Assembly: GCA_041691295.1 (NCBI GenBank)
Contig: JBEPVA010000003.1
Span: 1-51,903 of the forward strand
Origin: Gemmatimonadota bacterium
GTDB taxonomy: Bacteria > Gemmatimonadota > Gemmatimonadetes > Gemmatimonadales > GWC2-71-9
Direction of reading: 5' to 3'
Length of the DNA stretch: 51,903 bases
Each line of letters begins with the position of its first letter. Positions within the stretch are counted from its first letter, which is position 1. The notes beneath the pieces were generated by a model. It worked only from the letters and a program-made list of their open reading frames with translations. It had not been told where the DNA came from and ran no database searches. The translations under genes were made by a program, and so were the position numbers. Shown one piece after another: positions 1-51,903 of the stretch.

Positions 1-547
1 GCCGCCGGTCGAGACGCCGGGCCAGCGTTTCGAGCCGCGCCGATATCCGCTGATATTCGTGCCGGCTGGTGAGTGGCAGGTCGAATCCCCAGATATGAAT
101 CAGGTCCGCAATTGGCGGGGAGCCCCGGGTCTTGGCGGTCCGGTCAAAATCCAGCAGCGAAAAAAACGAATCGACACCACCGCTGAACATCAGGGCCGTG
201 CCGCCCGCGCCCCGGGCCGTCACACTCCTCACGCCGGCCACCTCGATTGGCACGGGCCGCCGCCCGGGAAACCACCGGGTCCACAGCGCCTGGAGCCGGT
301 CGGCATTGGCGAGCAGGACCGGATCGACGGTGGCAGGGAGGCGGAGCGGCTCGCCGAGGTGGAAGGCCAGTGGCAGCAGGGCCAGCAGCCAGCCGTCCCC
401 GCCCAGGATTGGGTCCGCCTGCACCTCGGGCAGGTCGAACCAGAGCGGCTCGGGCTGAAAGCCTGGCCGGTCGTAATGAACCATCACCGCCACCCGCTGG
501 TGACCGGCCAGGAGGGCCGGCCCGGCCCGAACGGGTTCGATTCGCAT
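1..547 (-). CDS. PP-loop (SGGxDS) ATP-pyrophosphatase superfamily protein, N-terminal part; the gene runs off the left window edge
   Basis: My own reverse-complement translation from ATG at 547-545 gives MRIEPVRAGPALLAGHQRVAVMVHYDRPGFQPEPLWFDLPEVQADPILGGDGWLL...ARGAGGTALMFSGGVDSFFSLLDFDRTAKTRG. It is open to position 1, which is why the ORF track lacks it. SGGVDS is the PP-loop motif. Divergent from the MarR gene. Confidence 0.6.
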   Translation of the reverse strand, partial: MRIEPVRAGPALLAGHQRVAVMVHYDRPGFQPEPLWFDLPEVQADPILGGDGWLLALLPLAFHLGEPLRLPATVDPVLLANADRLQALWTRWFPGRRPVPIEVAGVRSVTARGAGGTALMFSGGVDSFFSLLDFDRTAKTRGSPPIADLIHIWGFDLPLTSRHEYQRISARLETLARRLDRR

Positions 548-624
548 GGTGCCTCAAGATAATGCCACCTCCCGGGGCCACGGTTGACCCGCTGAGTCCC
601 GTAGTTACATTGGGATCAATATTT

Positions 625-1140
625 ATGTCAATACAAATCTCCCGGATCCGCCCGCGCCGTTCATCGCCCCCGGCCGCTCCCGGTACTGATGCCGAGCGGG
701 TGGTGCAGGGCCTGCGCCGGGTGGTCCGGGCGCTGCAGACCTTCTCGCAGGAGATCTACCGCAACTACGGACTCACGGCGCCCCAGCTCTGGGCGCTCAA
801 GACGCTGCGTCGGGAAGGATCGATGCCGATCGGCCGGCTGGCCGAGGCGCTGGCGGTCCATCAGAGCAGCCTGTCGCTGCTGGTCGATCGATTGGCGGCC
901 CGTGGGCTGGTCCGGCGGCGGCGGGGCCAGACCGACCGGCGGGTGGTGGACCTGGTCCTGACACCCAGGGGCCGGACGCTGGCGGACGATGCCCCCGAGG
1001 CGGCCCAGGGCCGGCTGCTGCATGGGCTCGAAAAGCTGCCGCCGGCGCGAGTCAGGGAAATCCGGGCCTCCGTCGACCAGATTGTCGATGCCATGGAAGC
1101 CGGAGACATCGAGGCCCGCTTCTTCTTCGCCGACGGCTGA
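625..1140 (+). CDS. MarR family transcriptional regulator
   Basis: The C-terminal 171 aa of track ORF 247..1140 carry a winged-helix MarR signature: LTAPQLWALKTLRREGSMPIGRLAEALAVHQSSLSLLVDRLAARGLVRRRRGQTDRRVVDLVLTPRG. I chose ATG at 625 (MSIQISR). The upstream part of the ORF is Arg/Pro/Gly junk overlapping the divergent gene. Confidence 0.85.
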   Translation: MSIQISRIRPRRSSPPAAPGTDAERVVQGLRRVVRALQTFSQEIYRNYGLTAPQLWALKTLRREGSMPIGRLAEALAVHQSSLSLLVDRLAARGLVRRRRGQTDRRVVDLVLTPRGRTLADDAPEAAQGRLLHGLEKLPPARVREIRASVDQIVDAMEAGDIEARFFFADG

Positions 1141-1557
1141 ATGGCAACCACAGACCGGTCAGAACAGCGGGTGCTGCAGCTCAGCGGTTTCGGTGTGGCG
1201 GCCACAGCGGCCACGGCCGTGACCCGGCACCTGACCGCGCGTGATCGGATGGTGCGGGCGGCCAAGGCCTTCGGGCTGGCGCTGGCATCGGCCCTCATCA
1301 TGCTGCCGATTCCAATCATCCACCTGATCGGGCCCCCAGTCGTCCTGCTGATCGGTCTCGTGGTAGCCGTCAAGCGTCTCGGTCAGGGGCAGATCTTTGC
1401 CTCCGCCGAGGGTGAGTGCCCATTCTGTCACGTGACCCAGCCGCTGGGATTAAGAGACAGCCGATTCCGGCTGCCGGTCGACCTGATCTGTCGTTCCTGC
1501 CGCCAGCCGCTCCAGCTTGAATCCAGGTCGGACCAGCAATCCCCATCCCTTGGCTGA
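1141..1557 (+). CDS. Small membrane protein with a C-terminal CxxC...CxxC zinc-ribbon-like motif
   Basis: The ATG directly follows the MarR TGA. Two hydrophobic helices (ALASALIMLPIPIIHLIGPPVVLLIGLVVAV) are followed by CPFCH...CRSCRQ. No family recognised. Confidence 0.55.
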   Translation: MATTDRSEQRVLQLSGFGVAATAATAVTRHLTARDRMVRAAKAFGLALASALIMLPIPIIHLIGPPVVLLIGLVVAVKRLGQGQIFASAEGECPFCHVTQPLGLRDSRFRLPVDLICRSCRQPLQLESRSDQQSPSLG

Positions 1558-3373
1558 CAATCTGAGGGACTATACCGCCGACCGCCGGCTGTTTGTCACT
1601 GGCGGCATGGCGATTGTGATCGGTGCCCTGAGCGGGCTGGTCGCCTGGGTGCTGCTCCGGCTGATCGCGCTGGTCACCAATCTGGCCTATTACCAGCGAT
1701 TTTCGACTGCACCGTCAGTACCCTCCGGTCACCATCTGGGTGCATGGGCAGTGGTCGTGCCCGTGATTGGCGGATTGCTGGTCGGGCTGATGGCCCGTTT
1801 CGGATCCGCCAAAATCCGAGGTCATGGGATCCCGGAGGCGCTCGAGGCCATCCTCATCGGACAGAGCCGGATGGATGCCAAGGTCGCCTTTCTCAAGCCG
1901 GTGGCTTCGGCGATTGCGATCGGCACCGGCGGGCCGTTTGGCGCCGAGGGGCCGATCATCATGACTGCCGGTGCCTTCGGGTCGCTGTTTGCCCAGGGCT
2001 TCCACCTCACCTCGGCGGAGCGGAAGACACTGCTGGTCGCCGGTGCGGCGGGCGGCATGGCCGCGATCTTCAGCGCCCCGTTCGCGGCGGTCATGCTGGC
2101 CGTCGAACTGCTGTTGTTCGAATGGAAGCCGCGCAGCTTCATCCCGGCCGCAATCGCGGCGTCTACCGCCTGGGCAGTCCGGATCCCCTTGCTCGGATCC
2201 GGCCCGGTCTTTCCGGTCAGTGCCCACGGCAGCTTCACTCCGGGCCAACTGCTGGCGGCGGCAGGGCTCGGGCTGCTCGCCGGGGTGGGCGGCTGCCTCC
2301 TGACGCTGCTGGTCTATGGGGTCGAAGACGCCTTCGACCGGCTGCCGATCCACTGGATGTGGTGGCCGGCCCTCGGCGCTGTCGTGGTAGGGCTGGGAGG
2401 ATTGATCGAGCCGCGGGCGCTCGGGGTGGGGTATGACGTGATCCGGGACCTGCTGGACGGCCGGATCATCGGCGGGATGCTGGTCGGATTCCTGGTCGTC
2501 AAGGCCGTCATCTGGGCGGTGGCTCTTGGATCGGGAACCTCGGGCGGCGTGCTTGCGCCACTCCTGCTCGTCGGCGGCGCGCTCGGCGCACTGCTCGCCC
2601 GGGTCATTCCGGTCGGTGACTCCGCGCTCTGGGCGCTGATCGGAATGGCCGCGATGATGGGTGGCACCATGGGAGCGCCACTGACCTCCATTGCCTTTCT
2701 GCTCGAGTTGACCGGCGATCTCAGCGTGGGACCCGGGCTGCTGGTCGCCTGCACCATGGCCTCTCTCGTCACGGTCCTGGTACTCCGCCGCTCGATTCTG
2801 ACCGAAAAGATTGCCCGCCGAGGTTTGCATGTGGCCCGTGAGTACACGGTCAGCCCACTCACTCGACTCCGGGTCAGGGATGTCATGCAGGCTTCGGTTC
2901 CGACGCTCGGTGGTGCCGATTCCCTGGCGAGCCTGATCGATGGAATCGCCGAGGGAGACCCAATTCTGTCCCATGGTCACGCCTGGCCGGTGCTCGATGA
3001 AGCCGGGAAGTTGAGCGGGATTCTTACCCGTGGTGATCTGGTCAGGGCCCAGGCCTCAGGCAACTGGGCAGAGCTGTCCATCGGCCATATCGCGACCGGC
3101 AGCCCCGTGGTGGCTCACCCGGACGAGCTGGTCGAAACGGCGGTGGTGAGGATGGTCAGTGCCGGCGTCGGCAGACTCCCGGTGGTGGCTCCGGACCAGC
3201 CTGCCGTGCTGGTGGGGTTGCTGGACCGGGCAGCCATCACCACGGCCTGGGCCATGGTCGCTGAGGAGGAGGCTGGGCGGGAGGATGGGTGGCTGACCGC
3301 ACCGATGCGAGGATTGCGGCGTCGGGTAAGAGAGGCCATCGATGGACCGACAGGCCTGAACCCGGCAGCCTGA
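1517..3373 (+). CDS. ClC-family voltage-gated chloride/proton channel with a C-terminal CBS pair
   Basis: Contains GHGIPEALEAI, GTGGPFGAEGPIIMTAG and GxxGG selectivity-filter-like motifs across about 10 TM helices, then two CBS-like repeats (VRDVM...WPVLDEAGKLSGILTRGDL and VVAHPDELVETAVVRMVSAGVGRLPVV). The start is uncertain: TTG at 1517 overlaps the previous gene, and an internal ATG near 1607 is also possible. Confidence 0.9.
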   Translation: MNPGRTSNPHPLADNLRDYTADRRLFVTGGMAIVIGALSGLVAWVLLRLIALVTNLAYYQRFSTAPSVPSGHHLGAWAVVVPVIGGLLVGLMARFGSAKIRGHGIPEALEAILIGQSRMDAKVAFLKPVASAIAIGTGGPFGAEGPIIMTAGAFGSLFAQGFHLTSAERKTLLVAGAAGGMAAIFSAPFAAVMLAVELLLFEWKPRSFIPAAIAASTAWAVRIPLLGSGPVFPVSAHGSFTPGQLLAAAGLGLLAGVGGCLLTLLVYGVEDAFDRLPIHWMWWPALGAVVVGLGGLIEPRALGVGYDVIRDLLDGRIIGGMLVGFLVVKAVIWAVALGSGTSGGVLAPLLLVGGALGALLARVIPVGDSALWALIGMAAMMGGTMGAPLTSIAFLLELTGDLSVGPGLLVACTMASLVTVLVLRRSILTEKIARRGLHVAREYTVSPLTRLRVRDVMQASVPTLGGADSLASLIDGIAEGDPILSHGHAWPVLDEAGKLSGILTRGDLVRAQASGNWAELSIGHIATGSPVVAHPDELVETAVVRMVSAGVGRLPVVAPDQPAVLVGLLDRAAITTAWAMVAEEEAGREDGWLTAPMRGLRRRVREAIDGPTGLNPAA

Positions 3374-3506
3374 CCCCCCTACCATCAATGGTAGTTGCGT
3401 AAATAGAGGCTGTATCCCATCGTATTGTTTTTCCGGAAGCCCTTTGGGCTTCCCGGACCCGCCAGGTAAAAAGCCAGACTTCGCAACAGCTCAGAGACTT
3501 TTCCCG

Positions 3507-3536
3507 CCCGCCAACCCTGGCGGGTTTATGTATTTT
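3507..3536 (+). terminator. Putative Rho-independent terminator after the ClC gene
   Basis: Stem cccgcc/ggcggg with loop aaccct, followed by tttatgtatttt. Confidence 0.5.
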
Positions 3537-3559
3537 GACCTTCCAGCCGGAGACGTCCG

Positions 3560-3877
3560 ATGCCGACCCCGCCACAGCGCAACCACCGTATCACCCTGGA
3601 GCAAGGCATCGAATTCACCAGCCGGTTCCGCAAGGCCGCGCCCGACGCAATCAAGGCCTCGCTGTTCTGGAGCATTGGAGGACTGACGGAACTGATGGCC
3701 CAGAAGAATTGCGCGGGCCTCCGGATCTACAACGGGCTGGATGAGGCTGGCGCCCCTGTACCCGTCCTGGTGGCCGTCAATGCAAATGGCGATGACCTGA
3801 CGTCGGGAATGATTCTCGAGCTCACCCTCCCGTGCCCGCCGTTCTGCCCGCTCACCAGTCGGCTCTGCACCGGATGA
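3560..3877 (+). CDS. Conserved-looking hypothetical protein of 105 aa with a C-terminal PCPPFCP motif
   Basis: GGAG lies about 8 nt upstream of the ATG. Amino-acid composition is not GC-junk (ITLEQGIEFTSRFRKAAPDAIKASLFWSIGGLTELMAQKNCAGLRIYNGLDEAG). The stop overlaps the next ATG (ATGA at 3874-3877). Confidence 0.55.
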   Translation: MPTPPQRNHRITLEQGIEFTSRFRKAAPDAIKASLFWSIGGLTELMAQKNCAGLRIYNGLDEAGAPVPVLVAVNANGDDLTSGMILELTLPCPPFCPLTSRLCTG

Positions 3878-4533
3878 TAGCCGCAGTTTACTTCTTCGCC
3901 TATCTCTACTTCGCCTCGGAACTCCTGCCGCCATTGATGGCGCTACTCAGGCGCCCCGTGGATCGGACTCGTTCGAAAGTGGCACTCTTCTGCCTCGTGA
4001 TGTTCCTGTTCGAAATGGTGCTGATCGGCTTCCAGCACAGAGCGCCAGGGGGAAACGTCTGGCTATCCTATATCGTGCATCCGACCGAAGCAGTGCTGGT
4101 CTGCTGGATACTCAGCGATTGGCAGGTACGACCCCGGGCCCGGAGGGCCCTGGGGTATCTGGTTCCGGTCTACCTGATCACCATGACCATCCTCACTCTG
4201 ACCGAGGAACGTTCGGACACTTTCAGCCTGATCACCGGTTCGTTGTCGGGCTTCGCAATGCTCTGCCTGGTGCTCTACACCCTGGTGACCAACAGCCTCC
4301 TCGAGCGAGAAGAGCTGCGCCACCGCGACTGGTTCTGGGTCTGCCTTGGCTTCACCGTATACTTCTGTGCCGAAACGGGGGTCGAGCCGGTAGAACGTTT
4401 TCTGCTCTCGACAGATCTACCAGCGCTCATTCGGATTGCGATCGTCAAACCCGTGGTTGAGACCGTGGCCATGGTGCTGATCGCGCGGGGGATGTTCTGC
4501 CCGGTCCGACCCGCAGAGACCAGGATGGTTTGA
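3874..4533 (+). CDS. Polytopic membrane protein, a putative sensor-type membrane module
   Basis: I chose ATG at 3874 (MIAAVYFFAYLYF...), translationally coupled to the upstream gene. It has about 6 hydrophobic helices. Its C-terminus is homologous to ORF 4547..4813. Confidence 0.65.
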   Translation: MIAAVYFFAYLYFASELLPPLMALLRRPVDRTRSKVALFCLVMFLFEMVLIGFQHRAPGGNVWLSYIVHPTEAVLVCWILSDWQVRPRARRALGYLVPVYLITMTILTLTEERSDTFSLITGSLSGFAMLCLVLYTLVTNSLLEREELRHRDWFWVCLGFTVYFCAETGVEPVERFLLSTDLPALIRIAIVKPVVETVAMVLIARGMFCPVRPAETRMV

Positions 4534-4546
4534 TAGCTGCGGGCGG

Positions 4547-4813
4547 ATGATTGCCACGGCGGCCCGATTTGACTGGTTCTGGATTTGCAGTGGTTTATTG
4601 CTCTATTTCATCGGGATGATCGAGTTTGACCCGATCCTGCGACGGCTGTTCGCCGATAATCTGAACGGCGCCTTCGCGGTACGGGCCGCCAAATCGGTCT
4701 CCGATATCATCGCCATGCTCGCGATCGCCAAAGGCCTGCTGTGCACGAATCCACAACTCCGATCGCGTGGGTCTTCGTCGCCTCGCTCCTCGCGGCCGTT
4801 GCAGTTCTCATAG
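4547..4813 (+). CDS. Fragment paralogous to the last two helices of the 3874..4533 membrane protein; possibly the frame-shifted N-terminus of the downstream kinase
   Basis: RFDWFWICSGLLLYFIGMIEFDPILRRLF...IIAMLAIAKGLLC aligns with RDWFWVCLGFTVYFCAETGVEPVERFL...TVAMVLIARGMFC. The tail after 4741 overlaps the kinase ORF in another frame. Confidence 0.3.
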   Translation: MIATAARFDWFWICSGLLLYFIGMIEFDPILRRLFADNLNGAFAVRAAKSVSDIIAMLAIAKGLLCTNPQLRSRGSSSPRSSRPLQFS

Positions 4814-5511
4814 CGTTCGGCGTGGCCCTGCTGGTTTACCAGCGCCGGTTCCTGGCCATGCACCGGGAATACTCCAGCCAGCTGCTGGCGGCGCAGGATG
4901 AGGAGCGGGCCTGGGTGGCCCGCGAGGTCCACGACGACGCCCTGCAGCGGATTGCGCTGCTCGACCATGAGTGCAACCGCCTGGTGCCGATGGTCCGCCC
5001 CGACGGAGAGGGCGCGTCGGTCGACGCCATCCGCGGTGAAATCAAGGACCTGGGCGTGGTTCTCAGGGGGTTGGCTCACCGGCTGCACCCCGCTCTGCTC
5101 GACCGTGGCGGACTCTGTGTAGCATTGAGCAATCTGGGTGGGGAAATCGAGCGCAGCAGCTCGCTCCGGGTGCTGGTCACTGTTCCGGCCGCCGTACCAC
5201 GGATCACGCCGGCCCAGGCACTGGCGATGTACCGGATCGCGCAGGAGGGGCTCCGCAACGTGGTCAAGCACGCCGGCGTCAACGAGGCCCGGCTGGAACT
5301 GGCCGAGTCGGTGGAGGGATACACCCTGTCGATCCTCGACGCGGGCAAGGGGTTCGATCCTGGCGCCGCCATGAACGGCAAGCGGGGGCTGGGACTCGTC
5401 ACCATGAAGGAACGGGCCTTTCTGGCCCAGGGCCACTATTCCATGACCGCTCGACCGGACGGCGGCACCGCTGTCCGGGTTCGCTTTCCCAAGCTGGCGG
5501 AGGGCACATGA
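4741..5511 (+). CDS. Sensor histidine kinase, NarL-partner type (HisKA_3 + HATPase_c)
   Basis: One TM helix (IAWVFVASLLAAVAVLIAFGVALLVY) is followed by EERAWVAREVHDDALQRIALL (H-box) and a G-box (GLGLVTMKERA). GTG start. Confidence 0.85.
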   Translation: MHESTTPIAWVFVASLLAAVAVLIAFGVALLVYQRRFLAMHREYSSQLLAAQDEERAWVAREVHDDALQRIALLDHECNRLVPMVRPDGEGASVDAIRGEIKDLGVVLRGLAHRLHPALLDRGGLCVALSNLGGEIERSSSLRVLVTVPAAVPRITPAQALAMYRIAQEGLRNVVKHAGVNEARLELAESVEGYTLSILDAGKGFDPGAAMNGKRGLGLVTMKERAFLAQGHYSMTARPDGGTAVRVRFPKLAEGT

Positions 5512-6167
5512 GCACCAAGGTCACAGTCATTCTGGTAGAAGATCATCAGCTGGTCGCCGAAGGGATGAAGGCCGCGCTCCAGGACGATCTGGACATCCTG
5601 GCCTGCGTCCACACGGCCGCCGATGCGCTGGTGGCGGCGGTCCAACTGGCGCCGGATGTCATCCTGCTCGATCTCAGCCTCCCCGACCGCAGTGGCCTCG
5701 AGCTGATCTCGGAACTGCGATCCATCGCCCCGAACTCGCGGATCCTGGTGGTCAGCATGCACACCGACCGCTCGCTGGCGGAGGCGGCGGTCAGCGTGGG
5801 CGCCCAGGGCTATGTCCCCAAGGACGCCGGCATCTCCGAGCTGCTGGTGGCCATCTCGGAGCTGATGGCCGACCGCCGCTTCCTCTCGAGCCTGCTTACC
5901 CGGGAACACTTCAAGACCCGGGTAGGACCGACCCAGCTGGGACTCTCTCGGCTCACCCCCCGCCAGCAGCAGATCGTCCGGATGATCGGGCGGGCCCTTT
6001 CCTCCGCCGAAATCGCCGAGCAGCTCGGCTTGAGCCTCAATACCGTCGCCTTTCACCGCAAACGGATCCGGGCGGCGCTCGGCATCGATTCCGAACTCGG
6101 GTTGGTGAAGTACGCCTGGATTATCCAGATGGGAAATGAGGGCGCTGCCGAGGTGCTCGAAGGGTGA
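5508..6167 (+). CDS. Response regulator, NarL/LuxR family (REC + HTH_LuxR)
   Basis: Contains VILVEDHQLVAEGM...DVILLDLSLPDRSGLELI and LTPRQQQIVRMIGRALSSAEIAEQLGLSLNTVAFHRKRI. ATGA overlap with the kinase stop. Confidence 0.9.
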   Translation: MSTKVTVILVEDHQLVAEGMKAALQDDLDILACVHTAADALVAAVQLAPDVILLDLSLPDRSGLELISELRSIAPNSRILVVSMHTDRSLAEAAVSVGAQGYVPKDAGISELLVAISELMADRRFLSSLLTREHFKTRVGPTQLGLSRLTPRQQQIVRMIGRALSSAEIAEQLGLSLNTVAFHRKRIRAALGIDSELGLVKYAWIIQMGNEGAAEVLEG

Positions 6168-7009
6168 CCCCGCCGCCGACCGAGAACCCGCTGCTGCTAC
6201 ACCGGCTCGGCTCAGCCGGCGCCTTGCGTGATCAGCCGGCCCTCCGCTGGCAGTCCGGCACCAGTTCGGAACGGATCGAGCGGATTGCCGAAGAGGTGCC
6301 GGTCGCCATCGGGTATAACGGCCAGGCGCACGTGGTCATGATGGCCACCCCGGCCGACCTCGAGGATTTTGCCCTGGGCTTCAGCCTGACCGAAGGGCTG
6401 ATCACCTCAGCCGCTGAGTTCCGCGGTGTCGAGGTGGTGCGCTACAGCCGCGGAGTCGAGCTGCAGGTGGCGGTCGATCCCGCCCGTGATGCGGTGATCG
6501 CGGACCGAGGCCGCCGGCTGACGGGGCGCACCGGCTGCGGCCTCTGCGGGGCGGACAGCGTGGACGCCGTGCTCCGGCCCATCCGTCCGGTTCCCGACGG
6601 ACTGGTCATATCACCGACCGCTATTCACCGGGCGCTGGATGCGCTCAGCGCCGGGCAGCGGCTCAACGCCGAGTCGGGTGCGGTGCATGCAGCCGGCTGG
6701 GCCGATTCGGATGGAAGTGTCGGGCTGGTACGGGAGGATGTAGGCCGGCACAACGCGCTGGATAAGCTGATTGGCGCCGTGGTCCGGAAGGATATTGACC
6801 CAGCCAGCGGTTTTGTGGTCGTCACCAGCCGGGCCAGCTTCGAGATGGTGCAGAAGACGGTGACGCTCGGCGCCTCCCTGCTGGTCGCGATTTCGGGTCC
6901 GACGGGATTGGCGGTGCAGGTGGCGGAGCAGGCTGGGTTGACGCTGGTCGGGTTTGCCCGGGCGGACCGTCACACCATCTACGCCAATCCGCATCGAATC
7001 CAGGGCTGA
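6164..7009 (+). CDS. fdhD: Formate dehydrogenase accessory sulfurtransferase FdhD
   Basis: Contains TGRTGCGLCGADSVDAV, GRHNALDKLIGA and VVVTSRASFEMVQK. The GTG start overlaps the response-regulator stop. Confidence 0.9.
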   Translation: MTPPPTENPLLLHRLGSAGALRDQPALRWQSGTSSERIERIAEEVPVAIGYNGQAHVVMMATPADLEDFALGFSLTEGLITSAAEFRGVEVVRYSRGVELQVAVDPARDAVIADRGRRLTGRTGCGLCGADSVDAVLRPIRPVPDGLVISPTAIHRALDALSAGQRLNAESGAVHAAGWADSDGSVGLVREDVGRHNALDKLIGAVVRKDIDPASGFVVVTSRASFEMVQKTVTLGASLLVAISGPTGLAVQVAEQAGLTLVGFARADRHTIYANPHRIQG

Positions 7010-7033
7010 CCGGCACTCCTCCGCTCCACCCGA

Positions 7034-7957
7034 TCAGCGATGCGACAGGCTGATCTGCTTCTCGATGGTGCCAGCCAATTCCAGAGTGGCAGCCAGCCGG
7101 TGGAGCTCCCGTCCCGACGGAGTGAGTGGTTCGCGGTCCGGAACCACCAGCCCGACGGTGTGGGTGGGTGAGGGCTTGACCAGGGGGGTGGCGCGGATGT
7201 GACTGATTTCGCCTAGCAGGTAGAGATAGGTCTGGGGCAGGATGGTGGACCAGTGGCCGGTCCGCAGGTGATCGCAGAGGGTCAGGATCGAGTTGGTCTC
7301 GAGATGCGGGTGGACGTCGGCCCCGGCCTCGTGAAAATGCAGGTCGATGATCCGCCGGTTCTGCATGTCCGGTGTCAGCAGGCAGAGCGGTGTCGCGGCC
7401 GCGTCGAGCCAGCTGATCGAGTCCCGCCCGGCCGGAGTGCCATCTTCCGGGGTGAACAGGTAGTAGCGTTCGCGGTAGAGCTCGAGGGTCCGGACCCGCT
7501 GCAGTGGCTCGTTGTCCAGGTAGGTCAGGCCGCCGTCGAGGCTGAAATCGTCGAGGCCGCGCTGGATATCGGCCGAGGTCATCGAATGCACGGTGATGGT
7601 GACCTGCGGGAACTGCTGGGCAAACGGCGTGGTCAGCAGGGACACGACCGGCAGCGCGACCGGAATGGCGCCGATCCTCAACCTCCCGGTCAGGCTGGCC
7701 TTCATCTGGCTGACTTCCTGATTCAGGCTGTCGCAGTCCGCCAGGATCCGCCGGGCCCACTCCAGGACCCGGGCTCCCTCCGGGGTAAATCCCTGGAACC
7801 GCTGGCCCCGCTGGACCACCAGGATGCCAAGTTCCTCCTCCAGCTGTTTGACGCCGGCCGACAGGGTCGGCTGGGTGACGCCGCACTGGGCGGCGGCCCG
7901 GGCAAAGTGCTGCTCCTGGGCCAGGGCGACGAGGTATTGGAGGTTCTTGAAGATCAT
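7034..7957 (-). CDS. LysR family transcriptional regulator
   Basis: N-terminal HTH (LQYLVALAQEQHFARAAAQCGVTQPTLSAGVKQLEEELGILVVQRGQRFQGFTPEG) followed by a LysR substrate-binding domain. Confidence 0.9.
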   Translation of the reverse strand: MIFKNLQYLVALAQEQHFARAAAQCGVTQPTLSAGVKQLEEELGILVVQRGQRFQGFTPEGARVLEWARRILADCDSLNQEVSQMKASLTGRLRIGAIPVALPVVSLLTTPFAQQFPQVTITVHSMTSADIQRGLDDFSLDGGLTYLDNEPLQRVRTLELYRERYYLFTPEDGTPAGRDSISWLDAAATPLCLLTPDMQNRRIIDLHFHEAGADVHPHLETNSILTLCDHLRTGHWSTILPQTYLYLLGEISHIRATPLVKPSPTHTVGLVVPDREPLTPSGRELHRLAATLELAGTIEKQISLSHR

Positions 7958-7991
7958 GGCAGCTCTCCGCGGCTGCCGGAACCTTAACTAC

Positions 7992-8114
7992 AGGACACAG
8001 GAGACGGGAGACAGGAAACGGCGCAAAGCGAAAGGAGGAGAGAGGAAGGGAAAGGTGACGGGAATAGCGGCCCCGGACCGTTTCGCCTTCGTCCCTCCTC
8101 CTTCCTCCCTCTTC
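7992..8114. repeat. Composite heptamer-array / imperfect inverted-repeat element
   Basis: Heptamers aggacac aggagac gggagac aggaaac at 7992-8019. A purine arm gaaaggaggagagaggaagggaaagg faces a pyrimidine arm ccttcgtccctcctccttcctccctcttc, with a core containing ggccccggaccgtttcg. Abuts the stop (8121) of the minus-strand DUF2911 gene. Confidence 0.7.
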
Positions 8115-8120
8115 GATCGG

Positions 8121-9185
8121 TTACTTCAGGTTGGCCAGGATCGCGGTGACCCGCTGCTTGTTGGCCGGATCGGTGTACAGTGACAACGCCTTCTGGTAGT
8201 TGGTGCGGGCCTTGGCCTTGTCACCCTTGAGCGCATAGGCCTCACCGACACTGTCCCAGGTATTGGCACTGGTGGGATGGTCCCGGGTATTCCGTTCCAG
8301 CACCGCGATGGCCTCATCGTACTTCTTGGCCGCCAGCAGCTGGTACCCATAGGCGTTCAGGTCTACCTCAGTCGTGGCCATGGCGCCGGCACGGGTCCGG
8401 ATCTTGTCGGCCTCGACCTTGTCACCCCGGCGCTCGACCAGGTTGGCCTTCATGGTCAAGTTGAGGAACGAAGGCCCGAGGTTGATCGAGCTATCCGCCC
8501 AGTTTTCCGCCAGCGCCATGTTTTTGGTGTTGGCCATGGCCCAGCCCGCCGCCTGAGCCCAGGCCGGCGGAAAAAACCGGGCCAGGTTGCGCAACTGCTG
8601 CTTGAGGCTGTCAAGCACCACCTGATCCCGATCGACGCTCACGGTAAAGCCCACCGCCACCTTTTCCCAGCGCAGCGTCACGGTGACCGCCTTGTCGGTC
8701 GGGTCATCCATGGTGTACTCCAGTCGCTCGACATTCTCCGAGGGCCTGGGCGTGGCCGTGATCCGAAGCGCGTCCTCCGACTTCGCGTAGCTGAATGCGC
8801 CCCACGCGTTGGCTTCCTTGCTGAGGATCACGGTCCACTTGTCCTTGGCCGGAATCATGAACAGGCCGTAGCGCCCTGCCGGCAGCGCCTGACCCGACAC
8901 CGTAAACGGGCTGGTCACGGTCAGGACGGTGTTGATGTTGGCCCCGGCCCGCCAGACCGAATCGTAGGGAACCAGGCTGTCCCAGACGATCCGACCATTG
9001 ATCCCCGGCCGGCCGTAGTCAATGGAGATGTTGGTCAGGCCGACGGTCTGGGAAATGGTGGCCCGCTGGCTGGCGTCCGGAAAGACCAGCCGAAAATTCT
9101 GGGCCGCGAGGGGGGCAGTACCGAGTGCGAGGAAACAGAGCGCGGCGGTGAGCGGCCGGCCGGTACAGCGGACGAACGATGGCAT
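8121..9185 (-). CDS. DUF2911-like secreted protein with C-terminal TPR repeats
   Basis: I chose ATG at 9185 (MPSFVRCTGRPLTAALCFLALGTAPLAAQ, a signal peptide). Contains IDYGRPGINGRIVWDSLVPYDSVWRAGAN. TPR-like C-terminus (YDEAIAVLERNTRDHPTSANTWDSVGEAYALKGDKAKARTNYQKALSL). The track ORF extends to 9479 through Arg/Gly junk. Confidence 0.8.
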   Translation of the reverse strand: MPSFVRCTGRPLTAALCFLALGTAPLAAQNFRLVFPDASQRATISQTVGLTNISIDYGRPGINGRIVWDSLVPYDSVWRAGANINTVLTVTSPFTVSGQALPAGRYGLFMIPAKDKWTVILSKEANAWGAFSYAKSEDALRITATPRPSENVERLEYTMDDPTDKAVTVTLRWEKVAVGFTVSVDRDQVVLDSLKQQLRNLARFFPPAWAQAAGWAMANTKNMALAENWADSSINLGPSFLNLTMKANLVERRGDKVEADKIRTRAGAMATTEVDLNAYGYQLLAAKKYDEAIAVLERNTRDHPTSANTWDSVGEAYALKGDKAKARTNYQKALSLYTDPANKQRVTAILANLK

Positions 9186-9351
9186 CGGATGGAGCTCCAG
9201 GGTCTGTTGGGGTGCAGGCCATACGGGAGGATGGAGTCGGGGTTGCAATTCGTTTCGCCCGCGTCGAGGCCGGCCAAGGGTGTGTGCCACGGCGGAGGCC
9301 GGACGTCCTGTTCCTTTCGGCTCGCGCGGGGCGGCTGTAATTTCCCTGCGA

Positions 9352-10632
9352 ATGGGTACCCCTCCTCCGGCATTCGCCGCCCCCCCGCCCCGCAAAGACG
9401 AGGCAGTCCGCAAAGCCCAGCTCAAGGCAATGAAACGGGTGGCCACCGGTCTGCTCGCGGTGGCGCTCCTGATCTTCATTGTCGCCCTGATCTACGAACC
9501 GCTCTATCCCTGGCTGGGCTACGTCCGCGCCACCGCCGAGGCCTCGGTGGTTGGTGGCCTGGCTGACTGGTTTGCCGTGACCGCCCTGTTCCGCAAGCCA
9601 CTCGGCCTTCCGATTCCGCACACCGCAATTATCCCGACCCAGAAGGACCGAATCGGCAAGATCCTCGGCGGCTTCGTCCAGAATCACTTTCTCAGTCGTG
9701 AGGTGCTGGCGGCGCGGCTGCGGTCGATGAACCTGGCGGAGCGCAGCGCCCGCTGGCTGAGCGATCCGGACCACAGCGCGGCACTGGCCCGGCATGCCGC
9801 GGTCGGGCTGGCCCGGGCAGTTCAGTCCCTTCCAGAAGGAGAAATCAGCGACCTGATCCGCACCAACGCGGTCGCCCGGCTGCAATCGGTCCAGCTGGCG
9901 CCATTGCTCGGGCGGTTGCTCTCGGTGGTCGCGACCGATGACCGACACCAGGTCCTGCTCGATGAGGCGCTGGAACTGGTGCTGAACGGACTGGAAAAGA
10001 ACCGGGAGGGGCTGCGGGAGAAGATCCGGGAGGAAAGTCCCTGGTGGGTGCCGGCCCCGATGGACGCCGCCTTCCACAAGCGGCTGGTGGCTGCGGCGAC
10101 CAGGCTGATCGAGGAGGTCAAGGCTGATCCCCATCATCCACTGCGGCTCAAGTTCGACGTGTCGTTCCGCGGTTTTGTCGACCGGCTGGAGCATTCGCCC
10201 GAAGTCATCCGGCGGGCCGAGTCGCTCAAGCTCGACCTGCTGGCCAGCCCGGCGGTGGAGGAATTCGCCAGTTCGCTCTGGGGCAAGGCCCGGCAGGCGG
10301 CCGCGCGGTATTCACCCGACGGTGACGGCGCTACCCTGCAGCCGCTGGCCCGCGGGATCAGCGCCGCCGGCGAATCGCTGCTGGCCGATCATGCCCGGCT
10401 GGCGCAGCTGGATGCCCAGATCATCGATTTCGTGGCCGCACAGCTGGAGCATCACCGGCACGAGGTGGCCGAGCTGATCGCCGCGACGGTGCGGCAGTGG
10501 GATCCCGAGGTGGCGGCGGAACGGATCGAGCTGGCGGTGGGCCACGACCTCCAGTTCATCAGGCTCAACGGCACCCTGGTGGGGGGATTGGCGGGGCTGG
10601 TGATCTATAGCGTCGTGCAATTCCTCAAGTAA
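9352..10632 (+). CDS. DUF445 (YjiN-like) membrane-associated protein
   Basis: I chose ATG at 9352 (MGTPPPAF...). Contains VVGGLADWFAVTALFRKPLGLPIPHTAIIPTQKDRIGKILGGFV and C-terminal IRLNGTLVGGLAGLVIY. Confidence 0.8.
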   Translation: MGTPPPAFAAPPPRKDEAVRKAQLKAMKRVATGLLAVALLIFIVALIYEPLYPWLGYVRATAEASVVGGLADWFAVTALFRKPLGLPIPHTAIIPTQKDRIGKILGGFVQNHFLSREVLAARLRSMNLAERSARWLSDPDHSAALARHAAVGLARAVQSLPEGEISDLIRTNAVARLQSVQLAPLLGRLLSVVATDDRHQVLLDEALELVLNGLEKNREGLREKIREESPWWVPAPMDAAFHKRLVAAATRLIEEVKADPHHPLRLKFDVSFRGFVDRLEHSPEVIRRAESLKLDLLASPAVEEFASSLWGKARQAAARYSPDGDGATLQPLARGISAAGESLLADHARLAQLDAQIIDFVAAQLEHHRHEVAELIAATVRQWDPEVAAERIELAVGHDLQFIRLNGTLVGGLAGLVIYSVVQFLK

Positions 10633-10747
10633 GCGGAGACTGGAGACAGAAGACAGGAGAGAGGAAATGCCCCGGACTTCGGATCGCTTTGCCGATCAAT
10701 CGCGGAAGCTGCAGTTTCTGTCTCCTGTCTCCCGTCTGCTTTCTCCC
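10633..10747. repeat. Inverted heptamer-array element between convergent genes; probable bidirectional terminator
   Basis: Left arm ggagact ggagaca gaagaca ggagaga at 10635-10662. Right arm ttctgtc tcctgtc tcccgtc at 10715-10735 is its approximate reverse complement. The loop contains gccccggacttcgg. Confidence 0.7.
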
Positions 10748-11259
10748 TACTTGGGTAGCGTATAGTCCAGCGTCCACCAGTGCTTCTTGCCCTCGATCAC
10801 GAGGGTAAAGGTCCCGGCAATCCCGCTCAACTCTTCCGTCCCCGAGCCCGGCACGACGGCAATCCGCATTTCCGTGGACTCAGGGGTCATGGTGCCGTTG
10901 TGCATCAGCGCGAAGCTGCCGGTTCGGCCATTCAGGGCGCCCGTGACCCGCTCCAGCGCCACGTAGGCCCCGGACCCGTCCTTCGGACCCCCCGACGCCA
11001 GCATCTGACCCAGGCTGGTGCCGGTGATGTCCCCGCTGAACTTCTTGTCCAGCGCAAACCGGCTGAAGCCGCCGGTATCGACCGAGTCGGCAGTGGTGAT
11101 CGGCGAGACTTGTACCTCGAACGCGCCGGTGGCATGCATCGTCATGGCTCCCTCTTTCCTGGTGGTCGGAACGGCTGAGGATGGAGTCTGGGCCCCGAGT
11201 CCGGCGGCGATACCGACGACCAATATGGCAGCGACCGCAAGGCTAGATGTCTGAGACAC
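10747..11259 (-). CDS. DUF3224-like secreted protein
   Basis: I chose GTG at 11259, preceded by GGAG and a 7-nt spacer, which gives the signal peptide SQTSSLAVAAILVVGIAAGLGAQ. The body (GAFEVQVSPI...FALDKKFSGDITGTSLGQML...YVALERVTGALNGRTGSFALMHNG) matches my recollection of DUF3224. ATG at 11334 is an alternative start. Confidence 0.7.
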   Translation of the reverse strand: MSQTSSLAVAAILVVGIAAGLGAQTPSSAVPTTRKEGAMTMHATGAFEVQVSPITTADSVDTGGFSRFALDKKFSGDITGTSLGQMLASGGPKDGSGAYVALERVTGALNGRTGSFALMHNGTMTPESTEMRIAVVPGSGTEELSGIAGTFTLVIEGKKHWWTLDYTLPK

Positions 11260-11381
11260 CGTCACACTCCGTTGCTGAACGGTGGTGCTGCGCTCCGGAC
11301 CGGTCACGCCCCTGTCCGTCGAGCGGTGCCTCATGATACGGTAGCACGGCCCTCCCGTCTTGTCAGAACGCGACACTGCTG

Positions 11382-12194
11382 ATGCCGATCCGCACGGTCG
11401 ATCCGCCCCGCGGGGTCCTCAGGGCGCCGGTGAGCGGCAACCAGCAATTCAGCCACGCACGGTATCAGCCCTCGCCCGACCTGGCGGGATTCATCGAGCA
11501 CTACTGGTCGGTGACCTGGGGCCTGCGAGCCGACCAGCCCAGCCGGGTGGACACCCTGCCCCACCCCACTGTCCACCTGATCTTCGAGACCGGCAAGGGT
11601 GGACGGATCGGCGGGGTGTCGCGCGGCAAATTTTCCACCCTGCTGAGCGGAACCGGACGGATCTTCGCGGCCAAGTTCCGGCCCGGCGGATGCTATCCTT
11701 TCGTGCGGCAACCCGTGGCCGGCTACAGCGGCAGGATCCTGACCATTCCCGAAGTCTGGGGTCCGGGGGCGGCGTGGATCGGTGACTCGATGATGAAGGC
11801 GGAGGACGAGGACGAACGGATGATGCTGATGGAAGGGTTCCTGCGTCAGCGCAATCCCGTCGCCGACCGGTCAGCCGCCGCCACCGGCGCCATGGCCGAG
11901 TCGATCGCGACCGATCGCAGTCTCAGCAGCGCGGAAGAGCTCGGGCGCCGGCATGGACTCACACTCCGGACCCTGCAGCGGCGGTTTGCCAGATACATCG
12001 GGGTCAACCCGAAGTGGGTCATCCAGCGCTACCGGCTGCACGAAGCGGCGGAGCAGCTGGTGCAGCAGCCGGCCAGCCAGGCCGCGCTCGCGCTGGAACT
12101 GGGGTATGCCGATCAGGCGCACTTGGTGAAGGACTTCAAGGCGATGGTGGGAATGTCGCCGGCGGCCTACGCCAGGCAGGCGGGGGGCCAGTAG
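11382..12194 (+). CDS. AraC family transcriptional regulator
   Basis: C-terminal HTH_18: LTLRTLQRRFARYIGVNPKWVIQRYRLHEAAEQL...GYADQAHLVKDFKAMVGMSPAAY. Confidence 0.85.
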   Translation: MPIRTVDPPRGVLRAPVSGNQQFSHARYQPSPDLAGFIEHYWSVTWGLRADQPSRVDTLPHPTVHLIFETGKGGRIGGVSRGKFSTLLSGTGRIFAAKFRPGGCYPFVRQPVAGYSGRILTIPEVWGPGAAWIGDSMMKAEDEDERMMLMEGFLRQRNPVADRSAAATGAMAESIATDRSLSSAEELGRRHGLTLRTLQRRFARYIGVNPKWVIQRYRLHEAAEQLVQQPASQAALALELGYADQAHLVKDFKAMVGMSPAAYARQAGGQ

Positions 12195-12285
12195 GAAACT
12201 CGCCTCCACCCCACCTCGTACGACCCCCCCACAGCCGGACAGTCACTCCACTTCCCGAATCATTCCCGATTGCACGAGGCCGCTG

Positions 12286-14136
12286 ATGAGGTCGGTTGGT
12301 GCCGGCGCGGTATTGGTGTGGGGACTCTGGTTGCCGGCGGGCCTTGCCGCCCAATCCGCCGCCACCCTGATGTTCCGGGGCGGCCCGGCTCATCTGGGCT
12401 TCTACGATTCGCCTGCCGGTCGTTCCCTGATCGGACTGCAGTGGCGCTTCCCGACGGGCGGCTCCGTCATCGCATCACCCGCCGTGACCGCGGGCCTGGT
12501 CTTCATCGGCAGTGGCGACGGCAAGCTCTACGCGCTGGCCCGCGAAACCGGCGCCCTCCGCTGGAGCTACCAGTCCGACTCAGCCATCGCGTCGTCACCG
12601 GCGGTCGGTCACGGCGCGGTCTATTTCACTTCCCGCTCGGGCCGGATCTATGCGGTCGATGCCAAGACCGGCCAGCTTCGCTGGTTCAGAGGCACCGACA
12701 CCGTCATTCCATTTCCGTGGGGTCACGAGAGCGGCGATCACTTCATCTCGTCCCCGGTCCTGGCCGGTGACCTCGTCATCGTCGGTGCCGGGGATGGCGG
12801 CCTGTACGCCCTCGGTGCCACGACCGGCCGGGTGATCTGGCGCGGGTGGACCGGTGGCCGGGTGCGGTCGTCGCCGGCGGTGGCCGGTGATCGGGTGTAC
12901 GTCGGGTCGGCGGACGGCAGCCTGTATTGCTTCGACCTGAAAACCGGAGTCAAGCGATGGCGATTCGACACCGATGGCGCCGGGCTCAACTCCGGCGACT
13001 TCGGATTCGACCGGCGCACCATCCAGAGTTCGCCCGCGGTCAGCGGCAACACCGTATTTGTCGGTGCCCGCGACGGCTTCCTCTATGCCGTCTCGGCTGA
13101 TGAAGGCAAGCTGCGGTGGCGGTTCGATCACCAGCAGTCCTGGATCATCACTTCGCCGGCAGTGACCGGGGATACGGTCTACGCCGCCAGTTCGGATGGC
13201 GGCTTCATCCAGGCACTCGACGCGAAGACCGGGAAAGAGCTGTGGCGCCAGACCACCGGCTGGTCGGTCTGGTCGTCGCCCGCAGTAACCCGTTCCACCC
13301 TGCTGGTCGGCAGCGGCATCGGCCGGCTGCTGGCCCTCGACGCCAGGACTGGCTCAATCCTCTGGCAGTTCCAGACCGGCGGAACGATCTACTCTTCACC
13401 GGTCGTCAGCGGTTCGGTGGCCTACGTCGGCAGCACCGACGGATCGGTCTACGCCATCCGGCTCGGCGACGGCGACACCACCTATCGAGCGGTGTTTTAC
13501 GACTCGACGTACCAGAAATCAGCCAGCTTCGACAGCAAGGCGGTCACCCGCTACCTCTCGACCGCAGGCTACGCGACGATCGGTGAATCGGGATTGGCCT
13601 CGTGGCTCGATGCCCGAATCGCCGACCGCGCACCCAGCACCCTCGTCTTCGCCATCGACTATCTGCCCAGCTCGCTGACCACCGGCGAGCTCGAACAGTC
13701 GCCGTTGCGGCGCTACCTCGAGGCCGGCGGCAAGGTGGTGTGGCCCGGTGCTCCCCCGCTGCTCTGGCCCCGGGATCCCGCCACCGGCGAACTTGGCGCC
13801 TACAACACCATGCGCTACGACGCGCCCGGCAGGCTGCTCAGGGTATCCCATGATCATGCCAGCTTCGATCCGCGAGGTACCCATGCCACCGCCCGCGGAA
13901 TCCGCTGGGGCCTCGATGGATACTGGAAGGACAACTGGTCAGTGCCGCCGCGCGAAGTGTCCGAGGTGCTGGCCATTGATGAATGGGGCTTGGCGTCAAG
14001 CTGGGTAAAGCAGTATGGAGGGCCTCCGGGGACCGGATTCATCCGGGTGCCGGGTGCGGACCCCAAGGTGGTCTATCTGGTGGCGGAGATGCGGCCGGGG
14101 AGCCGGAAGCCGTCGACTACAGCCGTTGGCCATTAG
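12286..14136 (+). CDS. Secreted PQQ-like (BamB-type) beta-propeller repeat protein with a C-terminal extension
   Basis: Signal peptide, then repeated GSGDGKLYALARETGALRW, SRSGRIYAVDAKTGQLRW, GAGDGGLYALGATTGRVIW, SADGSLYCFDLKTGVKRW and similar. Confidence 0.85.
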   Translation: MRSVGAGAVLVWGLWLPAGLAAQSAATLMFRGGPAHLGFYDSPAGRSLIGLQWRFPTGGSVIASPAVTAGLVFIGSGDGKLYALARETGALRWSYQSDSAIASSPAVGHGAVYFTSRSGRIYAVDAKTGQLRWFRGTDTVIPFPWGHESGDHFISSPVLAGDLVIVGAGDGGLYALGATTGRVIWRGWTGGRVRSSPAVAGDRVYVGSADGSLYCFDLKTGVKRWRFDTDGAGLNSGDFGFDRRTIQSSPAVSGNTVFVGARDGFLYAVSADEGKLRWRFDHQQSWIITSPAVTGDTVYAASSDGGFIQALDAKTGKELWRQTTGWSVWSSPAVTRSTLLVGSGIGRLLALDARTGSILWQFQTGGTIYSSPVVSGSVAYVGSTDGSVYAIRLGDGDTTYRAVFYDSTYQKSASFDSKAVTRYLSTAGYATIGESGLASWLDARIADRAPSTLVFAIDYLPSSLTTGELEQSPLRRYLEAGGKVVWPGAPPLLWPRDPATGELGAYNTMRYDAPGRLLRVSHDHASFDPRGTHATARGIRWGLDGYWKDNWSVPPREVSEVLAIDEWGLASSWVKQYGGPPGTGFIRVPGADPKVVYLVAEMRPGSRKPSTTAVGH

Positions 14137-15569
14137 CCGTTAACCAACCAGGTGAGGCCACCAGTGCCCGGGGACAATCCACTCGCTCCCTCTCGCCTAT
14201 CGCCTATCGCCCGTCTCCTGTCTTCTGTCTTCTGTCTTCTGTATCTGGCCTCCGCCGCCAGCCACAGCCCGAATCCGCACAGCCAGACCAGTCGCGACTC
14301 GTATCGATCGTAGATCCCGGAGGTATTGCCGCACAGCACTGCATAGAGCAGGACCGAAAGCAACGCGGTGACCAGGAACCGCACCGAGCGGTCGGCTCTC
14401 CATCGGCCGCCTCGGAACCAGGCGACGATCACCACGGACAGCGCGGCGAGCAGGCATCCCCATCCCACCGGCGTATCGATTGCGCGCAACCGCGACACTG
14501 GCACCAGATCATGCTGCTGGCGCGAGGCGGCCAGCGCCGGTCGGTCTCCCGGCGCCACCAGCGCCATGGCCGAATCGAGCCCGGGCAGCGCCAGGCTGTC
14601 GAGGCCTTCACCGGTGCCAAACCGGCTCAGCGCACCGAGGCTGTAGTCCAAGGCGACTGCCAACTGCTGGCCAGGGTGTTCACGCCATGAATCCAGCAGC
14701 AACCTGCGAGTTTCCCGTTTCGTGACCTCAAGCTGTTCGAAGGGGTGGAACGGGAGCCGGTCCTGCCAGAGCAGTTCGTCGGTGGTCATCGGCAGGCTGG
14801 CGCGATAGGGGCACAAGGCGTAGTCGCGCGCCCCGCAGTGATAATCGAGCAGGCGGCTGGCCTGGCCGCTCTCGACCAGGTGAGCGAGCAGAAAGGCACT
14901 GCCACCGCCGACCAGTTCCCAGCGGTGGCTGCGGCTGTAATTGAAGCCGAGCATTCCGGTCAGGCCTGCCCCGATGGCCAGCAGCCCGAGGAGTGCGCCT
15001 CGCAGCTGTGATGGCGTCGCCCGACGAATCGGCCAGCTGGTCACCACCAGGGCGACCATCAGCATCACTCCGAACGCGGCGTGGGTGACATGCACCGCCG
15101 CCGCGATTGCAATCGCGATACCCAGCAGCAGCCGCTCGCCACGGCGCAGACGTGTGCCGCCAGCGATCAGGCCGAACAGCGCCAGGACGAGGATCGGCGT
15201 GAAGACATCCGGCATCAACTGTCCTGCGATCCAGGGCAGGGCGGTCAGCGCCGCGATCAACCCGACGGTGGCAGTGAACCGGATCGGATTCGGGCGCCGG
15301 AGCACCAGTCGGGCCACCAGCCAGAGCAGCCAGGCCAGGAGGACCGACTGCACCGCCACCACCGACCAGAGCGAACCGGTCCAGCTCAATGCCCTGATGA
15401 ACAGGCTGTAGCCGATCACCCGGTCGAGCCGAGGCGCCAGCGTGACCGAGTGGACCAGATAGGCCCGGGTATCCCAGAAAGTGAGGGGAAATCGGTTCCA
15501 GATGGCGGCGCCCAGCAGCAGGAGGGTGCTGGCCAGGATGACGAGGGTCGCACGAAGCGGGGAGCGCAC
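14133..15569 (-). CDS. Polytopic integral membrane protein, GT-C-like topology possible, function unknown
   Basis: About 11 hydrophobic helices with a GTG start. The C-terminal tail RYRRQKTEDRRRAIGDRREG is encoded by the heptamer array 14182-14244. The stop overlaps the convergent gene's stop (TTAG). Confidence 0.7.
   Translation of the reverse strand: MRSPLRATLVILASTLLLLGAAIWNRFPLTFWDTRAYLVHSVTLAPRLDRVIGYSLFIRALSWTGSLWSVVAVQSVLLAWLLWLVARLVLRRPNPIRFTATVGLIAALTALPWIAGQLMPDVFTPILVLALFGLIAGGTRLRRGERLLLGIAIAIAAAVHVTHAAFGVMLMVALVVTSWPIRRATPSQLRGALLGLLAIGAGLTGMLGFNYSRSHRWELVGGGSAFLLAHLVESGQASRLLDYHCGARDYALCPYRASLPMTTDELLWQDRLPFHPFEQLEVTKRETRRLLLDSWREHPGQQLAVALDYSLGALSRFGTGEGLDSLALPGLDSAMALVAPGDRPALAASRQQHDLVPVSRLRAIDTPVGWGCLLAALSVVIVAWFRGGRWRADRSVRFLVTALLSVLLYAVLCGNTSGIYDRYESRLVWLCGFGLWLAAEARYRRQKTEDRRRAIGDRREGASGLSPGTGGLTWLVNG
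14182..14244. repeat. Tandem heptamer array of about 9 units
   Basis: Units are ctcgctc cctctcg cctatcg cctatcg cccgtct cctgtct tctgtct tctgtct tctgtat. Confidence 0.8.
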
Positions 15570-15708
15570 GGCTGAAGTATATCGCCGGGCGGTCGCTGCC
15601 CTGCCCGGGGAAATCGTGCCTGGCCGCCCGTCGTTATATTCTCAGCTCAGGCCGCCGCTCCTCTTTACCGGGAATCAGGCACGAGTGACGTCGAATACCA
15701 CGGGCGAA

Positions 15709-16452
15709 ATGCCCTTTCTGGATCATCTCGAAGAGCTGCGCTGGCGGATCATCTGGTCGCTGGCCGCGGTGATCGTGGGCATCGGTGCCGGTATCGGCGT
15801 GGTCTTGCTCACCCCTTTCATGGAGTGGCTCGAACGGCCGATCATGCCGTACCTGCCGGACCACAAGCTGGTCTTTACCCATCCCGGCGACCCCTTTTCG
15901 ATCGTGATGCAGGCCTCGGTGGGGCTTGGGCTCCTGATCGCCCTGCCGGTCGTGTTGTTCCAGCTCTGGGCCTTCCTGGCGCCGGCGCTGTACAAGAGCG
16001 AACGTCGAATCGGGCTGGCCGTGGTGGCGGGCGCGGTCCTGCTGTTCATCGCGGGCGCTGCCATGGGATTCATGGTGGTGCTGCCGCTGGCCATTCCGTG
16101 GTTGATGGATTTCGGCAAGGGCTGGCTGACCCCGATGATCACGGCGAGCGAATATTTCGGCTTTGCCTTCAGCCTGACCCTGGCCTTCGGCGTCGCCTTT
16201 GAGCTGCCGGTTGTCCTGCTTGGCCTGTCTGCCCTTGGGGTGCTCAGCACCGAAATGCTGATCCGGTTCCGGCGTCACGCGCTGGTAGCCGCCGTGGTCA
16301 TCGGCGCCTTTTTGACTCCCGGCGACCTGCTCTGGACTACCATCGCGATGGCGGTGCCGCTGTACCTGCTGTATGAGATCAGTATCCTGCTGTCCTACTT
16401 CGTGGCCCGCCGGCGCCGGAAGGCCGAAGCCGCCCGGATGGCCGAAGGCTGA
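15709..16452 (+). CDS. tatC: Twin-arginine translocase subunit TatC
   Basis: MPFLDHLEELRWRIIWSLAAVIVG...ALPVVLFQLWAFLAPALYKSERR...FLTPGDLLWT. I chose ATG at 15709; the track ORF starts at 15481 inside the convergent gene. Confidence 0.9.
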   Translation: MPFLDHLEELRWRIIWSLAAVIVGIGAGIGVVLLTPFMEWLERPIMPYLPDHKLVFTHPGDPFSIVMQASVGLGLLIALPVVLFQLWAFLAPALYKSERRIGLAVVAGAVLLFIAGAAMGFMVVLPLAIPWLMDFGKGWLTPMITASEYFGFAFSLTLAFGVAFELPVVLLGLSALGVLSTEMLIRFRRHALVAAVVIGAFLTPGDLLWTTIAMAVPLYLLYEISILLSYFVARRRRKAEAARMAEG

Positions 16453-16563
16453 CACCGGCCTCAAGCTGTTACTGAGCCGATAGTTGCGGTGGGTTGATCG
16501 AATTTCGCGCCGCCGAGGGTTGCGCCAAGCCGGATCGATGGGTAAACTGGGTGACAGAACATA

Positions 16564-16596
16564 GGGGCCGTGCTCAACCGGCGGCCCCGCCTTTTC
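16564..16596 (+). terminator. Putative Rho-independent terminator downstream of tatC
   Basis: Stem ggggccg / cggcccc with loop tgctcaaccgg, followed by gcctttt. Confidence 0.5.
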
Positions 16597-16720
16597 GGGG
16601 GAGTGCAACGGGCTCCCAAGATGAAGGCGCGATTCCAGGCCGGTGCCGGCCAATGGATCGCGCCTTTTGCCGTTCTGGGACCGGGAAATCGGTCCCGCGC
16701 CCACCACGCCGGAGGTACTC

Positions 16721-17317
16721 GTGGCACGCACGGAGACTGAAGCGATCGATAGTTACGTCAGCGATATGCTCTCGCTTGAGGAGCATATTGCCGAGGTCCT
16801 TGGGGCCCAGATTCATGAACTGGGCGACAAGCACCCCGTCGTGGTGACGGAACTCGGTCGCTGCCGCAGTGTCGTGCTGAATCACATCCAGGCGCTGCGC
16901 AAGGTTCGCAAAGTGGGTGACCCCCACGTAACCGGAAGAATTGCCGGCGCGATCAAGAAGGCCGGCGCGCTGGCCGCAGGACTCAGCGCGGGAGCTCTCG
17001 ACCTGCTCCGGATGGAGCGGGCGCCCAAGGCGCTGCGGGACGACTACGTCGCGGCCAGCCTGGCGAGCATCGGATACGGGATGCTGTACGCCACGGCGGT
17101 CTCGCTGAACGATGAAATGGTCGGCTTCCTGGCGGAGCGGCATCTCCGGGACTACGCCAGCATGACGATGTCCCTGTTCCGCCTGATGCCGGGGACCGTG
17201 CTCGAATCGTTGCGGGAGCGAGGCCTGGCGGTGCGGGATGAGGCGCTGCCCGGGATCGGTCGGTCGCTCGGCGAGGTCAGGATTCCGGCGGCTGATCCCA
17301 TGCCGCAGCCGGCCTGA
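16721..17317 (+). CDS. Hypothetical helical protein
   Basis: I chose GTG at 16721, preceded by GGAGG and a 5-nt spacer. Composition is plausible (TETEAIDSYVSDMLSLEEHIAEVLGAQIHELGDKHPVV...). No family recognised. Confidence 0.55.
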   Translation: MARTETEAIDSYVSDMLSLEEHIAEVLGAQIHELGDKHPVVVTELGRCRSVVLNHIQALRKVRKVGDPHVTGRIAGAIKKAGALAAGLSAGALDLLRMERAPKALRDDYVAASLASIGYGMLYATAVSLNDEMVGFLAERHLRDYASMTMSLFRLMPGTVLESLRERGLAVRDEALPGIGRSLGEVRIPAADPMPQPA

Positions 17318-17319
17318 CC

Positions 17320-17778
17320 ATGACGTTGATCGAGCAGCTGGGCTGGCTGCTGCTGCTGGCCGTACCAGTGGCCTGCGTGGCGTGGACCGTGACCCATGAG
17401 GAACTGTTCCGCGAGCCTCGGGAATGGCTGACCGCAAAGTCCAGGAATGCCCGCAGCTGGCCGGCCCGCAAGCTGTTCTATATGCCGACCTGCGAGTATT
17501 GCCTGAGTCATTACATCGCTCTGGTTGCCGTGTTGGGCACCGGATTCCACCTGCTGCTCAGCGACTGGCGGGGCAGCGTCCTGGCCATCTTCGGAGTGGT
17601 CTGGGTGGCCAATATCTACATGAGCGCATTTGTGCGGCTGCGGCTCGAAATCAAGATCGAACGGACCGAGGCCGAGAAGCTGGAGGCCCGGACCAACGCG
17701 TCCGAGGCGGTCGGGAGCCGGCATCCCCGCGACGCCAATGTACGGGTCCTCTCGGTTCCCAAACGGGACGCGCACTAG
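17320..17778 (+). CDS. Small membrane protein, possibly DUF1360-like
   Basis: The ATG lies 2 nt after the previous stop. Three TM helices with a CEYC motif (LFYMPTCEYCLSHYIALVAVLG). Confidence 0.6.
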   Translation: MTLIEQLGWLLLLAVPVACVAWTVTHEELFREPREWLTAKSRNARSWPARKLFYMPTCEYCLSHYIALVAVLGTGFHLLLSDWRGSVLAIFGVVWVANIYMSAFVRLRLEIKIERTEAEKLEARTNASEAVGSRHPRDANVRVLSVPKRDAH

Positions 17779-17848
17779 GCCGCAGGACATCACGATCCGG
17801 GCTCCATTCCGGATCACCTTGACGGGCGGCTCAGAGCCGCCAGTTGAA

Positions 17849-17891
17849 GGCGCTTCCTCTCGGATGTCCTGAGAGGCCGGCGCCTTTTTTC
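17849..17891 (+). terminator. Rho-independent terminator
   Basis: ggcgcttcctctcggatgtcctgagaggccggcgcc followed by tttttt. Confidence 0.6.
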
Positions 17892-17949
17892 GTGAAGTGA
17901 CCGCCCTCCGGGGCGATGATGACTCACTCGACCAAAGGCTGACGACACC

Positions 17950-18711
17950 ATGTCTCGCAATTCATCCAGCGCCATCTGTGCCCTTGCCGTGCTCGCCGCC
18001 GCCTGTGGGGCCGGCAAAACCGAACGCCCGGTCGTGACCACGACGTCCCAGGGAATGGAAACCTCCCCGGCCGGCACCGAGGCCGCGGGCCGCGACCGCT
18101 CGCTGGTCCGGTTCGTCGATGCCCTGCCCCGCCCTGGCGACGTGGACGTCACCGCCGACGGCCGCACGGTCTTTTCGGGCATCGGCTACAAGACCGTGAC
18201 CAGCTACCAGGAAATCCACGAGAACGCGCCCACCTTCCGGATGCGGGTCGCGGGCGCGGACAGTGTCCTGGCTGACAACAAAGAAGGGCTCCGCGATGGC
18301 TCGCGTTACACCGTGATCTCGATGCCCGGCGTGAATGGCGAACCGCGGCTCCGGGTTTTCAAGGATGACCTCACCACCGACGCCAACAAGGCGCGGATCA
18401 GGGTCATCCAGGCGGTGCCGCGGCTGGGCGAAGTCGACGTGGCGGTGGTGGGCCACCGGGAGCCGCTGTTCAAGGGGGTGACGTACGCCAGCGAGGTGGG
18501 CTATCAGGATTTTGCCCCGATGACGGCGACGATCGAGATCCGCCAGGACAAGATCCATATGGCCCCGGTACGGATCAAGGAAATGCACCTCGAGGCCGGC
18601 CACGCCTACACCATTGTGCTCACCGGTGATCGCAATGGCGCGGTCGAGGCCCTCACCTTTGACGACCAGGTCGAGTCAGCCACCCCGGCTCCGGTGGCCG
18701 CCACCAACTAG
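17950..18711 (+). CDS. DUF4397-like lipoprotein
   Basis: Lipobox (AVLAAAC), then duplicated modules VRFVDALPRPGDVDVTADGRTVFSGIGYKTVTSYQEI and IRVIQAVPRLGEVDVAVVGH..LFKGVTYASEVGYQDF. Confidence 0.8.
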   Translation: MSRNSSSAICALAVLAAACGAGKTERPVVTTTSQGMETSPAGTEAAGRDRSLVRFVDALPRPGDVDVTADGRTVFSGIGYKTVTSYQEIHENAPTFRMRVAGADSVLADNKEGLRDGSRYTVISMPGVNGEPRLRVFKDDLTTDANKARIRVIQAVPRLGEVDVAVVGHREPLFKGVTYASEVGYQDFAPMTATIEIRQDKIHMAPVRIKEMHLEAGHAYTIVLTGDRNGAVEALTFDDQVESATPAPVAATN

Positions 18712-18759
18712 ATGACTGACACGATCACTCCACCATCCGCGTCACGCGCGAGGTAAACG

Positions 18760-19263
18760 ATGTCCACTGAAGGCACCCGGCACCTGCTGCTCGATGAACT
18801 GCACGAACTGTACGACATCGAAAGCCAGATGGCCCGGGTGCTGCCGCGGATGGCGGAGCTGGTCACCCTGCCGCGGCTCAAGGCGGCACTGCTGGGTCAG
18901 CTGTCAGACTCCCGAAACCAGGTGCAGCGACTGGCCTGCATGCTGTCCGATCTGGGGCAGTCGGTCCGGAAGCGGACAACCCGGAACCTGAGCCGCCTGT
19001 TTGACAAGCACGGCAGCGTGGTCTTCTCAGGCGCGAGCTCCGAGTCGATGAACCGGGAGTTCCTCAAACTGGCCCGCCGGATTGAGCAGTCCGAGATCAC
19101 GCTGTGTGGCTGTGCCATTACCTATGCCGAGCTGCTTGGCTATGTCGATGTGGTGCGGGTGCTGCGGGCTACATTGGAGGAAAAGGAAGCGACGGAAAGC
19201 CAGCTGTGCCGGGTAGCGCGAGTGCCGGAACCGCTGCCGATCAGCGCCGCGCCCGTCCAGTAG
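18760..19263 (+). CDS. DUF892 (YciE/YciF-type) ferritin-like protein
   Basis: LLLDELHELYDIESQMARVLPRMAELVTLPRLKAALLGQLSDSRNQVQRL. Confidence 0.75.
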   Translation: MSTEGTRHLLLDELHELYDIESQMARVLPRMAELVTLPRLKAALLGQLSDSRNQVQRLACMLSDLGQSVRKRTTRNLSRLFDKHGSVVFSGASSESMNREFLKLARRIEQSEITLCGCAITYAELLGYVDVVRVLRATLEEKEATESQLCRVARVPEPLPISAAPVQ

Positions 19264-19312
19264 AACTCCAGCGGCGGCAGGATACCGCATCGTGCGGGCG
19301 GGGGCCGAATGG

Positions 19313-20223
19313 CTATCCCGCCCGTTCGAGCGTAAAGATCCTGGCGTCATCGTTGGATATGCCGCCCACCAGGTCCCCCAGGATCCGGGCTGCGACGACC
19401 GAAAAAGTGATCCCGTTGCCGCCGTACCCCAGCGCGAACCGCAGCCGCGAACCGGACGCGCCTGGGCCGATGGACGGCAGTCCATCGGCCGTCTCCCCGA
19501 AGGTGCCGGCCCATGAATGGGCGGTCGTGGTCTCGAGGCCTGGCAGCAGCTGCCTCAGGCGCTCCTCGAGACGTTTGGTCTTGGCGGGAATCAACCGGTT
19601 CCTGAGCGCCGGACTCCGGAATGGCACATCCTCGCCGCCGATGACGATCCGGCCATCCTGGCCGGTCCGCAGATAGTTGTAGGGGCGGGCGGATTCCCAG
19701 ACCAGGCACTGGCCATTCCACTGGCCCCGCTCACCCGGCTCGGTGGCCCTGCCACACGATGTGTTGAGGGTGACCAGCTCCTTCCGGAGCGGCTCGGGCA
19801 CCTCATACCCTCCCGCAAAGATCACCCAGTCGGCCCGGATCCTGGCGCCGGCGGACAGCTCGCCGTCAACATGGCTGCTGGTCGCGTCGCAGCGGCCCAC
19901 CGGTCCGTCCAGACAGTCTCGCTCGCCCGAACCGCGTGCGGAATGCCGACTTGCTCGACCTGCTCGGCGAGTTCGACATCGATTTCGTATTGCAGCAGGG
20001 CGGTGCTGGCGGCGGTGCTGCCCAGCCCGGGATCACGCCGGTCAACCACGATGACATCATGGCCTCGGGAAGTCATGGCATCGGCCACCAGCGCGCCGGT
20101 AAGACCGGCGCCGATGACCAGGACCTCGCAACGATGCTCGCCGACCAGCGGGGCTACGGACGGCGTGAGCTCATGCTGGATCAGCCACCAGGGTGCGCCG
20201 CCGTGTAGATCCATCCTGCGCAC
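19313..20223 (-). pseudogene. FAD-dependent (DAO-type) oxidoreductase, disrupted by a frameshift and probably internally shortened
   Basis: The N-terminal piece (19822..20223) carries VLVIGAGLTGALVADAMTSRGHDVIVVDRR. The C-terminal piece (19313..19900) carries ADWVIFAGGY...RIVIGGED...AHSWAGTFGETADGLPSIG...GYGGNGITFS. The two pieces are in different frames and overlap. Confidence 0.6.
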
Positions 20224-20258
20224 CCTCCCTCAAACGTTTCGATGTCGGTCCCGCGAGT

Positions 20259-21302
20259 CTAATCATCCATCTTGAAGCCGAGCCAGTTCCTGACGTTCTC
20301 GCTGACCCGTTCAGCCGCGGGCGGATCGAGATTGGCCAGTACGATCAGCACGTAGCCGCCGGGCAGCGGTCCCTCGACTGAAGCATTCAGGCCGCCGGAA
20401 CCGCCGGCAATGCCCAGCCCGCCCTTCGGAGTCCCCGGAATGGTGCCGGCCTGGACCGCCGACATGAATTTCAGCAGATCCCCCGCGGTTGAGTAACCAC
20501 CGCCCGCCGAGCTGCCTCGGCCCGGAAGTTCCTCCCGGTTGGAGTGGAGTGGAGTACCCGGGGCGGCGTCACGGTCTCCAGTGGTGTACCCGACTGCCGT
20601 GTTGGGTGGCAGTGAATCGACGGCGTACGATCCCGTCCGGGTCATGCCGGCCGGCTGGAGGATGTGGTGGGACACATAGTCGTAGTAGCTCTCGCCCGAT
20701 AGCCGTTCGATCAGCAGACCGAGCACGACGAAGCCGGCGTTACTGTAGGCATCCTTGCTGCCGGGCTCGAACTGCAACGGTTCTGAGACGAACAGCGGCA
20801 GGTAATCCTGCAACCGCCGGATATCACGGCGCTGGCCGCCGGCTGGCGCGGCAAAGATGTTGCCCCCGATTCCCGACGTGTGGCGCAGCAGCTGGCGGAT
20901 GGTGATCCGGCGCGCCACATCGGCATTGGGGTAGTCGGGCCAGTACGTGGCCAGCGTGCTGTCCGGGTCGAGCTTGCCCGCCGCCGCCAGCTGACGGATG
21001 GCGGTGGCGGTGAAGACCTTGTTGATCGAGCCGATGTTGAAACCGGTCTCGATATTATTGGGCCGTTTGGCGTCGCGATCGGCCATTCCGACCACGCGCT
21101 GGAGGACCGGCTTACCGTCCAATGCCAGCAGGACGACTCCGCTGAACTGATCGAGCGCCGCCAGGCTGTCGATCGTCTTGTTGAGCCGGCCGGTCAGTTC
21201 GGTCTGGGAAATCGGTGAGGGTGGCACCCCCTGCGCCGGCATGATGCATGGAGCCGCGGCCACGAGGGTGGCCAGCGCGACACTACGGATGAGTATGGGC
21301 AT
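20259..21302 (-). CDS. Secreted serine hydrolase / class C beta-lactamase-family protein
   Basis: Signal peptide, SxxK motif (FNIGSINKVFTATAI) and YSNAGF. Confidence 0.85.
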   Translation of the reverse strand: MPILIRSVALATLVAAAPCIMPAQGVPPSPISQTELTGRLNKTIDSLAALDQFSGVVLLALDGKPVLQRVVGMADRDAKRPNNIETGFNIGSINKVFTATAIRQLAAAGKLDPDSTLATYWPDYPNADVARRITIRQLLRHTSGIGGNIFAAPAGGQRRDIRRLQDYLPLFVSEPLQFEPGSKDAYSNAGFVVLGLLIERLSGESYYDYVSHHILQPAGMTRTGSYAVDSLPPNTAVGYTTGDRDAAPGTPLHSNREELPGRGSSAGGGYSTAGDLLKFMSAVQAGTIPGTPKGGLGIAGGSGGLNASVEGPLPGGYVLIVLANLDPPAAERVSENVRNWLGFKMDD

Positions 21303-21358
21303 GCGAGCTCTGATGCCCGGATTGCCGGCACGGTCGCGTATTCAGATGGAAACGCGAA

Positions 21359-21389
21359 ACGGACCGGCCACGGGTTCGGGCCGGTCCGT
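21359..21389 (-). terminator. Hairpin terminator downstream of the 94-aa basic protein gene, potentially bidirectional
   Basis: Stem acggaccggcc / ggccggtccgt, T-rich on both sides in the respective sense orientations. Confidence 0.55.
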
Positions 21390-21405
21390 TTTGCGCAGGA
21401 TCGTG

Positions 21406-21690
21406 CTAGCGGCTAAACGCCTTCTTGACCAGCGCACCCCGCCGCTTGGCATCCGAGACCAGCCGGTCCCGGGTGGCGACGAACTTCTTGGTTTCCTTGA
21501 TGGCCTGGGTCACCCGCTTGGAATGCAGCACCGCTTCGCGGGCGGCCAGCAGGTCCTTCTTCACCTTGTACTGCTTGACCTTCTTGGCAATCACCTTCTT
21601 GTCCTTCTCGAAATCCTTCAACTGGGCCGAGGCCAGCCGACGAAGGATGGCCCAGCGGCGCTCGAAGGATTTGATGCTCTGCAACGGCAT
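21406..21690 (-). CDS. Small, highly basic Lys-rich helical protein
   Basis: The composition is atypical for GC-shadow ORFs: KDFEKDKKVIAKKVKQYKVKKDLLAAREAVLHSKRVTQAIKETKKF. A terminator follows. Confidence 0.6.
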   Translation of the reverse strand: MPLQSIKSFERRWAILRRLASAQLKDFEKDKKVIAKKVKQYKVKKDLLAAREAVLHSKRVTQAIKETKKFVATRDRLVSDAKRRGALVKKAFSR

Positions 21691-21729
21691 GGTGGCTACT
21701 CCTGTTGAATGAAGACCGAAATCCCCGGA

Positions 21730-22002
21730 TCAGCGCAGCCGGAGGTGAGCCCCTGATGGCGCCGGCACTCCGACGTGATCGACCGCCCCGGGCGCCCCTT
21801 CCATGGAGGCACAATGGGCGCAGCAGTAAAACGAACTGTTGGCCTCGATGCCATGACCGATGATCCGGCAGCCGCAGTGATCGCAGGTCGGCGCCAATTT
21901 GTGGATGGCGCACTCGAAACTGTCGAACACATGCCGCTGGCCCCCCGCGATGACCTCAAAGGCCAGGTAGTACTCATTGCCGCAGGTCTCACACACAGCC
22001 AT
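21730..22002 (-). CDS. Cys/His-rich putative metal-binding protein
   Basis: MAVCETCGNEY...FDSFECAIHKLAPTCDHCGCRIIGHGIEANSSFYCCAHCA. This pattern matches a conserved hypothetical family I recall from Actinobacteria. Confidence 0.7.
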   Translation of the reverse strand: MAVCETCGNEYYLAFEVIAGGQRHVFDSFECAIHKLAPTCDHCGCRIIGHGIEANSSFYCCAHCASMEGAPGAVDHVGVPAPSGAHLRLR

Positions 22003-22041
22003 GGCTCCCCCGGAAGTATAGGATGGTGATCGGGAACAGGC

Positions 22042-22260
22042 TTACGCCTTTTTCTGGACTCCGCCGAAGACCAGCAGGCCCAGTCCGGCAAGCGCCACGA
22101 CCGGCCCGACCCAGTTCGGGACGGTGTGATCGTCCGGCGCGGTGATCTTCACATCACCGACCTTGACGATGTCCTTCTGGGTCGTGAAGCTGCCGCCGCG
22201 GACGAAGAGAAAACCGCCCAGCAGGACGAGGATGATGCCAACCAGCATGGTCGAGCGCAT
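22042..22260 (-). CDS. Small two-TM membrane protein
   Basis: I chose ATG at 22260, preceded by GGGAGG. MRSTMLVGIILVLLGGFLFV...WVGPVVALAGLGLLVFGG. Confidence 0.5.
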   Translation of the reverse strand: MRSTMLVGIILVLLGGFLFVRGGSFTTQKDIVKVGDVKITAPDDHTVPNWVGPVVALAGLGLLVFGGVQKKA

Positions 22261-22411
22261 ACGGCCTCCCTGTAACGAGGAACCTGCAACCGGCAACACA
22301 AAAGGCGCGATCGTCCGCTTCAGGAGGAAGCGAGGATCACGCCTTCATCTCACGGGGCCAGAGCCGCCGGGCGATAAGGTGGGCGCCAATGGGCGCCCGA
22401 TATGTACGACC

Positions 22412-24073
22412 ATGATACCGCGAAATCCCGGCGGAGGCAAGAGAACCGCCCGGTCCCTATATTCCGCCTCCGTGACGATCGACACTCCCACCGAACTCGA
22501 AGCGGCTCTCGCGGAACGGTACGAGATCCGCCAGGTACTGGGCAAAGGCGGCATGGCCACCGTCTTCCTGGCCTATGACCGCAAGCACCAGCGCGAAGTC
22601 GCCGTCAAGGCCCTGCGGCCCGACCTGACCGCCACCCTCGGCGCCGACCGGTTCCTCAAGGAAATCCAGATCGTCGCCCGGCTGACCCATCCCCATATCC
22701 TGGCCATGCATGAGAGTGGAGAAGCCGCCGGCTTCCTCTACTATGTCATGCCCTACATCACCGGCGGATCGCTGCGCAACCGGCTGGAGGCGGCCGGTTG
22801 GTTCAGGCCAGCCGACGCAGTGGCAATCGCGGCGCCGGTGGCCGATGCCCTGTCCTATGCCCATCGCATGGGGATTTTCCATCGAGATATCAAACCGGAA
22901 AACATCCTGTTTTCCGAAGGCCATCCCGTGGTGGCCGATTTCGGAATCGCCAGGGCGGTAAGCACCGCCGGCGTTGGCAACCTGACCCGGACCGGTTTCC
23001 CGCTGGGTACTCCCGGATACATGAGCCCCGAGCAGGCCGCCGGCATGACTGACCTGGATGGGCGGAGTGACGTCTACAGCCTGGCCGTCGTGGTCTATGA
23101 GATGCTGGTCGGCGAAACACCCGGGCGCTGGCCCACAGAAGACGCCGTGCGAGCCGGCCGGTTCCTCGAGGCCTCAGCCGGCCATCGCGCTCGACTCACT
23201 GAAGCTGGAGCGGCAATCGAAGGGGCGCTGGTCCGCGGCCTGGCCATCCGGCATGACCAGCGGACCGCCACCCCAGCGATCCTCCTCACCGAACTGCAGG
23301 GGCAATCGGCCCCACCACCGCGCCGGAAATACGACGAAGAGCAGATCCGGGAAATCGTGCGGCGGGCCTCCGAACTCGAGGCCAGCAATCCCACCAGTGG
23401 TGCGATGACGATCGGGGGGATCGAGGCGCTGGCCGCCGAGGTCGGGATATCACCCGAGTCGGTCAAGAAGGCGGTTCGGGCCGTCAACACCCCAGTGCCG
23501 TCGCCGGTTCCGGCCGAATCGCCCGGCTGGACCCGGGTATTCGGGGCCCCGGGCAATCTGGTCATCGAGCGGGAGATCGAGGGCGAAGTACCGGACTCCG
23601 AATTCCCGGTCATGGTCGACGAGATTCGGCGGATCCTGCAGCAGCTCGGCCAGGTCAGCCAACTGGGCCGGAGCTTTTCCTGGAACATGACCCAGTCCAT
23701 GGGTCGGCGCCGGGATGTCGAGGTGGCCGTGTCGGTCCGTGGCGGGAAGACCAGGATCATGGTCAGGGAAAACCTGCTGCAGCTCAAAGGGGTGTTTGGC
23801 GGGATCTGCGGGGTGCTTGGCGGCCCCGGGGGTGCGGCGCTCGTCGGCATTTCCATCGGCGCACTTGGACTGCACCCCTTGGCTCTGCTGGCGATCATTC
23901 CCACCTGGTGGGCCTCGGTATTCGGCATTGCCAGGACGGTGTACGCCCGGTCGTTCAGGACACGGGAACAGGAGTTCACCTACCTGGTAGGCCGACTGGC
24001 CGACATGGCCACCGAGCTGGCCGTCGCCCAGCCAGCCATCAACCCGCCTGCCGCCCGCAAGTTCCTGGGTTGA
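22412..24073 (+). CDS. Hanks-type Ser/Thr protein kinase with a C-terminal membrane anchor
   Basis: YEIRQVLGKGGMATVFLAYDRKHQREVAVKAL, HRDIKPENILF, DFGIA and GTPGYMSPEQ, with hydrophobic helices near the C-terminus. The start may be ATG at 22412 or GTG at 22472. Confidence 0.85.
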   Translation: MIPRNPGGGKRTARSLYSASVTIDTPTELEAALAERYEIRQVLGKGGMATVFLAYDRKHQREVAVKALRPDLTATLGADRFLKEIQIVARLTHPHILAMHESGEAAGFLYYVMPYITGGSLRNRLEAAGWFRPADAVAIAAPVADALSYAHRMGIFHRDIKPENILFSEGHPVVADFGIARAVSTAGVGNLTRTGFPLGTPGYMSPEQAAGMTDLDGRSDVYSLAVVVYEMLVGETPGRWPTEDAVRAGRFLEASAGHRARLTEAGAAIEGALVRGLAIRHDQRTATPAILLTELQGQSAPPPRRKYDEEQIREIVRRASELEASNPTSGAMTIGGIEALAAEVGISPESVKKAVRAVNTPVPSPVPAESPGWTRVFGAPGNLVIEREIEGEVPDSEFPVMVDEIRRILQQLGQVSQLGRSFSWNMTQSMGRRRDVEVAVSVRGGKTRIMVRENLLQLKGVFGGICGVLGGPGGAALVGISIGALGLHPLALLAIIPTWWASVFGIARTVYARSFRTREQEFTYLVGRLADMATELAVAQPAINPPAARKFLG

Positions 24074-24109
24074 GCACGCGATCGGAGCTGGACCCGCGGC
24101 TCTGCCCGC

Positions 24110-25033
24110 TCAGGTCCCCTTTACCATGGCCATGACCTTAGTCAGGCTCAGGCTGCCGGCCTGGTCCTGGATCTGCTGCTGGACCTTGGGATAGAGGGTC
24201 TGGGCCTCGCCCTGGAACCGGGCAAACAGCGCCTTGAGATCCGCGGTGCTGATCCGGCGCCCCTGCGAGTAGTACTGCTCGGCCACATGACCCAGCGCGT
24301 ACGTCGCCGCGAACGATACTGCCGCACCCGACGCGACCCGGGTGGCGCCACCGATCAACCCGCCCAGTAGTCCGCCCGCCAGCCCACCCAGCACCTTCAT
24401 CACCACCCCCTCGAGTGCCTGGGCCGCGGCACCGAGTCCCAGCGTGGCCGCGAGATCCTTCACCTGGTTGATATCAAGCTGCTGGCCGTGCCGCTGTCCG
24501 ATGGTGTAGACCAGGCGGAGCTGCAACGGAAGGATCGCGATGTTGGCCAGCCGGTCGGGCAGGATTTCCAGAGCACCGGTCAGGATGGCCTGCTGCAGAA
24601 TCAGGTCGTCGGGATTCGAGGCATTGCCCGACGACGAGACGGTTGGAAAGGGCGAGCTGGTCGGCACACTGCCCGCGAGGGTCGCGGCGGCCTGCCCCAT
24701 CTTGTTCACCGCCGGCCCCGAAATCCCCAGCGCCATCTTCAGCTCATCCAGAAATTTCTGCTCAGCGGGGCTGGCGGCGCCATCGGCGTTGCAGACGGCC
24801 AGCGCAGTCTCGTACACCATCTGCCTGGCCTGGTCGTCCGAGAGTTTGGCGGCCAGGTCTGCCACCCGAAGGCCGCCGGCCGAAACCTGGGCCGCGAGCC
24901 GAGTCACATCAGGGGAGCCGATCCTGGCCACGACCGCATCGATGGCGGCCTTTTCGGTTGAATCAGTAGTGCCATCAGCGGCGGCGGCCAGCATGGCAAT
25001 GGCGACGAGGGCGGGATAGTCAGATGGGGACAT
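24110..25033 (-). CDS. TerB-like N-terminal domain protein with a Gly-rich helical C-terminal domain (DUF533/YebE-like)
   Basis: I chose ATG at 25033 (MSPSDYPALVAIAMLAAAADGTTDSTEKAAIDAVVARIG). The track ORF extends upstream through the heptamer array. Confidence 0.65.
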   Translation of the reverse strand: MSPSDYPALVAIAMLAAAADGTTDSTEKAAIDAVVARIGSPDVTRLAAQVSAGGLRVADLAAKLSDDQARQMVYETALAVCNADGAASPAEQKFLDELKMALGISGPAVNKMGQAAATLAGSVPTSSPFPTVSSSGNASNPDDLILQQAILTGALEILPDRLANIAILPLQLRLVYTIGQRHGQQLDINQVKDLAATLGLGAAAQALEGVVMKVLGGLAGGLLGGLIGGATRVASGAAVSFAATYALGHVAEQYYSQGRRISTADLKALFARFQGEAQTLYPKVQQQIQDQAGSLSLTKVMAMVKGT

Positions 25034-25053
25034 GTCTCGTATTCGGTGAAGGG

Positions 25054-25102
25054 GAACAGCGAGCAGCGAACAGCGAACAGCGAACAGCGAACAGCGAACT
25101 GG
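25054..25102. repeat. Tandem heptamer array of 7 units
   Basis: Units are gaacagc gagcagc gaacagc x5, located 21 nt upstream of the TerB-like gene start. Confidence 0.85.
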
Positions 25103-25360
25103 CAATCCCAAGGTGCAGCACCGACCTGGAATTGCAATGCCTTGGACCTTCCGAGGCTCCAATGGTTCGCCGGTCCGCCCAATACTACCCTCCTTCCGTC
25201 TCAAGCCGGCGGTTCCTTGTCACAACCCACCCTCCAATTCCGATCCCCAGTGTGTCCTATTTCACGGCAATCGCCGATTGGGTCCCGTCAGTTGCTGTGT
25301 CTCCCTTACCAGCCTCCCGCTGAGAACGTACCATAGGGAGAACCTCAAAATCGTGAGTTC

Positions 25361-26746
25361 ATGACCGCCACCACCCCAAAGCCTGTCACCATCAACCAGG
25401 ACCGGCTCGACCGCCTCACGGCCGAGCAGGAACAGCTCTTCATCTCCCGCCAGACCAACTCGGCGATGATGCATAGTCGGGCGGTTGGGAGTCTGGCCGG
25501 CGGAGTCACATCGAGCTGGCAGATCTCGGTGCCCCAGCCGATCTGGATCAGCCATGGCCGAGGCTCCCATGTCTGGGATGTCGACGGGCACGAGTATGTC
25601 GATTTTCATGGCGGTTACGGGGTCGGGCTGGCCGGGCATGCCCATCCGGCGATCGTGGCGGCGGTGAATGCCCGCATTCTGAACGGAACGCACTTCGGCC
25701 AACCCAGTCCTGATGCGCCGCTGGTGGCCGAAGAACTGGTCCGGCGGTTCGGAATGCCGCTCTGGCGGTTTTCCAATTCCGGCACCGAAGCGACGATGAA
25801 CGCCATCCACCTGGCCCGCTCAATCACCGGCCGGATGCGGATCATCAAGTTCGAGGGAGCGTATCACGGCCATCATGACTCGGTCCGGACCCGGATCTGG
25901 CATGAGCCGGTGGATACCGCCCGGGCCGATGGCCAGACCGTGCGGACCAGGGCATCGAGCGGGATTCCGAGCCCGCTGCTGGCCCTGACCGAGGCGGTGC
26001 AGTTCAACGACCTGGAGGCGGTGAGAGCGCTGTTCGAGGTGCACCGCGGGGATATTGCCTGCGTGATTCTGGAACCAATCCTGATGAACTGCGGCATCAT
26101 CTACCCCGACCCCGGATTTCTCGAAGGACTGCGAGCGCTGACCCGGAAGTATGGCGCCCTGCTGATCTATGACGAGGTCAAGACCGGGCTCACGATCCAC
26201 CCCGGTGGAGCGGTCCGCCTGTTTGGCGTCGAGCCTGACATCGTCTGCCTGGCCAAGGCGCTGGGCGGCGGCGTACCGATCGGCGCCATCGGCGGGACCA
26301 CCGAAGTCATGGAGGAGATCGTGAGCGGCCGGTATGAGCAGGTCGGCACCATGAATGGCAATCCGCTATCGATGGCGGTGGCGAAGGCGGTGCTGTACGA
26401 TGTGCTTACTCCGGAAACGTATCGCGAACTCGGGCGGCTGGAGCGCCGAATGGCTGAGGGGGCCGAGCAGATCGTGGCCCGGTTTGGGCTGCCGGCCAGG
26501 GTGGTCACGGCGGGGGCCAAGGGGTCGATCACCTACTCGGAAGTGCCGCTCAAGAACTACCGCCAGTTCCTGACCCTGGACGGCCGGTATGCCTACTGCG
26601 CCTGGCTGTTCCAGTACAATGGCGGGGTGTTCCTGCCCCCGTGGAGCAAAGGCGAGCAGTGGATGCTGTCGGTGCAGCATACCGACGCGGATGTGGACCG
26701 GTACCTGGAGACGCTGGAGCGCTTCGCTGTAGCCATCAGCCATTAG
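25361..26746 (+). CDS. Class III PLP-dependent aminotransferase (glutamate-1-semialdehyde aminomutase-like)
   Basis: DVDGHEYVDFHGGYGVGLAGHAHPAIVAAV, NSGTEATMNAIHLAR, YDEVKTG and LAKALGGGVPIGA. Confidence 0.9.
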   Translation: MTATTPKPVTINQDRLDRLTAEQEQLFISRQTNSAMMHSRAVGSLAGGVTSSWQISVPQPIWISHGRGSHVWDVDGHEYVDFHGGYGVGLAGHAHPAIVAAVNARILNGTHFGQPSPDAPLVAEELVRRFGMPLWRFSNSGTEATMNAIHLARSITGRMRIIKFEGAYHGHHDSVRTRIWHEPVDTARADGQTVRTRASSGIPSPLLALTEAVQFNDLEAVRALFEVHRGDIACVILEPILMNCGIIYPDPGFLEGLRALTRKYGALLIYDEVKTGLTIHPGGAVRLFGVEPDIVCLAKALGGGVPIGAIGGTTEVMEEIVSGRYEQVGTMNGNPLSMAVAKAVLYDVLTPETYRELGRLERRMAEGAEQIVARFGLPARVVTAGAKGSITYSEVPLKNYRQFLTLDGRYAYCAWLFQYNGGVFLPPWSKGEQWMLSVQHTDADVDRYLETLERFAVAISH

Positions 26747-26747
26747 C

Positions 26748-26817
26748 CGAGGGTCGAGGGTCGACGGTCGAGGGTCGAGGGTCGAGGGTCGAGGGTCGAG
26801 GGTCGAGGGTCGAGGGT
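26748..26817. repeat. Tandem heptamer array of 10 units
   Basis: cgagggt x10, with the third unit cgacggt. Starts 2 nt after the aminotransferase stop and ends 5 nt before minigene A. Confidence 0.9.
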
Positions 26818-26822
26818 CGCGA

Positions 26823-27029
26823 ATGTCACATCCGGACCCCCAAACCGCGATCTATTGTGAGACCCTAGCACGGAGGTGCTTCACGAGCCCGAAGAAAAAC
26901 GGCAGCCAGAAGGACCTCAAGCCCCGCGGCATCAAGAGCGGCAGCCAGGAGGCCGCCAGGGTCAAGGGCGGCAAGGTCGCGATGCAGGACTTCCATTTCG
27001 TCAAGAAGACTGACAAGGCGAGCGCTTGA
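26823..27029 (+). CDS. Minigene A: KDLKPR...VKGG leader plus Hcp-like core (KVAMQDFHFVKKTDKASA)
   Basis: Track ORF of 68 aa. The C-terminal 45 aa are paralogous to minigenes B and C at both nucleotide and protein level. The N-terminus is atypical and lacks MTARKK, so the start is uncertain. Confidence 0.5.
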   Translation: MSHPDPQTAIYCETLARRCFTSPKKNGSQKDLKPRGIKSGSQEAARVKGGKVAMQDFHFVKKTDKASA

Positions 27030-27060
27030 CCGGCGCCGTCGACACCCACAGGAGCGTCAG

Positions 27061-27225
27061 ATGACTGCCAGGAAGAAGACCACCAGCGCCGAGGACCTGA
27101 AGCCGCGCGGCATCAAGAGTGGCAGCAAGGAAGCCGGATCGATCAAGGGCGGCGTCAAGCCGGTCGACAAGTCGAGCGCCAAGCTGCATTTGGCCTGCGC
27201 GACGGGCGAACACATCAAGGAGTGA
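27061..27225 (+). CDS. Minigene B, 54 aa: MTARKKTTSAEDLKPRGIKSGSKEAGSIKGG leader plus core VKPVDKSSAKLHLACATGEHIKE
   Basis: Hand translation. AGGAG lies 7 nt upstream of the ATG (acaggagcgtcagATG). Leader paralogous to A, C and E. The core resembles the Hcp segment TKYIDKSTPNLMMACSSGKHY. Confidence 0.7.
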   Translation: MTARKKTTSAEDLKPRGIKSGSKEAGSIKGGVKPVDKSSAKLHLACATGEHIKE

Positions 27226-27260
27226 CTTGATCCACGGGTAAACCGCAACAGGAGATTCAG

Positions 27261-27419
27261 ATGACCGCCAGGAAGAAGACCGCCAAGGTCAAGGACCTGA
27301 AGCCGCGCGGCATCAAGAGCGGCAGCAGGGAAGCCTCGAAGGTGAAGGGCGGCAAGGTCGCCATGCAGGATTTCCACATCGTCAAGACGGTCGATAAGGC
27401 GAGCGCCAAACTCTTCTAG
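27261..27419 (+). CDS. Minigene C, 52 aa: MTARKKTAKVKDLKPRGIKSGSREASKVKGG leader plus core KVAMQDFHIVKTVDKASAKLF
   Basis: Hand translation with an AGGAG Shine-Dalgarno sequence (acaggagattcagATG). The core resembles the Hcp segment GKVNVQDLSFTKYIDKSTPNL. Confidence 0.7.
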   Translation: MTARKKTAKVKDLKPRGIKSGSREASKVKGGKVAMQDFHIVKTVDKASAKLF

Positions 27420-27431
27420 TGAGCCGAGGCA

Positions 27432-27530
27432 TTGGAACTGAAGCCGCGAGGCGTGAATGGCAGCAAGGCCAGCGCCCACGATATCAGCTTCACCCATAGC
27501 GTCGACAAGTCGAGCGCTAAGTTGTTCTAG
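27432..27530 (+). pseudogene. Unit D: leader-truncated copy (ELKPRGVNGSKASAHDISFTHSVDKSSAKLF)
   Basis: In frame with C but separated from it by TAG TGA. Only a TTG start with poor SD spacing is available, and there is no KGG motif. Probably a decayed unit. Confidence 0.3.
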
Positions 27531-27569
27531 GCAGGCTGTCCCACTGGTGCACCCCTACAGGAGCGTCAC

Positions 27570-27743
27570 ATGGTTGCCAAGAAGAAGTCGGCCAAAGCCA
27601 AAGCCCGGGACTTGAAGCCCAAAGCCGTCAAGAGTGACAACGCGGCCGCGGTGAAGGGTGGGATTGGGAGCCAGTCAACCGGGGCCGGCGCCGGCAAAGT
27701 GACGTTCAACCCGTTCTCCATCACCCGCAAGATCGACAAGTAA
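27570..27743 (+). CDS. Minigene E, 57 aa: MVAKKKSAKAKARDLKPKAVKSDNAAAVKGG leader plus core IGSQSTGAGAGKVTFNPFSITRKIDK
   Basis: Hand translation with an AGGAG Shine-Dalgarno sequence (acaggagcgtcacATG, nearly identical to the one upstream of B). The core resembles the Hcp segment GGGAGKVNVQDLSFTKYIDK. Confidence 0.7.
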   Translation: MVAKKKSAKAKARDLKPKAVKSDNAAAVKGGIGSQSTGAGAGKVTFNPFSITRKIDK

Positions 27744-27810
27744 GCAGGATTCTTCGATCAGGAGTTCCATCCTTGGGTGGGCAGCTCCCCGCTGGCTGAG
27801 GACTCGCGGA

Positions 27811-27842
27811 GCGGACGGGCGGACGGGCGGACGGGCGGACGC
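27811..27842. repeat. Tandem octamer array of 4 units, followed at 27905-27920 by tctgtct cctgtct
   Basis: gcggacgg x3 plus gcggacgc, located downstream of minigene E. Confidence 0.8.
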
Positions 27843-27982
27843 AAGGTGCCGCCTGCGGCGCCCGCTTCCTATTTTCTGGATCCGCAGTGCTAGCGGGTCC
27901 ATTCTTCTGTCTCCTGTCTCCAGTTTTTCGCTATCTTGCGAAAGACTCCGGCGTTGTGCCGAGTCGTCACACGGAATTGGAC

Positions 27983-30460
27983 ATGACCGACGAAATCGCA
28001 TCCCCTCCGGTTCCCCCCCGCGACAGCGAAGCCGACATCACCAGCCAGCTGGCGGAAGGGTTCTTCAAGACCTTCGCGCCCCGGCTCACCGGCCGGGTCC
28101 GGTCCAAGGCGCTGCAGGACGCCATCGGCGACTCCTGCTCGACAGCCGAGAATCCGACCTGGCTCGCGATCGCCAGCCAGCCACCGATCGAGACCAGGGC
28201 TGCGACTATTCGTGGCCAGGCCCACTCTGCTGCCGGGCTCAAGGCCATCATCAGTTCGTTCCGCTACGCCCTGCCCCGTCTGGGGCCGAGTGCCACGTAC
28301 CACAACTTCCTCGAGGTCAACCAGAAGGACGGATTCGACTGCCAGAGCTGCGCCTGGCCCTCGCCGGATGGCAAGCGGCACCAGTTCGAATTCTGCGAGA
28401 GCGGCGCCAAGGCCATGGCCAGCGAAGGATCGAAGCACACCATCGGGGCCGACTTCTTCCGGAAGTGGAGCATCGAGCAGCTGAGCGGTCAGTCGGACAC
28501 CTGGCTGGAAAGCCAGGGGCGGCTGACCGAACCGATGGTTCGCCGGGCCGGCAGCAGCCACTACGAACCGATCGGCTGGGATGACGCCTTGGCCCTGATC
28601 GGGAAGGAGCTCAACAGCCTCCTGTCGCCGGATTCGGCGGCCTTTTACACCTCGGGGCGGGCCAGCAATGAAGCGGCCTTTCTCTGGCAGCTGTTTGCCC
28701 GGCAGTACGGCACCAACAACCTGCCCGACTGCTCCAACATGTGCCACGAATCCTCCGGCACCGCGCTGGTCCAGAGCCTGGGCATCGGCAAGGGAACCGT
28801 CGTGCTGGAGGATTTCGAGCAGACCGACCTGATCATCCTGGTCGGGCAGAACCCCGGTACCAACCACCCGCGGATGCTGACTTCGCTGGAGCATGCCAAG
28901 AAGCACGGGGCCAAGATCCTCGCTATCAATCCGATGCGGGAAACCGGGTTCATGCGGTTTACCGACCCCAACCCGGACGAGTTCCCCACCCCATTCCATT
29001 TCGCGGCCCATATCCTGGGACCCGGAGTCCCGCTGGCGGATCTGCACCTGCCGGTCCGGATCAATGGCGACATTGCGGTGATCAAGGGACTGATGAAGGT
29101 GATGCTCGCCGAGGATAACCGGCGCGGCGGAGTGATTGACCAGCAGTTCATCGCCGACTCGACCAACGGCTGGGACGCGGTCAAGGCCGACCTCGAAGCC
29201 ACCGGTTGGGACGAGATCGTCGAGGGGTCGGGCCTCACCCGGGCCGAGATCGAAGCGGCCGGAATGATGGCGGCCAGTGCCAAGCGGATGATCTGCTGCT
29301 GGGCCATGGGACTGACCCAGCACAAGAATGCGGTCGCCACCATCCGGACCATGGTCAACATGCTGTTGATGGGCGGGCACATCGGGCGGCCGGGCGCCGG
29401 CACCTGCTGCGTCCGCGGCCACTCCAACGTCCAGGGCGACCGGACCATGGGCATCTGGGAGCGCCCCGGCGAACCGTTTCTCCAGGCGCTCGACAAGGAG
29501 TTCGGCTTCCGGTCGCCGAGGCATTTCGGCAAGGATACCGTTGACACCATTGCGGCGATGCATGACGGGAGTATCGAGGTCTTCATCGGGCTGGGCGGCA
29601 ACTTCCTGGCCTCGGCACCCGATACCGTCACCACCGCCTCGGCGCTGAGCCACTGCCGGCTGACCGCCCAGATCGCGACCAAGCTCAACCGTGGGCACCT
29701 GATCACGGGAGAAACCGCGCTGCTGCTGCCCTGCCTGGGCCGCTCCGAACAGGATGCCGGCGGGGTGGTGACCGTCGAGGACTCGATGGGGATCATCAGC
29801 GCTTCCAGGGGCAAGCGCGCGCCGGCGGGCCCCGAGCTGCGGAGCGAAGTGGGAATCATCGCCGGGATGGCGACCGCGACACTCAAGGGCCGTACCAACA
29901 TTGACTGGCAGGGACTGGCGACCGATCACAGCCGGATCCGGGACCATATCAGCCGGGTGGTGCCGGGGTTCGAGAACTACAACAGCCGGCTGGACCAACC
30001 CTTCTACCTCCCCAACCCCGCTCGGCAGCGGCGGTTCGTGACTGAGAGCAAAAAGGCCGAATTTTTCGTAGCGCCGATCGCGGTGCACCCGGTGAGCAGC
30101 GAACGGTTTCTGATGACAACGGTCCGCAGCCACGACCAGTTCAATACCACCATCTACGCCCTCAACGACCGATATCGCGGCATCTACGGCGGGCGGAGGG
30201 TGGTGTTCATGAATGAGGATGATGCCAGGGAAAAGGGCTGGGCCACCGGCCAGCACGTCGATATCACCAGTCACTTCGAGGACGAGCGGCGAGTCGCGCG
30301 GCACTTCCAGGTGGTGGTCTACACCATCCCGAGGCGATGCGTGGCCACCTACTTCCCCGAGGCCAATGTGCTGGTCCCGATCGGCAGCGTGGCCGACGGG
30401 AGCAATACGCCTACCTACAAGTCGATCATGGTATCGCTGGCCGAAAGCGACGCGCGGTAA
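27983..30460 (+). CDS. FdhF/YdeP-family molybdopterin oxidoreductase
   Basis: I chose ATG at 27983 (MTDEIASPP). Contains NQKDGFDCQSCAWPSPDGKRHQFEFCESGAKAMASE, CSNMCHESSG and a molybdopterin-binding C-terminus. Confidence 0.9.
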   Translation: MTDEIASPPVPPRDSEADITSQLAEGFFKTFAPRLTGRVRSKALQDAIGDSCSTAENPTWLAIASQPPIETRAATIRGQAHSAAGLKAIISSFRYALPRLGPSATYHNFLEVNQKDGFDCQSCAWPSPDGKRHQFEFCESGAKAMASEGSKHTIGADFFRKWSIEQLSGQSDTWLESQGRLTEPMVRRAGSSHYEPIGWDDALALIGKELNSLLSPDSAAFYTSGRASNEAAFLWQLFARQYGTNNLPDCSNMCHESSGTALVQSLGIGKGTVVLEDFEQTDLIILVGQNPGTNHPRMLTSLEHAKKHGAKILAINPMRETGFMRFTDPNPDEFPTPFHFAAHILGPGVPLADLHLPVRINGDIAVIKGLMKVMLAEDNRRGGVIDQQFIADSTNGWDAVKADLEATGWDEIVEGSGLTRAEIEAAGMMAASAKRMICCWAMGLTQHKNAVATIRTMVNMLLMGGHIGRPGAGTCCVRGHSNVQGDRTMGIWERPGEPFLQALDKEFGFRSPRHFGKDTVDTIAAMHDGSIEVFIGLGGNFLASAPDTVTTASALSHCRLTAQIATKLNRGHLITGETALLLPCLGRSEQDAGGVVTVEDSMGIISASRGKRAPAGPELRSEVGIIAGMATATLKGRTNIDWQGLATDHSRIRDHISRVVPGFENYNSRLDQPFYLPNPARQRRFVTESKKAEFFVAPIAVHPVSSERFLMTTVRSHDQFNTTIYALNDRYRGIYGGRRVVFMNEDDAREKGWATGQHVDITSHFEDERRVARHFQVVVYTIPRRCVATYFPEANVLVPIGSVADGSNTPTYKSIMVSLAESDAR

Positions 30461-30520
30461 ACCTCAAGCCATCTGCCGTAGACGCCGACGGCGGGCGGCT
30501 GGACCTGCCGGCGCTGGAGG

Positions 30521-31306
30521 CTAGGGCTCACCGCCATCGTGGAGCGCCTCGAGTTTCCGCTCTAGGCCTTCTCGCCGTGACCGCATGACCTTGAGTCGGG
30601 CACCATCGGTCAGCACGACCACCCCATCGCCTCGAAGCGCCGCCTCGACCGAACGTACCCGGCTCAGGTTCACGATGGTGGACCGGTGGATCCTGATGAA
30701 CCGGTCCGGATCCAGGCGCCGCTCCAGCGAAGCCAGCGTTTCCCGGAGCAGGTGCGCCGTGGACCGCACATGCAGCAGCGCGTAGTAGTCAGCCCCCTCG
30801 ATCCAGTCGACCTCCCCGCTCGGCACCACGATGACCTGCCCCACCTCGCGCACGATCAACCGGCCCACTCCCCTGGGACGGCCCGGCAATCCCTCAAGCA
30901 ACGCCGAGATTCTGGACTGGGCGCTCGCTGCATCCCGGTCACGCCGTTGCGCCCTGACCCGTTCGACCGCCTGGGCCAGCCGTTCCGGTGACACCGGCTT
31001 GAGCAGGTAGTCGAGCGCGTTGACCTCGAAGGCTCGGATGGCGTGGGCATCGAAGGCCGTCACGAAGACCACCAGCGGCAATTGACTACCGGAGAGAGCG
31101 TCGATCAGGTCGAAGCCCGACATTCCGGGCATCTGGATGTCGACGAACAGCACATCCACTTCGAGCTGGTGCAGGCCGGTGAGCGCCGACATCCCGTCGG
31201 CGAAGGTGCCGACGATGGTCAGGCCCGGCAGGCGCTCCAGCAACTCGACCAGCCCCTCCCGGGCCAACGGCTCGTCATCCACCACCACGGCGCGCAGGGA
31301 GTTCAT
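30521..31306 (-). CDS. LytTR-family response regulator (REC + LytTR DNA-binding domain)
   Basis: AVVVDDEPLAREGL...DVLFVDIQMPGMSGFDLI and IVVPSGEVDWIEGADYYALLHV...FIRIHRSTIVNLSRV. ATGA overlap with the kinase stop. Confidence 0.9.
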   Translation of the reverse strand: MNSLRAVVVDDEPLAREGLVELLERLPGLTIVGTFADGMSALTGLHQLEVDVLFVDIQMPGMSGFDLIDALSGSQLPLVVFVTAFDAHAIRAFEVNALDYLLKPVSPERLAQAVERVRAQRRDRDAASAQSRISALLEGLPGRPRGVGRLIVREVGQVIVVPSGEVDWIEGADYYALLHVRSTAHLLRETLASLERRLDPDRFIRIHRSTIVNLSRVRSVEAALRGDGVVVLTDGARLKVMRSRREGLERKLEALHDGGEP

Positions 31307-32412
31307 CGCGACTCCGTGGTGGACGCCGACGGCTGGCGCGGGAGCTCGACCACGACGATGGCACCGGCCCCCGACGGGCCGGGTCGCAGGGACAGCGATG
31401 CGCGCTCCCCATACAGGGCAGTTAGGCGCGCCTTGGTGTGCCCGAGTCCGACACCATCCCGCCGTTTGCCCTCGGCGAGCCCTGCCCCATCGTTCGCGAT
31501 CGTGATCCGCACACCGTCGGTCAGGGCCTCGACCCCGATCTCAAGGTGCAGTGGCCGGGTGGCATCGGTAAAGCCGTGGCGGATGGCATTCTCGACGAGG
31601 GGCTGGAGCAGGAAGGATGGAACGATGGCAGAGTGCAGGGCTTCCGGCGCGTCGAGTCGGACCACCAGTCGATCGGCATATCTGACCTGTTCGATCTCGA
31701 GGTAGTGCCTCACCGCCGCCAGTTCAGATCCGAGCGTCACCAATTGGGCTCGGGAGGACTCCAGCGAATGGCGCAGCAAACCCGCCAGGCGGGTGACCAT
31801 CTGCTCGACATCACCGGTGAGGCCCCGCCGGGCCAGCACGGCAATGCTGTTCAGGGAGTTGAACAGGAAATGCGGATCGAGCTGGGCTCGGAGGGTTTCG
31901 AGCTGGGCATCGGCCAGCTGGGCGTTGAGCCGGGCAGCAGTCACCTCCAGCAGCCGGGCCCGGCGAAGGCTCAGGGAGCTGTATACCACTCCCACGAACG
32001 CGATCCCCAGCAACAGGTCCGTCAGGCCGTTGTGCAGCAGCATATGCAGCCAGGTCTGCGGCAGCGTTCCGCCGAACCCGGCCCAGTGGACCGGCGCGGC
32101 GACCAGCGGGACCAAGCCCACTGGAAGCAGCATGAGAAGAATCAGCTTCCATGCGGTTGAGCCACGGGCCGCTGGATGATCAACCACCCCTGCCATCAGC
32201 GGAACCAGCGCCGCACCCCAGAGCAGCCAGCCCAGCCAGATGGCCGCCTCGGTCGGGAGCAGGTGGCCCCACGGCGTCGCTACCGCCGCCGCCGCGAACT
32301 GCTGCACCATCGTCACAGTTCGGGCGACGGTAACGGCGAGCGCCACTGCCCCGAGGATCACCGGAATCGAGACGCTGCTGGCCGGGCGCTGTGGTAATTC
32401 CAGAATCGTCAT
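31303..32412 (-). CDS. LytS/YehU-type sensor histidine kinase (intramembrane N-terminus + His_kinase PF06580 + HATPase)
   Basis: About 5 TM helices with no evident periplasmic domain, then LRAQLDPHFLFNSLNSIAVL and LLQPLVENAIRHG. Confidence 0.85.
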   Translation of the reverse strand: MTILELPQRPASSVSIPVILGAVALAVTVARTVTMVQQFAAAAVATPWGHLLPTEAAIWLGWLLWGAALVPLMAGVVDHPAARGSTAWKLILLMLLPVGLVPLVAAPVHWAGFGGTLPQTWLHMLLHNGLTDLLLGIAFVGVVYSSLSLRRARLLEVTAARLNAQLADAQLETLRAQLDPHFLFNSLNSIAVLARRGLTGDVEQMVTRLAGLLRHSLESSRAQLVTLGSELAAVRHYLEIEQVRYADRLVVRLDAPEALHSAIVPSFLLQPLVENAIRHGFTDATRPLHLEIGVEALTDGVRITIANDGAGLAEGKRRDGVGLGHTKARLTALYGERASLSLRPGPSGAGAIVVVELPRQPSASTTESR

Positions 32413-32445
32413 CCGGTGAAAGTAGCGTGGCGGAACCCCGCGGCG

Positions 32446-34875
32446 TCAGCCACCGCTCCGCAGCGCAACGATGGGGTCGATCCGTGTGGCCCGCCATGCC
32501 GGAACCATGGCACCGATAACCCCCGTGAGTACGGCGCCGAGCACCACCAGGCCCAGCACCCCGAGGTTGAACGGTCCGACACCGTAGAGCAGTCCTGCCA
32601 GCAGGCGGGCGCTCGACAGGGTCCCAGCCAGACCGATCAGGATGCTGGCGCCCACCACCAGCAGCGATTCCCGTCCCACCAGCTTCACGATTTCGCCCGG
32701 CTTGGCACCGAGCGCGATTCGAACCGCCAGCTCCCGTTCCCGCTGGGTGACCAGGAACGAGAGCACGGCGTAGGTGCCCGCCAGGGCCAGTAGCAGGGCC
32801 GCAAGCGCGTAGCCGGACATCAGGCGGGTGGTGATCGCCATCCGCGCGCCGGCATCACGCACGATGGCATCGAGGGTGAACTGGTTGTAGATCGCTATGT
32901 CGGGGGCGGCCTCGGTGATGATCCGGCGAATTGGCCCCGCCAGGGCCAGCGGATCGCCGGAGGCCCGGGCCACGATGGTGATTTCGGTGGCAAAGCCCAT
33001 CGAGGCCCAGCTGCCGAGCCCAGGCAGATACAGCTCGGGGCGCGGCTCATCGGTCAAACTGCGATTTCTGGCATCCGCCACCACCGCCACGATCGGCATC
33101 CACGGCGAGACCGGTCCGAATCGCAACCGCCGGCCCAGCGGGTCCTCACCATCAGGAAAGAGCCGGCGCGCCAGCCCCTCACTGATGACCACCGGAGTGA
33201 TCCGGGCGCTTGCATCATCGTCACCGAACAGCCGGCCGTGGCGCAATCCGATCTGCATCGCCGCGAAATAGTCGTGACTCACCACCCGATAGTCCGCTAT
33301 CGGGTCAGTTCCGTCCGCCTTGAACGGACGGCCTTCGACCGCCATGGCCAGATCCTCTCTCCCCGGGGTAAGTGGCAGCGCGTTCACCAGACCGGCGGCC
33401 GTCACTCCAGGGAGCTGACCGACGGCGGTGATGAGCCGCCGGAGCAATGATTCCCGCGCCGTCCGGTCCCGTAGCGTGGCGGTGGGCAGGTTGATCCTGA
33501 GGCTGAGCGCCGACCCTGGATTGAATCCGAGCGGCACCCGCTGCACCTCGCGGGCGGATGCGAGCAGAAGACCGGAGCCATGCAGCAGGAGGACGGCGAG
33601 TCCAATCTGGGCGGCAGCAAGGATCCGACGGAGGGCATTGGCGGCGGGCGTTCCGGCGGCCCTGGCTCGCAGACTGCTGGCCGGGTCCCGCCCCGCGGCC
33701 ACGGCCACGGGAAGTGCCCCGACGACGGCGCCGACCACGAGTACGGCGACCGCCGCCGCGACCAGCGTCCTGATCCCGAGCAGCGGTGCCGCGCTGGCGA
33801 TGCCGGCCGGTAATAGTGTGACCATCAGCTTCGATCCAAGCCCGGCGATGGCCAGGCCGATTCCGGCGCCGGCCGCACTCAGGATGATGCCCTCGAGCAA
33901 CGCACCTCGAATGAGCCTGCCTCGGGTGGCACCAAGCGCGGCGCGCACCGCCAGCTCCTCACCACGGACGATGACCCCTGCCAGCTGGAGGTTAGCCACA
34001 TTGGCGCAGGTCAGCAGCAGCAGCAGCAGGACGCCGACAAGCAGCAGCGCCACGACCGGCCGGACATCGCCGACCACCGAATCAGCCAGCGGGTGGACCT
34101 GGGCCAGGTATCCCGATGGATCCAGCACCGACCCGGCGTGCGGGCCGGGAAATTCGCGGCCTACCGCCCGAACTGGCAGGGTCAGATCCCGCCGGGCCGC
34201 CTCGAGACCGGTTCCGGCCTTGAGTCGACCTACGACAGAATACCCATGGTTGTACGGATTGAGGCCGGCGGGATCGAGCCGCAGTGGCTCCCAGGCCGCG
34301 ATCTGGCGCGATCCAAACGTGACGCCCGGTGGCAGCACCCCAACGATCGTGCTGGGTTCTCCCTCGAGGTTCACGACCGTGCCGATCACCGCAGGATCCG
34401 CATTGAACACCGACCGCCAGAGCTGGTCGGACAGGACCAGCAGACGTGGACCGTTCGGCAGGTCCTCACCGGCCGTGAAGCGGCGTCCGAGGGCCGGCGC
34501 GACCCGGAGTACATCGAACAGACTGGCACTGACCTGGGCCACGATGAGCCGGCGCGATCCGTCACCCCGGATCAGGTTGGTGAAGCCGGTTCCCCAGGCC
34601 GCGACCGCGCTGAGGCTGTGACCGTCGCTGACCAGTCGGCGGTACCCGACGTCGGAGAAGCCCAGTTCCGGAAGACCAGGCGCCGGAACGGTCTGGGTGA
34701 TCCGGACCAGCCGCCCCGACTCCGGATAGGGCAGTGGCCGGAGAAGCACGGCATCGACCACGGCAAACACAGCCAATGCTGAGCCGATCCCGAGACCGAG
34801 AGTCAGGGCAATGACGAGCGAATACACCGGTCGCAGCCGGAGTCGCCTGATGGCAAACCAGAGATCGTGCCCCAC
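32446..34875 (-). CDS. ADOP-type duplicated MacB/FtsX-family ABC transporter permease, with no cognate ATPase gene adjacent
   Basis: MGHDLWFAIRRLRLRPVYSLVIALTLGLGIG, two large periplasmic domains each followed by an FtsX 3-helix module, and C-terminal WRATRIDPIVALRSG. Confidence 0.9.
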   Translation of the reverse strand: MGHDLWFAIRRLRLRPVYSLVIALTLGLGIGSALAVFAVVDAVLLRPLPYPESGRLVRITQTVPAPGLPELGFSDVGYRRLVSDGHSLSAVAAWGTGFTNLIRGDGSRRLIVAQVSASLFDVLRVAPALGRRFTAGEDLPNGPRLLVLSDQLWRSVFNADPAVIGTVVNLEGEPSTIVGVLPPGVTFGSRQIAAWEPLRLDPAGLNPYNHGYSVVGRLKAGTGLEAARRDLTLPVRAVGREFPGPHAGSVLDPSGYLAQVHPLADSVVGDVRPVVALLLVGVLLLLLLTCANVANLQLAGVIVRGEELAVRAALGATRGRLIRGALLEGIILSAAGAGIGLAIAGLGSKLMVTLLPAGIASAAPLLGIRTLVAAAVAVLVVGAVVGALPVAVAAGRDPASSLRARAAGTPAANALRRILAAAQIGLAVLLLHGSGLLLASAREVQRVPLGFNPGSALSLRINLPTATLRDRTARESLLRRLITAVGQLPGVTAAGLVNALPLTPGREDLAMAVEGRPFKADGTDPIADYRVVSHDYFAAMQIGLRHGRLFGDDDASARITPVVISEGLARRLFPDGEDPLGRRLRFGPVSPWMPIVAVVADARNRSLTDEPRPELYLPGLGSWASMGFATEITIVARASGDPLALAGPIRRIITEAAPDIAIYNQFTLDAIVRDAGARMAITTRLMSGYALAALLLALAGTYAVLSFLVTQRERELAVRIALGAKPGEIVKLVGRESLLVVGASILIGLAGTLSSARLLAGLLYGVGPFNLGVLGLVVLGAVLTGVIGAMVPAWRATRIDPIVALRSGG

Positions 34876-34878
34876 CGC

Positions 34879-35250
34879 TCAGCTCGGCGGGGATGCCCGG
34901 CGACGGCCTGCCACCGAACCGGCATTCTCGCCGAAGGTGAACGGGCCAGTGACCGAATCGGCGCGGAAGAGGAGGTCGTAGTGGATGACATCGCCGGGCG
35001 CGGTATTGTCGAGCACCAGCCGGTTCCCCTTCCTGAGGGTTGGCCCGACCGGCGAGATGTGATCGCCGATCCTCAGGGTTACCGCGGTGCTGTCGTGGAG
35101 AATGGCAATCTCGAGGCTGCCTTCCATGGTGCCGCCACCGTAGGTGATTTCGAGGTCGTACGTCCCGGAGCGGATCGGCGGGGTGGCCTGAGCGCCGAGT
35201 GCCGGCGCCGCGGTGAGGGCGGCGATAAGGAATGGCAGGACACGAGTCAC
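34879..35250 (-). CDS. Small secreted beta-rich protein; first gene of the permease/kinase/regulator operon
   Basis: I chose GTG at 35250, preceded by GGAGG and a 5-nt spacer. Signal peptide TRVLPFLIAALTAAPALGAQA. The stop lies 3 nt before the permease ATG. Confidence 0.6.
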   Translation of the reverse strand: MTRVLPFLIAALTAAPALGAQATPPIRSGTYDLEITYGGGTMEGSLEIAILHDSTAVTLRIGDHISPVGPTLRKGNRLVLDNTAPGDVIHYDLLFRADSVTGPFTFGENAGSVAGRRRASPPS

Positions 35251-35520
35251 GATTTCCTCCACGAGGGATTGGGGTCCTGGTCGCCAGACGGCCCACCCTC
35301 GAGAAAGCTTCGACCAGGCAGCCAAACCGACTTCTCGAGCAGCCAATCGGCTTCGACATCGGCTCCTGCCGACCTGGCCATGTCACATCCCGGTCGGCGT
35401 TTTTGATCTCAGGTGAACCCCACCGTCTACCTCAACCGGAGCGAACCATGTCGACCTCGTAGAAGACCAGGATGGGTACCCCCAAGGACCTCAAGCCCCG
35501 CAAGACGATCAGGGGAAACC

Positions 35521-35679
35521 ATGACCATGGCCAAGCGGGACAAGGACTGGAGCCGGGCGGTGGAGGCGGACGAGGCGGCGGCGGTGCGGGGTGGGGATGG
35601 GCAGACCAAGAAGCCGCCGAAGGATCGCCAGCCGCTGATGGTGTACAAGCTCGAGGATATCCAGATCAGCGGCACCTGA
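35521..35679 (+). CDS. Minigene F, 52 aa: MTMAKRDKDWSRAVEADEAAAVRGG leader plus core DGQTKKPPKDRQPLMVYKLEDIQISGT
   Basis: Hand translation. The ...AAAVRGG leader end is present. The core resembles the Hcp strand YLIITLKEVLVSS. A KDLKPRK leader piece lies just upstream in another frame (ATG 35472). Confidence 0.5.
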   Translation: MTMAKRDKDWSRAVEADEAAAVRGGDGQTKKPPKDRQPLMVYKLEDIQISGT

Positions 35680-35856
35680 CCGTCCTGAAGGACCGAAGCC
35701 CCTGCCAGTTTTCCGGGTGCGGGCTTCGTCGTTCCGGCCCTACCGCCCAGGACGCGCTGCAGCCCACTCCAGCCTGGGCGGGGGTGCTGTCATATTCGAT
35801 TGAGCAACTTCGATATCAAGATAGGTCGCGCAACCCGATCCCTTCTGGAGGACACC

Positions 35857-36033
35857 ATGGCCAAGGCGAAGAAGAGCAGCAGATCCAAGGATTTGGAGAG
35901 AGTCAAGACCGTTTCATCAGATCAGGCCAGATCCGTACGGGGCGGCGACAAAGCCGTCGTTCACAGGGTGGGGGGCAAGTCGCAGCTGGAGTACGTCCGG
36001 GTGGTCATGAAGGAAGTGATCATCACCAGCTGA
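35857..36033 (+). CDS. Minigene G, 58 aa: MAKAKKSSRSKDLERVKTVSSDQARSVRGG leader plus core DKAVVHRVGGKSQLEYVRVVMKEVIITS
   Basis: GGAGG lies 5 nt upstream of the ATG at 35857, which is internal to track ORF 35800..36033. The core closely resembles the Hcp segment KAGGENQVEYLIITLKEVLVSS. Confidence 0.65.
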   Translation: MAKAKKSSRSKDLERVKTVSSDQARSVRGGDKAVVHRVGGKSQLEYVRVVMKEVIITS

Positions 36034-36165
36034 TTGCACTGAAGGGGTTCAGGCTCTTGCGCTGATGTGAGGGCCCCGTGATTCCGACGCCCCCTCCCGT
36101 TTTTCAGGTTGGGGGCTTCGTCTTTCTGGTGACGCCCGCCGGCGGACCGGCGATTAGCTTGGGAC

Positions 36166-37629
36166 ATGCCCTCCCACATCACCAAGCAGTCGTTCCTCGC
36201 GGCCCTGCGCTGCCCCACGATGGGTTGGCGGGTGCTCCGTGAAGAGGGGGAATCGATGACTCCAGCCCTCGAGTGGCGCTTCTGGGTCGGGAACGAGGTG
36301 GGTCGGGCCGCTCGGGCTCAACTGGGCACTGGCCTGCTCTTGCCGTGGCAGCCTTCAGAAGTTGGCGTCCGGGAAACCCACAAGGCGCTCGCCGATTCCA
36401 GCGTCCAACTGATGTTCGAACCGACCTTCAGCCATGGCCCCTTTACCGCGCGGGCGGACGCCATCCGTCGTACCGCCTCCGGCCTGGAGCTGATCGAGGT
36501 CAAGTCGGGTAAAGCCGCCGAAGAGGGAGAAGCAGTCAAGCGAGACTACCTCGATGACCTGGCCTACACCGCGTTCGTGGCTGGCGAAGCGGGAGTCACC
36601 GCCACCCGCTTCCTCCTGATGCTGATCAATCGGGACTACCGGCTCGGCGGTACCGCGCCGTTGATGACCGAGATCGACGTCACCGAGCAGATCCTGCCGC
36701 TGGTCGAACTGTTCCGGAACAACGCGCCGGAAATCGCCGACGCATTGCTGGCCGACGTCGAACCGAATCCGGAACTCAAGTTCGTCTGCCGGGAGTGCCC
36801 GTATTTCGAGAAGGATTGCGTCGGGTTCGGCATCCCCGATCCGCTGTTCTTCATCCCCCGGCTGCAGCAGAAGCGGTTCGATGGGCTCAAGCAGTTTGCC
36901 AGGATCTCGGCCATCCCGCCGAGCGAGAAGCTGACCGAGATCCAGGAACGGGTGGCCCGAGTCATCCGCAGCGGTCAGGCGGAAGCAGACCATGCCGGCC
37001 TCGCGCCGCTGCATTCGCTGGCCTGGCCCATCTTCTATCTGGACTTCGAAGGGGTCAATCCGGCGCTGCCCTGGTTTCCCGATGCGGCACCGTATCAGTC
37101 GATGCCGTTCCAGTATTCGCTGCATCGGATCGACGGCCCGGAGCAACTGGTTATCCATTCGTCATACCTGGCGGCACCGATCGGCGACTGGCGCCACGAC
37201 CTCTGCGCGCAGCTGCTGGACGATCTGGGGGACCGCGGCAGCATCGTGGTGTATTCCAACTACGAGAAGACGGCGCTCAACTACCTGGCCCGGATGCTGC
37301 CGGATCAGGCGACGCGAATTGCCGCCGTGATTGACCGGCTGTTTGACCTGGAGACGATGATCAAGAACGGCTACTGCCATCCCGGTTTCCGGGGCCGTTC
37401 CAGCATCAAGAATGTGCTACCGGTGATGGTCCAGGGTCCCGGGTACGCCGATCTGGCTATCCAGGGTGGCGAGAGCGCCTCGGCGATCTTTGCCCTGATG
37501 CGGGTTGGGAAGTATGACGGAACCCCGACCTCGAAGTATCGCCAGCAGCTGCTCGACTACTGCGCGCTCGACACCCTGGCAATGGTCAAGGTGCATGAGG
37601 CGTTGCTGGACATAAGTCGTAAGCCGTAA
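36166..37629 (+). CDS. DUF2779 domain protein (PD-(D/E)xK-like N-terminus + exonuclease-like C-terminus)
   Basis: LELIEVKSGK, a CRECPYFEKDC cluster and WPIFYLDFEGVNPALPWFPDAAPYQSMPFQYSLH. Confidence 0.75.
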   Translation: MPSHITKQSFLAALRCPTMGWRVLREEGESMTPALEWRFWVGNEVGRAARAQLGTGLLLPWQPSEVGVRETHKALADSSVQLMFEPTFSHGPFTARADAIRRTASGLELIEVKSGKAAEEGEAVKRDYLDDLAYTAFVAGEAGVTATRFLLMLINRDYRLGGTAPLMTEIDVTEQILPLVELFRNNAPEIADALLADVEPNPELKFVCRECPYFEKDCVGFGIPDPLFFIPRLQQKRFDGLKQFARISAIPPSEKLTEIQERVARVIRSGQAEADHAGLAPLHSLAWPIFYLDFEGVNPALPWFPDAAPYQSMPFQYSLHRIDGPEQLVIHSSYLAAPIGDWRHDLCAQLLDDLGDRGSIVVYSNYEKTALNYLARMLPDQATRIAAVIDRLFDLETMIKNGYCHPGFRGRSSIKNVLPVMVQGPGYADLAIQGGESASAIFALMRVGKYDGTPTSKYRQQLLDYCALDTLAMVKVHEALLDISRKP

Positions 37630-37648
37630 GTCGTTGGTCGTTGGTCGT
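37614..37648. repeat. Tandem heptamer array of 5 units overlapping the DUF2779 stop
   Basis: Units are aagtcgt aagccgt aagtcgt tggtcgt tggtcgt. Confidence 0.75.
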
Positions 37649-37669
37649 TAATGATTCGGGGGGCAGCCC

Positions 37670-38788
37670 ATGATTCTCGCTGTGACGATCGCCACCGCCC
37701 TGCTTACCTCACCTCGGCCACTCCCCGCTCATGCCGGTGCTGCGGTCTGGTTCGAGCTGGGTCATCGGGTGGTTGCCAGGATTGCGGAAGGACGGCTCAC
37801 ACCGCAGGCCGCGGCCGCCGTACGCGATCTCCTGGCCGGTGAATCGATGGCGGATGCCTCGGTCTGGGCCGATGAGATCCGCGGTCGGCGCCGGGAAACC
37901 GCCAGTCAGCACTTCGTCAACATCCCGCTGGCTGTCACGCAATACGACTCCACCACCCAATGCCCCGGCGGCGCCTGTATCATCGCGGCGATCGAGTCCG
38001 ACCGCCGCCTCCTGGCTGATCCGGCGGCAACCGAGAACCAGCGTGCCGAGGCGCTCCGGTTCCTGATTCATTTCATCGGGGACCTGCACCAGCCATTGCA
38101 TGTGTCGGATCACGGTGACCGCGGCGGGAACGACCTGCAGGTCCAATTCTTCGGGACACCCGACAACCTGCACAAGGTGTGGGACGGTGAGCTGATCGAA
38201 CGGGCGGGCCTCGACGAGAACGCCTACTTCGACCGTTTGCAGCGCCAGATGAATTCCCTGCCGCTCGACAGCCTGAGTGGCGGCACGGTCATCGACTGGG
38301 CTATGGAGGGCCACCGGATCGCGGCGGAGCAGGTCTATCGCCTGCCGGTGGGCGGAAATATCGCCGACCAGTATGAAAACGCCGAGTTACCGGTGGTGGA
38401 CCTGGCGATCATCAAGGCGGGAGTCCGATTGGCGCGAGTGCTCAACGAGGCGCTGGCCAGCTACACCCCACCGGCGCGGGCGGCTTCACTGGGCGCAGGG
38501 ATCTATTCGGACCGGGAGGCCGCAGGGCACGATGGGGAACAGGCAACGGTGGTCGGCATCGTGGTGACTGTGTACCACACCGGGTCCGGCAACAGCTATC
38601 TCAACTTCGGCGGAGACTATCCTCATCAAACCTTCAGCGGTTTCGTCGAACACCCCACCGACCCAGCGCTCCGCGGCCTGGACAGTCTGGCCGGGAAGCG
38701 CATCAGCATCCAGGGCGTGATCAAGCGATATAACGGCACTCCGGAAATCCGGGTCACCAGCCGGAATCAGATCACCGAACGCCCCTGA
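37670..38788 (+). CDS. S1/P1-family nuclease with a C-terminal OB-fold-like domain
   Basis: WFELGHRVVARIAE, ADASVWADEIR, LRFLIHFIGDLHQPLHV and NLHKVWDG. C-terminus VVGIVVTVYHTGSGNSYLNFGG...ISIQGVIKRYNGTPEIRV. Confidence 0.9.
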   Translation: MILAVTIATALLTSPRPLPAHAGAAVWFELGHRVVARIAEGRLTPQAAAAVRDLLAGESMADASVWADEIRGRRRETASQHFVNIPLAVTQYDSTTQCPGGACIIAAIESDRRLLADPAATENQRAEALRFLIHFIGDLHQPLHVSDHGDRGGNDLQVQFFGTPDNLHKVWDGELIERAGLDENAYFDRLQRQMNSLPLDSLSGGTVIDWAMEGHRIAAEQVYRLPVGGNIADQYENAELPVVDLAIIKAGVRLARVLNEALASYTPPARAASLGAGIYSDREAAGHDGEQATVVGIVVTVYHTGSGNSYLNFGGDYPHQTFSGFVEHPTDPALRGLDSLAGKRISIQGVIKRYNGTPEIRVTSRNQITERP

Positions 38789-38789
38789 C

Positions 38790-39044
38790 TCAGCCCTGCT
38801 CCTTGGTCTTCAGCTGGGCATCATTCTCGGCCAGAAAGGCCCGGATCTGGTCTTCCATGTCGAGCAGCTTGGTCCACTGCTCCTTGTACAGGGTCACCGG
38901 AAAGCGGCCGAGTCCGTAGACTGACAGCCCGCCCTTCTCGCTGACCTTGAGTGAGGTGCCCTTGGCGGCGCCCTTCTTGAGGGACGCATTCTCCAGCCGC
39001 AACTTTTCCAGCTCTGCCTTCATATCTTCGTCTGACACTGGCAA
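38790..39044 (-). CDS. Small conserved-looking hypothetical protein of 84 aa
   Basis: DMKAELEKLRLENASLKK...SLKVSEKGGLSVYGLGRFPVTLYKEQWTKLLDMEDQIRAFL. The composition is not GC-shadow-like. Confidence 0.65.
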   Translation of the reverse strand: MPVSDEDMKAELEKLRLENASLKKGAAKGTSLKVSEKGGLSVYGLGRFPVTLYKEQWTKLLDMEDQIRAFLAENDAQLKTKEQG

Positions 39045-39054
39045 CCTCGTTGAA

Positions 39055-39152
39055 AAGTCGTTGGTGGTTGGTCACGGGACGAAAGGCGACCCTGTTCGAT
39101 GAAACTCAGGGGAGTTTCAACCCGCGTCCCGCTCGTCTCTCGTCTCTCATCT
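39055..39152. repeat. Heptamer arrays flanking a short core
   Basis: aagtcgt tggtggt tggtcac at 39055-39075, and cgtcccg ctcgtct ctcgtct ctcatct at 39125-39152 abutting the stop of the 39153..40547 gene. Confidence 0.7.
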
Positions 39153-40547
39153 CTACCACGTCACTCCCTTGAGCAGATCTTCGGTCGGCACTTCCTCGAA
39201 ATGCGGATCGTTGTGGATCAACGACTGGGCGTACGCATTGCTCACCGTGCCCTGCGCCCCGGTCCTGGTATCAGTGATGGCGGTGCGGTCGAGCAGGTAG
39301 TTGTCGAACGCCTGATTGCGCTTGCCTTGTGAATCGCCAGCAGCGGCCCGGTCCGCGCTGGCCTGATCCAGCGACTTCATATGCGCGTCGAAGGCCTGGT
39401 TGCGGGCCTGGTTGAGCTGCTGGCTGGCATCAAAGGCGGCCTTCTGACGCGCCAGTGCGGCCTGATCCTGACCCTGCATGGCCTGGCCGTTCTGCCGGAA
39501 GCTGTACCGGATCGCCTTCATGGTGGCCTGATACTTCGGCATTTCACCCCTCGGAACGATGAAGGCGAACACCACCAGCCCCCAGTTGCCCTGCTGGTCG
39601 GGCTTGCCCATCTCATACTCGTGCACCGTGATGTCCCGCACGCCCTGGCCGTCGTGCAGATCGACGTCGCCGTTGAGCACGGCGAAGGGAAACCCGTCCG
39701 GCCCCTTCTGCTGGTCCACACTGGCGATGTTGATGGCGGGCGGCTCGCGATGCTGCTTCTGGGCCATCTGATTGACCGCCGACAGGTACGATTGCGTAGG
39801 GTCCATGCCGTACTGGACGGCGACCATACTGCCCGGCATTCCCATGGTCCGTATCATCTGTTGGGCCGCGGGATAGCGCGGATCCACGGCGTTAAAGGTT
39901 CGGGACAACACCACCTGTTCACCCCGGGGCCCCCGGGCAATGGCCCCGCCATGGGCGGACTCCACGATGCGCCATCCGGCCGGCAGGCCGACGCTACCGG
40001 TGCCGTCGGGAAATGGAGTGAACTGCAGCGGTTCCGCCGTCCCGGTGGCCGCCATTGCAGGCGCCCTGGGCGCCGCACCCGTGGCCTGCTTTACTGACGC
40101 GGGATTCTCCGCCGCCGGCGATCCGCCAGTGATGCCATTCAGCCGATGCAGCATCTGGCCAGCGGTGGTCGGGAAACGCTTCGAGATATCGTAGATCACC
40201 GCCGCGGTGCCGTGGCCCCCTTTGGGCTCGGAGAGAATAATCATCCCTGATACCGGACCGCCGCCCGGCGCGCCGGTCCTGGTGTCCCAGAACGCCGCCA
40301 GCGATTCGCCCGTCTTATTGCGCAGCACCCGCCCCACCTTTGGCGAATCACCGAATTTCTGGTGGATCCGGCCCAGCATATCCGCGATCACCGCCCGCTC
40401 CGACGCCCCCTCGGCGATCGGGCCGTAGACGTACTGACCGCCGCCGGGATTGTCGACCATGGTGATCGACCCCTGGGCTGCCGCCGCAGCCGGTATCAGC
40501 AGGCCGAGCCAGAGTCCTGCGGCATATCGGATGGAGTGCTGGCGCAC
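39153..40547 (-). CDS. Secreted hypothetical protein of 464 aa
   Basis: GTG start and signal peptide (AAGLWLGLLIPAAAAAQG). Plausible globular composition. No family recognised. Confidence 0.7.
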   Translation of the reverse strand: MRQHSIRYAAGLWLGLLIPAAAAAQGSITMVDNPGGGQYVYGPIAEGASERAVIADMLGRIHQKFGDSPKVGRVLRNKTGESLAAFWDTRTGAPGGGPVSGMIILSEPKGGHGTAAVIYDISKRFPTTAGQMLHRLNGITGGSPAAENPASVKQATGAAPRAPAMAATGTAEPLQFTPFPDGTGSVGLPAGWRIVESAHGGAIARGPRGEQVVLSRTFNAVDPRYPAAQQMIRTMGMPGSMVAVQYGMDPTQSYLSAVNQMAQKQHREPPAINIASVDQQKGPDGFPFAVLNGDVDLHDGQGVRDITVHEYEMGKPDQQGNWGLVVFAFIVPRGEMPKYQATMKAIRYSFRQNGQAMQGQDQAALARQKAAFDASQQLNQARNQAFDAHMKSLDQASADRAAAGDSQGKRNQAFDNYLLDRTAITDTRTGAQGTVSNAYAQSLIHNDPHFEEVPTEDLLKGVTW

Positions 40548-40900
40548 GGGAACCTCGCGGAGGACGGATAGGGATCTGGGCCTGGGAACAGATGCAACTT
40601 AGGGACGAAGGGGCGGAAAGGGGAACCGGAAAATGGCGGCTGCGGTGTCGGAAATTGCGGCGGCGTGCCCAAGCGAGCCCCTAATCCGGACCAGCAAGAT
40701 TGCTCCGGTCGCTGCGCTTCCTCGCAATGACGTGCGGCGGAAATCAGGAGCCGGCCCCGGAGGTGCCGGCCACCTCGTCGTTGCGAGACGGCGGTGCCGC
40801 CGCCGGCGAAGCAACCGGCTCGGCCGAACGCGTAAGTAGCCTGGCGAACCCGGCGGGCAACGAAAGGTTACCGTGCACAACCGCGGCAGCCGAGTTATTC

Positions 40901-40956
40901 CTGCCTCTCAGCTCCTATCTCTTGACTCGCGTCTCTCGACTCTCTTCTCTCGACTC
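40901..40956. repeat. Degenerate heptamer array of 8 units (NNNNCTC periodicity)
   Basis: Units are ctgcctc tcagctc ctatctc ttgactc gcgtctc tcgactc tcttctc tcgactc, just outside the stop of the 40964..42103 gene. Confidence 0.7.
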
Positions 40957-40963
40957 CCACCGC

Positions 40964-42103
40964 CTACGGCTTAAGGCTCACCTGCACCCCCGCCCCCAGC
41001 CAGCACACGACTCCGCCGCCCACCACCCAGTTCCGCCACCCCTGCGTCGAGCCGAGCAGCACGGCGCTGCCGAGCAGGGTGAACTCCGACGCGGCGCGCA
41101 CGAAGGCGTGATTGTCCTGCCAGACCGGGATCCCCAGTGAAAACAGCATCAGGGCATACAACCCCCAGCTCCACGCTTCCCATCGAGACACCTGGCTCAG
41201 TCGGATCGAAGCGATCACCGTCGTGGCAAGGACGACCGTCATCACCAGCGCCAGTACCCATGGCCAGTGCCAGTGCATCAACCCACCCGGGGCCGCTCGG
41301 CCGAATCCCAGCAACGGAAATCCGATGATTCCACCCGCCGCGGCCAACGGCTGCCCCTGCCAGTTGTGCCAGAGCCATGCGTGCCAGACCAGGTAGACGG
41401 CGATGGGAAGTCCGGCGACATACCAGGTATGACGGCGCAGACGGGTTCGGTCGCCCACCAGGTCGGCGAGTCCGATGCCCACCGCCACCAGCAGCGCCGG
41501 CTCCTTGGTCAGCACCGCAAGGCTGAGCAGCAGCGCGGCGACCGGATATTTCAGCCGCCGCAGGCAGAGCAACGCGGCCAGGATCAAGGTGCACTCGACG
41601 ATTTCGGACAGGTCGCGCGAGAGGGAAGTGACAAATCCGACGTAGCAGGGAAAGATCAGTCCCCAGAGCGCATGGCGGCCGAGTGCCTGGGCATACACGC
41701 CTCCGAGCCAGCCCAGCAGGCAGATGGCAATGAAGTTGACGGACAGCATCGCGACCGGGATTAGCGGTACCCGGCCCAGCGACGCCACGCGCACCAGCAG
41801 CGGATACAGAATCCGCTGCTGCCGGTAGGCCGGCGCATCGAGCACGATCCCGGCATCGATTCGCTGGTCCGTGAACGGCGTCCGGGCCAGGCGATAGTAG
41901 TACTGACCGTCGTACCCCGGCTGGTCGTCCAGCACCGCGAACCCGGCAGGCAACGAGTCTCGATTGACCACTGGCAGTCCAGCCATGACCGGCCTGCTCG
42001 TGTTCCACTGCTCCCGGCTCTGCAGGACGAGCAGGAACGCCGCATACAGGAATGCGGTCGCGGCCAGGGTGGCCACCGGGCGGTTCAATTGACTGAATGA
42101 CAA
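40964..42103 (-). CDS. Polytopic integral membrane protein, function unknown
   Basis: About 10 hydrophobic helices. The start is uncertain (TTG at 42103). Confidence 0.65.
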   Translation of the reverse strand: MSFSQLNRPVATLAATAFLYAAFLLVLQSREQWNTSRPVMAGLPVVNRDSLPAGFAVLDDQPGYDGQYYYRLARTPFTDQRIDAGIVLDAPAYRQQRILYPLLVRVASLGRVPLIPVAMLSVNFIAICLLGWLGGVYAQALGRHALWGLIFPCYVGFVTSLSRDLSEIVECTLILAALLCLRRLKYPVAALLLSLAVLTKEPALLVAVGIGLADLVGDRTRLRRHTWYVAGLPIAVYLVWHAWLWHNWQGQPLAAAGGIIGFPLLGFGRAAPGGLMHWHWPWVLALVMTVVLATTVIASIRLSQVSRWEAWSWGLYALMLFSLGIPVWQDNHAFVRAASEFTLLGSAVLLGSTQGWRNWVVGGGVVCWLGAGVQVSLKP

Positions 42104-42208
42104 GGTGATGGCAAAGCTAGGCGAGTCAGACGGTCAGCGCGAAAATCCTGACAACATCTTGATGTCCCGCTCCCTACCTTTACGGGGTCCTCAATCGGAT
42201 CGGATCGG

Positions 42209-43045
42209 ATGGAAAAGGCGTCGCTCGACTCACGGCATGCGGGAGAGTTGCTGACCCCGCTGGCCCGGTACGGCCGGACGGCGGTGATCATGGCCGCGAT
42301 CACCGGTGCCGGACTGCTGCTCCGCGCCAGCCTCAATCCCACCGACCTTGCCATGCTGGTGCTGCTGGGCATCGTGGTGGTGGCTGCCCGCTACGGCCGA
42401 GGCCCCGCTGTGGCAGCCAGCCTGTTTGGCATTCTGGCCTACGACTTCCTCTTCGTCCCGCCGTACTACACCCTCGATGTCACGGACAAATCCTATTTCC
42501 TGACCTTTGGCGTGATGCTGGTCGTGGCGCTGACCCTGACAGGGTTGACGGCCAGGATTCGAGAGCAGGCCGAGGAGGCGCTCCTCCGGGCCGAGCGGTC
42601 GGAAGCGCTGATGGCGCTGAGCGATGAGTTCGGCGGTGGGGTGGACCGCGGAACCATTCTCGAAATCGCCGCGCGGCACATCGGACGGTCCGGGGGCGGA
42701 TCCGCCACGATCGTGCTGACCGACGAGCTCGAACTCGATCACGGCATTCCGCGCTGGCCCGAGGTCCCGGCCCTGCAGGATATCTCTACCCGGGTGGCCG
42801 CGGGCTGGAGCTGGCAGAATCGGGAGGCCGCCGGCTCCGGCACCTCCCACGGCGCCGACGCCGATGGGCTGGTGGTGCCCCTCCGCTCCTCGTCGCGGGT
42901 GTTGGGAATCGTGGTGCTCAGGCCCGAACCGTCCGACCGCCGGGTGACGGATGCCGAGCGCGCCACGGCTCAGTTGCTGGCCGATCAGACGGCGCTGGCC
43001 CTCGAGCTGGCGGCCCACCGAGCGGAGGTGGAGGACCGCGTCTAG
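42209..43045 (+). CDS. KdpD-like DUF4118 membrane module plus GAF-like domain, lacking any kinase core
   Basis: LNPTDLAMLVLLGIVVVAARYGRGPAVAASLFGILAYDFLFVPPYYTLDVTDKSYFLTFGVMLVVALTLTGLTARIREQ is a KdpD DUF4118 signature. It ends after a GAF-like region with no H-box or HATPase. Confidence 0.8.
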   Translation: MEKASLDSRHAGELLTPLARYGRTAVIMAAITGAGLLLRASLNPTDLAMLVLLGIVVVAARYGRGPAVAASLFGILAYDFLFVPPYYTLDVTDKSYFLTFGVMLVVALTLTGLTARIREQAEEALLRAERSEALMALSDEFGGGVDRGTILEIAARHIGRSGGGSATIVLTDELELDHGIPRWPEVPALQDISTRVAAGWSWQNREAAGSGTSHGADADGLVVPLRSSSRVLGIVVLRPEPSDRRVTDAERATAQLLADQTALALELAAHRAEVEDRV

Positions 43046-43109
43046 CCCCTCACTGGCACCCCCCGCCGCGAGAGTCCATCTTACTGTCCTCCCCACTCCT
43101 GGTTCCCCC

Positions 43110-45842
43110 TTGGACGACGCGTTCGACCGCCTGAAGACGGCACTGGCCGGCAGCTACGCTCTGGAGCGTGAGCTCGGCCATGGCGGCATGGCGACGGTCT
43201 ACCTGGCCCAGGACCTCAAGCACCGCCGCCGGGTGGCCATCAAGGTGCTGCGGCCGGAGCTGGCCAGCGCCCTCGGCCCCGAACGTTTCTTCCACGAAAT
43301 CGAAGTCGCCGCCCGGTTGCAGCATCCGCATATCGTCGGGGTGCTCGACTCCGGGCGGACAGGTGGGTCGGGGTCAGGAGTCGAGGGTCAAGGGTCGAAG
43401 AATGAGGCGGAGGCCAGCTCGACCCTCGACCCGGGACTCTCGACCTTTTTCTACTACGTCATGCCCTACGTCGAGGGCGAGACGCTGCGGGACCGGCTGA
43501 CCCGGTCGGGCGAGCTGTCGGTGCAGGAAGCAGTACGGATCCTGACTGAGGTCGCGGATGCCCTGGGCTACGCCCACCGCCAGGGTGTGGTCCACCGCGA
43601 CATGAAGCCCGACAACGTGATGATGTCCGAGCGTCACGCACTGGTGATGGACTTCGGCGTCGCCAAGGCGATCTCGGAGGCCAATCGCGGTCACAATCTG
43701 ACCACAGTCGGCATGGCGCTCGGCACGCCGGCCTACATGGCGCCCGAACAGGCGGCCGCGGATCCCAGTCTTGACCACCGGGTCGATATCTACGCTCTCG
43801 GTGTCATGGGCTACGAACTGCTGACCGGGCGGCCACCGTTCAGCGGCATGTCGGCCCAGCAGATTCTGGCCGCTCAGGTGACCCAGGCGCCCGAGCCGCT
43901 GCTGGCCCGACGGCCGTCGTGTCCGCCGGCGTTGGCGGCCGCCATTATGAAATGCCTCGAGAAGCGGGCCTCCGATCGCTGGCAATCGGCCGAGGAGCTG
44001 CTGCATCAGCTGGAGGGATTGGGAACGCCGACTGGCGGAACCACCCCGACCACGGCAGTCCCTGCATTCACCGCCCCGATCCCCGCGGCCGCGTCTTCGA
44101 GCCCGCGACTGTCCGCCCTCTGGCAGCGAAGCGGCTACCTCGGCCTCGGCGTGGTGCTGGCGCTGCTGGTGGCGTGGGGCGTGATGCGGCCACGGGGCGG
44201 CGCGGTCGCCGGCGGACTCAAGCGCGTCGTGGTGCTGCCGTTCGAGAACCAGGGCGATTCGAGCCGCCAGTACTTCGCCAACGGCGTCACCGAGGCGATT
44301 ACCTCGCAGCTCGCCGGAATCGCCGGAATCAGCGTCATTCCCCGCAGCACCGCGGCCCGCTATCGCGGCACCACCAAGAGCCTGGCCGAGATCGGCAAGG
44401 AGCTGGGGGTGACGTACGTGCTCGAGGGAACAGTGCAGTTCGAGGAGGTCAAGGACAGCGCGGCCAGAGTCCGGGTCAGCCCGGAATTGATCCGGGTGTC
44501 CGACACCAGCAGCGTCTGGGCTCACGGCTACGACGCGCAGCTGGCCAGTGTCTTCCAGGTCTATTCCAACGTGGCCACCGAGGTGGCCCGGTCCCTCGAA
44601 GTGGCCCTGAACGATCCGGAAAAGCAGGCGCTGGCGGTACGGCCGACCACCAACGCTGAGGCGTACGATCTCTATCTCCGGGCCAACGACTATCTCAATC
44701 GCGGCCTGGCCGTCACCAATTTCACCAATGCCATTCCAATGCTGCGGCGGGCGGTGACGCTGGATCCCGATTTTGCGCTGGCCTGGGGCCGGCTCTCCGA
44801 GGCACTGGGGCTGTCCCACTGGCTGTACATCAACCGAACCCAGGCAGCGATTGACGAAGCGGCCACCGCGGCCGACAAGGCGCTGGCACTGCAGCCCGAC
44901 CTGCCGGAGGCCCACCGCGCGATGGGCAGTCTGTACTATCGCCGCCGCGAGTATGACCAGGCGCTGGCGGAGTTTGCCAAGGTCGAGCAGCGGCAGCCCA
45001 ACAGCGCAGACCTGCACTCGGTGATCGGGTACGTCTACCGCCGGCAGGGAAAATGGGAGGAGTCGCTGGCCGAATTCCGCAAACGGATCGCACTCGATCC
45101 AGGGGCGCCGCTCGGGTTCAACGACGTGGGAGAGACGCTGAATCTGATGCGGCGCTACCCCGAGGCAATCGCAGTGCTGCAGCACTGCATCGACATCGCT
45201 CCCGACGAGCCGGATTGCTACTCATGGCTGGCCAGCGTGCAGACCCGACAGGACTCGGCCCTGGGACCGGCTCAGGCGACGCTCAAACGCGCCCTGAGCC
45301 GGATGAGCGCTAACCGGTTTGGCGGAGTGCTTGAGACCGGCGCCTGGATCGTGTCCACAGACGATTCACTGCGACGGGCATTCCTGGCCACCACTTCGGT
45401 CGGATTCGGGCGCACCAGCGCCGATTACTACCAGTTCCGCGGCGACCTGCTCCGGCTGAGCGGGCATACCGCCCAGGGCCGGGTCTACTACGACTCGGCG
45501 CTGGCGGTGCTCACGGTCAACCTCAAGGCGCTGCCCTATGACTATGGCTGGCACCAGCGGATGGGTCAGGTGCTCTGGAAGCTCGGGCGCCAGGCCGAGG
45601 CACTGCCTGAGGGCCGTCGGGGAGTCGAGATGATGCCGCTCTCGCTGGATGTCTACTTCGGCGGGGACGCCATCATCGACCTGGCCCGGATCTATGCGGC
45701 CGGCGGCCAGGCCAAAGAGGCGGTAGAGCAGTTGAAGGTGGCGCTGGCCATGCCGTCCAGGATCTCGGTCAACCAGCTGAAGAACCAGCCTGACTGGGAC
45801 CCGATCCGGAACGATCCCGAGTTCAAGAAGCTGCTGCAGTAG
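43110..45842 (+). CDS. Hanks-type Ser/Thr kinase with one TM helix and a periplasmic TolB-N-like + TPR domain
   Basis: YALERELGHGGMATVYLAQDLKHRRRVAIKVL, HRDMKPDNVMM, DFGVA and GTPAYMAPEQ, followed by TPR repeats. I propose TTG at 43110 as the start, but this is uncertain. Confidence 0.85.
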   Translation: MDDAFDRLKTALAGSYALERELGHGGMATVYLAQDLKHRRRVAIKVLRPELASALGPERFFHEIEVAARLQHPHIVGVLDSGRTGGSGSGVEGQGSKNEAEASSTLDPGLSTFFYYVMPYVEGETLRDRLTRSGELSVQEAVRILTEVADALGYAHRQGVVHRDMKPDNVMMSERHALVMDFGVAKAISEANRGHNLTTVGMALGTPAYMAPEQAAADPSLDHRVDIYALGVMGYELLTGRPPFSGMSAQQILAAQVTQAPEPLLARRPSCPPALAAAIMKCLEKRASDRWQSAEELLHQLEGLGTPTGGTTPTTAVPAFTAPIPAAASSSPRLSALWQRSGYLGLGVVLALLVAWGVMRPRGGAVAGGLKRVVVLPFENQGDSSRQYFANGVTEAITSQLAGIAGISVIPRSTAARYRGTTKSLAEIGKELGVTYVLEGTVQFEEVKDSAARVRVSPELIRVSDTSSVWAHGYDAQLASVFQVYSNVATEVARSLEVALNDPEKQALAVRPTTNAEAYDLYLRANDYLNRGLAVTNFTNAIPMLRRAVTLDPDFALAWGRLSEALGLSHWLYINRTQAAIDEAATAADKALALQPDLPEAHRAMGSLYYRRREYDQALAEFAKVEQRQPNSADLHSVIGYVYRRQGKWEESLAEFRKRIALDPGAPLGFNDVGETLNLMRRYPEAIAVLQHCIDIAPDEPDCYSWLASVQTRQDSALGPAQATLKRALSRMSANRFGGVLETGAWIVSTDDSLRRAFLATTSVGFGRTSADYYQFRGDLLRLSGHTAQGRVYYDSALAVLTVNLKALPYDYGWHQRMGQVLWKLGRQAEALPEGRRGVEMMPLSLDVYFGGDAIIDLARIYAAGGQAKEAVEQLKVALAMPSRISVNQLKNQPDWDPIRNDPEFKKLLQ
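43364..43446. repeat. Inverted heptamer-array element inserted in frame inside the kinase catalytic domain
   Basis: The left arm has about 5 units of the ggtcNNg type (ggtcgg ggtcagg agtcgag ggtcaag ggtcgaa). A 17-nt spacer follows, then a right arm ctcgacc ctcgacc cgggact ctcgacc. It encodes SGSGVEGQGSKNEAEASSTLDPGLST, which is absent from the two paralogous kinases. Confidence 0.75.
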
Positions 45843-46075
45843 CAGGTCCTCCTCCCGGCATTGCCATTCGCAGCAACCATCTGCCCGCCTGGCGTGTCTC
45901 TATAGCTGATTGGCATCTACAGCTGTTCGAGTTCGGGATCAGAAATCCCATAAGCGAACAATCCCGTCCTGCTGCAGTCGCGTTACTCCTTACAGGGCAA
46001 TGCATTAGAGATGTAGCAACAAGGCACGAGTCCTGCCTTTCCACTGGCATCCTCGATCTGGATCGATCCGAACTC

Positions 46076-47062
46076 ATGGCACCCTCGGCAACCTGGCAGG
46101 ATCTCGAGCCCAGCGACGCGACTCACTATCGCGCCTGCATCGCCGCGCTGGGTGGCGATCGGTTCGAGATCATCAACCTGCTGGGGGCCGGTGGCGGCGG
46201 GGCCGTGGTTCTTGCCAACGACCTCGAACGCAAGACCCGGGTGGCCATCAAGTGCCTGGGCCCCGACTACACCGGTTCGATCGAGACCCGCGAGCGGTTC
46301 CGCCGCGAGGCGCTCATTGCCACCCAGCTGCAGCACGCCAACATCGTCCCCTGTTTCGAGTTCACCTACCAGGGACGGTTTGCCATGGCGGTGATGCGGT
46401 ACATCCCCGGCCTTGCATTGAGCGAGCGTCTGCAGAAAGGTGAGCGGTTCTCCACCTCGGCCGTCCTATCCATGCTGATCAAGCTGGCCGATGCCCTGAG
46501 TCATACCCATGCCCGCGGAGTGATTCACCGCGACGTGAAGCCGGCCAACATCCTGCTGCAGGAGGGGGACAACTGGCCCTTCCTCACCGATTTCGGGATC
46601 GCGACGCTGCATACCTCGGAGCAGTCCAGGTCCGAGGTCCAGAAAGGGTACGGCACCCCCGCCTACATGTCCCCGGAGCAGGTGCTCTGCCAGTGGGATG
46701 CCGATCATCGGACGGATATCTACGCCCTCGGCGTGGTCGCCTTTCAGCTGCTGACCGGACGGCTGCCGTTCGAGGCCGGATCGTCGCTGGCCCAGGCGGC
46801 GCTCCGGACCGTGCGGGAAGCACCCTCGGTCCGATCGATTGCGCCGGAAGTCCCCGAGGCGCTCGCAGGGATCATCGAGAAGTGCATGGCGCGGGATCCC
46901 AAGCGGCGCTGGAAAAATGCGGCGGTGCTCCGGCTGGCATTGCTGCGGGTCCAGAACCGTGAGCGGCGGGCCCACCTGGCGCCGATGGAATGGTGCCGCG
47001 AGGTGCTGCATTCGTGGACCCTGCGGCCGGCCAAGGTGCGGGCGGTGGCGCGGATCGCGTAG
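46076..47062 (+). CDS. Hanks-type Ser/Thr kinase, catalytic domain only
   Basis: FEIINLLGAGGGGAVVLANDLERKTRVAIKCL, HRDVKPANILL, DFGIA and GTPAYMSPEQ. Confidence 0.8.
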   Translation: MAPSATWQDLEPSDATHYRACIAALGGDRFEIINLLGAGGGGAVVLANDLERKTRVAIKCLGPDYTGSIETRERFRREALIATQLQHANIVPCFEFTYQGRFAMAVMRYIPGLALSERLQKGERFSTSAVLSMLIKLADALSHTHARGVIHRDVKPANILLQEGDNWPFLTDFGIATLHTSEQSRSEVQKGYGTPAYMSPEQVLCQWDADHRTDIYALGVVAFQLLTGRLPFEAGSSLAQAALRTVREAPSVRSIAPEVPEALAGIIEKCMARDPKRRWKNAAVLRLALLRVQNRERRAHLAPMEWCREVLHSWTLRPAKVRAVARIA

Positions 47063-47120
47063 AGGCAGACTTCAGGAATGAGTTTCTGTCATTGCGAGGA
47101 GGCGGCATGGCCGCGGTGGT

Positions 47121-47845
47121 CCTCTCCCCTGTCCCCTCCCCGCTTCGCAGGGAGGGGGACTCATTCCGAAGATTCCAACTTCAATAGCGCGCCTGAATGG
47201 GTGCTCAGTCGCACTCCTAATGATCTAGCTAGTCCGCTGGCCCGCCCCCTCTTCCCCTCCGCTTCGCAGGGTGGCGGATGCATTCCGCGATCCTCTTCCC
47301 TAACCCCTCCCAGCTTCGCAGGAAGGGGGACGCATTCCGCGAATTCCCGCTTCAGTCCTGCGGTATCATGGTTATGTCAGACGACTTTGACATGAGCATA
47401 CTACGGGATGCGTCGATTCGATCGTCGGCTCGAAACCCGCGAGAAGGTGACCCGCTCTCGAGAGCTCAGGCGCGAGTCCACGTCCGCGGAGAGGACGGCC
47501 TGGCAGATCCTCCGGCGGAAGGGAGTTCTCGGGCTCAAGTTCCGGCGTCAGCACCCACTCCATGGTTTCATCGTCGATTTCTACTGCCCTGCTCTTCGTC
47601 TGGTGCTGGAGATCGATGGAGATATCCATCAGAGACCAGCAGCGGCACAATATGACGTTGAACGAGAGACAGTCCTAAAGCAGTTGGGGTATCGGGTAAC
47701 GCGGCTGACCAACTTTCAGGTCAGCCATGAAAATCTGTGCCGAATGATCACGGAGGCATTGCAGGCAACGGGTATTGGCACAAAGCCATAGCACTCAAGG
47801 AATTCGTCCCCCTCCCCATGAAATGGGGAGGGGACAGGGGAGAGG
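47121..47845. mobile_element. DUF559 gene cassette bounded by perfect 21-bp inverted repeats, with three internal hairpin-repeat copies
   Basis: cctctcccctgtcccctcccc at 47121-47141 is the exact reverse complement of ggggaggggacaggggagagg at 47825-47845. No transposase is present. Confidence 0.45.
47408..47791 (+). CDS. DUF559 (Vsr-like endonuclease fold) protein
   Basis: SRELRRESTSAERTAWQILRRKGVLGLKFRRQHPLHGFIVDFYCPALRLVLEIDGDIH...LGYRVTRL. Confidence 0.8.
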   Translation: MRRFDRRLETREKVTRSRELRRESTSAERTAWQILRRKGVLGLKFRRQHPLHGFIVDFYCPALRLVLEIDGDIHQRPAAAQYDVERETVLKQLGYRVTRLTNFQVSHENLCRMITEALQATGIGTKP

Positions 47846-47846
47846 A

Positions 47847-48662
47847 TCATTTCCCCGCCCCCATCCGCTCCAGCAAATCCTGCTTCCGATTCCTCGATAC
47901 CGCCACTCTCGTATCGTTGGTGAGCACCACCTCGAGGCCCCGCAACGCCTTGCGGCGGACCTCCACCACCCGCTCGAGATTGATGATGGCCGAGCGATGG
48001 ACCCGGAGGAAGCGACTCGGATCGAGCCGTGACTCGAGGGCCGCGAGGGATTCGCGCATCACATGGCTGGCGCTGCCCACGTGTAGTTCGGCGCAGTAGT
48101 CTCGCGCGCCGATCCAGTCGATGGCGGCCACATCGACCACCACCGACCGGGCGCCGGTCGAGACCATGAGGCGTTCGGGGTATGCGGACCGGGACTCCAT
48201 ATCGGTTCGGCCCCGCGAACTCACCTCGTCCAGCAGCGCCCGGAGCCGCTGCTCCAATTGCTCGGCCCTGCTCCGGCTCGATTCGCCGCTCCGAACCTGA
48301 CGGACCCGGTCGAGGGCCCGGCGGAACCGGTCCTCTGCCACGGGCTTTAGCAGGTAGTCGAGCGCCTGGACTTCAAAGGCGTTGACCGCGAACTCGTCAT
48401 AGGCGGTCACGAAGACGACAGCCGGCAGCCATCCGCCTGACTCCTTCATCACCTCGCGCAGCACGCCGAATCCATCAAGCCGGGGCATCTGGACATCGAG
48501 AAAGACGAGGTCCGGAGTGAGCCGGACGATCTCCCGGACCGCATCGCGGCCGCTCAGCGCTTCCGCCACCACCTCGACATCATGGTGGGGCCGAAGCAAC
48601 GCCCGCAGCCCGGCATTGGCCAATGGTTCATCGTCGACCAGCAGGGCCCGGATGGTGGCCAT
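47847..48662 (-). CDS. LytTR-family response regulator, second copy
   Basis: I chose ATG at 48662 (MATIRALLVDDEPLANAGL). Contains DLVFLDVQMPRLDGF and VVVDVAAIDWIGARDYCAELHV...FLRVHRSAIINLERV. Confidence 0.85.
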   Translation of the reverse strand: MATIRALLVDDEPLANAGLRALLRPHHDVEVVAEALSGRDAVREIVRLTPDLVFLDVQMPRLDGFGVLREVMKESGGWLPAVVFVTAYDEFAVNAFEVQALDYLLKPVAEDRFRRALDRVRQVRSGESSRSRAEQLEQRLRALLDEVSSRGRTDMESRSAYPERLMVSTGARSVVVDVAAIDWIGARDYCAELHVGSASHVMRESLAALESRLDPSRFLRVHRSAIINLERVVEVRRKALRGLEVVLTNDTRVAVSRNRKQDLLERMGAGK

Positions 48663-48663
48663 C

Positions 48664-49821
48664 TCAGTACACCTTCGGCCCATCATTCGGCGGCCGGGCC
48701 GGGGTGCGGTGCAGCGGGAGCGTGACCCTGGCGATCACACCTGACGGCGAGTCGTTGGCCAGCGACAACATGGCGGACTCACCATAGATGTGGCTCAGTC
48801 GCGACCGGGTGTTGTTGAGCCCGACCCCGCCGTACCGTTCGACGGACCAGGCGCCCGGCAGGGAGGGACCCTCGTTGCGAACCTCGAGCAGGAGTTGGTC
48901 GCCGCGGGCAGCGGCGGAGATGGTCAGGCGGCCAGCGGCGTCATCGGCACCGAGACCGTGACGGATGGCGTTCTCGACCAGCGGCTGCAGGATGAGATTC
49001 GGTACCAGCGCGGAAGTGAGCTCCTCGGGCACCGACACGGTGACGCTCAAGCGGTGACTGAATCGGATCCGTTCGATGGCCAGGTAGCGCTCCAGGAAGG
49101 CCAGCTCTTCTGCTAGCGTGATTTCGGGTTCGGCAGTGCCGTGGAGCAGGTGGCGGAGGATGTCCCCCAGTTGGGTAAGGACCGCGATGGCGCCGGGTCC
49201 GTTCTCGGTCCGGACCAGGGCCACGGCCGCGTTGAGTGTATTGAAGAGAAAATGCGGGTGCAGCTGACTCTGCAGCGCGTCCAGTCGGGCGGCGGTCAGC
49301 CGCTGGGACAGCTCGGCGGCCTCGAGCCGGGCCTCCTGGTAGCGGCGGTAGTAGTCGACCCCATAGTACGTGCCGACCACGGTCCAGTACATCAGGAGAT
49401 TGATCGGCAGCCAGTCGAACAGGGAGACGGAGTAGTAGTCAGGGAGGGAGAGCGACGAGGGCCGGACCTCGAAGTACCAGCCGGCCGAGGCGTGCACGGC
49501 GGTGTGAACCATCCCGACCAGCACGCTGAGCACCAGGTGGGTCGCGAGTGGTCCAGGCGCCGGCGGCCAGGAGAGCCGCACCCGGCGGCAGATCCAGAAG
49601 ATCAGCGGCGAGAGCAGGGCCCAGAGCATCCAGCCGGGAAATGCCGCGCCCAGCGCTCGGCCCCATGAGGCAGGCATGCCGGAGATCCGCCAGCCGGCGT
49701 AGTAGTCGACCGCGTCGGCCAGTGACAGCACCGTCCAGAGCGCCACACTGCACCACCAGAGGATCCGCCCGCTGCGGCGGCCCAGCTGAAGCTGGGCTTC
49801 TTCCGGTTCTACAGCCACCAT
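48664..49821 (-). CDS. LytS/YehU-type sensor histidine kinase, second copy
   Basis: I chose ATG at 49821 (MVAVEPEEAQL...). TM helices, then LQSQLHPHFLFNTLNAAVAL and ILQPLVENAIRHG. The track ORF extends to 50706 through junk antisense to the next gene. Confidence 0.8.
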   Translation of the reverse strand: MVAVEPEEAQLQLGRRSGRILWWCSVALWTVLSLADAVDYYAGWRISGMPASWGRALGAAFPGWMLWALLSPLIFWICRRVRLSWPPAPGPLATHLVLSVLVGMVHTAVHASAGWYFEVRPSSLSLPDYYSVSLFDWLPINLLMYWTVVGTYYGVDYYRRYQEARLEAAELSQRLTAARLDALQSQLHPHFLFNTLNAAVALVRTENGPGAIAVLTQLGDILRHLLHGTAEPEITLAEELAFLERYLAIERIRFSHRLSVTVSVPEELTSALVPNLILQPLVENAIRHGLGADDAAGRLTISAAARGDQLLLEVRNEGPSLPGAWSVERYGGVGLNNTRSRLSHIYGESAMLSLANDSPSGVIARVTLPLHRTPARPPNDGPKVY

Positions 49822-50001
49822 CGCTGGCTCCTTGAGGACTTCGGCCGAGAGCAATGATCGCCGGTTTTCGGACCGGTTGATAGCTCCGCCGGCCCGATGG
49901 CCGGCCCATTGGCTGCAGCGATGTACCACTGGCTGCACTGGTCCCAAACCGGGCCCGGTGAAGCGGCAATTTCGGCTCTGACCCATGATGTCGGAGCCTG
50001 A

Positions 50002-51903
50002 ATGCGCAGCGTGTGGTGTGGCCTGGCAGTTCTGGTGATCGCGGTGCCCCTGTACGGACAGACCGTGCTGCGACCGGCCGATCGCGATTCGATCCGGCTG
50101 GCGGCGGCACTCGGGCCCCGTTCGATCGATGCCAAGCGGATCACGGGCCCTGCACCGGCGATCGATGGCAGCCTTTCGGATTCGGCGTGGAGCGGGGCGC
50201 AGGTGGTGGGTGACTTCGTCGAAGGGGGTCCTCACCCCGGGGTTCTGCCGAAGTATCCGACCACCTTTCAGGTCCTGTTCGACGACCAGGCCATCTACTT
50301 CGGCATCCGGGCCCTCGATCCGCGACCCCGGACCATCGTGGCGCCGTATCCGCGGAGGGATGACGAGACCCGGTCGGACTGGTTTTTCGTCGAGATAGAC
50401 AGCCGCCACGATCGACGGACCGGATTCGGATTCGGGATCAATCCGCGCGGAGTCCAGGTCGATGCCGCCTTTGATGCGGTCATCAACTACGACTATGCCT
50501 GGGACGCAGTTTGGCAGGGCGCTTCCCGGATCGACTCGCTGGGATGGACCGCGGAGTACCGGATTCCCTTCTCGCAACTCGCCTACTCGGCGGGACCGGG
50601 ACAGCCCATGGAGTTCGGTCTCAATGTCTACCGCGTGGTGACTCGCGGCGGGGAGTCGTCGGACTGGTCTCCCAGGTTGCCGACCTTTGCCGAGTTCGAA
50701 TCGCACTTCAATACGATCACGGGACTGGTGGCTCCGGCATCCCCGCAGCGCCTCGAGGTGGTGCCCTACACCGCGGCCAAGGGCACGTTCTCGCCGGTGA
50801 ATGATGGCAACCCGCTAATCGATCGGACTCGGGGCAGCGGATACGCCGGCGCCGATCTTCGGCTCCGACTGCCGGGCGGATTCACCGCCACCGCGGCGAT
50901 CCATCCGGACTTCGGCCAGGTCGAGGCCGATCCGTCACAGGTGAACCTCACCACCTTCGAGACCTTTTTCCCCGAGCAGCGGCCGTTCTTCGTCGAGGGA
51001 TCGACTCAGTTTGCCTTCAACCTCGGGCTGCCGTTCTCGACCCGGGGCAACTCCTTCCTCAACGAACAGCCGTTCTACAGCCGGAGGATCGGCGGTGCGC
51101 CACAGGGCAGCGTGCCAGCCGATGCGCAGTTCAGCGACATTGCCACCAGCACCACTCTGCTCGGCGCCGCCAAGCTGTCAGGCCGGACCTCAAGTGGCTG
51201 GAGCGCCGGGGCGATGACCGCGGTAACCGGGCAGTCACAGGCCGACTACATCGCCCCCGACGGGACGACCAACCGGGCCCTGGTTGAACCGGCGACCGGC
51301 TTCGGCGTGTTGCGACTCAGCCGAGCCTCACAAGATGGAGGGTCGGCGATCGGATTGATCGGTACCGCCGTGACTCGACCGGGCATGGACGGCCCGATCG
51401 CCGCCGAACGGCCATCGGATGCCTTTGCCCTCGGGGTCGACGGACGTCACCGGTTCGGCGGCGGGAACTATGAGGTCAGTGGCTTGGCGATGGGCAGTCG
51501 GGTGGACGGCTCGACCGACGCGATCAGCAAGATTCTCACTGGCCCGGGACATTTCTGGCAGCGGCCAGATGCGTCATACCAGACCGACTACGGCAGCCGC
51601 ACCTCGATCAGCGGCGGGGCGGCGCAGCTGCGGGTGGCCAGGCTCGGCGGGGTCTGGCACTGGGCGGCCACGGGGCACGTGATCACCCCGGGGTTCGAAA
51701 TCAACGATATCGGATTTCAGAACAACGCCGACTGGCTGCTGGCGGTGGGGTCGTTCGACTACCAACGCTACCGGCCGGGGCATGTGATCCGGCGCTGGGC
51801 CGCTGGTGTCGACCAAATCGGGGCCGGGTGGAATTTTGCCGGCGAACGGCGGGCGGCGCTGGCCAGCGGCTATCTCAACTTCTCGCTGCGGAACTACTGG
51901 AGC
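50002..51903 (+). CDS. DUF5916 / carbohydrate-binding family 9-like outer-membrane-associated protein; partial, runs off the right edge
   Basis: Hand translation from ATG at 50002 gives MRSVWCGLAVLVIAVPLYGQ (signal peptide), PAIDGSLSDSAWSGAQVVGDFVE, SDWFFVEIDSRHDRRTGFGFGINPRGVQVDA and HPDFGQVEADPSQVNLTTFETFFPEQRPFFVEG. Open to the window end, so it is absent from the track. Confidence 0.75.
   Translation, partial: MRSVWCGLAVLVIAVPLYGQTVLRPADRDSIRLAAALGPRSIDAKRITGPAPAIDGSLSDSAWSGAQVVGDFVEGGPHPGVLPKYPTTFQVLFDDQAIYFGIRALDPRPRTIVAPYPRRDDETRSDWFFVEIDSRHDRRTGFGFGINPRGVQVDAAFDAVINYDYAWDAVWQGASRIDSLGWTAEYRIPFSQLAYSAGPGQPMEFGLNVYRVVTRGGESSDWSPRLPTFAEFESHFNTITGLVAPASPQRLEVVPYTAAKGTFSPVNDGNPLIDRTRGSGYAGADLRLRLPGGFTATAAIHPDFGQVEADPSQVNLTTFETFFPEQRPFFVEGSTQFAFNLGLPFSTRGNSFLNEQPFYSRRIGGAPQGSVPADAQFSDIATSTTLLGAAKLSGRTSSGWSAGAMTAVTGQSQADYIAPDGTTNRALVEPATGFGVLRLSRASQDGGSAIGLIGTAVTRPGMDGPIAAERPSDAFALGVDGRHRFGGGNYEVSGLAMGSRVDGSTDAISKILTGPGHFWQRPDASYQTDYGSRTSISGGAAQLRVARLGGVWHWAATGHVITPGFEINDIGFQNNADWLLAVGSFDYQRYRPGHVIRRWAAGVDQIGAGWNFAGERRAALASGYLNFSLRNYWS

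What the first reader, a model, noticed from the sequence alone, without database searches (positions are those of the whole stretch)
26823..27743. Tandem array of five hidden minigenes with a conserved KDLKPR...VKGG leader and staggered Hcp-like cores
Four of the five units are under 60 aa, so they are missing from the ORF track. On the + strand I read the following units.
- A: ...SPKKNGSQKDLKPRGIKSGSQEAARVKGG|KVAMQDFHFVKKTDKASA
- B: MTARKKTTSAEDLKPRGIKSGSKEAGSIKGG|VKPVDKSSAKLHLACATGEHIKE
- C: MTARKKTAKVKDLKPRGIKSGSREASKVKGG|KVAMQDFHIVKTVDKASAKLF
- D (leaderless): ELKPRGVNGSKASAHDISFTHSVDKSSAKLF
- E: MVAKKKSAKAKARDLKPKAVKSDNAAAVKGG|IGSQSTGAGAGKVTFNPFSITRKIDK
B, C and E each have AGGAG 6-7 nt before the ATG, inside a conserved acaggagNNtcaS box. 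The first 30 aa behave like a double-glycine-type leader: a basic N-terminus, DLKPR, and an invariant (V/I)KGG. The parts after GG are overlapping windows on one stretch of the T6SS tube protein Hcp, as I recall it for P. aeruginosa Hcp1 (GGGAGKVNVQDLSFTKYIDKSTPNLMMACSSGKHY). E covers the Gly loop plus the strand, A, C and D cover the strand plus the DK(A/S)S motif, and B covers DKSS plus the helix ACxxGxH. No full-length hcp or any other T6SS gene is in the window. A leader-peptide family whose cargo is a fragment of a structural secretion protein recalls the NHLP and Nif11 leader families, but I do not know it to have been described.
Basis: partly seen in the sequence, partly recalled or inferred. 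Interest (0 to 1): 0.9.

Follow-up and report, generated by a model that had tools for sequence, protein, structure and literature searches.

The report
Exported leader peptides carrying Hcp fragments
A Gemmatimonadota chromosome carries an array of tiny genes, each joining a cleavable "double-glycine" export leader to a short piece of the type VI secretion tube protein Hcp; this peptide family is widespread in soil bacteria and I found no description of it.

Summary
Five tandem + strand minigenes lie at 26.8-27.7 kb. Two more (F, G) and a leader remnant lie at 35.47-36.03 kb.

- **Architecture.** Each intact unit has a Shine-Dalgarno site, a ~30-aa Lys/Arg-rich leader ending E-A-x-x-V/I-K/R-G-G, and an 18-28-aa core.
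- **Core identity.** The cores copy one or two secondary-structure elements of Hcp: loop-β3, β3, α1 and β4-β5. The match is statistically supported.
- **Decayed units.** Unit D has lost part of its leader, and GG has become GS. Unit A has ATG changed to ACG.
- **Family.** Searches recovered more than 150 small proteins from soil phyla. The same cores sit behind basic, acidic, canonical double-glycine and Nif11 leaders.
- **Export link.** In one genome such an array directly follows a complete NHLP-type export operon (HlyD, C39-peptidase ABC, second ABC). A basic-leader array lies beside a fragmented C39/ABC gene.
- **Selection.** Orthologues in a related Gemmatimonadota MAG give dN/dS of about 0.3, and all indels are in frame.

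These are most likely substrates of a peptidase-containing ABC exporter. Cleavage, export and the function of the released peptides remain untested, and the window holds no exporter or T6SS gene. I found no published description.

The parts
26883..27029 (+). Unit A. Leader (T)SPKKNGSQKDLKPRGIKSGSQEAARVKGG plus core KVAMQDFHFVKKTDKASA (Hcp β3 and turn). The start codon is ACG here and ATG in relatives. GGAGG lies at 26872-26876. The unit may be newly silenced, or may be translated from ATG 26823.
   Evidence: orthologue A' in L001/L002, dN/dS 0.30
27061..27225 (+). Unit B. Leader MTARKKTTSAEDLKPRGIKSGSKEAGSIKGG plus core VKPVDKSSAKLHLACATGEHIKE (end of Hcp β3 and helix α1). AGGAG lies 6 nt before the ATG.
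27261..27419 (+). Unit C. Leader MTARKKTAKVKDLKPRGIKSGSREASKVKGG plus core KVAMQDFHIVKTVDKASAKLF (Hcp β3 and start of α1). AGGAG lies 6 nt before the ATG.
27432..27530 (+). Unit D, a decayed copy. It has no ATG or RBS, an internal deletion in the leader, and GG changed to GS. The core KASAHDISFTHSVDKSSAKLF (Hcp β3) is still readable.
   Evidence: the intact orthologue is P0008 in L001/L002
27570..27743 (+). Unit E. Leader MVAKKKSAKAKARDLKPKAVKSDNAAAVKGG plus core IGSQSTGAGAGKVTFNPFSITRKIDK (Hcp Gly loop and β3). AGGAG lies 6 nt before the ATG.
   Evidence: The same core sits behind a canonical double-glycine leader in P0168, next to an NHLP exporter.
27877..27901 (+). Terminator-like hairpin followed by a T-rich tract, downstream of the first cluster.
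   Evidence: consensus scan only
35472..35520 (+). Remnant of a further leader (MGTPKDLKPRKTIRGNH), out of frame with unit F. The 197-aa ORF it opens is spurious.
   Evidence: compare the leader MAKSKKTKGGSVRDLKPRKLMDSG... in L170
35521..35679 (+). Unit F. Leader MTMAKRDKDWSRAVEADEAAAVRGG plus core DGQTKKPPKDRQPLMVYKLEDIQISGT (Hcp β4-β5 turn and β5). AGGGGA lies 5 nt before the ATG.
   Evidence: (3/2000 shuffles); orthologue F' is P0215 in L001
35857..36033 (+). Unit G. Leader MAKAKKSSRSKDLERVKTVSSDQARSVRGG plus core DKAVVHRVGGKSQLEYVRVVMKEVIITS (Hcp β4-β5). GGAGGA lies 4 nt before the ATG.
   Evidence: (0/2000 shuffles); about 20 relatives have ...VKGG|RKAGKGQQEFLVVKMNDVIIT

Best explanation
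The seven units are precursor peptides of the double-glycine (GG) leader type.

**Proposed mechanism.**
1. Each unit is translated from its own Shine-Dalgarno site as a 50-60-aa peptide.
2. The Lys/Arg-rich N-terminal ~30 residues form a leader ending E-A-x-x-V/I-K/R-G-G. This leader has no hydrophobic Sec-type segment.
3. A peptidase-containing ABC exporter (C39 domain, NHLP/'NHLM' type, working with a HlyD adaptor) recognises the leader. That exporter is encoded elsewhere in the genome.
4. The exporter cuts after GG and releases the 18-28-aa core outside the cell.

**The cores.** They are not arbitrary. Each copies one or two secondary-structure elements of the T6SS tube protein Hcp: Gly loop-β3, β3-turn, α1 and β4-β5. 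An array delivers a mixed set that tiles the conserved middle of Hcp.

**Shown.** The architecture, the Hcp origin of the cores, conservation under purifying selection, family-wide use of recognised GG and Nif11 leaders, and physical linkage of such arrays to NHLP-type exporters in other genomes.

**Inferred.** That the window's basic leader is cleaved and exported in the same way.

**Most speculative step** (about 0.3 on its own). The released peptides act through mimicry of Hcp. For example, they might bind Hcp partner surfaces or seed mis-assembly of Hcp in T6SS-armed neighbours, rather than act as generic membrane-active bacteriocins.

**History.** The two clusters were probably one array that was later split by about 7.7 kb of unrelated genes. 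The array turns over quickly: units are gained, lost and decay between close relatives.
For: **Architecture and coding signal.** Searches show an RBS before each intact unit, GC3 of 0.78-0.92 and GC2 of 0.40-0.51.

**Hcp origin of the cores.**
- PF05638 is the only Pfam hit for A-E.
- The custom Hcp HMM beats the shuffles.
- The cores map to Hcp positions 45-109.

**Family.**
- 90 hits in 1.84 G representatives.
- 155 hits with a family profile and 68 with a basic-leader profile.
- 128 of the 190 small proteins retrieved match the Hcp HMM. The peptides end 0-1 residues after the match.

**Leader equivalence.**
- The same cores follow LSxxELxxVxGG leaders, acidic leaders, and a Nif11 leader at 48.6 bits against a cut-off of 32.3.
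- In 26 basic leaders, G-1 and G-2 are 26/26, K/R-3 26/26, V/I-4 26/26, A-7 23/26 and E-8 13/26.
- The basic leader also occurs on a non-Hcp amphipathic core, P0220.
- Some single ORFs carry leader-core-leader-core (P0019, P0025, P0083).

**Exporter linkage.**
- L166-L168 carry TIGR03794 (309 bits, cut-off 156), TIGR03796 (1036, cut-off 853) and TIGR03797 (798, cut-off 709). Six GG-leader minigenes follow directly. Three have significant Hcp cores, and one of those is nearly identical to window E.
- In L171 a basic-leader array lies 2.6-4.8 kb from C39/ABC gene fragments.

**Selection.**
- A and E against L001 give dN/dS of 0.30 and 0.31, at the same dS as the flanking aminotransferase.
- Synonymous changes are in excess (P = 9e-4).
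- Indels are in frame.
Against: - No C39-peptidase ABC exporter, HlyD adaptor, immunity gene or T6SS gene lies in the 52-kb window.
- The window's leader matches no curated leader model (TIGR01847, PF10439, TIGR03798) even at E of 10 or less. It is strongly cationic (net +5 to +9), whereas classical GG leaders are acidic.
- The one basic-leader array found near a C39/ABC gene has that gene in fragments.
- Most family members sit on short contigs or in unrelated neighbourhoods.
- Part of the GG could in principle be a relic of Hcp's own Gly loop in the β3 class.
- There is no expression, cleavage or activity data.
- Nothing tested here links the peptides functionally to T6SS.
Confidence: 0.6

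Rival explanations
1. Cytoplasmic Hcp-fragment proteins. The peptides are not exported. The basic N-terminus is a tail, not a leader. The Hcp strands act inside the producer as dominant-negative or capping pieces that tune assembly of its own Hcp tube, or of an incoming one.
For: - The window has no exporter.
- The basic leader fails the curated leader models.
- Longer forms exist with the same basic N-terminus fused to the whole C-terminal half of Hcp (P0231) or to Hcp lacking β1-β2 (P0182).
Against: - The same cores, with the same boundaries, follow canonical GG and Nif11 leaders and sit directly behind an NHLP exporter.
- V/I-K/R-G-G is invariant immediately before every core class, including classes where Hcp itself has no glycines at that point.
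- The basic leader also carries a non-Hcp core.
Confidence: 0.15
2. Modified RiPP precursors. The cores are substrates of tailoring enzymes encoded elsewhere, and the active product is a modified peptide whose resemblance to Hcp is only ancestral.
For: - Nif11- and NHLP-type leaders commonly feed RiPP enzymes.
- The precursors are scattered away from any partner genes, as in other multi-precursor RiPP systems.
- An MbnB/HvfC-type gene pair lies about 5 kb from one array.
Against: - No tailoring enzyme lies next to the arrays in the window, or in L166-L168, L170 or L171.
- The cores have no Cys/Ser/Thr-rich pattern typical of lanthipeptide or thiazole classes.
- The cores stay close to genuine Hcp sequence: A is 17/18 and C 17/21 identical to a real Hcp. 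That argues for constraint on the unmodified sequence.
Confidence: 0.12
3. Gene debris. The units are decaying fragments of duplicated hcp genes with no function of their own.
For: - D is clearly decayed, A has lost its ATG, and a leader remnant precedes F.
- Array content differs between close relatives.
Against: - Each intact unit has its own RBS and leader.
- dN/dS is about 0.3 and indels are in frame.
- Core boundaries are precise and recur in more than 100 peptides from several phyla.
- Such arrays are linked to an exporter.
Confidence: 0.04
4. The real gene is the 146-aa ORF on the opposite strand (27057-27497, - strand), and the + strand peptides are mirror artefacts.
For: An uninterrupted antisense ORF exists, as is common in 65% GC DNA.
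Against: - The relative L001 lacks about 310 bp of this stretch, so the ORF is not conserved.
- Homologues, RBS sites and third-position GC all fit the + frames.
Confidence: 0.01

Closest known systems
NHLP/Nif11-leader 'microcin' systems with their three-gene exporter (TIGR03794 HlyD, TIGR03796 peptidase-ABC, TIGR03797 ABC), as defined by the NCBIfam/TIGRFAM models
   Same: - Short precursors in tandem arrays, with a conserved leader ending in GG and variable cores.
- One relative has a genuine Nif11 leader (P0134).
- One array sits directly behind an exporter that passes all three curated cut-offs.
   Different: - In those families the leader resembles a protein (nitrile hydratase alpha, Nif11) and the cores are unrelated to any protein. 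Here the core is the piece of a known protein.
- The window's leader is a short, cationic type that matches neither model.
- No exporter lies in the window.
Double-glycine leader peptides exported by peptidase-containing ABC transporters (class II bacteriocins and class II microcins, peptide pheromones; TIGR01847, PF10439)
   Same: - Leader of about 30 aa ending in GG, with hydrophobic residues at -4, -7 and -12 and Glu at -8.
- No Sec-type hydrophobic segment.
- Small cationic cores, several precursors per locus.
- JGI names some relatives 'bacteriocin-like protein'.
   Different: - The window leaders are Lys/Arg-rich (net +5 to +9) and fail the curated models.
- No immunity gene is evident.
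- The cores are Hcp segments rather than Gly-rich or hydrophobic bacteriocin sequences.
- I found no mention of Hcp in a 2025 survey of class II microcins (PMC12219008).
Hcp / TssD, the type VI secretion tube protein (PF05638, TIGR03344; PDB 1Y12)
   Same: The cores are near-identical copies of Hcp segments of the soil-phyla subfamily. That subfamily aligns to P. aeruginosa Hcp1, 1Y12, at E = 3e-42.
   Different: - Each peptide holds only 18-28 residues of a fold of about 160 residues, so it cannot form the β-barrel or the hexamer.
- All scores fall below the Pfam cut-off.
- There is no T6SS gene nearby.
Prochlorosin-type multi-precursor systems (from my own knowledge, not tested here)
   Same: Many precursor genes share one leader but have divergent cores. 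They lie partly far from the processing and export genes, and their content turns over rapidly between strains.
   Different: Those cores are Cys/Ser/Thr-rich lanthipeptide substrates made by a LanM enzyme. No such enzyme or residue pattern is present here.

Membership tests
Double-glycine leader peptides (PCAT substrates; TIGR01847 / PF10439 type) | N-terminal leader of about 15-30 aa ending in Gly-Gly (or GA/GS) directly before the mature peptide | tested here: met
   A, B, C, E, F and G have V/I-K/R-G-G 25-31 residues from the start, immediately before the Hcp-like core. GG is invariant in 26 of 26 basic leaders. D has GS and is decayed.
Double-glycine leader peptides (PCAT substrates; TIGR01847 / PF10439 type) | Leader consensus with hydrophobic residues at -4, -7, -12 and -15 and an acidic residue at -8 (LSxxELxxIxGG), detectable by the curated leader models | tested here: inconclusive
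   V/I at -4 in 26/26, Ala at -7 in 23/26, Glu at -8 in 13/26, and V/L/I at -12 in 17/26 or at -14 in 9/26. No hit to TIGR01847, PF10439 or any leader model at E of 10 or less for the window peptides.
Double-glycine leader peptides (PCAT substrates; TIGR01847 / PF10439 type) | A cognate ABC exporter with an N-terminal C39 peptidase domain, usually nearby | tested here: not met
   None in the 52-kb window. Present next to related arrays in L166-L168 (complete) and in L171 (fragmented). The rest of this genome could not be searched.
Double-glycine leader peptides (PCAT substrates; TIGR01847 / PF10439 type) | Cleavage after GG coupled to export | not testable with these tools
   Needs peptidomics or an in-vitro C39 assay.
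NHLP / Nif11 leader peptide families (TIGR03793 / TIGR03798) | Long leader homologous to nitrile hydratase alpha subunit or to Nif11 | tested here: not met
   No NCBIfam leader hit for any window peptide. The relative P0134, with the same core class, does pass TIGR03798 (48.6 bits, cut-off 32.3).
NHLP / Nif11 leader peptide families (TIGR03793 / TIGR03798) | Association with the TIGR03794/03796/03797 exporter trio | tested here: not met
   Absent from the window. Met for the related array in L166.
Hcp / TssD (PF05638, TIGR03344) | Full domain of about 130-160 aa scoring above the curated cut-off | tested here: not met
   Scores are 15.5-22.0 bits against a cut-off of 23.5. Only profile positions 37-78 of 129 are covered. 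For TIGR03344 only B hits, at 14.7 bits against 58.9.
Hcp / TssD (PF05638, TIGR03344) | Genomic association with T6SS core genes (tssB/C, vgrG and others) | tested here: not met
   No T6SS domain was found in the annotated ORFs of the window. No further Hcp-like ORF was found in six frames.
Sec/Tat-secreted small proteins | N-terminal signal with a hydrophobic core (and a twin-arginine motif for Tat) | tested here: not met
   The leader sequences read contain no hydrophobic stretch and no RR motif. This is a direct reading; no predictor was run.

The most novel reading that the evidence does not exclude
Soil bacteria export sets of short peptides that copy individual strands and the helix of the T6SS tube protein in order to act on Hcp itself. 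They could be natural strand mimics that cap or mis-seed Hcp assembly and so disarm T6SS-armed neighbours. Alternatively they could be false 'Hcp' cues that manipulate neighbours' responses to attack. Either would be a new kind of interbacterial weapon or defence, delivered by an ordinary bacteriocin exporter.

A related reading is that Hcp is exported piecewise and its pieces associate again outside the cell. In support, all parts of Hcp appear as cores somewhere in the family: β1-β2 in L162, loop-β3, α1-β4, β4-β5 and β6.
Probability: 0.15. Interest if true: 0.9.

Novelty: new variant of a known kind. Interest (0 to 1): 0.8.

Why it matters
Double-glycine and Nif11 leader peptides and their peptidase-ABC exporters are well known. 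A widespread cargo class made of precisely cut pieces of a structural secretion protein is not, as far as my searches show.

The family spans Gemmatimonadota, Acidobacteriota, Actinomycetota, Alphaproteobacteria (Dongia) and other soil lineages. Most gene callers and annotation pipelines miss it. Where members are called, they are mislabelled 'T6SS component Hcp'.

If the peptides act through Hcp mimicry, they would link two major systems of bacterial competition: diffusible bacteriocins and contact-dependent T6SS. They would also offer natural templates for peptides that interfere with T6SS assembly.

Even if they turn out to be ordinary bacteriocins, three results stand:
- They define a new cationic leader type.
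- They give a clear case of protein fragments recruited as peptide cargo.
- They correct a recurrent annotation error.

Tried and rejected
- **Word-index homologue search with peptide C alone.** It returned only the window's own peptides. Profile searches were needed.
- **Exact look-up of peptide C.** It is not on record.
- **Genome scan for the DNA pattern KVxMQDFH.** It returned mostly full-length Hcp genes, plus chance matches in Streptococcus and Prevotella. This was useful for building the Hcp HMM and poor for finding minigenes.
- **Metagenome scan for the junction pattern GGKVxMQDFH.** It again returned mostly true Hcps whose Gly loop ends in GG. Only a few minigenes came back (L126/132/138/141, L137, L158, L161).
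- **phmmer of the peptides against PDB sequences.** No hit.
- **Pfam on F and G.** No hit. Their Hcp origin rests on the custom HMM, the shuffles and relatives.
- **My guess that L166 peptide 4 is Hcp β5.** Not supported: peptides 4-6 of that array are not Hcp-like.
- **HlyD-like look of an L102 ORF.** Pfam did not confirm it.
- **dN/dS of the molybdopterin oxidoreductase.** The alignment was out of frame, so I disregard it.
- **Other negative scans.** Sigma-70 promoter scan, none. Rfam, no match in the window. PADLOC, none. PHROGs, only a weak hit to an unnamed 164-position family.
- **Antisense-gene and pseudogene readings.** Considered and rejected; see the rival explanations.
Full report
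**What is in the sequence**

- B (27061-27225), C (27261-27419) and E (27570-27743) begin with ATG, 6 nt after AGGAG, inside a repeated ACAGGAGnnTCAs box.
- Third-position GC in these frames is 0.78-0.92 and second-position GC is 0.40-0.51. The neighbouring aminotransferase gene looks the same in this 65% GC window.
- A motif scan of all six frames found a second cluster the finding did not include. It holds F (35521-35679), G (35857-36033) and an out-of-frame leader remnant (35472-35520).

**Two units are damaged**

- A's conserved leader begins at 26883 with ACG, where two relatives have ATG, and a GGAGG sits 6 nt upstream. The extension back to ATG 26823 is not conserved coding sequence.
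- D is not leaderless by design. Its orthologue in L001 and L002 is an intact 55-aa peptide, P0008. The window copy has lost about 13 leader codons, reads GS instead of GG, and has no start codon or RBS.

**The cores are pieces of Hcp**

- PF05638 is the only Pfam family hit by each of A-E. E-values run from 2e-4 to 2e-2 and scores are just under the cut-off.
- A genome-wide DNA pattern scan recovered many full-length Hcps from Acidobacteriota, Gemmatimonadetes, Planctomycetes, Verrucomicrobia and Actinomycetes. They carry nearly the same sequence.
- This Hcp subfamily aligns to P. aeruginosa Hcp1 (PDB 1Y12) at E = 3e-42.
- Against an HMM built from 62 of them, A-E exceed all 2000 shuffles. 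The cores of G and F were reached by 0 and 3 of 2000 shuffles.
- The peptides map to Hcp positions as follows:

| Unit | Hcp positions (of about 162) |
|---|---|
| E | 45-65 |
| A, C, D | 49-71 |
| B | 59-82 |
| G, F | 87-109 |

- A is 17/17 and C 20/22 identical to a Terriglobales Hcp over the aligned stretch.
- No full-length hcp or other T6SS gene is in the window.

**It is a family**

- A profile of the five units, searched with HMMER against 1.84 billion representatives, found 90 proteins at E of 1e-3 or less. About 55 are peptides of 48-75 aa with the plan leader-V-x-G-G-core, and they end at the same Hcp position.
- Two further profile searches gave 155 and 68 hits.
- Of the 190 small proteins retrieved, 128 match the Hcp HMM: 102 loop/β3, 20 β4-β5, 9 α1 and 2 β6. 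This distribution is biased by my seed sequences. The peptides stop 0-1 residues after the match.
- The β4-β5 class is strikingly uniform...VKGG|RKAGKGQQEFLVVKMNDVIIT.
- Other Hcp parts also occur as cores: β6 (P0083, L166 peptide 3), α1-β4 (L123, L166 peptide 2), and β1-β2 (L162...VAAG|ASLDAFLKIDGIDGESADTKHKDEIHLE).
- Where sources name these proteins, JGI calls them 'type VI protein secretion system component Hcp', 'bacteriocin-like protein', or 'ribosomally synthesized peptide with nif11-like leader'.

**The N-terminal part behaves as a leader**

- The same cores follow at least four leader flavours: the window's basic type, an acidic type (EDLDVPEEEAEDVKGG), the canonical double-glycine type (LSDEELNNVAGG) and a full Nif11 leader. 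The Nif11 example, P0134, passes TIGR03798.
- Some ORFs carry leader-core-leader-core (P0019, P0025, P0083).
- In 26 basic leaders, GG, K/R at -3 and V/I at -4 are invariant. Ala at -7 occurs in 23 and Glu at -8 in 13. This echoes the classical E-L-x-x-I-x-G-G.
- The basic leader also occurs on a non-Hcp amphipathic core (P0220 in L169).
- The window's leaders match no curated leader model. They are cationic, and I treat them as an undescribed variant.

**Link to an exporter**

- In L166-L168 (GCA_037025705.1 and relatives), six GG-leader minigenes directly follow a four-gene operon: HlyD adaptor, C39-peptidase ABC, second ABC, and a cyclic-nucleotide-binding protein.
- The first three genes pass the curated cut-offs of TIGR03794, TIGR03796 and TIGR03797, the NHLP bacteriocin export system.
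- The first minigene's core (NTGSQSTGAGAGKVTFNPFSITRKIDKSSPLF) is almost the same as window E. Peptides 2 and 3 are Hcp α1-β4 and β6. Peptides 4-6 are not Hcp-like.
- In L171 a basic-leader array lies 2.6-4.8 kb from gene fragments matching the C39 N-terminus of TIGR03796 and an ABC ATPase. That assembly has broken genes, so this link is weaker.
- Most other members are on short contigs or in unrelated neighbourhoods.

**Evolution at this locus**

- L001 and L002 are syntenic with the window: aminotransferase, minigenes, molybdopterin oxidoreductase, one more minigene, then a LytTR regulator. One of their peptides is named as from a Gemmatimonadota MAG.
- They hold A', an intact D', E' and an F-like unit, but no B or C core. 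The window has about 310 extra bp there.
- A and E give dN/dS of 0.30 and 0.31 at dS of about 0.35, the same dS as the flanking aminotransferase, whose dN/dS is 0.05. The excess of synonymous changes has P = 9e-4, and the indels in E are in frame.
- In L170 the orthologous aminotransferase (87% identical) and DUF2779 gene (57% identical) flank a single three-unit array.
- The window's two clusters were therefore probably one array, now separated by about 7.7 kb carrying the oxidoreductase, a LytTR two-component system and a MacB-like permease.

**Interpretation**

- The best-supported reading is that these are precursors for a peptidase-containing ABC exporter, cut after GG to release Hcp-segment peptides.
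- I put this at about 0.6. The window has no exporter, the cationic leader is untested, and nothing shows expression or cleavage.
- What the released peptides do is unknown. Their close and maintained likeness to genuine Hcp, their precise boundaries at secondary-structure elements, and their occurrence as mixed sets make action through Hcp mimicry attractive. That part is inference only.
- Rival readings are cytoplasmic Hcp-fragment regulators, modified RiPPs, gene debris and an antisense gene. The evidence above makes each less likely.

**Novelty**

Six full-text searches, plus a term check inside a 2025 survey of class II microcins, found no description of GG-leader peptides with Hcp-fragment cores. 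The export logic is known. The cargo class and the cationic leader appear to be new.

Noticed in passing
window 26748-26819 and 27811-27841: Perfect short tandem repeats bracket the first cluster. CGAGGGT x10.3 sits right after the aminotransferase stop codon, and GCGGACGG x3.9 sits downstream of unit E. The 7-mer array is also present, with interruptions, in L001 and L002. Its GAGGG units resemble Shine-Dalgarno sites. Their function is unknown.
   Followed up: partly
window 27750-35470 compared with L170: The block between the two minigene clusters is absent from L170. It holds a molybdopterin oxidoreductase, a LytTR response regulator with a LytS-type kinase, a MacB/FtsX permease and a 155-aa ORF. 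In L170 the aminotransferase, the minigenes and DUF2779 are contiguous. This is an insertion in the window lineage or a deletion in L170.
   Followed up: partly
window 30521-32412 and 47847-50706 (- strand): There are two LytTR response regulator / PF06580 histidine kinase pairs in one window. LytTR regulators control GG-peptide loci in Firmicutes. Here the kinases are LytS-type and no link to the minigenes was shown.
   Followed up: no
proteins P0003-P0007, P0033-P0041: Planctomycete-like secreted proteins repeat the same Hcp fragment. Proteins of 500-1150 aa carry 5-11 tandem copies of GGGGAGKAVFQDLSVTKYIDKATPKLL-type units. Proteins of 120-210 aa, with an N-terminal LEGRQLFSA motif, join β3 directly to a β5-like RIKLTDVLVSS. 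This is a second, independent way of displaying Hcp segments outside the cell.
   Followed up: no
L102 2379-3417 (- strand; Blastocatellia MAG): Small proteins are built from repeats of L-K/R-V-K-S/T-x-V-K-A-G-G. One of them ends in KVTMQDFHFTS. This may be a different repeated-leader peptide family that shares the Hcp β3 core.
   Followed up: no
proteins P0231 and P0182: Long forms exist. P0231 has a basic leader fused to the whole C-terminal half of Hcp (111 aa). P0182 is an Hcp lacking β1-β2 that starts at ...RGG (119 aa). They may be intermediates in the origin of the minigenes.
   Followed up: no
L162/L163 3571-5318: An MbnB/TglH-like (PF05114) and HvfC_N gene pair, with DoxX, lies about 5 kb from a two-unit Hcp-fragment array whose cores are β1-β2 and β3. 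This could be coincidence or a tailoring system.
   Followed up: no
window 27057-27497 (- strand): A 146-aa antisense ORF runs across units B-D. It is not conserved in L001, which lacks about 310 bp here, so I take it as a high-GC artefact.
   Followed up: yes
window 25361-26746 and the same position in L001, L002, L170: A class-III aminotransferase lies immediately upstream of the array in all four related loci. The loci are from close relatives, so this may be mere synteny. A functional link was not examined.
   Followed up: no

Follow-up and report, generated by a model that had tools for sequence, protein, structure and literature searches.

An ADOP permease, a LytS-family kinase and a LytTR regulator in a predicted, putatively autoregulated operon of Gemmatimonadales

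What might a duplicated FtsX/MacB-type permease do when its neighbours are a histidine kinase, a response regulator and a small exported protein, and no ATPase gene is at hand? This question is raised by four genes on the minus strand of the window (the whole stretch of 51,903 nt analysed here), which the initial annotation had read as a module for sensing or exporting the products of neighbouring double-glycine-leader minigenes. [quoted passage not shown] We argue here, with a confidence only a little better than even (a probability of about 0.55), that positions 30521–35346 form a self-contained, positively autoregulated and Gemmatimonadales-specific operon, in which the kinase reads the permease, and which is not tied to the minigenes. 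The features discussed are as follows.

30521–35250, minus strand: four-gene array, in the order small exported protein gene, ADOP permease gene, kinase gene, regulator gene
35318–35346, minus strand: operator-like direct repeat, TTGGCTGC-N13-TTGGCTGC (21-bp register), a predicted LytTR site
35251–35317, minus strand: predicted core promoter and 5′ UTR; the ribosome-binding site, GGAGG, precedes the GTG start codon by 5 nt
34879–35250, minus strand: small exported protein, 123 aa (signal-peptide N-terminus, orthologues)
32446–34875, minus strand: ADOP duplicated FtsX/MacB-type permease, 809 aa (Pfam, NCBIfam, AF2 model)
31303–32412, minus strand: LytS/YehU-family (PF06580) histidine kinase, 369 aa (Pfam, topology, orthologue alignment)
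30521–31306, minus strand: response regulator, 261 aa, receiver plus LytTR (Pfam), its start overlapping the kinase stop

A conserved four-gene array

Reading the ORFs and their junctions directly from the sequence confirmed all four genes and the tight packing that had been ascribed to them: the TGA of the small gene is followed after 3 nt (GCG) by the GTG of the permease gene, 33 nt separate the permease stop from the kinase ATG, and the stop codon of the kinase gene overlaps the regulator's start codon in ATGA (31303–31306). GC3 is 0.76–0.84 in the four frames, which supports them as coding. The same order (small ORF, ADOP, His_kinase, Response_reg plus LytTR, on one strand and with tiny gaps) is kept in all ten independent Gemmatimonadales genomes examined, and also in three partial contigs wherever the positions are covered. 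Retention in 10/10 related genomes places the arrangement beyond chance, and the genes flanking these ten loci differ and are unrelated. The operon is also present in a close relative (L031), at 92–95 % identity to the window, which is too near for it to serve as an independent case. The small-protein family (149 clusters, all of about 120–145 aa and free of Pfam matches) and the orthologue group of the permease (about 110 clusters) are similar in size and occur on common contigs; their source names are all Gemmatimonadota, apart from one cluster of the permease group (P0069) labelled Geminicoccaceae. From this synteny, the four genes appear to be a conserved operon of soil Gemmatimonadales.

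An ADOP permease without an adjacent ATPase gene

The permease is a bona fide member of the ADOP family, duplicated and lacking both a nucleotide-binding domain (NBD) and an adjacent ATPase. Its match to the NCBIfam model TIGR03434 ('ADOP family duplicated permease') reaches 688.2 bits (cut-off 622.3) and is full-length, spanning residues 3–807 of the protein and positions 3–802 of the 803 in the model, and Pfam recognizes two MacB_PCD and two FtsX domains in the single chain, so that its earlier description as an ADOP/MacB-like double-FtsX protein was well founded (as were the family assignments of the kinase and regulator, given below). Eight transmembrane (TM) helices are predicted (KD topology, AF2 model), with two periplasmic MacB_PCD domains (about 40–272 and 437–690) and only about 20 cytoplasmic residues ahead of TM1. 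The AF2 model (pLDDT 77) finds its best full-length structural match in Escherichia coli YbbP (9ge6, E = 6e-21), followed by MacB, LolCDE, HrtBA and BceAB; by sequence, MacB is the best match among solved structures (E = 2e-15 to 3e-11). As modelled, the protein would have the MacB-type 4-TM FtsX fold of type VII ABC transporters, including the stalk helices and the periplasmic domain of Porter/Sabre type.

More than 5,700 relatives were found with this query at E ≤ 1e-50, among which the roughly 110 clusters of the tight orthologue group are 52–71 % identical to it, the next-best matches dropping to 38 %. Conservation peaks in the stalk helices (TM1, 2, 5 and 6), in both cytoplasmic coupling loops and in a stretch of periplasmic domain 2, a pattern expected of a working mechanotransmission device. 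The coupling loops are highly conserved although a cognate ATPase gene is absent from the window and from flanks of about 10 kb. No ORF with Walker-A and LSGGQ motifs occurs in any frame of the window or in the 13 operon loci, in a scan whose positive control (on locus L022) worked; tblastn of the window with C39-ABC, ABC and HlyD-like queries gave nothing at E below 0.2, and Pfam detected no ABC ATPase or C39 peptidase in the 27 larger ORFs of the window, exactly as the initial annotation had maintained. [quoted passage not shown]

The usual pairing of the ADOP family is with PadR, and one operon locus (L002) has a PadR–ADOP pair close by. Other settings were also encountered: an acidobacterial ADOP of 38 % identity is followed by a GAF–SpoIIE phosphatase, and another locus (L001, 4819–8388) encodes an ADOP permease whose N-terminus carries a fused Ser/Thr kinase domain, a fusion that ties ADOP permeases to kinase signalling. 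The fused domain lies exactly where MacB carries its NBD.

A small exported protein, probably a beta-barrel

The first gene of the array starts with GTG at 35250, a GGAGG Shine–Dalgarno sequence lying 5 nt upstream. Its product was rightly called a small secreted protein, having an N-terminal signal peptide (and no lipobox Cys), and matches nothing in Pfam or NCBIfam. The longest mechanical ORF (TTG at 35346, 155 aa) was rejected, as it would overlap the conserved operator and receives no support from the orthologue alignment. At every locus an orthologue, 42–51 % identical, immediately precedes the ADOP gene. The AF2 model (pLDDT 87) has eight strands, and Foldseek aligns it with eight-stranded barrels (de novo barrels, Cap15, FABP/CRBP) at TM-scores of 0.5–0.57 and E of about 1e-3; such matches are weak, at the level of fold, and would indicate no particular ligand. 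The mature protein is therefore best described as a predicted eight-stranded up-and-down beta-barrel of about 95 aa following the signal peptide, and it is a candidate periplasmic partner of the permease.

The kinase and its regulator

Pfam assigns the kinase a His_kinase domain (PF06580, E = 1e-24) and HATPase_c (E = 4e-6), and no further domain such as 5TMR_LYT, the 5-TM receptor domain of LytS. The phospho-accepting histidine of the PHFLFN motif is H181. Four TM helices are predicted (residues 11–29, 58–76, 90–108 and 125–147), and the loops between them are of only 28, 13 and 16 aa, so that there is no extracytoplasmic domain; topology prediction in this way agrees with the initial view of a LytS-type kinase with intramembrane helices only. 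In the orthologue alignment, W62, W65, P97, V101, P102, H123, H127 and N128 of the TM module are invariant. The kinase gene is immediately downstream of the ADOP gene in every locus, starting 21–123 nt behind it in the loci fetched by encoding contig. The window also holds a paralogous 4-TM LytS/LytTR pair (47847–49800) with no adjoining ADOP gene; the kinase of this pair is 35 % identical, and the positions of H123, H127 and N128 are not conserved in the alignment.

The regulator, already recognized as of LytTR type, has Response_reg (E = 4e-24) and LytTR (E = 4e-18) domains and a predicted phospho-acceptor at D56, completing with the PF06580–HATPase_c kinase the make-up of a LytS/LytTR two-component system. 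Its best NCBIfam similarities are to BtsR (E = 8e-47) and LytR, both below the equivalog cut-offs, and its orthologues are 58–66 % identical over full-length alignments.

A predicted operator upstream of the small gene

LytTR regulators bind two 9–11-nt repeats separated by 11–13 nt (PMC4847170). A direct repeat resembling such operators (an 8-bp core with a 13-nt spacer, TTSSCTGC-N13-TTSSCTGC) is found 64–92 nt upstream of the small gene at 10/10 independent loci. In the window it ends 67 nt upstream of the start codon and is the sole exact match in the 52 kb; it is identical in the close relative. With a leave-one-out position weight matrix (PWM), the repeat ranks first in every locus, scoring 18.6–41.9 bits where the runner-up reaches at most 10.8 (25.4 against 8.6 bits in the window). 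Its geometry and conservation mark it as the predicted target of the LytTR regulator encoded in the operon, although it could instead belong to another regulator. No sigma-70 consensus is recognizable in 35251–35317, so the promoter is placed by reference to the operator and the start codon. The position of the operator, upstream of the whole operon, would suit equally a kinase that senses the permease and one that merely controls its production.

Are the neighbouring minigenes part of the system?

In the window, a YdeP/FdhF-family gene (27887–30460) and the minigenes do lie beside the operon as the initial annotation had placed them, cluster 1 beyond the YdeP-like gene and, divergent from the small gene, a KDLK-leader minigene. 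The start of this minigene is some 100 nt away from the operator, which lies within the intergenic region (about 200 nt) that the two genes share. This adjacency, which recurs in the close relative, and the presence of canonical double-glycine leaders in the minigene family lent some appeal to the proposal that the module senses and/or exports the KDLKPR..GG products, with the LytTR regulator controlling the minigenes in the manner of ComE, BlpR or AgrA. Conserved synteny, which the initial annotation had itself set as a test of that proposal, is not borne out, however, by the wider comparison: two minigene HMMs found nothing (E ≤ 1) in the flanks of the operon in the ten independent Gemmatimonadales genomes (up to 10 kb searched on each side, less in L004, L009 and L011), and the only adjacency outside the window is that in the close relative, where the operon has the F-type minigene at its opposite end. 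The window's own divergent copy (35449–35520) contains a stop codon and a frame change that disrupt it, and looks degenerate. Minigene homologues elsewhere adjoin either a Peptidase_C39–ABC exporter with ABC and HlyD-like genes (L022–L024) or unrelated genes, with no ADOP or LytTR gene near any of them. The operator-like repeat tracks the small gene and not the minigenes, there being no copy near cluster 1 or near minigenes F and G (best PWM scores −4.3 and −4.8 bits, against 25.4). As to the pheromone parallel, it holds for the DNA-binding domain of the regulator and fails for the kinase, which is of PF06580 and not of AgrC/ComD/BlpH type; MacB-like peptide export, likewise suggested, would depend on an NBD and an adaptor protein, and no locus encodes either; a C39 peptidase is also absent. 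We therefore consider a role in sensing or exporting these peptides very improbable, and from the comparative evidence the operon does not appear to be functionally tied to the minigenes.

Could the minigenes nevertheless have come under local influence, the module being independent and its bound regulator also acting on the divergent minigene promoter in one lineage? The operator does lie in the shared intergenic region, and L031 shares this arrangement with the window. These two are, however, too close to provide independent evidence, the orientation and distance of the repeat track the small gene in all lineages, and the divergent copy is the degenerate one, so such co-option seems a slim prospect.

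How might the operon work?

We suggest that the ADOP protein works as a membrane machine of type VII ABC fold (MacB/YbbP-like) and has a pair of periplasmic domains, and that the exported barrel would be its periplasmic partner, probably a binding or hand-off protein for some hydrophobic or amphipathic envelope compound. The kinase, with no sensing domain of its own, would follow the permease's state from inside the membrane, as BceS does that of BceAB, and would phosphorylate the LytTR regulator, which would then bind the 8-bp direct repeats upstream of the small gene and raise transcription of all four genes. Both the signalling from permease to kinase and the positive sign of the regulation are inferred, the former being supported by the conserved synteny and by the kinase–ADOP fusion in L001. 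Overall, the best reading of the module is as an autoregulated, type VII ABC-like device for envelope sensing or detoxification.

Synteny by itself cannot separate a kinase that senses the permease from a kinase that regulates it. The kinase might respond to some membrane or envelope cue through its own 4-TM module, with the permease and barrel as mere effectors (for example an efflux or extraction device with its ATPase encoded elsewhere) and no signal passing from permease to kinase. That such a kinase can work alone is suggested by the ADOP-less paralogous pair, and many pumps adjoin a dedicated regulator, the PadR–ADOP pair of L002 being an instance. We nevertheless think this rather unlikely, though with a real chance of being right: the kinase has no recognizable input domain, the conservation of its TM module is specific to the orthologues linked to ADOP, its gene keeps its close distance behind the permease gene in all the loci fetched by encoding contig, a kinase and an ADOP permease are fused in L001, and permease–kinase complexes have a precedent among type VII systems in BceAB-S (PMC11009047, PMC12646458).

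A bolder extension of permease-to-kinase signalling would make the orphan ADOP permeases ATPase-independent receptors rather than transporters, with the mechanotransmission fold of type VII ABC systems operating backwards. When a ligand or the barrel bound the periplasmic domains, the stalk helices and the conserved cytoplasmic coupling loops would shift, and it would be a kinase rather than an ABC ATPase that the loops dock on and switch, the kinase acting in trans (the LytS-family protein of the operon) or in cis (the Ser/Thr kinase of L001). We offer this as a speculation with the odds well against it. If true, it would add a new class to the transmembrane receptors of bacteria, and would account for the hundreds of ADOP paralogues that never have an ATPase gene alongside.

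Even with the more conservative proposal of an autoregulated sensing or detoxifying device, the operon provides a concrete and testable entry point to the ADOP permeases, giving one subfamily a candidate periplasmic partner, a dedicated kinase and regulator, and a predicted operator. It would extend the rule that the partner protein defines the function of such systems (PMC12646458) to a case in which periplasmic and membrane kinase partners occur together, and permease-coupled two-component sensing would reach beyond the Firmicutes. A tempting but unsupported link to the minigenes is at the same time removed, leaving these as a separate matter.

Comparison with known systems

MacAB–TolC includes the closest solved relative by sequence, MacB_PCD and FtsX domains being common to MacB and the ADOP permease. 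MacB, however, is a homodimer of 4-TM chains with a fused N-terminal NBD and needs MacA and TolC, whereas none of these is encoded at the operon loci, where neither a fused NBD nor an adjacent HlyD/MFP adaptor gene was found. Within its own family the permease also stands apart, an exported barrel and a LytS/LytTR pair replacing the PadR repressor partner of other ADOPs.

LytSR, BtsSR/YehUT, YpdAB and AlgZR share with the operon the PF06580 PHFLFN His box with HATPase_c, and the receiver with LytTR, and its predicted operator of two direct repeats in a 21-bp register is a further resemblance, but the operon kinase has four helices and no match to the 5TM sensor, and scores lie far below the equivalog cut-offs of BtsR and LytR. 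Linkage of a LytS/LytTR pair to a type VII permease was not described in the literature searched. AgrCA, ComDE and BlpHR resemble the operon in their LytTR-type regulators and direct-repeat operators. Their AgrC/ComD-type kinases, however, form a separate family (PF14501) of peptide receptors with 6–7 TM helices, and are encoded with a pheromone gene and a C39–ABC exporter; no such kinase, conserved peptide gene or exporter accompanies the operon.

Type VII ABC systems are defined by their partners, whether periplasmic (TesA, LolA, EnvC) or, in the case of BceS, a membrane kinase (PMC12646458, PMC11009047). YbbP of the YbbAP–TesA system resembles the ADOP permease in that one chain forms an internally duplicated FtsX permease with two MacB-like domains on the periplasmic side, and in that a small periplasmic partner is encoded alongside (PMC12646458). 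It differs in having 10 TM helices (8 here) and an adjacent ATPase, YbbA, in its partner (the SGNH hydrolase TesA rather than an eight-stranded barrel) and in having no two-component system attached, and its sequence identity to the ADOP permease is 16 %.

BceAB–BceRS, a flux-sensing module of antimicrobial-peptide resistance in Firmicutes, likewise combines an FtsX-fold permease bearing a large extracytoplasmic domain with a kinase devoid of a sensing domain and a regulator that induces the permease (PMC11009047). The operon, too, encodes its permease together with a kinase that has no sensing domain outside the cytoplasm, and Bce-type permease-assisted sensing, invoked from the outset, is still the most reasonable mechanistic frame. 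The Bce permease nevertheless differs: it spans the membrane with 10 helices, and its single extracytoplasmic domain lies between TM7 and TM8 (PMC11009047), whereas the ADOP permease has eight helices and two periplasmic domains. The adjacent ATPase BceA has no counterpart in the Gemmatimonadota operon, and the periplasmic barrel gene is an addition. Bce kinases are 2-TM proteins and Bce regulators are of OmpR type; because the operon has a 4-TM LytS-family kinase and a regulator of LytTR type, the analogy would be architectural only. The operon is best read as a variant on both the Bce and the YbbAP–TesA themes.

A conserved four-gene unit

Four tightly packed minus-strand genes had been described in the initial annotation and assigned to families, and the open reading frames, a reading of the junctions and searches of Pfam and NCBIfam all agree with that description:

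34879-35250, minus strand, small gene
32446-34875, minus strand, ADOP permease
31303-32412, minus strand, kinase
30521-31306, minus strand, regulator

The window has a G+C content of 65 %, and in all four frames GC varies with codon position as it does in real genes. Between the small gene and the permease gene the sequence reads TGA-GCG-GTG, a gap of 3 nt; 33 nt separate the permease stop from the ATG of the kinase gene, which in turn overlaps the regulator gene by ATGA. The start of the small gene had rightly been placed at the GTG at 35250, which is preceded by GGAGG, and the mechanically longest frame is wrong: a 155-aa version beginning at TTG (35346) would cover the operator-like repeat discussed below, has no conservation and was rejected. 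Plus-strand frames across the operon (e.g. 33428-34621) were likewise discarded as shadow frames, on the evidence of GC3 and the strong homology of the minus-strand genes. The regulator has Response_reg and LytTR domains, and the kinase His_kinase (PF06580) and HATPase_c; the permease has two MacB_PCD and two FtsX domains and scores 688 bits (cut-off 622) against TIGR03434, 'ADOP family duplicated permease'. The permease is thus assigned to the ADOP family and the kinase-regulator pair to the LytS/LytTR class. Nothing was found by a promoter and terminator scan of 30300-36200, by Rfam on the whole window or by PADLOC on the four operon proteins.

The orthologue group of the permease is sharply bounded, with about 110 clusters at 52-71 % identity, beyond which identity falls to 38 %; its named sources are Gemmatimonadota, Gemmatimonadales or Gemmatimonadaceae, except for one labelled Geminicoccaceae. 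Contexts were available for six orthologues on contigs between 22 kb and 1.3 Mb long, and further loci came from scanning a genome collection with an ADOP alignment, giving ten independent genomes (loci L001, L002, L003, L004, L006, L007, L009, L010, L011 and L017) and three partial contigs. When gene order was checked by tblastn with the four window proteins, the order small gene, permease, kinase, regulator was kept in every locus covering those positions, and the flanking genes were different in every genome. These four genes form a single conserved unit. No ABC ATPase gene was present in any of these loci (a positive control worked), nor was any C39 or HlyD gene found in them; in the window itself a search for ABC ATPase, C39 peptidase and HlyD-like genes found none, as had been noted for the first two.

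Beside the operon in the window (36166-38788) lies a gene for a DUF2779/PD-(D/E)XK-like nuclease, which keeps its place in a close relative (proteins 92-95 % identical), followed after 40 nt by an S1/P1 nuclease gene whose product is extended by about 110 aa at its C terminus.

An operator-like repeat upstream of the small gene

When the 330 nt ahead of the small gene were aligned by eye, ten of ten loci proved to share a direct repeat, TTSSCTGC-N13-TTSSCTGC, which ends 64-92 nt ahead of the start codon; the spacer is conserved too (aCCAnTCGTCGsn). In the window it is:

35318-35346, minus strand, direct repeat, the sole exact match in 52 kb

With a position weight matrix built from the nine other sites, the window repeat scores 25.4 bits and the runner-up 8.6, while the minigene regions reach no more than -4.3 and -4.8 bits; leave-one-out matrices put the repeat at the top in all ten loci (18.6-41.9 bits, against at most 10.8). 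The spacer also resembles the AlgR site CCGTTCGTC, which serves as a lead only. A sigma-54 or ECF promoter was considered and dropped, as neither the spacing nor the motifs fit, the repeat being directly duplicated with a 21-bp register. Published LytTR operators have two repeats of 9-11 nt with spacers of 11-13 nt, in a register of about 21 bp (PMC4847170). The simplest reading is that the repeat would be bound by the operon's own LytTR regulator and that the operon, because this regulator is taken to bind upstream of it, is probably autoregulated; both the binding and the sign of the regulation are inferred.

The small gene encodes a predicted barrel protein

The small protein has a signal peptide and matches no Pfam or NCBIfam family; its orthologues share 42-51 % identity, with invariant D53, S54, H64, S66 and P67. 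Its family comprises 149 clusters, all of about 116-147 aa and none with a Pfam match, whose source names are solely Gemmatimonadota. An AF2 model (pLDDT 87) has a disordered signal peptide and then eight antiparallel strands, and its Foldseek matches are eight-stranded up-and-down barrels, a fold-level likeness only (TM 0.5-0.57, E about 1e-3), among them de novo ligand-binding barrels, the nucleotide-receptor barrel of Cap15 and fatty-acid- or retinoid-binding proteins. A lipoprotein or LolA-like protein was rejected, since there is no lipobox Cys and the eight strands of the model close into a barrel of roughly 95 aa. Among 1.8 billion representatives a profile search found 145 relatives, some with 2-7 tandem copies of the domain and no Pfam family. 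Four proteins from this search (P0288, P0292, P0295 and P0302), 350-790 aa long, have 3-7 tandem copies, again with no Pfam family. The barrel would seem to be a repeat domain of extracytoplasmic proteins that has not yet been described. Matches to Ig repeats (P0308, P0334) had weak profile scores, looked like beta-strand noise and were set aside.

Permease and kinase

In the permease, hydropathy predicts eight TM helices and a pair of periplasmic domains, each of about 235-250 residues; the AF2 model (pLDDT 77) likewise has eight TM helices and two periplasmic domains. The best full-length structural match is YbbP of E. coli (9ge6, E 6e-21), followed by MacB, the Spr0694-0695 transporter of S. 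pneumoniae (5xu1), LolCDE, HrtBA and BceAB; by sequence, MacB proteins are the closest solved relatives. Conservation among orthologues peaks in TM1, 2, 5 and 6, in two cytoplasmic loops matching NBD-coupling helices, and in residues 508-532 and 583-607 of periplasmic domain 2.

The kinase had been said to have intramembrane helices only. Hydropathy supports this: there are four TM helices, and no extracytoplasmic domain, since the loops have just 28, 13 and 16 residues. The TM module has invariant Trp, Pro, His and Asn among operon-linked orthologues. The window also has, on the minus strand, a paralogous LytS-family kinase/LytTR regulator pair (47847-48686 and 48664-~49800) with 35 % (kinase) and 44 % (regulator) identity to the operon pair; no ADOP or barrel gene was found beside it, nor the operator motif nearby.

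The neighbouring minigenes

Seven short peptide genes (A-G) flank the operon:

26823-27743, minigenes A-E, T6SS_HCP-fragment peptides
35521-35679, minigene F, T6SS_HCP-fragment family
35857-36033, minigene G, T6SS_HCP-fragment family

The family is real. Of the seven minigenes, five have sub-threshold matches to the same part (positions 37-78) of the Pfam T6SS_HCP profile (E 2e-4 to 2e-2), and the core of G aligns to residues 86-112 of P. aeruginosa Hcp1; each encodes a leader and a 20-30-aa fragment of Hcp, the T6SS tube protein. Homologues keep Hcp-fragment cores and differ in their leaders, some having the KDLKPR...VKGG type of Gemmatimonadota and others canonical double-glycine leaders, for example LTDAELDAVIGG and LSEAELEKATGG. 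Such genes elsewhere include:

L022 (locus from another genome), 6976-7615, Hcp-fragment peptide genes
L020 (locus from another genome), 1278-1836, Hcp-fragment peptide genes

The informative contexts are L022-L024, in which three such peptides adjoin a Peptidase_C39-ABC exporter, another ABC protein and a protein resembling HlyD, and within a single cluster the Hcp segment differs between peptides; other homologues adjoin unrelated genes. These look like secreted peptides of one family, each with a fragment of Hcp. A literature search found none described, and the family may be a more surprising and interesting object of the window than the operon.

Does the operon act on these peptides? The initial annotation had proposed that it senses or exports them and that its LytTR regulator controls the minigenes, and had offered conserved synteny as the test. 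On that measure the link is unsupported, because neither minigene-type HMM had a match (E<=1) at the operon locus of any of the ten independent genomes and the adjacency was seen only in the window and in the relative with proteins 92-95 % identical (L016, L020, L021, L030-L032). The reciprocal test has limited power for the KDLKPR leader type, since a metagenome scan for such minigenes gave just two short contigs. The regulator might have co-opted a minigene promoter purely locally, and the adjacency in the close relative would suit this, but we think it improbable.

The minigene region is evolving fast. At 35449-35520 the window has a degenerate, divergent KDLK-leader minigene (MSTS, a stop, MGTPKDLKPRKTI..., then a frame change into F), and at the same position the close relative has an intact 51-aa frame (L031, 1741-1896; MSTSKKPKIGIPKDLKSRKTIDPREAASVKGG...) with a KDLKSRK leader, the F-like sequence there being degenerate; an F-type minigene lies in this relative at the opposite end of the operon, between the YdeP and regulator genes. 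The conserved neighbour of cluster 1 (minigenes A-E) is an upstream class-III aminotransferase gene (25361-26746), an adjacency also found in the close relative (L021) and in a more distant soil-metagenome contig (L028, minigene 52 % identical). The neighbourhood also has three tandem arrays:

25054-25099, 7-mer GAACAGC x6.6
26748-26819, 7-mer CGAGGGT x10.3
27811-27841, 8-mer GCGGACGG x3.9

The last two bracket cluster 1, and L004 has a comparable array of heptamers (GAGTTGA) upstream of its operon.

A possible envelope-sensing module, and its likeness to known systems

What might the operon do? Our literature search turned up no account of ADOP function or of this combination of genes. Other ADOP permeases stand in signalling contexts, and these support a signalling role. 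In a Gemmatimonadota MAG, 1.2 kb from the orthologous operon, a 1189-aa protein (L001, 4819-8388) has an N-terminal Ser/Thr protein kinase (residues 92-336), in the position of the NBD/ATPase of MacB, fused to a complete ADOP (MacB_PCD/FtsX x2). In two acidobacterial contigs (L026, 6001-10153, and L027) a 38 %-identical ADOP is followed by a GAF-SpoIIE (PP2C) phosphatase and, in the longer, also by a sigma-54 activator; in L002 a PadR regulator precedes another ADOP.

Type VII ABC systems work on the periplasmic side, their function being set by partner proteins, namely MacA/TolC, EnvC, LolA, TesA or the membrane kinase BceS (PMC12646458). The kinase of a Bce module lacks a sensing domain and follows the permease through its conformational cycle, and expression of the permease operon is switched on by the regulator (PMC11009047). 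The barrel is a candidate periplasmic partner of the ADOP, and the operon kinase a candidate membrane kinase partner; the ADOP-barrel pair would then be both the sensory and the working part, its state being read by the kinase. Because the operon joins these two themes, we consider it somewhat better than an even chance (about 0.55) that it is an autoregulated envelope-sensing or detoxifying module of this kind. The main rival, in which the kinase senses alone and the permease is just its output, seems to us rather unlikely. As to the source of energy, no linked ATPase was found in any genome examined. A reading of ADOPs as receptors that need no ATPase and rely on mechanotransmission in reverse would accord with this, and we regard it as a rather long shot.

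When the defining features of a Bce module, a MacAB pump and an Agr/Com/Blp cassette were sought, the operon fell outside each of these classes; in its working it would come closest to a hybrid between BceAB-S and YbbAP-TesA.
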